Of a DNA stretch of 32,000 nt, positions 1-32,000 are shown piece after piece. The notes below the pieces were generated by a model that saw only the letters and a list, made by a program, of their open reading frames with translations, was not told where the DNA came from and made no database searches. Both the position numbers and the translations under genes were made by a program. Each line of letters begins with the position of its first letter. Positions within the stretch are counted from its first letter, which is position 1. This stretch comes from Candidatus Heimdallarchaeota archaeon B3_Heim (GTDB lineage Archaea; Asgardarchaeota; Heimdallarchaeia; Hodarchaeales; Hodarchaeaceae): positions 1 to 32,000 of the forward strand of contig NJBF01000025.1 of NCBI GenBank assembly GCA_003144275.1. Direction: 5' to 3'.

Positions 1-386
1 AGGCCTACTTTTGCTGACTTTCCAAAGGGGTGGAGTAATTTTCCCGTATCATTTGGAAAAACATATGTCATTGGGGAAACAATGAAGTCTATCACCCAAT
101 GGCTGAAAATAAGAATCCCAATGATGATGCTAACATAAGAGTCCTGGCTGACTAACATGACACTTAATGCAGCAAGTACTGACCAGATTAGAGCCATGAA
201 TAAACTGTGAGACCAAGGGGCCTCAGTAATACGATCAGACCGTGGTATATCTTCGAAACCTGCAAACATGAAGATTAGGAATAGAAGATCAAGAAGATAT
301 GAGCAAAGTACCAGAATTATAACTGGAATATCAGGGGTGAGAAGTTTAAATGCTAATCCAAAGCCTAAGTGTGCTATACCTGCCAT
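1..386 (-). CDS. Membrane-bound metal-dependent hydrolase (YdjM/DUF457-like), runs off the left edge of the window; not in the ORF track
   Basis: Manual translation from ATG at 386: MAGIAHLGFGLAFKLLTPDIPVIILVLCSYLLDLLF...PWSHSLFMALIW...IFSHWVIDF. Shows the H...D...SHS...SHxxxD metal-ligand pattern among hydrophobic helices. AGGTGA SD at 394-399 (minus strand). Confidence 0.75.
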   Translation of the reverse strand, partial: MAGIAHLGFGLAFKLLTPDIPVIILVLCSYLLDLLFLIFMFAGFEDIPRSDRITEAPWSHSLFMALIWSVLAALSVMLVSQDSYVSIIIGILIFSHWVIDFIVSPMTYVFPNDTGKLLHPFGKSAKVG

Positions 387-404
387 ATGATGATCACCTT
401 GTTC

Positions 405-1127
405 TTAAACCTTAACAACAATCGTTTCCGCTAAGATATCTAAGCCACGTTGACTCTTTGTTTTTTCTGGGTCAAATCGTTCTAGAATCATTCCTAAGAT
501 GACATCAACAGGTAGGAATTCTTCAATTATGAGAACTTTAGAAAAATTACGGATTATTGCCTGTTTCCAGGTGATTCTTATTCCTGTTTGATCGACAACA
601 GCTAAATGAAAAAGCTTCTTTCCGATGGTTGCACCATAATAATACTCCAGTACAACATTATACCCCACGAATATAATAACTGTAAGAATTGTAAGAATGG
701 AAATATACACTAATAATAGTATGCCTTGCAGCGAAAAATCAACAATTCCACTTTCCCAGTTGGTGAATTCAGTCATCAGATCATTCCAGGGGATTATTGT
801 GAAAATTAGAACTAGAAGTCCAACGGAAAGAAATGCAATTACTACTATTAATTCAGCAATAAAATCGATTATCCACGCGAAAAATCGTGTAGTCCATCTT
901 GCACGCTCGTGATGCCAATCATTTCCTTGACTTATATTCAATGCAACATCACGAGGAGATCCAAAAACTGCGGAAGGAGCTTCTCCCTCTGATTCATTCA
1001 TTGCGGATTGAACGTCTATTCGCAGCTCATCTAGAGCGTCTTGCTTCATTTCTTTCGAATAAGGAAGACATTGACTTACCTCGTTAATATACAAATCAAT
1101 TTGGTTTATCATAGAATTTTTACCCAT
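405..1127 (-). CDS. RDD-family membrane protein with N-terminal HAAS-like helical domain (start may be ATG at 1112)
   Basis: N-terminus YINEVSQCLPYSKEMKQDALDEL...FGSPRDVA fits the PadR-associated HAAS pattern. RDD motifs: RFFAWIIDF, GATIGKKLFHLAVVD, AIIRN, QRGLDILAETIVV. Confidence 0.8.
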   Translation of the reverse strand: MGKNSMINQIDLYINEVSQCLPYSKEMKQDALDELRIDVQSAMNESEGEAPSAVFGSPRDVALNISQGNDWHHERARWTTRFFAWIIDFIAELIVVIAFLSVGLLVLIFTIIPWNDLMTEFTNWESGIVDFSLQGILLLVYISILTILTVIIFVGYNVVLEYYYGATIGKKLFHLAVVDQTGIRITWKQAIIRNFSKVLIIEEFLPVDVILGMILERFDPEKTKSQRGLDILAETIVVKV

Positions 1128-1141
1128 TTTATTTCAACACA

Positions 1142-1588
1142 TCATTGAGTATCAATCATTTCTTGAATAATATCAACAAACTCTTTCATTGTCTGCTGCA
1201 AGGAAGTTAAGAACTCTTTCCCATCGTCAGTTAGAGAATAGACCCTTTTACGTGACTCCTCCTCTTTAATTCCTTGGATTATACCACTCTTCTCCATATT
1301 TGTAAGAATTGGATAGATATTTGATCCAACAATCGAAATTTTATCCTTTGTCATCTCTCTAACGGTTTTGGAGATTTGAAAGGGATAATCAGGCTTCTCT
1401 GCAAGAGTGAACAGAATTAGCGGCTTTGAAAATCCTTTTTTGAATTCTATTTCGTATTTTTGAAGTTCTTTATCCAAGTTCAATGATTTCAACTCTGTGT
1501 ACACTCTATATATTGAGTCTATATATAGATTGTGGTTACGGAATTGCAGGTTAGGAAAACTGGAAATCCCTCTCCCCTGGTGTTCCAA
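1142..1588 (-). CDS. PadR-family winged-helix transcriptional regulator (true start probably near TTG at 1492)
   Basis: FKKGFSKPLILFTL...YPFQI...SNIYPILTNMEKSGII...RKRVYSLTDDGKEFL is the PadR consensus. Lies directly upstream of the HAAS-domain gene, a known pairing. Confidence 0.9.
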   Translation of the reverse strand: MEHQGRGISSFPNLQFRNHNLYIDSIYRVYTELKSLNLDKELQKYEIEFKKGFSKPLILFTLAEKPDYPFQISKTVREMTKDKISIVGSNIYPILTNMEKSGIIQGIKEEESRKRVYSLTDDGKEFLTSLQQTMKEFVDIIQEMIDTQ

Positions 1589-1935
1589 TGAATTCTAAAA
1601 CAGGATCCCTAGGAAATCATCCATAAACAAACGCACCAATTTTTACATGAAATTAGATCAATTAATATCCTTAAAAAATATTATAGTTTGATGGAATTTA
1701 ACTGAATTTATAAACTGAAATGAGGTACAAATTTCAATGGTGTATCACTTCCTGTCAAAAAAATTAGGATAAATTTGATTTACACAAGATCAACCTTCCA
1801 GCTTTCCTGAGATTTCCATTTGGGTAGAAACTCATGTTTCTATCCAGTTAGAAGCAAAACTATAAAGTAGATGTGATTTATGTGTTATTTGAGAAATATA
1901 TTCTCATTTATATCTAAATCATGAGGTAAAAAAAT

Positions 1936-2922
1936 ATGCTGAAACAAAAACACATACCTGGGATACTCTTAGTAACTATCGTGATGTTCTTATCTATTAT
2001 AGTAATTTCACCTCAGATAGTCATAGCTGATGATGATCCAGCTGACGAAGTGGAACTCCCAGAGATTGATGAGGAAGGGAGACGGCTTGTTCTAGCTTCT
2101 GACGAATTTTCAATAGAAGTAAATGGTGGCGGACAGATTCCTTACTATCACTTCAATACAACAGCAGAGGATGTTAGTTTTTTTTTGAAATTTCAACGTA
2201 TTGTTCAATACGCAGATAGTAATGACAATAATCGATTTGATGAGGATGAACTAGTAGGAGATGTGTTTTCCACACTTCAGTTGACTAGTATCGACTGGGA
2301 TCTTGAATTACTTTCCCAGAGTAGCACAAACGTTGATTTTGCACTTACTTCATCGCAGATTCGGAATCCCCTTTTTAGTGATGTCAAATTAGCACTGGTA
2401 AATCATTTCTCAGGTGGTTCTAGTGCAATAAAGTTTGATGTGAACATCACAAACTGGCCATTTGTCGAGGAAGCAACAGGACTTAGCTTGGAGTTCGAAC
2501 TCATGTGGAGTTCGGAAGCAGAGGGACCATTAGATGAAGAAAATGAACTTATTCCTCAGATATACAAAGAAAGCACCGATTCTGGTATCTACATAAAGAA
2601 TACTGGTGGAACTGTCTTAGCTTACTTTGAATCCGTGAGTGAGATTAACGTAGATGGAACAACGATTGTAGATGGCGCAACACTGAATGATACTGCTGTT
2701 GAAAAGGCAAACAAGCTGAATGTCTACATAAATTATCCAAAGTTCGAGAACTACGTTCTTCATGATCCTATGTTCGGGACTTCACTGGATGCCCTGAAGA
2801 ATCCATCCGCGATAATCCTTTGGTTCAAAGAGAACGTGAAAGCTGGATTCTTAGGGATAACAGCATTAACAACAATTTTTCTGGCTACCTTTTTTGTTGT
2901 AAATCGACGAAAGCGTACATAA
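1936..2922 (+). CDS. Uncharacterised membrane-anchored cell-surface protein (signal peptide, acidic beta-rich ectodomain, C-terminal TM helix plus basic tail)
   Basis: Hydrophobic N-terminus; C-terminal FLGITALTTIFLATFFVV followed by NRRKRT; GAGGT SD upstream; EF-hand-like loop DSNDNNRFDEDE; several N-x-S/T sequons. Confidence 0.8.
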   Translation: MLKQKHIPGILLVTIVMFLSIIVISPQIVIADDDPADEVELPEIDEEGRRLVLASDEFSIEVNGGGQIPYYHFNTTAEDVSFFLKFQRIVQYADSNDNNRFDEDELVGDVFSTLQLTSIDWDLELLSQSSTNVDFALTSSQIRNPLFSDVKLALVNHFSGGSSAIKFDVNITNWPFVEEATGLSLEFELMWSSEAEGPLDEENELIPQIYKESTDSGIYIKNTGGTVLAYFESVSEINVDGTTIVDGATLNDTAVEKANKLNVYINYPKFENYVLHDPMFGTSLDALKNPSAIILWFKENVKAGFLGITALTTIFLATFFVVNRRKRT

Positions 2923-2960
2923 TTTTTTCATCAATTGGGAAATTACCCATTCTTCTCCCC

Positions 2961-2969
2961 TTTTTTTTT
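2961..2969 (+). terminator. Possible archaeal oligo-T terminator
   Basis: T9 run preceded by a pyrimidine tract about 40 nt after the stop at 2922. Confidence 0.35.
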
Positions 2970-3082
2970 AGTACCAATGTCATGCAAACATAGAAGCACA
3001 GAGGATAACTTAAAATGAACCATCCGCTTCACTGTAGTATTTTATTTCAAAATTGTTAAAAGAGGTTTTCTGGTCATAAAGA

Positions 3083-3916
3083 GTGATAATAGGTGTAAAG
3101 ATGACGAAGCTGGACGAACAAGCGATTTTTGAAATATTATCTCATTCAACCAGACGAAAAATTCTACGAATGCTTTCCCAAGATATTTACGTTACTTATT
3201 CGGATTTTCAAGAGAATATCGGTCAAAGTCCAGGAGTGATTTACCATCATCTAGAAAAATTACGTGATCAAGGAATTCTCCAACAACGATCCACCAAGGA
3301 ATATGAATTAACTTCCTTGGGTTTTAATCTCGTCTCTTATATGGATAAGATGAATGATGATGATCTTGCTGAATATATTTCTAGGAAGTCCTTTCAGAGA
3401 TTATTTTTTATCATTCCTTTAGCTAGAATTGTAACGGATAATCCCTTTCATTGGATACTAGAAGCAGGACTAATAATAATCCTCACTTCTGTAATTCAGA
3501 TTGATTTTCCTATTCAAATTATTGGTCCTTTTCTTTTTCCCTCTTCAGATCCATTTGGGATACGAATATTTATTCAGATCTTAAGCTATGGATTATTGAT
3601 GTTTTCAGTGATGGGTATCGGAAAATATCTCGCTCCTTCATCTACCAATTTATTTGATCCTCCTCTTTTAACAGGATTTCTTATTTTCCCATTATTATCT
3701 TCAATTTTCAGTTGTTTTCTATGGGGAATATCTTCTGTCTTGACATCGGTACCTGAAATTCTTTACTGGTCTTTAACAATTTTATTACACGTTTTTTATA
3801 CTTATTTCCTGATTCATCTTCTAATGAAGATTAAACGGATTACGTTTGAACGATCTCTTATTCTTTCTCTCTTACAAATTTACATATTTTTATTGATATT
3901 TCTTCTAAGGACCTAA
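3083..3916 (+). CDS. ArsR-like winged-helix regulator fused to a multi-pass membrane domain (likely start ATG 3101)
   Basis: IFEILSHSTRRKILRML...SPGVIYHHLEKL...YELTSLG is an ArsR/HTH_20-type wHTH. The C-terminal ~160 aa hold about 5 hydrophobic helices. AGGTG SD at 3091-3095 precedes ATG 3101. Confidence 0.8.
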   Translation: MIIGVKMTKLDEQAIFEILSHSTRRKILRMLSQDIYVTYSDFQENIGQSPGVIYHHLEKLRDQGILQQRSTKEYELTSLGFNLVSYMDKMNDDDLAEYISRKSFQRLFFIIPLARIVTDNPFHWILEAGLIIILTSVIQIDFPIQIIGPFLFPSSDPFGIRIFIQILSYGLLMFSVMGIGKYLAPSSTNLFDPPLLTGFLIFPLLSSIFSCFLWGISSVLTSVPEILYWSLTILLHVFYTYFLIHLLMKIKRITFERSLILSLLQIYIFLLIFLLRT

Positions 3917-4143
3917 AAAATCAGTTTGATTGTATGCGATGGTATGTCTCTATAAGGTGTAATTGAGTAGAACTAACACATTTCAGAGAATTAAAAGCAA
4001 AACCTTACACTATGAAGTGATTTAATTATAAATATTAACTTTTGATAAAAGTGAAAAGAAAATGAATAGACGAAAGTTAATTTGGTTGAAAATTAAAGTA
4101 ATTTCACCAAGGAATACGTGAAATTACTCTACTTCAAGTTGTT

Positions 4144-7100
4144 CTACATAAACTTGGTTTTTTTTCTTTTTAAGCCTATAATAAATATAGCTAATAACAC
4201 CATTAATTCAGGAATTGGAGAGGTTGTGGATTGAGTGGTTGTTGTTCCTGAGGAAGTATCAGAACTAAATGAAGTTGTAGACGGGATTGTAGTTTCTGAA
4301 ACATATTGTATTAAAATTGAAATCGTGTAATAGACAGAATTTCCACTTCCATCCTGAAATTCAACCCCAAGATTATAACTACCCACAGCCAAACTATCAA
4401 AATTTGCGTAAATAATTCCATTAGTCCAAGTTCCTGTCTCGATTATCTCATTGTTTAAGAATATAGAATAGGTTTCAGGATCATAATCAAAAACTACCCA
4501 ACCAATATCGACCGATGATCCATAAGGTAGTTGTATCTCATCATTTGAAACCCTTACTAATAATTGGATCTGATCAATCGCTGTTGTGTCTACCATATTT
4601 CCTCCACCAATTCTTTCAATACGGATCTTCGTAATTTGTTGCCCAAGAGTCATACTATTGATTAAATAGTAATGCCAACTATGATAGACATCCTCTATCA
4701 AGTGTACAGAGAAACTACTATCAGAATAATATACGGTGACTTGAATTTGATGCTGGGAATACAATCGAGCCCAAAATGTTAAACTCGTGTATTCATCAAC
4801 GAGGATTACTTCGTTTAACGTTTGCTCAATCCAGGCATCTGAGTATATTTGAGAATTCTGGTCATAGGTGATTAATGCAACACCAAAATTGCCAGAATAT
4901 ACATAGAAGGGATTAGTTTGAATACTAGCTCTATCGGTTCCTGTTCCAGTTGTCCACCCTGACAGATCACCCATCTCAAACCCTCCGTTTTCTAGTACAG
5001 TATAAACAGGTGAAACATGTGGAGCTTGGGTATCAACAACATCAATAAAAACGGTATCTGAAGTGGATTGGCCATACTCATTGAAAAAGGAAATAGTATA
5101 ATTATATGTACCGATATCAAGGTTATCAATATTGATAATCAAGCTCTCTCCACTTACCCATATATTTGTAGCAATTAATACTTGGTTCCTTCTTAAGGCA
5201 TAATAATCAGGAGATGAGGCGTAGATTATCCAAGAAATTGTAATTCCTGTTTCTCCTAGTTCATATGTAAAATCAGATGGGCTACTAGCGATAACAGGTT
5301 TATCATCCGATGTAACTGTTACAATAAACTCAAGGATGGCCAAATTACTGCTTGTATCGTTTAATTCAATTGTATACCAATAAGTACCAATTGTTAATCC
5401 GTCTATATTCAGAACGTTTTGATTTAAATCTTCCCACATTCCAGAAATGAGTTCTGTTCCATCCTGATATATCACATAAGAATCTGGGGCATGATCTGTA
5501 GCTATCCAAGAAATTATATTGCCAGAGCTGCCAGATAAATACGTGATATTCGTGGAACTAAAGCCGTAATTTAAACTAATATCATCTATTGCAGTTGTTG
5601 AGGCTGTATTTCCGCCTCCTATTCTTTCAAACCGTACAGTATCTATTAATTTCCCGAGAATAAGGTCAGAGACAGTATATTTATACCATGTTGAATGAAA
5701 ATCAGGAAAATCGTGAACGGAGGTAGTAAGATCGGAATAGGTGACAGTAACACGGATAATATGATTACTATAGAATTTTCCCCAGAAAGTAATATTTGTC
5801 AGTTCATCCACTAAAATTTGTCTTAAAACGTTTTGTTCAATCCATGCATCGGAATAGACCCATGTATCCATATTATATGTAATTAATGCAAGGCCATAAC
5901 TGCCAGAATGTACATAGAAGGGATTAGTTTGAATGCTAGCTCTATCAGTTCCTGTGCCAGTTGTCCAAGCCGTTAAATCGCCATATTCAAAGTTTCCGTT
6001 GATAAGAGCTTCATCTGTTCCATGGAGAAATACAGGAGGGGTTATATCTTCAACTGTTACCCACACCTCTGATGAAACAACATTTAATAATGTATCTCGG
6101 AAGATGATGGTGAAATTGTAAGTTCCTATTGTTAACCCATCGACATCAATAAGTACTGCTACATCGCTTAACCAAGAGTTTGATTTTATTATAGAATTAT
6201 TTTGGTAAATATCATATGTCGCTGGATTCGTATCAACAGCAGTCCAGTTTAATATATTCCCTGTAGATCCAAGTTCATATGTGAAATTATCTGGAAATTC
6301 CAATAAAACTGGTTCCCCAGCTTGAACAGATACAAATACTTCATCCCTGGCCAAGTTACCTTGTTGATCTAAAAGGATAATTGTAAAGTTATAAACTCCA
6401 ATGGCCAGTCCATCTACGGATATAATTACTGGGATTCCACTTAACCATGAATCATTAGCAATTTTCGCATCATTTCTATAAATTGTGAAGTTCGCAGTGT
6501 CGTTGTCAACAACTGTCCATTTGAGCTCGTGTCCTATTGTATTTTCATCATACACCAAGTCCTGAGGAGAATTTGTAATTGTGGGGAAAGGTGAGAGAAG
6601 AGAAATTGTAAAGTTATCAACATAAAACGCAGGGGGTGATTGAGTTGAGTAATGGTTCCTAATTGTTACAGAATCAATGTAATAACCTTGAGGATCAGGA
6701 AATTCACCATTGGCAATGAAATCTATCAATAAATTGCGATAGAGGTGATTCCATGAATTTACAGTCCATTTTGTGTCAAAAAGATAATACGTATAGGTGG
6801 AAGTGTTTGAACCAGGCCAACCTGGGAAATATCCAGCCCATTTGTATACAATGTGTACGCTAGGTGCCGTTTCATTAAACGATTTCAATTGAATTCGAAT
6901 AAAAGCTCCAGCCCATTCAGTTCCATACCAACCTAAACCCGTGGAATAGATCCAAGAACTTAAAAGGGGGGAATCGACGATAGAGACATCTGTTGTTAGA
7001 TTCTGAATGAGAGTCCGATCAGGTACTGTAGGCCATGTAGTAGTAGCGAAGTATGCAGAATATGTCCCATCCTGCACGAGTGTATTCGATTGAATTACAG

Positions 7101-9411
7101 AACCCTCTGTTACAACCCAATCATCACCAAAAGGTGTTTCAAATGACGGATTTTGTATAAATGAAGTCAAAGGCGGAAGAGAGTTCACGTAGACCCAAAC
7201 TTCATCAGATACATGGTTATTTTCGTCATCAGTAAGGGTTATTGTAAAATTATAGCTCCCAGTAGAAAGACCAGTTATATCTAATATGATAGGTGTTCCA
7301 GAAGCCCAAACTCCATTATCAATGTTGGAACTATTTCGAAATATCGAATAGGTATTTGGATTGTTATCAGACACTATCCAGGTCAGATTTTTGTCAATGG
7401 CTGCAAAATTATAACTTAAATCGTCAGGTGTTTGGGTGAAAACTGGTTCAGGGTCAGGAGGAGTAGCGTGAGAATAAGGATAAAGTAAATCAACATTATC
7501 AGCGTAAAATGATCCTGGACTATAATTTGAGAAGTGATACACTATCGATATTTTAACAATGGAGTAATCTTCAGGAGTTTTTTCTGGAAATCCCGAACTA
7601 AAATCATTAAATATATCACGGAAGAGAAGATTCCACTGATTCGCATTCCAAGTGGAGGAAACATTAATATTGTACGGCCCCTCCAGTAAATTTCCTGCCC
7701 AGAAGTATTTGATTGCGAATGCATCACTCCCATTACTATTTGAAAACCTTATATTGATTGCATCATATGGCCATGTACTTCCAGTATTTCCCACAAAAGT
7801 AGGGTAAATGTACGCCCATAAATAAGTGTTTGGTACAACAGGGTAATAATCCAGTTGAAATTCTTGATTTAATCTCCTGTAGTATGGAGAGGCTAACTCT
7901 TCCTCCATAAATAAACTCTTATTTCCATCTAAGACTAAATTTTGGGGAGTGCTAATTACCTGTGGTGTTTGATCCCCTGTTTCTACGTCCCAATTTAATA
8001 GACCATCTTCAAAACCAGGATTTTTAATTAATGACCTATAAAGTCCAATATTATCGATATAAAACCATCCTGGTTGATTGTTCGAATAATGGGTTACAAA
8101 TTCTACATGGTATAGTTCATAATTATAGAACGCTTCTTCCATTCCAAATAATTCCATAAAATCTGACCGTAAATTTCTGTAAAGAAGATTCCATTCTTGG
8201 GCTTTCCAATTGGGGTATAAATCATGAAGAATAATAAATCCTGTATAGGTTGTATTTGCTCGAATGCCGAATGAACCTGCCCATGTATAATGGACTGATT
8301 TAGTGATTGTGCCGTTAGTAAACAGAACATTTAATCCAGCATAATTCCATTGTCCTGCTAAGTACCCCACTTTTTCAGGGTAAATCCATGTGTTCAGATA
8401 AATTGATTCAGTTAAAGATAAGTTAGACAATGGTTGTTGACTAATAAAACTATTGTAAGGATGGGGATCACTAGTTGTGGCCCTATCTACAAAGCAAGTA
8501 TATCCCGAGCCAGTAGTATGAGAACTTGATACCTGAGCTTTGTAGCTATCCCATCCATCTAGATTTCCTTCATCAAATAAGCCGTTTTCTAAGCAATTTG
8601 TATCTACAGGAGCGGGTAGGCTTGTAATAGAAAACGAATCAACATAAAATGGTGGAGGAGAGGCTGTTGAATAGTGATTTCGAATTCGAATTAAAGAAAG
8701 ATAATAATCATGAGGATCTGGGAACAAGGGACTTGCCGTAAAATCAGCTGTTAAATTTCGGTAAAGGTTATTCCAGGAATTCGCGGCCCAATCTTGCGGA
8801 AAGGAATAATGAGTGTAAGATGTCGTATTAGTCCTTCCAGTAAAATACCCAGCCCATCGATAATCGAGATATTTCATTTCACCAGAGCTAGATGATTTAA
8901 AACCAACCCTAATAAACGCTCCAGCCCATTCAGTTCCATACTGGCCAACACCGGTTGGATAAATCCATGTGTTTATGATTGGAGAGCAAGAAAGAGGTAC
9001 ACCAGATTTGAGGACTTGTTCAAGTTCATTATTACCAGCAAAGGGAGCATTAGGGACATATAACGAGAAGCTTCCTTCTTTTATGATTGATGAGGATCTG
9101 GACATAGAGCCTTCAATTAACTGCCAATCTTGGTCTAACGGCAATTCAAAGGAAGGGTTGCCTAAAATAGAAGATATCCCTTCATCATTGGGATTAATAG
9201 ACAATTTTGCAGGTTCTGGATCCACTGGATTACTTCTTAATCCATTCAATAGATTTTCTTTTTCATGACTTAAAGTAAAAGCACCATAATCCTCGGACAT
9301 CAGGTTAAAACTATTAATTAGAAGAATGCATATTACAATCAGAAAAAAAAATTTCCTTGCATTTTTAATTTTTATTCCTTGAACTTTACTTTTGTTTTTC
9401 AACAAACCCAC
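4144..9411 (-). CDS. Large cell-surface glycoprotein: six NxxFE-initiated carbohydrate-binding-module-like jelly-roll domains, about six Ig-like repeats, Thr/Ser linker, C-terminal TM anchor with basic tail
   Basis: Repeats starting NPSFE/NGLFD/NPGFE/NPSFE/NGNFE/NGGFE and ending (FY)xDx-type strands. Ig repeats W...D.NP..Y.I..N......W.SG..I...DGL.IG.YN.TI. C-terminus TTSSGTTTTQSTT-like linker then SPIPELMVLLAIFIIGLKRKK. Confidence 0.85.
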   Translation of the reverse strand: MGLLKNKSKVQGIKIKNARKFFFLIVICILLINSFNLMSEDYGAFTLSHEKENLLNGLRSNPVDPEPAKLSINPNDEGISSILGNPSFELPLDQDWQLIEGSMSRSSSIIKEGSFSLYVPNAPFAGNNELEQVLKSGVPLSCSPIINTWIYPTGVGQYGTEWAGAFIRVGFKSSSSGEMKYLDYRWAGYFTGRTNTTSYTHYSFPQDWAANSWNNLYRNLTADFTASPLFPDPHDYYLSLIRIRNHYSTASPPPFYVDSFSITSLPAPVDTNCLENGLFDEGNLDGWDSYKAQVSSSHTTGSGYTCFVDRATTSDPHPYNSFISQQPLSNLSLTESIYLNTWIYPEKVGYLAGQWNYAGLNVLFTNGTITKSVHYTWAGSFGIRANTTYTGFIILHDLYPNWKAQEWNLLYRNLRSDFMELFGMEEAFYNYELYHVEFVTHYSNNQPGWFYIDNIGLYRSLIKNPGFEDGLLNWDVETGDQTPQVISTPQNLVLDGNKSLFMEEELASPYYRRLNQEFQLDYYPVVPNTYLWAYIYPTFVGNTGSTWPYDAINIRFSNSNGSDAFAIKYFWAGNLLEGPYNINVSSTWNANQWNLLFRDIFNDFSSGFPEKTPEDYSIVKISIVYHFSNYSPGSFYADNVDLLYPYSHATPPDPEPVFTQTPDDLSYNFAAIDKNLTWIVSDNNPNTYSIFRNSSNIDNGVWASGTPIILDITGLSTGSYNFTITLTDDENNHVSDEVWVYVNSLPPLTSFIQNPSFETPFGDDWVVTEGSVIQSNTLVQDGTYSAYFATTTWPTVPDRTLIQNLTTDVSIVDSPLLSSWIYSTGLGWYGTEWAGAFIRIQLKSFNETAPSVHIVYKWAGYFPGWPGSNTSTYTYYLFDTKWTVNSWNHLYRNLLIDFIANGEFPDPQGYYIDSVTIRNHYSTQSPPAFYVDNFTISLLSPFPTITNSPQDLVYDENTIGHELKWTVVDNDTANFTIYRNDAKIANDSWLSGIPVIISVDGLAIGVYNFTIILLDQQGNLARDEVFVSVQAGEPVLLEFPDNFTYELGSTGNILNWTAVDTNPATYDIYQNNSIIKSNSWLSDVAVLIDVDGLTIGTYNFTIIFRDTLLNVVSSEVWVTVEDITPPVFLHGTDEALINGNFEYGDLTAWTTGTGTDRASIQTNPFYVHSGSYGLALITYNMDTWVYSDAWIEQNVLRQILVDELTNITFWGKFYSNHIIRVTVTYSDLTTSVHDFPDFHSTWYKYTVSDLILGKLIDTVRFERIGGGNTASTTAIDDISLNYGFSSTNITYLSGSSGNIISWIATDHAPDSYVIYQDGTELISGMWEDLNQNVLNIDGLTIGTYWYTIELNDTSSNLAILEFIVTVTSDDKPVIASSPSDFTYELGETGITISWIIYASSPDYYALRRNQVLIATNIWVSGESLIINIDNLDIGTYNYTISFFNEYGQSTSDTVFIDVVDTQAPHVSPVYTVLENGGFEMGDLSGWTTGTGTDRASIQTNPFYVYSGNFGVALITYDQNSQIYSDAWIEQTLNEVILVDEYTSLTFWARLYSQHQIQVTVYYSDSSFSVHLIEDVYHSWHYYLINSMTLGQQITKIRIERIGGGNMVDTTAIDQIQLLVRVSNDEIQLPYGSSVDIGWVVFDYDPETYSIFLNNEIIETGTWTNGIIYANFDSLAVGSYNLGVEFQDGSGNSVYYTISILIQYVSETTIPSTTSFSSDTSSGTTTTQSTTSPIPELMVLLAIFIIGLKRKKTKFM
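4891..4956. repeat. Copy 1 of a 66-bp near-identical intragenic repeat (copy 2 at 5902-5967)
   Basis: 62/66 identity by manual comparison; encodes WTTGTGTDRASIQTNPFYV(Y/H)SG in two CBM-like domains. Confidence 0.9.
5902..5967. repeat. Copy 2 of the 66-bp intragenic repeat
   Basis: gccagaatgtacatagaagggattagtttgaatgctagctctatcagttcctgtgccagttgtcca versus 4891-4956. Confidence 0.9.
6905..6928. repeat. 24-bp exact intragenic repeat (second copy at 8918-8941)
   Basis: gctccagcccattcagttccatac occurs at both sites; part of the YGTEWAGAFIR motif in CBM-like domains 1 and 4. Confidence 0.85.
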
Positions 9412-9582
9412 CTCAAATTAGAATATTTAATTGTTTTAATAATCAATTTTCTTAGAATTATAATTGTTGATCGTGAGTTGAGACATTTAATATGTTTTAC
9501 TACTAACACCATTCTTGGTTCTCTTCCATATTAAAGAGGAGTTCCCATTAAGCAAAATCATGTCTTCCGTTGTCAATTAAAT

Positions 9583-9915
9583 TTATCTTGGTGACAATAT
9601 CCGATCTTGAATTATTGGAAAGGCATCAGATCCAGATACCCTGCAATTTTTAGTGAGAAAATCAAGATTCTTTCTTGGTTCCACCCCCAATGCCAATATA
9701 GACTCTAGAAATTTTTGAAATATGTCAAACATCCAACCACTAGTAAAATTCTTATCTCCTGATGCTAATTGCTCTAAAATACCTACTCTTTTGTGAACTA
9801 ATCCACCAAAATGACTCTTATTCTTGCGGATAAATTCTCTAGTCCGCAGAGATAAGGGAATGTATATTAAGTTTAATTCAATTAAATGCCCTAAGACGGA
9901 AATACCGTTGAGCAT
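9583..9915 (-). CDS. Small hypothetical protein (110 aa) between the two giant genes
   Basis: The ORF track begins at TTG 9927, but GGGTGA (9920-9925, minus strand) is a well-spaced SD before ATG 9915 (MLNGISV...). No recognisable domain. Confidence 0.45.
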   Translation of the reverse strand: MLNGISVLGHLIELNLIYIPLSLRTREFIRKNKSHFGGLVHKRVGILEQLASGDKNFTSGWMFDIFQKFLESILALGVEPRKNLDFLTKNCRVSGSDAFPIIQDRILSPR

Positions 9916-10038
9916 AAATTCACCCAAATTCTGAACAAGTACTTGTCTAGATGAAAATAACTATATTAGCGAACGTCATCGAGCTCATTTTGGGAAATTC
10001 TTGATTCATGTGATTCAAGGCTGTAGGAGAAACAATTT

Positions 10039-13000
10039 ATGAGATATAATACAACTCACCTGAGAAATTTTGCCTTATTAATAATTCTATTGTTGAATAT
10101 TTTTGCTCTTATGATCAATTTTAGTAGTGTACAAGGCGAGGAGACCGAAGGTTTCACAGCTGACATATTACGAGGATTGGGAGTTTCATTAGATGACGAA
10201 GATAATCAAGTATCACCTGTTCCGCGATTAACATCGGAATCTCTTTCTAATTTTCCTGATCGGAACCAACTGAATACTCTTCCAATCACAACATCGAAAA
10301 TTGTAAACAGTTTTTCTCTTCCCTCGTGGGGAGGTTTAGGATTCGGATTTAGAAAAAATATTACTGTTGATTCTTCTCAAGTCGCAACAGATTTGACTAA
10401 CTATTCCCTTCTAATTGACATGGGCGATGCATTTGATATATTTGGAGTCACACAATCATCGGGTAACGATATTATCTTTACAGATTCTTCAGGAACGATC
10501 TTAGATCACGAACTTGAACTATTTGATGCAGAAACATCACATTTAGTTGCGTGGATACGAATACCAAACCTTTCGAGTAGTAGCGATACTCAAGTATCTA
10601 TGTATTATGGAAATGAAACCATCATTAGCCAACAGAATCCATCAGGTGTGTGGGATAATGGCTACATGGCTGTTTATCACCTAAACGATGACCCAGCTTC
10701 CACGATCTATGACAGTACTTCTAATAATAATGATGGTTCATCATTTGGGACAGTTACTCAGGAAGAGGGGCCCATGGGGAATGCCTATTATTTTGATCAG
10801 GATGGTGGAATTGATGATTATCTCAGAATCCCACAAAGCTCAAGTCTCAATCTCACTGGAAATCAAATGACATTGGAGGGATGGGTATATCTGCAATTTA
10901 CACCTGTTCCATATGATTCAATGATCTTTGACAAGGCAGGTGATTTCTATAATACTGATGGTTGGATGATGGGAGTTGATGGGGACTATATTGCGGGTGG
11001 GGTTGGCTACCCAACACAAATGAATCAACGAATTAATACTCAGAACAATCAAGCAGTCCGAGTAGATAATGGTGCTATCTATCCTGGAAGATGGACCTAT
11101 CTTTCAGTAATTTATGACGGTACAACATCATCTTATACTGGTTATATTGATGCATCAAACGTTTATACCAATTCAGGGGTAAGTGGTGATATAAGAAATG
11201 TGAATATGGATCTCTTTATTGGAAAAAGAGATGAGGCTGCAAATCGCGTATTCCATGGAAGCATGGATGAACTCAGAATTTCCGATGTAGCACGATCGAC
11301 AGGTTATATAACCACTTGTTATAATAATTATAATGATCCAGAGGAATTTTACAGTATTTCATCCCAAGAACCTGGAATATCTAATTATGAAAAACAAAGA
11401 ACGATTATCATTGATTCTTCCATAGTTTCAGGAAGCAGTGATTTAAGTAACTTTCCCCTTTTACTTGACTTATACCTTGAAAATGCACCCCCTAATATCA
11501 TATTTACGGATGGTAATTCAGGTCAATTATTGGAACACGAAATTGAATTATTTGATGCTAATTATAATTCTAGTCATGATCACCTTGTTGTGTGGATGAA
11601 AATTCCCACTCTCTCAAGTAGTTTTGATTCAGAAATCATCATGTATACAGATTCTATACTTCCACAAGTCTATTCAAATCCAGATGTATGGACTGATTAT
11701 ACTGGAGTCTGGCATTTAGGAGAGACTGAATTTAATGATGAAGACTCAAATAATAATGCACATGAAGATTCAACAAACCAGAATAATGATGGTGATCAAC
11801 ATGGGAATTATAAGAATCAAAGCATCATTGGGTATGGACAAGATTTCGATGGAATAAACGATTATATCGATATTGGGGATCCTGATTCATTAGAACTCGT
11901 TGGAGATTCATATTTTACATTTACTGGATGGTTTTATCGTGAATCTACAACCACGGATGATTATATTATTGATAAATGGGATTCCGTTCACGGGGGTTCG
12001 GAAGGAACAGGGTATTATCTCTGGATCGATCAATCTGATGGAAAATTGAAGTTTCAGTCAAACGATGATGATGACGATGGTTTTATTCTTCAATCTACTT
12101 CTAATTTCAATACTTTGCCTATTGGTTGGTATCATTATGCTATTACCTTTCATACTTCTCCTGCTGTAGAGACTACGCCAAATGTAATGCAAATGTACAT
12201 TAATGGGGTGAATGACAATGCTGTTGCCAGTTTATGGGGAATAGGAGCTCCAGGGTGGACAGGTTATGATGATTTTAATCCCCTTACTAATACTGAAACT
12301 TTCCAAATATCTAACACCAATAGTCCTTTTGATGGATTCTTAGATGAAATACGAATTACAGAGCAAATACTAACGGAAGATTGGATACGAACTGAGGTAA
12401 GAAACCAGAATAATCTGTCAGCTTACCTTACGGTTGGACCCGAAATTGAAAGTCAGAAACTATGGCATGATGCTGCATTCAATAGACGGAAAGACTTGAA
12501 AATAGATTCCGCAGGGTTTGTAGGCACTAGTAATGAACAGAATATTATTCTTCGACCTGGAGCCCGAGGAACTGATTATAATCAGTGGGGAGTGGTTGGT
12601 GCCCCTTATCAGCATGAAGCTGTAGATGAAGTCATTACCGATGATTGGACTACTTATATTACTCTTAGCACTAATAGTTCAACTCCTTACGGAGAAATGT
12701 TTTATGCAGTTGGATTACCTGCAACCACTCCAAGTGGTACCATTACCAGTGTACGGGTTTATAGCAATGCTCGTACGTCTGGTACAGTAACTTCTTATGG
12801 TTTTCAACATTGGCTAAGGGCCTCTGGAAATACTGACACCATTGGAGGACGTTCTCTTAGTGGCTCCTTCATCGTGGATTATGATGAAGCCACAACAAAT
12901 CCTTTCACTCTTCAACCATGGCAATGGGAGGATTTGGAGGATTTAGAATTCGGAGTATGGGGATATGTAAGAGAAGGAGCAAGTCAAGGATATCTTCGTG

Positions 13001-16000
13001 TTACTCAAGTGTGGGTTGTTGTCACTTTTGAACCTGATTCTTCTTACTTGAAAAATATCCCCATTACTGTAGACATTTATGATTCTGATCTTAAAACGGA
13101 TGTACAGGCGGATGGCGATGATATTCGCTTCTATGATGAATATGGTAGAAAGTTAGCTCATGAAATTACGGAATTTGAGCAAAATTACAATTCAAGTCAC
13201 GCTCGTCTAACTGCATGGGTTGAAATTCCCACTCTCTCAACGGGAGGGGATTCTTACATTTCTATGTATTACGGGAACACATCACTAGGAAACCAAGAAC
13301 AAATAGAAGAAACATGGGAGGAATATCTTGCTGTATATCACTTAGAAGAGACCCCCCCTAGTCTTTTGAGAGATAGTACTGCAAGTAATCTAGATCTTAC
13401 ATCATTAGGATCTATGACTTCAGATGATCGTGTTACCGGTCAAGTCGGCTATTCAATTGATTTTGATGGAAGTAATGATCAACTTTATACTACTCAGGCT
13501 GTAACTCTGGGTAGTTTTACTTTATCTTCATGGATTAACTTTGATTCAGGTGCTGGCTGGAATACGATTTTAAATTTCGATCGTGGTACCATTGATTGGC
13601 GCCAATTTTCTATTAATGATTGGAATCCTCGTTTCGATGGTGCTGGTTATTCCTATGCCTTTGGAGGGCCTTATAGTACTTTTACTTGGTATTACGTTGT
13701 TTTTACGTATGATGCTAATTCTACTGAATTCAAAGTGTATGTCGATGGTGCCCAATCTGGCTCAACTAGATATCTATCAATAGATACTATTACTGATGAT
13801 TTTCAACTAGGTGCATGGGGAACAACTGATTGGTGGAATGGAAAGCTAGATGAAGTGAGAATTGCTGCAGATACAAGGTCTCTAGCGTGGATTAAAGCAG
13901 AATACGCTAATCAATATGACCCCAATACATTCATATCCATTGGTCAGGAAATCGAATTAGCTCCTCCTATTATCAATTCATTTGGAGTCGACGATCCAGG
14001 TAATGGAAATCCAACTCTTTGGGCTAATGTTACAGATCATGATACTTCTGTTGCATCTGTCTCACTTAGAGTGAATACTTCCGACGTTATAATGACCAAA
14101 AATGCTACAGGGATTTGGACTTATCCGCTTCCTTCAGTTGTTTATGGTGATTATTATACTTATCAGATAACGAATGCTTCAGATATAAATGGAAATTATT
14201 TGAAATCGTCATCCACTATCCAAAATAATACGTTTGATTATGATTCTGTTGTTCCTACGATTGAAGATGCACCAAAATATTATCAAGGTGTCGGTGGTAC
14301 TTGGGATTATCAAAATAATACTTTTAAGGCAAACATTAGTGATTCTTGGGGTGAAATTCACACAGTATTACTTGAAGTTACCACATATTCTCTCAGTGCG
14401 GTTATGGTAGAATATAGTGACTTTGGTAACATCCTTGGATTTATCAATAATTCTCTTGATTTACCCAATGGAGGAATGAACTTTCGGATAATTGTAAATG
14501 ACTCTGGTGGGAATGAAATTATTTCCTCATTAGATTCGGCTTCAGTGTTTTATAATCATCCTCCAATAGCTTCTAACCTTATGATAAATACAGCTCCTTA
14601 TTATAGTAATAATTCCTTAATTCTCGTGTATACTTACTGGGACGAGGATTCACATCTCGAAGATGGGACAGAGATACACTGGTATCGAAATGAGATATTA
14701 CAAGGCTATCCAAATGAAGTTCCGAGTACTGCTCTGGTAAGGGGAGAGACTTGGTGGGTGTCTGTTAGACCTCATGATGGGATTGAATTTGGTGATATAA
14801 TCTATTCATCCAATATAACGATTGAGAATACGGTTCCTCTTGTTCAAAATATCGAATTAGAAGTTGTTTCCGATATTGAAAAAGGACAATCATTAGAATT
14901 ATCATATACATGGATAGATGCTGATTCAGGAGATATTGATCACTCACTTGTTCAGTGGTACAGAAATATTAGTTCTGGTTATGTATTAATGGATGCTTTT
15001 ACAAATAAAACACAAGTACCCTCTAACGCTACTCAAAGGGGTGAGAAATGGAAAGTCAATGTAACCGCTAGCGATAATTTTGGAATTGGTAATTCCATAT
15101 TATCAATAGAAACTATTATTCCAAACACTGTCCCTTATTTAGAGGTAACCATTAACAATAATACTGTTCCTGCAACTGTGAATGTTGATCAGGACCTTAT
15201 TGCTAATTATACCTATTTTGATGCTGATAATGATTCAATTGTTATAGTAGAGATTCAATGGTATAAATATAATTGGTCAGATTATACGTGGAGTGCTAAT
15301 TTTTCCAATACATTGATTATTCAAAGCGGAAATACATCTGATGTGCCACCTGAAGATGGTTGGCGTGTTGAAATACGAATTAGTGATGGATTAAATTATA
15401 GTAGTTGGTACTCGTCCCCCACGATTAGAATTGGAGCTCCTCCAAACAATCCTCCCAGTGTAGTTAATTTGAATCTTGATTCCAGTTTACATATTGCTGG
15501 TGGCTTTTTATATGTCAACTACACATTTATAGATGAGAACGGAGATAATGAATCCGATTCACAGTTTAGATGGTACCGCAACGGAGTTCATCAATTGAAT
15601 CTAATATCCCGTAACCTTACTACTGCTACACTAGTTAAGGGGGACTCATGGTATGCAGAGGTTAGATCAAAAGATGGTTCCGACTGGGGAGAATGGAATC
15701 AAAGTTCTGTAATCATTATTGGTAATACTGCTCCTAAGGTTGAATTCGGCGAGATTATATCATCTGACACACCTGCTTACACAACAAGCACCTTAACTGC
15801 AAACTTTGGAAGTACAGATGTTGATAATAATCCAGTGAGTGATTTTATTATCATTTGGAAAATAGGGGGTAAATTAGGGACAGAAGTTCCTAACCTAGAG
15901 AATAAAACTATAGTCACAGCAAATTATACTTCAAAAGGCGAATGGTGGTCATATGGAATTAGTGTTTTTGATGGAAATGAATGGTCTCCTTTCGTATATC

Positions 16001-19000
16001 CAGAAGATTTTGGAGAAACCCCACTGATAATTGCTAATACAAAACCTTCTATAGTAAACGTGATTCTAACTGGCGGTAGAAATACCTCAGATCCTATTTA
16101 TCTCACCTATAGTTTTTTTGATTCTGATAACGATTCTGAAGGCTTACCGTTGATTCAATGGTTCAAACCAGGACTAATAAATGATCCAGATGCAAATAAT
16201 AATGAAACTCTTGGTACAGAGTTTTTTATTGCTGGAAATACTATTACTTTACAGATTAAAGCATTCGATGGGGAGGAGTATAGTGATTGGACACTTTCAA
16301 ACCTTTTCCCAAGCGGTTATGTTATAATCGGAAGTTCAACACCAACAATCGTAGGTGAACCCCTAATTGTAGGGCCAAATCAAAGCTTAAACTACAAAGC
16401 TGATTCACCCCTTATAGTGAATTATACTGCAAGTGATCCTGATCATGGTGAAAACACTGATTATGACATTGAATTAGATTCAGATGGTTACGTAATAGGT
16501 GCATTATATGAATGGTACAGGAATGATGTACTAGTTTCCGCGATTACAGGGCACACTGTCCCTGTTGATTACTTGAAAAAAGGAGATACTTGGTTGGTCA
16601 GAGTTAAACCAAGGGATAAAAGATCTACATATGGTACGTGGGAAAACTCCTCCACGATAACAATACAGAACGGTAATCCAGAGGTAACTGGGATTTGGTT
16701 TGAAACAACCTTAGTACCTACTGATATCGATATTCGTGTACAGTTTTCGTATTCAGATATTGATGGTGATTCAATCAATTTAGAAAATACTTCAATTCTC
16801 TGGTTCAAGAATGGAATCCTAATCTCAAGTGCAGTCAATCGGACGGTTTTGTCCAGTCAGCTGATTGGTGATGATTACTTTGTCGTTGTCTCTCTCAACA
16901 GTATCAACTACCAGAAAAATGACAATATTTCAGTTATTATAAATCCCTTTGATGGGACTGACTGGACGTTAGATAATGCTTCCACGATCACAATAAAAAT
17001 TCAGAATTCAATACCGACGGTATCTAATCCAAGTCTCTTAGCCCATAATCGAAATGGTACAATTATCTATACAACAGATAGAATAAATCTTACTTGGGTT
17101 TATTCTGATGTTGATGGTGACAATGAAAGCACACCCATTATTATTTGGGAGAGAAATGATGTTGCTCTACCTCTTTACGCTAACTCATTATTCATTCCAT
17201 CGACCGCCACGACAAAGGATGAAAAATGGGATGCAATTATTCGAGTGCATGATGGTACGAATTATAGCATTGAGTTATCAATAACTATTTTCATAACAAA
17301 CAGTATTCCTGTATTAGTAGACGTTGTCTTATGGAATAATAACGATCTATCAAATAATAGTTATTCCGATGGTAGTATCTCAATATCCTCCTATGATTTT
17401 ATCGATGCAGATTTTGATTCTGTTGACTCCAGCGCTAGTTTTATTCAATGGTATCTTAATGGTGTTTACGTTTCATTGTATGATAACCAAACAAGCATTT
17501 CAAGTAGTGAATTAATGAAAGGAGATTATTGGTACGCAGTGGTTCAAATTTTGGATTTAGGTGGAGTTATATGGTCAAATAATTATACTTCTCAGATTAT
17601 TTATGTTATTAACAAAGCTCCTGAAGTGACATCATTGATTTTAGTAGAGGAACCAGGTTATCTTATCGAAGATGAGAACATAACCATTGTTTTGACAATT
17701 ACTGACCCTGATTTCAATGATACAGATGCTTCTATTATAGAATGGATGATTAATGGAACCTTACAACCCCAATATACTAATCAACGAGAAATATCGTTTA
17801 TTGAGACAAATCCAGGTGATAACTGGACAATTATTATCACACCCTCAGATGGAATAGACAATGGAGCCATATTCACAAAATGGGTTATCATTGAAAGTCG
17901 GCCTCACATTCAAAATCTAACTGCAATAATTGAACAGGATCTTGATGGTCACTTTACATTCGGCTTGCAGGTGCTTGATGCCCGAAATCAAATCACTTCG
18001 GTAAAGTATGAGCTATTTCTCAATGGTACCGAGTCAGATATTGTCGATATTCTAAACTCTGCAAACACCACAGATTTTTGGATACTTGAATATTTTCTAT
18101 CAGATCCTGCTTATTATAACACAGAAGCAATGATAGAAATCAGGGCGACTTCTGATCTCGGTATTACCTCGATTAGAACTTTTTACTTCTCGATCATTGA
18201 TGGAGTAGCTCCTCGCGTATCAGGTGTAGGATTAGGAGCATGGTTTGTTAAGAATAGTAATGATCCAACTCAATTATCTTTCTTTGCTGATATTGAAGAG
18301 TACGGTGCAGGGGTAGCAAATGTTACTTTATATTATTACTATAAACAGGTGGATGGTGGAGAAGGATCATCAATGTTACAAGATTTCACCCCTGTTCTCA
18401 TGATTTTCAACGCGTCTGATGCTAACACCCTTACATATGCAGTAACAGTTCCCTATCCTCAAGATGACAAAGATTATGAGGTCTTGTATTGGGTCACAAC
18501 TCAAGACTTGGCTGGTAATAGCAATCCTGGAGCATTCGATATTAGAGATTATCCTGATCGAATAAATAACGAACGAATTATACAACCGACAGGAGGACTA
18601 CCTCCAGAGTTATTACTCCTTGCTGGCCTCGCAGTTTTCCTGATTTTTGTTGGTTCAGTCGTATACGTCCGTTTCATCCGAAAACCAGAAATAATTGGTT
18701 TAGATAAACCATTAGTAATGAAAGGGGTTCCCGATGTAGACGATGATGAAATCATTGAGAATATTGATAGACATACACTCGGAATTGTTGTCAGTTTCTT
18801 CGATCAGTTACATGGGCCTATTCCTATCATCGTCATTCCGGAGATGTTAAAAGATAATTATAGTAAATTAGTAGCACTTTCTGATCGCTCGTTCAGTGGT
18901 ACTGAGTTTAGTGATAATTTCGCAGGCGAGGAGTTTTCTTCATATGATTTTGGACTTGGCGAACAACTAAGGATAAGTGTCATTAGTTACGGATTTGCTT

Positions 19001-24970: not shown

Positions 24971-27133
24971 TCACCTTTGAGGATTTAACAATATACGAGT
25001 ATCTACTGCTAGTACTCCTTGATTCTGTTCAAAAACTAAAACTGGGTTAATTTCGATATCAGATATATCTTTACATAGCTGAATGATTTTACTTAGCCGG
25101 AGGATGATGTCAATACATCCTCCAATATCTTTAGCTGCCTCTCCTCTTACTCCTAGTAGCAATGGATATGAACGTATTTGTTGGATCATTTCAATAGCAT
25201 CAGATCGTTTAACAGGAACTGCTCTAAATGCAACATCCTTTAAAACTTCTACATAGATCCCACCCAAACCAAACATAACCGTGGGCCCAAATGTATTATC
25301 AATCCTTGCTCCGATAATAGTTTCCATTGCTTCCTCCATATTGATCATTCTGACAATTTCCACTCCCTCAATTTTTGCATCAGGCTTATATTTTCGTGCT
25401 GAGGTGAGAATAGCTTCGTATGCATCTAGAAGTTCTTCTCGATTCTCTAAATTGAGTGCTACACCACCAGCATCCGATTTGTGGATAATATCCTTCGACA
25501 CAATTTTCATGACTACTGGATATCCAACTACTTCTTCTGCATAATGAATTACTTCTTCTAGATCTTTTGCTACATAACTCTTAGGCGTTGGAATTCCAGC
25601 TGCATCCATGACTCTCAAAGCTTCGGGAACAAGGAGAAACCGTCTATTCTCCTCCCTTACTTCATCAATAACTTCTTGTATGGAAGCAATGTTAATTTCT
25701 GGTTCATCAAATCCTGAAGCTTCGTCTTCAGTGTCAATTATATTGTGATAATGTTTATACAAGGCCCCTAAACAGCTTGCCGCTTCATAAACATCAGAAA
25801 AGATGGGAACACCCTTTGATTTTAATGTAAATAATCCTTTCTCAAATTCTCCTCCTCCAAAGAAAGAAAAAACAACCGGTTTATTTGGCTTATCATCTAA
25901 ATATTTCTTCTGTACTACTGCCGCTAATTGGTCAGCAGAAAATATGGCAGTTTCACAACCGAGGACAATCACAGAATGAATATCAGGGCTATCTAGGGCA
26001 GCTTGGAGAGCTTGTTCATAGATCTCACTGGTACCTTGTCCCGTAATGTCCACAGGATTTTTAGTAGAACCAAAAGAAGGTGTGACAGGAGTAAAAATCT
26101 TTTTTAACACATCACGATCATCATAAAGAGTTACACCATACAACTCACACGCGTCAGTGGCAAGGACTCCTATTCCACCTCCATTGGTCACAATGACTGC
26201 ATTCTCCCCAGTAGGAAGGTTTTTTTGGATAGCAAGGAATTTTGCCCAATTTAATGCCTCTTGGACACTTAGAGCACGGAGCGCACCTACTTGTCGTGCA
26301 ATTATATCAGTGAAGACATTATCAGCTCCAGCTAACGATCCAGTATGGGAAGCTGCTGCCATGGCACCACGTTTAGAACGGCCAGATTTGATGATAATAA
26401 CAGGTTTTATTTTCGTTGCAATTTCAAGGACATTAGTCAATCTGTCCCCATGTTTAATTCCCTCTATATATAACAGAATGACTTTGGTATTGTCATCTGT
26501 AATGAAATATTCAATCAAGTCCGATTCGTCAATATCACACTTATTACCGACAGATACAATAGCTGATAGACCGATTCCCTCAGTAGCAGTTTTACCGATC
26601 ATTGCTACGCCAAGAGCTCCTGACTGTGTAACTATTGCTACTGATCCATGTTCAATATGTTTATATCCAAATGTAGCATTCACAGGTGCTTTTGCAGAAA
26701 AAATTCCAAAGATATTTGGACCAAGAATTCGCATTCCATTCTTTCTGGCAAACTTGACTAATTCTTCTTCTTCCTCAATATTCCCAACTTCAGAGAACCC
26801 ACTTGTAATTATTGAGATGAACTTTGTTTTCTTTTTTGCACAACTTTGTAGTGTGTCAAAAACATATTTTGCTGGAACACATATCGTAGCGAGATCAATT
26901 TCATCATCTATTGCTTCTATTGAATCGTAAACTTTGCATCCGAGAATTTCTCCTCCCTTAGGATTCACTGGATAAATATTTCCTTGATACCCTGATGCTA
27001 CAATATTATCGACTACTTTATAGCCAATCTTATTTTGATTCGATGATGCACCAATTATTGCAATTGATTTCGGTTCAAATAAATGCTTTATATGAGGAGC
27101 GTTGATTTTTGGCATACGATACTTGTTCTCCAT
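24971..27133 (-). CDS. acdAB: Acetate-CoA ligase (ADP-forming), fused alpha-beta type
   Basis: PKSIAIIGAS, IYPVNPK, RILGPN, QSGALG, SVGNKCD, IKSGRS, AASHTGSLAG (phospho-His), TNGGGIG, NPVD; beta/ATP-grasp GYPVVMKIVS.DI.HKSDAGGV, FGPTVMFGLGG, EINP. Confidence 0.93.
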   Translation of the reverse strand: MENKYRMPKINAPHIKHLFEPKSIAIIGASSNQNKIGYKVVDNIVASGYQGNIYPVNPKGGEILGCKVYDSIEAIDDEIDLATICVPAKYVFDTLQSCAKKKTKFISIITSGFSEVGNIEEEEELVKFARKNGMRILGPNIFGIFSAKAPVNATFGYKHIEHGSVAIVTQSGALGVAMIGKTATEGIGLSAIVSVGNKCDIDESDLIEYFITDDNTKVILLYIEGIKHGDRLTNVLEIATKIKPVIIIKSGRSKRGAMAAASHTGSLAGADNVFTDIIARQVGALRALSVQEALNWAKFLAIQKNLPTGENAVIVTNGGGIGVLATDACELYGVTLYDDRDVLKKIFTPVTPSFGSTKNPVDITGQGTSEIYEQALQAALDSPDIHSVIVLGCETAIFSADQLAAVVQKKYLDDKPNKPVVFSFFGGGEFEKGLFTLKSKGVPIFSDVYEAASCLGALYKHYHNIIDTEDEASGFDEPEINIASIQEVIDEVREENRRFLLVPEALRVMDAAGIPTPKSYVAKDLEEVIHYAEEVVGYPVVMKIVSKDIIHKSDAGGVALNLENREELLDAYEAILTSARKYKPDAKIEGVEIVRMINMEEAMETIIGARIDNTFGPTVMFGLGGIYVEVLKDVAFRAVPVKRSDAIEMIQQIRSYPLLLGVRGEAAKDIGGCIDIILRLSKIIQLCKDISDIEINPVLVFEQNQGVLAVDTRILLNPQR

Positions 27134-27274
27134 AACCTACAGCAATTGGATCAAGAATTTTTTCATTCTATGTAAATATAAGCAGTTATAATTTGGTTTT
27201 GCTTCTTTTATAATATTAATTATCTTCTAGTAATATCCCTTAGACTAGTGAAAAAAGAAGTTCTACTATAAGTG

Positions 27275-29170
27275 TTAAAAAGTCATCCGTAGCTCGTAAA
27301 TCCCTTCAGTAAGTCGTTTATCTAGGTTAGGAAATAATTTTTCAAATAGAGCGAGCATACCTCTGTTTTCTAATAATACTTCGGCACTAAAGCCTAGTAA
27401 ACCTGCAGATTTAGCGAGATAAGTAAGAAATTTCATTAATTCGGTTCCCACACCTTTCCGATGATAATCATCTTTTACCACAAAAGCAGCTTCAGCTGTA
27501 TGGGAATGTTGATCGATTCCATATTGACCTACACCAACAATCTCCTGTGAAATGCCTTTAGATACGACAGCAAGGACTATCATCTCTATTGAAAAATCGA
27601 TGATACAAAAATCTTGAAGTCTTGAATGTGGTAAATCTTTTCTAACACTCATAAATCGACGATAAAGAGATTGATCAGACAAATCGTAGAAGAAATCCTT
27701 TAATAGTGGCTCATCACTAATTTTAACTGGACGAAGCATGATTTCAAGACCGTCTGTAGTAGTACGCCAAGTTTCCAAGTGTTCAGGATATTCTCCTTTT
27801 TTACCAGGGATAAATGCTTGATCTTGGTAAATTAAATTCTCTTTTTTTGCTTCCTTAATTAGGTGTGATTTGAAACGAGGATGAGCAATAGAAATTAATT
27901 GCATGGCACGTTCACGAATGTTTTTACCATGCAAATAACAAATACCAAATTCGGTGATCACGTAATGAATATCTCCTCGATTAAGGGTTACACCAGCCCC
28001 TTCAGTTAAAAATGGGACTATTCTTGAAGTTTCCCCATTATCCGCAGTGGACTGAATTGTGAGTATGGACTTACCCTTATTAGCAAGAATTGCTCCTCGC
28101 ATGAAATCAGCTTGGCCTCCAATACCTGAATAAAAAATTTTACCAATGGATTCAGAAGAAGCCTGTCCTGTTAAATCTATTTGCAGTCCACTGTTAATTG
28201 CAGTCATATTATCATGTTGGGCAATTGTTAACGGATCATTAGTATACTCGATTCGACGCAGTTCAATGGAGGGATTGTCATGAATAAAATCGTATGTCGA
28301 TTGGGAACCCATGCAAAAGGATGCTACTGATTTTCCACGATTGATAGATTTTTTTGTATTATCTATGACACCTAATTTCATTAACTGAACGAGACCATCG
28401 CTTACGAGTTCAGTATGAACACCTAGATGCTTTTTATCTTTTAAATTCGCCATCACAGCATTCGGTATACTCCCGTAACCAACTTGTATCGTATCTCCAT
28501 CTTGAATTAAACGAGAGACATATTGGCCAATTTTATTTGCCACATCGTCACTTGTAGGTTCCTGCTTGTACTCCAAAATAGACTCATCATAAGGTAGAAT
28601 ATAGTCAATATCCTTTACATGTAAAAATCCATCTCCATGGACACGGGGGACATTTTTATTCATCTGGGCAATGACAATACCAGCATTCTCGATCGCAGCT
28701 TTGACAATATCGACAGAAACACCCAAACTTACATAACCGTGATCATCAGGTGGAGTAACTTGGATCAGAGCGACATCTATTGGTACAAGACCGCTGTAAA
28801 ATATACTGGGTGTTTTTGAAAGAAAAATTGGCGTATAATCAGAAAGGCCACTATTAACAGCCTCCCGAGTAGAATTTGCAACAAAAAATGAGTTGTGTCT
28901 AAAGTTTATTTGATAAGCAGCATCTGTATACGGCGTTACTCCCAAGTTATACCAAGAGAGAACTTCCGTATCAAAGAAAGCTTTTGGATTTTTCTCTAAA
29001 TACTGAGCGAGTGATTTTATCAAGAATTGGGGCTCCCCGCACCCCGTATGAACAAAGATTCTGTCGCCTCTGTGAATATTCTGGAAAATTCTTGTTGGGG
29101 TCACAAATTTTGACGGATATTGCTCGATCAGTGTCGAATAGATAGGTTTTTTTTGGTTTCCGGAAACCAT
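27275..29170 (-). CDS. Acetyl-CoA hydrolase/4-hydroxybutyrate CoA-transferase family protein fused to a C-terminal GNAT acetyltransferase (ORF track start TTG 29176)
   Basis: HTGCGEP, DVALIQVTPPD..GY.SLG, HTELVSDG (catalytic Glu), QIDLTGQ, SGIGGQADF, DIHYVITEFG; GNAT region LRPVKISD...EAAFVVKDDYHRKGVGT...VLLENRGM. Confidence 0.9.
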   Translation of the reverse strand: MVSGNQKKPIYSTLIEQYPSKFVTPTRIFQNIHRGDRIFVHTGCGEPQFLIKSLAQYLEKNPKAFFDTEVLSWYNLGVTPYTDAAYQINFRHNSFFVANSTREAVNSGLSDYTPIFLSKTPSIFYSGLVPIDVALIQVTPPDDHGYVSLGVSVDIVKAAIENAGIVIAQMNKNVPRVHGDGFLHVKDIDYILPYDESILEYKQEPTSDDVANKIGQYVSRLIQDGDTIQVGYGSIPNAVMANLKDKKHLGVHTELVSDGLVQLMKLGVIDNTKKSINRGKSVASFCMGSQSTYDFIHDNPSIELRRIEYTNDPLTIAQHDNMTAINSGLQIDLTGQASSESIGKIFYSGIGGQADFMRGAILANKGKSILTIQSTADNGETSRIVPFLTEGAGVTLNRGDIHYVITEFGICYLHGKNIRERAMQLISIAHPRFKSHLIKEAKKENLIYQDQAFIPGKKGEYPEHLETWRTTTDGLEIMLRPVKISDEPLLKDFFYDLSDQSLYRRFMSVRKDLPHSRLQDFCIIDFSIEMIVLAVVSKGISQEIVGVGQYGIDQHSHTAEAAFVVKDDYHRKGVGTELMKFLTYLAKSAGLLGFSAEVLLENRGMLALFEKLFPNLDKRLTEGIYELRMTF

Positions 29171-29310
29171 ATACAATTATCCACCGATATATTAAATTAT
29201 ATAGTAATTCAAAATCATATATTTATGGATAAACGAGAATAAGAAAATAGATAAAGGTTGTGCTTTACATTTCAACCATTTAAAATACACAAACTGGTAA
29301 ATGATCAGAT

Positions 29311-30408
29311 CTAATGTGGTTGCATCTCTCCACCACAGAACATGCAGTTAGACATATTTGTTTCTTTCATAGTGGAGTAGCATTCTGGACAAACACTACG
29401 AAAACAGGTAAGACATTGATAATGGGGAGCGGAAATTGAAATCTCTCCCTCATGGAGATAACATCGAATTTTATCTGATCCTAATATTAAATAATCATCA
29501 GAAGCTGTATCATAGGTTCCAGACGTATCCAAAAACCCTTGAATTAGTTGTTGTTCCACCAAATTTCTCAGAATCATATTCACAAGCGGAATTTCTAGTT
29601 TATTAACCCGAGCAATTCGAGTCAAAGGTATCTGTTTTTTTCCTTCTATATCATGAATCATTGCAATGGTGTCTAAAACAGCCTTCTTATGTTTATTTAT
29701 CTCCTTTTCTTGTTTTCTGAAGTCAAGAAATGTACGAGTGTTATTTTTAATATCGGAGAATGACCAACGACGTTTATTAAAAGCTTTAATGTCGTTAATG
29801 ATCGTACTTGAAACTGTCTTAACTCCTTTGCTAGAAAGATTTGTTTTTTGGGCTTGGTAGTAGTCTCCTAATGATGAAACAGCACTTTTTCGGTTAACGA
29901 ATGATTTTACATCTTCTTTTTTAAAAATACGCGGAACTGGAATTAAATCGCCTTTACAATAGGGACATGTATCCGTTTGTACACTCTGATAACAAGAACT
30001 ACAAATAAATCGCAAACAGGTCTCACATTGAAAGTGGAGATCAAAAACAGAGTGTTCAGTTTGATCTATCTGACAATGGTAAGTATCCTCTCTTAGGACG
30101 AGAATTTGTTCGCTAGTGACGGGGTCTTTCTCAATGATACCATCAATCAGTCGTTGAGCCGTAAATTCTTGAATAATAAAAACTATATCATTTTCTGATA
30201 GCTTGGTCTCCTTAGCGACTTCTGCAATCGCAATTCGTCCATCATGTAATTTACTGAGTCGTGAAATCGTAGCAAAGGTTCGTTTAATAGGATGAGAGGA
30301 GATTTTGTACTCTTTTTCGTAAGCCTGAAAGTGATTTACCTCAGAGTTTACAATTCGTGACACTGAAGCTTTTATTCGATCGGAAAAGCTTTGATTGGAT
30401 GGATTCAT
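29311..30408 (-). CDS. Tandem (PCI-like wHTH + RING-like Zn finger) x2 protein
   Basis: IAIAEVAKETKLSE...QRLIDG and IPLTRIARVNKLEI...QQLIQG wHTH units, each followed by C-x2-(D/H)-x12-C-x2-C-x4-C-x2-C-x(8/11)-C-x2-C. Confidence 0.7.
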   Translation of the reverse strand: MNPSNQSFSDRIKASVSRIVNSEVNHFQAYEKEYKISSHPIKRTFATISRLSKLHDGRIAIAEVAKETKLSENDIVFIIQEFTAQRLIDGIIEKDPVTSEQILVLREDTYHCQIDQTEHSVFDLHFQCETCLRFICSSCYQSVQTDTCPYCKGDLIPVPRIFKKEDVKSFVNRKSAVSSLGDYYQAQKTNLSSKGVKTVSSTIINDIKAFNKRRWSFSDIKNNTRTFLDFRKQEKEINKHKKAVLDTIAMIHDIEGKKQIPLTRIARVNKLEIPLVNMILRNLVEQQLIQGFLDTSGTYDTASDDYLILGSDKIRCYLHEGEISISAPHYQCLTCFRSVCPECYSTMKETNMSNCMFCGGEMQPH

Positions 30409-30584
30409 AGCTTATCTAAATCAGACATTTAATCAATATTTAAGAATTGTTTTTCTGGAAAAGAACAAGCCAAGAGAGCGATCTCTCGATGCTGTATTTA
30501 CTTTAGAGATATTAATCCAATCATTTCAGAACGACACAACAATAGCTTTACTAAAAAATTAAATCGAAGTTGAATTTCTCTGTA

Positions 30585-30710
30585 ATGTATTGCCCTAGGT
30601 GCTCGAATAGCGCGTCCAAAGTTAAAATGAAGGCGTCTAAAAGATCATTTCATAAAAAAACTAAATTTCTATGTACTAAATGTGGTTTAATCAAAATGAA
30701 ACCTCATTGA
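30585..30710 (+). CDS. 41-aa basic Zn-ribbon microprotein (below the ORF track cutoff)
   Basis: Manual translation: MYCPRCSNSASKVKMKASKRSFHKKTKFLCTKCGLIKMKPH. Two CxxC knuckles; the stop ends 1 nt before the nfo start codon. Confidence 0.65.
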   Translation: MYCPRCSNSASKVKMKASKRSFHKKTKFLCTKCGLIKMKPH

Positions 30711-30711
30711 C

Positions 30712-31665
30712 TTGGTGAAAATCTTGGTCCTATCCCTTGGTGTATCCCTTAGTTTTTCTCGTTTTCTTTCACAGGAGAAAGCTCTCACTAAAATAGAGGA
30801 AATTGAAAAAGTTAAATTAAATGCGGTGGAATTTGGTTTATTAAATTGTGCTATTGGACAAGCAGGATTTTCTGGAATAGTTCCCTTCCCTACAGAAAAA
30901 CAAGCCAAATCTATTCTGAAATTGTTTGGTAAAAATAACTACTATTTTTCTGTACACGCGCCATATCGAATATCTGCTACAACAGAGGAAAAATCGAAAT
31001 TAAAGTACTCAAAATCAAATCTTTCAGCTACTCTGAAGGTGACAGATTGGCTTGGGGGTCATCATGTAACTTTTCATGCAGGTTCATTTAAGAAAAAGCA
31101 CAATAATAAACATGTAGACAAAGTTCTCAGAAGCTGGGAGAAATGGAGGCAAGATAAAGGTTATAATGCCATTTTAGCTCCAGAAGTGGGTGGTAAATAC
31201 AATAGTTTTGCTGATTTTTTCACTTTAGTGGAAATAACTGGGGGAATTGATAATTGTCTGATGACTTGGGATATAAGTCATGATTTTGCACGTGGAGGCA
31301 AAATAATCGATGAAAAAGGTATATTGACCAGATTGGAAAAGTTAGATGAGGCCTTTGATCTCAATCCTTCGAATCGTTTACCTATGCATTTTTCAGGGAT
31401 GGTTGTTGGTAAAACTGGGGAAAAACATCATACACTACTTGGAAAGGGAAATGGCGTACCATGGGAATTAGTTCTTTCTGTTTTGAAAGAGCAAAACTTT
31501 CTGTCGAAAGTTAATCTGATTTGTGAGAGCAAGGTACCAAAAGGAGAGAAAATGAGTGGTAATGCTATTTCTGATACGCTTAAGGCAAGACGATTTTTAG
31601 AATCGGATCAGATAGTGAAAAAATACAAGGGAAAACCAGGAAATTTGAATTATTATTTCACTTGA
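30712..31665 (+). CDS. nfo: Endonuclease IV (AP endonuclease 2 family, TIM barrel)
   Basis: Metal ligands SVHAPY, FHAG, APEVGGK, WDISH, HFSG...GEKHH fit the archaeal EndoIV pattern. Confidence 0.82.
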   Translation: MVKILVLSLGVSLSFSRFLSQEKALTKIEEIEKVKLNAVEFGLLNCAIGQAGFSGIVPFPTEKQAKSILKLFGKNNYYFSVHAPYRISATTEEKSKLKYSKSNLSATLKVTDWLGGHHVTFHAGSFKKKHNNKHVDKVLRSWEKWRQDKGYNAILAPEVGGKYNSFADFFTLVEITGGIDNCLMTWDISHDFARGGKIIDEKGILTRLEKLDEAFDLNPSNRLPMHFSGMVVGKTGEKHHTLLGKGNGVPWELVLSVLKEQNFLSKVNLICESKVPKGEKMSGNAISDTLKARRFLESDQIVKKYKGKPGNLNYYFT

Positions 31666-31959
31666 TTCCACCAGAAAGGCGATGGAAATATCGTATTCAG
31701 TCTCAATTTTTTGGTTGTAAGAAATAGTAGAGGAAAGAAAACCCTAGAAACGATTACCAGCAAAGCAGTGAAAATTAATCATGTTGTTTCTTTTCTGGTG
31801 ATGTTAAATTTTTTCACAATAGGTACCGATCTAAATAATCTTATTAGAAGAAATATGAATTATTTGCGAAAAACTACGAAATCTTTGAATTTATTTGGTA
31901 TTTTTAATTTTACCCACGCTGATAAGTATATAATGCAATGAATACGGAATGTAGTGAGA

Positions 31960-32000
31960 ATGGCTATAATAAAAATTCCAAAAGAAAGATTTGAGAAACG
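31960..32000 (+). CDS. Possible start of a gene running off the right edge
   Basis: ATG GCT ATA ATA AAA ATT CCA AAA GAA AGA TTT GAG AAA (MAIIKIPKERFEK), open to the window end; too short to assign. Confidence 0.35.
   Translation, partial: MAIIKIPKERFEK

What the first reader, a model, noticed from the sequence alone, without database searches (positions are those of the whole stretch)
10039..19266. Giant lectin/cadherin-like receptor with a cytoplasmic folliculin/SMCR8-like longin domain
Seen: a ~2850-aa ectodomain, one TM helix (about residues 2858-2877), and a cytoplasmic domain with GIVVSFFDQLHGPIPIIVIP and YGFALDKPEARGGKENLTLNIL. Established (recalled): folliculin begins HFCELHGP and has FFIKDSLARGFQRWYSI, and SMCR8 has LTLYDLEARGFVRP; both are soluble uDENN/longin GAP subunits. 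Asgard longin/DENN-like domains are known. Fusion to a transmembrane glycan-binding ectodomain would make a receptor that couples outside binding directly to small-GTPase control, an architecture I do not know to be described (inference).
Basis: partly seen in the sequence, partly recalled or inferred. Interest (0 to 1): 0.92.

Follow-up and report, generated by a model that had tools for sequence, protein, structure and literature searches.

The report
Surface giant with folliculin-type longin tail
A 3,075-residue cell-surface protein of a Heimdall-group (Hodarchaeales) Asgard archaeon ends inside the cell in a small domain built like the part of human folliculin/SMCR8/NPRL2 that switches off Rag/Arf GTPases, and its gene sits beside two Rag-type GTPase genes, so the eukaryotic Rag-longin switch may already have existed in archaea, wired to the cell surface.

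Summary

The gene lies next to two Rag/Gtr GTPase genes and a second longin protein. Receptor-Rag adjacency recurs in different gene orders in three families of the class, with 38-47 bp same-strand gaps in the two loci checked outside this family. A complex prediction for tail plus short Rag gave only weak support (0.54, controls 0.00).

Best reading: a membrane-anchored, folliculin-like regulator, probably a GAP, of the neighbouring Rag GTPases, fused to a fast-evolving surface domain. GAP activity and outside-in signalling are inferred. The cadherin label is unsupported.

This scan noted the same architecture earlier on other genomes. The papers searched describe Asgard FLCN-type longins, but neither the membrane fusion nor the Rag linkage.

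The parts
10039..19266 (+). Whole gene: 3,075-aa type I membrane protein (P0001)
   Evidence: Single ORF; orthologous continuous ORFs of 3,091-3,114 aa in L006-L008
10060..10128 (+). Signal-peptide-like hydrophobic segment (res ~8-30)
   Evidence: KD hydropathy peak 2.47
10327..13992 (+). Three DUF2341 + Laminin_G_3 (ConA-like lectin/glucanase superfamily) modules, res ~97-440, ~494-829, ~1004-1318
   Evidence: Pfam Laminin_G_3 E 2.9e-42 (3 stretches) and DUF2341 E 1.9e-24; module limits taken from internal repeats seen in tblastn
13999..18588 (+). About a dozen ~95-100-aa beta-rich repeats (W-[YF]-[RK]-N ... GD-W ... DG pattern), Ig/PKD-like, then a membrane-proximal region
   Evidence: Repeat motif positions; weak Big_13 hit; ESM-feature neighbours carry Big_9/Ig_2/PKD (a lead only)
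18607..18675 (+). Single transmembrane helix, res 2857-2879, followed by RFIRK (positive-inside)
   Evidence: KD peak 2.67; a TM-like segment upstream of the tail in 95/103 homologues
18691..19263 (+). Cytoplasmic tail, res 2885-3075: two juxtamembrane helices plus a longin core (beta-beta-alpha-beta-beta-beta-alpha-alpha) plus a long C-terminal helix
18814..18819 (+). GP motif G2926-P2927 at the start of longin strand beta2
   Evidence: G 69/69, P 67/69 in alignment A1; position relative to strands; motif defined as specific to GAP-type longins in PMC12290439
19018..19020 (+). R2994, candidate arginine finger in the beta4-beta5 loop (P-E-A-R-G-G)
   Evidence: R in 67/69 family members, E2998 in 67/69; the loop lies between strands 94-105 and 113-123 of the model. 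Equivalence to FLCN R164 / SMCR8 R147 was not shown residue by residue.
19295..21502 (-). Long Rag/Gtr-family GTPase (735 aa): N-terminal G domain, Pro-rich linker, unassigned C-terminal region; convergent, 28 nt from the receptor's stop
   Evidence: Pfam Gtr1_RagA E 1.4e-30; RagA/Gtr1 are the best PDB sequence hits, E 7e-19; orthologues flank receptors in L006-8, L011, L012, L014
21781..22716 (+). Short Rag/Gtr-family GTPase (311 aa from GTG; most homologues are ~298-300 aa, so the true start is probably the ATG at 21820)
   Evidence: Pfam Gtr1_RagA E 7.8e-37; Gtr1 E 1.5e-26 in PDB; 167 homologues
22733..23752 (-). Second longin protein (P0004, 339 aa): N-terminal GAP-type-like longin (invariant G23-P24, D89, R91), gelsolin-like middle domain, winged-helix C-terminus
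   Evidence: AF2 model pLDDT 80.7; Foldseek hits to FLCN-FNIP2, 8yqg, NPRL2, SMCR8, DENND11 and gelsolin; wH hits; homologues sit beside Rag genes in L011, L014 and own contig C87

Best explanation
P0001 is a type I cell-surface protein. Its large, rapidly diversifying ectodomain (ConA-like lectin-fold modules plus Ig-like repeats) is joined through one TM helix to a cytoplasmic longin domain of the folliculin/SMCR8/NPRL2 (GAP-type) class. The tail holds a Rag-family GTPase regulator at the inner face of the membrane. It most likely engages the G domain of the neighbouring Rag-like GTPases (RagS and/or RagL) and promotes GTP hydrolysis with R2994 as arginine finger, supported by the adjacent GP motif. 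It may do so paired with the soluble longin protein P0004, as FLCN pairs with FNIP and NPRL2 with NPRL3.

Shown: the gene, the topology, the fold class, the conserved motifs, and the conserved genomic linkage to Rag genes. Inferred: direct binding, GAP catalysis, pairing with P0004, and ligand binding outside changing activity inside.
For: Fold:
- The AF2 model has pLDDT 92.8 with longin topology.
- The Foldseek Swiss-Prot list is filled by SMCR8, C9orf72, LST7, NPRL2, DENND6, AVL9 and LST4.
- In the ESM Atlas, TM is 0.65 to a Heimdall cluster in which 23% of members carry PF11704.

Sequence:
- 27/69 tails hit Pfam Folliculin (best E 1.9e-4); no other family is hit by more than 2.
- G2926 is 69/69, P2927 67/69, R2994 67/69 and E2998 67/69. 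PMC12290439 defines GP motif plus Arg finger as the signature of GAP longins and reports both in Asgard longins.

Context:
- Two PF04670 Rag genes and a second longin protein lie directly downstream.
- The same set occurs in other gene orders around receptors whose tails are only 42-54% identical (L011, L012, L014).
- At least 18 of 93 tail-bearing frames in 24 genomes of the order have a Rag G domain within 5 kb, 13 of them with two. My rough chance estimate is ~2% per frame.
- In two other families of the class, 9 of the 12 strong tail matches in five genomes have a Rag-family G domain directly beside the gene by coordinates. Two such loci were fetched: there receptors of 1,535-1,608 aa are followed on the same strand, after 38-47 bp, by a long Rag and then a convergent Rag.

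Constraint: the ectodomain is 27-50% identical to L006/L007, while TM plus tail is 82-88% and the flanking genes 94-98% in L007.

Complex prediction (tail + RagS + GTP + Mg): weak support. Median score 0.54 (runs 0.54/0.51/0.61), best control 0.00. The mark was reached by 58 of 80 solved complexes and 2 of 110 mismatches. Scores of 0.60 or under came from only 7 of those 80 and from both mismatches that passed. The runs agree in at least 95% of contacts and partner pLDDT is at least 87. My own alignments and a riding ligand differ from the calibration, and like complexes (FLCN-RagC, GATOR1-RagA) are solved, so the pass may come from memory.
Against: - No biochemical data exist; GAP activity is inferred from fold and motifs only.
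- The tail itself is below Pfam's Folliculin cut-off (12.5 vs 23.3 bits). A profile of the family finds no FLCN/SMCR8/NPRL2 chain in the PDB by sequence.
- Residue-level equivalence of R2994 to FLCN R164 could not be computed.
- The tail has no DENN domain, unlike FLCN/SMCR8.
- About 80% of family members by this lower-bound count, including the three tandem giants on own-genome contig C87 and loci L010, L013 and L015-L017, have no Rag gene within 5-10 kb.
- Profile-profile comparison shows no detectable homology between the tail and the P0004 longin, and their pairing was not tested.
- The complex score is in the weak zone, and no interface was returned.
Confidence: 0.6

Rival explanations
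1. Membrane anchor or scaffold rather than enzyme. The longin tail acts as a Ragulator-like platform that recruits the Rag-like GTPase dimer (through its C-terminal roadblock-type domain or its G domain) to the plasma membrane under the surface protein, without catalysing hydrolysis.
Confidence: 0.2
2. The tail regulates a different small GTPase (Arf-related, Ras/Rab-like) or works as a GEF, and the Rag neighbours are bystanders or downstream components.
For: SMCR8-C9orf72 is an Arf GAP (PMC8213707) and most DENN/uDENN proteins are Rab GEFs. A Ras-like small GTPase gene (239-243 aa) lies directly upstream of the receptor in L018 and L019. Most family members lack a Rag neighbour. PMC12290439 leaves open whether ArfR or Rag proteins are the clients.
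Against: In every linked locus the neighbours pass Pfam PF04670 (Gtr1_RagA), not Arf/Rab families, as best hit. No Arf-type gene lies in this window. The GP motif argues for a GAP rather than a GEF (PMC12290439).
Confidence: 0.1
3. Inside-out role. The giant is an adhesin or cell-envelope protein, and the longin tail serves its own sorting, positioning, clustering or turnover (for example by coupling to cytoskeleton or ESCRT-type machinery through the Rag module), not signal transduction from outside.
For: Giant, repeat-rich, fast-evolving ectodomains are typical of adhesins. Family members reach 8,821-10,431 aa and occur in tandem arrays without Rag genes. The partner candidate P0004 carries a gelsolin-like domain.
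Against: Nothing tested here excludes it. It is compatible with the tail still being a Rag regulator, so it is a rival only about direction of information flow.
Confidence: 0.08
4. Artefact: the tail was joined to a surface-protein gene by misassembly, or the tail is a PAS/LOV/GAF-like sensor fold mistaken for a longin.
For: The window comes from a metagenome-assembled genome (103 contigs). Foldseek also lists LOV/PAS proteins at E ~1e-3. Public reads gave no long contig across the junction.
Against: The same TM-plus-tail C-terminus is found in more than 120 clusters and in 22 of 24 genomes of the order. LOV hits have TM ~0.3 and rmsd ~11 A, against rmsd 2.6-3 A for FLCN/Lst4. A 151-nt contig of an independent run, identical to the window, spans 18630-18780, that is from inside the TM helix into the tail.
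Confidence: 0.01

Closest known systems
Folliculin longin domain (FLCN-FNIP2, GAP for RagC/D; yeast Lst7-Lst4)
   Different: There is no DENN domain. Instead of being a soluble protein recruited to lysosomes, it is the C-terminal tail of a 3,075-aa type I membrane protein. Sequence identity is ~14%. It is below Pfam's cut-off. GAP activity is untested.
SMCR8-C9orf72 (Arf GAP) and NPRL2-NPRL3 of GATOR1 (RagA/B GAP)
   Different: Those are large soluble multi-domain complexes. The pairing of tail and P0004 is untested, and the two show no profile-level similarity.
[quoted passage not shown]
   Different: That paper does not mention a transmembrane fusion (0 occurrences of 'transmembrane') and states that the client GTPase (ArfR or Rag) is an open question. 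Here the domain is a receptor tail with conserved Rag neighbours. Whether its 15 proteins belong to this family could not be checked, because the supplement is not held.
Ragulator/LAMTOR (membrane anchor of Rag GTPases) and plexins (receptors with a cytoplasmic GAP domain) - functional analogies, from general knowledge
   Same: Both tether Rag regulation to a membrane or join an extracellular domain directly to a small-GTPase GAP.
   Different: No homology. LAMTOR uses lipidated p18 and roadblock domains. Plexins use a RasGAP-like fold.

Membership tests
GAP-type longin domains (FLCN / SMCR8 / C9orf72 / NPRL2 class) | Longin fold: beta-beta-alpha-beta-beta-beta-alpha | tested here: met
GAP-type longin domains (FLCN / SMCR8 / C9orf72 / NPRL2 class) | GP motif at the loop/start of beta2 (PMC12290439) | tested here: met
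   G2926 is invariant (69/69) and P2927 is 67/69; they sit at model residues 42-43, the first residues of strand 2
GAP-type longin domains (FLCN / SMCR8 / C9orf72 / NPRL2 class) | Catalytic arginine finger equivalent to FLCN R164 / SMCR8 R147 / NPRL2 R78 | tested here: inconclusive
   R2994 is conserved in 67/69 members in the beta4-beta5 loop, and the Pfam Folliculin match covers this stretch. No residue-level superposition or coordinates were available to show equivalence.
GAP-type longin domains (FLCN / SMCR8 / C9orf72 / NPRL2 class) | GTPase-activating activity on a Rag or Arf GTPase | not testable with these tools
   Only a weak complex prediction: 0.54 against controls 0.00
Pfam PF11704 Folliculin (N-terminal domain) | Score above the curated gathering cut-off (23.3 bits) | tested here: not met
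   12.5 bits, E 0.13 for this tail; 27/69 relatives hit, best E 1.9e-4, mostly sub-threshold. So it is a distant relative by fold, not a Pfam member.
FLCN/SMCR8 tripartite DENN proteins | Longin (uDENN) followed by a core DENN domain | tested here: not met
   The protein ends ~65 residues after the longin core with helices only; no DENN family in Pfam
Rag/Gtr GTPases (the neighbours) | PF04670 Gtr1_RagA above cut-off; RagA/Gtr1 as best solved relatives | tested here: met
   106.9 and 127.3 bits against a cut-off of 22; Gtr1 E 1.5e-26 and RagA E 7e-19
Concanavalin A-like lectin/glucanase superfamily (Laminin_G_3) with DUF2341 | Pfam hits above cut-off in the ectodomain | tested here: met
   Laminin_G_3 144.8 bits (3 stretches), DUF2341 86.4 bits. 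Carbohydrate binding itself was not tested.
Cadherin-like repeats | Match to a cadherin family profile | tested here: not met
   No cadherin family at E<=1; ESM-feature neighbours carry Ig_2/Big_9/PKD instead

The most novel reading that the evidence does not exclude
Heimdall-group archaea possess a complete proto Rag-folliculin/GATOR module: two Rag GTPases plus two GAP-type longin proteins. One longin is the cytoplasmic tail of hypervariable giant surface receptors, so contact or ligand binding at the cell surface directly sets the nucleotide state of Rag GTPases. On this reading the eukaryotic lysosomal nutrient-sensing switch descends from a plasma-membrane receptor pathway of the archaeal ancestor.
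Probability: 0.25. Interest if true: 0.93.

Novelty: new variant of a known kind. Interest (0 to 1): 0.8.

Why it matters
Folliculin-FNIP, GATOR1 and C9orf72-SMCR8 are the longin GAPs that control Rag and Arf GTPases at the lysosome, with links to mTORC1 signalling, Birt-Hogg-Dube syndrome, epilepsy and ALS/FTD. Their origin is unclear. A 2025 paper (PMC12290439) found the same GP-plus-Arg signature in Asgard longins and explicitly left open which GTPase they serve. Another paper (PMC10933270) noted that, in the Asgard strain it examined (MK-D1), gene order does not generally pair GTPases with their regulators.

This locus and its relatives give a concrete answer to test. In the class containing Hodarchaeales, this longin type is repeatedly encoded next to Rag-family GTPases, in some loci apparently in operons with them. 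It is also physically tethered to the membrane as the tail of giant surface proteins.

That provides defined protein pairs for a GAP assay. It suggests the Rag-longin axis predates eukaryotes. [quoted passage not shown] A transmembrane protein fused directly to a small-GTPase regulator of this class was not found for prokaryotes in the papers searched.

Tried and rejected
- Sequence search of the PDB with the tail profile and the P0004 profile found no FLCN/SMCR8/NPRL2 chain. Only chance-level hits and winged-helix matches for the P0004 C-terminus appeared, so residue-level alignment to FLCN R164 was not possible.
- NCBIfam gave nothing for the protein or the tail.
- hhalign of the tail family against the P0004 family showed no relationship (probability 0.3%).
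- The search for related loci with alignment A1 failed because no stretch was conserved enough. The single-sequence version worked.
- Public reads: four runs held only small shares (0.06-0.12 of the words). Only short, low-depth contigs could be laid and none spans the whole stretch. This gives no coverage test of the junction and no evidence of expression, since the one RNA-library contig may be DNA. No habitat claim is made.
- ESM Atlas look-up of the RagL C-terminal half gave no usable relative (TM <= 0.31).
- The supplementary sequences of PMC12290439 are not held, so I could not check whether its 15 Asgard longins are members of this family.
- The PAS/LOV reading of the fold was rejected: TM ~0.3 and rmsd ~11 A, against 2.6-3 A for FLCN/Lst4.
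- The cadherin reading was rejected for lack of any profile hit.
- The first attempts at a Pfam scan, an Atlas call (75) and a script (100) failed on coordinates, frame or a bug and were repeated correctly.
Full report
**1. Observation**

Hydropathy shows a signal-peptide-like N-terminus (res ~8-30) and one strong TM helix (res 2857-2879), followed by RFIRK. 68 of the 70 N-x-S/T sequons lie in front of the TM helix. The topology is therefore type I: about 2,850 aa outside and about 195 aa inside.

Pfam finds Laminin_G_3 (E 2.9e-42, three stretches) and DUF2341 (E 1.9e-24) in the first ~1,300 residues. Beyond that it finds only a weak Big_13 hit. Residues ~1,500-2,650 hold about a dozen ~100-aa repeats. 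Their ESM-feature neighbours carry Ig_2/Big_9/PKD domains (a lead only). No cadherin family was hit.

**2. The tail is a conserved domain, and the fusion is real**

An exhaustive phmmer search of 1.84 billion representatives with res 2885-3075 returned 150 listed hits, 123 of them at E<=1e-10. In nearly all of them, apart from a few weak multi-stretch matches, the match lies at the extreme C-terminus of proteins of 200-5,809 aa.
- 95 of 103 homologues have a TM-like segment a median of 8 residues before the domain.
- Eight short (~300 aa) forms have a non-TM, coiled-coil-like N-terminus instead.
- Named members are annotated only as 'DUF2341 domain-containing' or 'hypothetical'.

Orthologous continuous ORFs occur in three independently assembled relatives labelled Hodarchaeota/Heimdallarchaeota (L006-L008). 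Misassembly is excluded for practical purposes. Public reads added nothing decisive.

**3. Fold and motifs**

With a 69-sequence alignment (A1), AlphaFold2 gives pLDDT 92.8 and pTM 0.88. The model has two juxtamembrane helices, then beta-beta-alpha-beta-beta-beta-alpha-alpha and a long C-terminal helix, which is a longin core.

|---|---|
| Lokiarchaeota longin, 8yqg | 14.3 |
| FLCN in the active GAP complex, 8dhb_J (rmsd 2.7 A over 135 residues) | 12.5 |
| Lst4 | 12.3 |
| FLCN in 6nzd / 6ulg | 11.8 / 11.6 |
| C9orf72-SMCR8 | 11.6-9.8 |
| NPRL2 in GATOR1/SEAC | 11.3-10.3 |
| DENND1 | 8.1 |
| TRAPP, AP sigma, Ykt6, Sec22 longins | 7-8 |

Other searches agree:
- The Foldseek Swiss-Prot list is entirely SMCR8, C9orf72, LST7, NPRL2, DENND6, AVL9 and LST4.
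- The ESM Atlas gives TM 0.69 to Asgard small-GTPase-longin fusions and 0.65 to a Heimdall cluster in which 23% of members carry PF11704.

By sequence the tail is sub-threshold for Pfam Folliculin (12.5 bits against a 23.3 cut-off). However, 27 of 69 family members hit that family (best E 1.9e-4), and no other family is hit by more than two.

The family's most conserved positions are G2926 (69/69), P2927 (67/69), P2929 (69/69), R2994 (67/69) and E2998 (67/69). G2926-P2927 sit at the start of strand 2, and R2994 sits in the loop between strands 4 and 5. PMC12290439 defines exactly this pair, a GP motif before beta2 and an arginine finger beside it, as specific to the GAP longins (FLCN, NPRL2, SMCR8, C9orf72) and absent from other longins. 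It reports the pair in a set of Asgard longins. PMC8213707 shows SMCR8 Arg147 acting as the finger on ARF1.

I could not obtain model coordinates or a residue-level alignment. Equivalence of R2994 to FLCN R164 is therefore consistent with the data but not proven.

**4. Genomic context in the window**

Directly downstream lie three genes:
- a 735-aa protein with an N-terminal Gtr1_RagA domain (19295-21502, minus strand, 28 nt from the receptor's stop);
- a 311-aa Gtr1_RagA protein (21781-22716, plus strand);
- a 339-aa protein without Pfam hits (22733-23752, minus strand).

Both GTPases find Gtr1/RagA as their best solved relatives.

I folded the 339-aa protein (P0004) with 30 homologues (pLDDT 80.7). 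It has three parts:
- an N-terminal longin domain with invariant G23-P24 before strand 2 and invariant D89/R91 in the beta4-beta5 loop;
- a gelsolin-like middle domain;
- a winged-helix C-terminus.

Its longin matches FLCN-FNIP2, 8yqg, NPRL2, SMCR8, DENND11 and C9orf72. The four genes thus supply two Rag G domains and two GAP-type-like longins, the same parts list as Rag heterodimers with FLCN-FNIP or NPRL2-NPRL3.

**5. Is the linkage conserved?**

- *Close relatives.* L006-L008 keep the same order.
- *Divergent receptors.* Receptors with tails only 42-54% identical are also flanked by a short Rag, a long Rag and often P0004-like genes, in different orders and orientations: L011, L012 and L014.
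- *The order.* Across 24 genomes, 22 have the tail (1-11 copies). At least 18 of 93 tail-bearing frames have a listed Rag G domain within 5 kb, 13 of them with two. With ~9 Rag genes per ~4 Mb, my rough chance expectation is about 2% per frame. Kinship inflates the raw count, and the unlisted weaker Rag matches deflate it.
- *The phylum.* Among 201 genomes, strong tail matches occur in own family f1 (11/11), f3 (16/24), f7 (3/4) and one f21 genome. None were found in the other 21 families sampled, including families sampled 48, 45 and 14 times.
- *Other families of the class.* Of the 12 strong tail matches in five f3/f7 genomes, 9 have a Rag-family G domain directly beside the gene by coordinates. 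I fetched three such loci. In L018 and L019 the order is: Ras-like small GTPase, then one or two receptors of 1,535-1,608 aa, then a long Rag (490-651 aa) after 38-47 bp on the same strand, then a convergent Rag of 407-409 aa. In L020 a 180-aa Rag-family G domain directly precedes a 1,560-aa receptor.

The association therefore spans three families and several arrangements. It is not universal. A conserved tandem operon of three tail-bearing giants has no Rag gene nearby. On own contig C87 these are 8,821, 1,537 and 993 aa, and relatives reach 10,431 aa. L010 and L015 also lack a Rag gene nearby.

**6. Evolutionary pattern**

Against L006 and L007 the ectodomain is 27-50% identical per 150-aa bin. 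Identity jumps to 82-88% at the TM helix and tail. In L007 the flanking genes are 94-98% identical. The outside is diversifying or being exchanged quickly, while the inside is under strong constraint. This is what one expects of a surface-exposed recognition module joined to a conserved intracellular effector.

The neighbouring 1,755-aa surface protein (4144-9411, minus strand) ends seven residues after its TM helix. This shows that the 190-aa tail is a specific addition.

**7. Direct test of binding**

One complex job was available. I used tail (A1) + RagS (A3, 46 sequences) + GTP + Mg. The verdict was weak support:
- Median ipSAE 0.54 (runs 0.54, 0.51, 0.61); best of three controls 0.00.
- The mark was reached by 58 of 80 solved complexes and 2 of 110 mismatched pairs.
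- Scores of 0.60 or under came from only 7 of those 80 and from both passing mismatches.
- The runs agree in at least 95% of contacts, and partner pLDDT is at least 87.
- My own alignments and the riding ligand depart from the calibration.
- FLCN-RagC and GATOR1-RagA complexes are solved, so the pass may reflect likeness rather than binding.
- No interface was returned.

Given the prior from gene linkage, this nudges the odds up only modestly.

**8. Interpretation**

- *Shown:* a real type I giant surface protein; a cytoplasmic longin tail of the FLCN/SMCR8/NPRL2 structural class with the GP and Arg signature; conserved linkage to Rag-family GTPase genes and to a second longin protein; restriction, in the genomes sampled, almost entirely to the class that contains Hodarchaeales.
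- *Inferred:* the tail binds the Rag G domain and acts as a GAP through R2994 (my estimate ~45%). It may instead act as a non-catalytic anchor (~20%). It may pair with P0004 like FLCN-FNIP (untested). Events at the ectodomain may modulate it (~35%). The carbohydrate-binding label rests on family membership only.

**9. Known versus new**

Asgard Rag-like GTPases, longin and roadblock proteins are known (PMC10933270). Asgard 'FLCN/SMCR8-type' longins with GP motif and Arg finger were described in 2025 (PMC12290439).
- PMC12290439 never mentions a transmembrane fusion and poses the client GTPase as an open question.
- PMC10933270 reports that in strain MK-D1 GTPase genes are generally not in operons with longin genes.
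- Full-text searches for Asgard + longin + transmembrane/Rag found no description of this architecture.

Earlier notes of this scan recorded the same architecture on other genomes and the four-gene block on this window. My tests agree with them, but those notes are not independent evidence. I class the finding as a new variant of a known kind: a known catalytic-type longin in a new membrane-receptor architecture, with a newly documented Rag linkage.

Noticed in passing
window 22733-23752 (-): P0004, a 339-aa protein with no Pfam hit, models as a longin (invariant GP and D89/R91) plus a gelsolin-like domain plus a winged helix. 47 homologues of ~340 aa, almost all Hodarchaeales-type, with paralogues on own contigs C11, C87, C10 and C63. 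P0004-like genes sit beside short Rag genes in L011, L014 and C87.
   Followed up: partly
window 19295-20400 (-), C-terminal half of the 735-aa Rag-like protein: After a Pro-rich linker, the long Rag carries a ~390-aa region with two similar ~100-aa units and no Pfam, PDB-sequence or Atlas relative. It stands where Rags normally have a roadblock domain. It is conserved in more than 100 homologues of 560-760 aa.
   Followed up: partly
own genome G000:C87:8747-42803 (-): Tandem operon of three tail-bearing membrane giants (8,821, 1,537 and 993 aa) with no Rag gene within 28 kb. The same trio is conserved in L013, L016, L017 and other genomes, with first members up to 10,431 aa. A receptor-less Rag/P0004-like/Rag cluster lies at C87:80.7-88.8 kb.
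   Followed up: partly
L018:2595-3314, L019:1081-1812: In two other families of the class, a Ras-like small GTPase gene (239-243 aa) directly precedes the longin-tailed receptor on the same strand. It is a possible alternative or additional client.
   Followed up: no
window 4144-9411 (-): A second giant surface protein (1,755 aa; weak CBM_4_9/ChitinaseA_N/PKD-like hits) with a signal peptide and a C-terminal TM anchor followed by only seven residues. It is divergent from the receptor gene.
   Followed up: partly
G019:C101:14866-15126 (relative's genome): A tail fragment interrupted by four stop codons lies ~1.6 kb from a long Rag/short Rag pair. It looks like a decayed receptor gene at a retained Rag locus.
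   Followed up: no
proteins P0045, P0061, P0072-P0074, P0077, P0125: Soluble ~280-390-aa versions of the tail domain with a coiled-coil-like N-terminus instead of a TM helix.
   Followed up: no
window 29311-30408 (-): A 365-aa protein with weak Prok-RING_2/RING-like zinc-finger and PCI/wHTH-like hits, possibly a ubiquitin-system-like protein.
   Followed up: no
window 23918-29176 (-): An ordinary metabolic block: AAA_26/DRTGG protein, ADP-forming acetyl-CoA synthetase-type protein (CoA_binding/Succ_CoA_lig/ATP-grasp_5), and acetyl-CoA hydrolase/transferase fused to a GNAT domain. It is syntenic in L006-L008.
   Followed up: no
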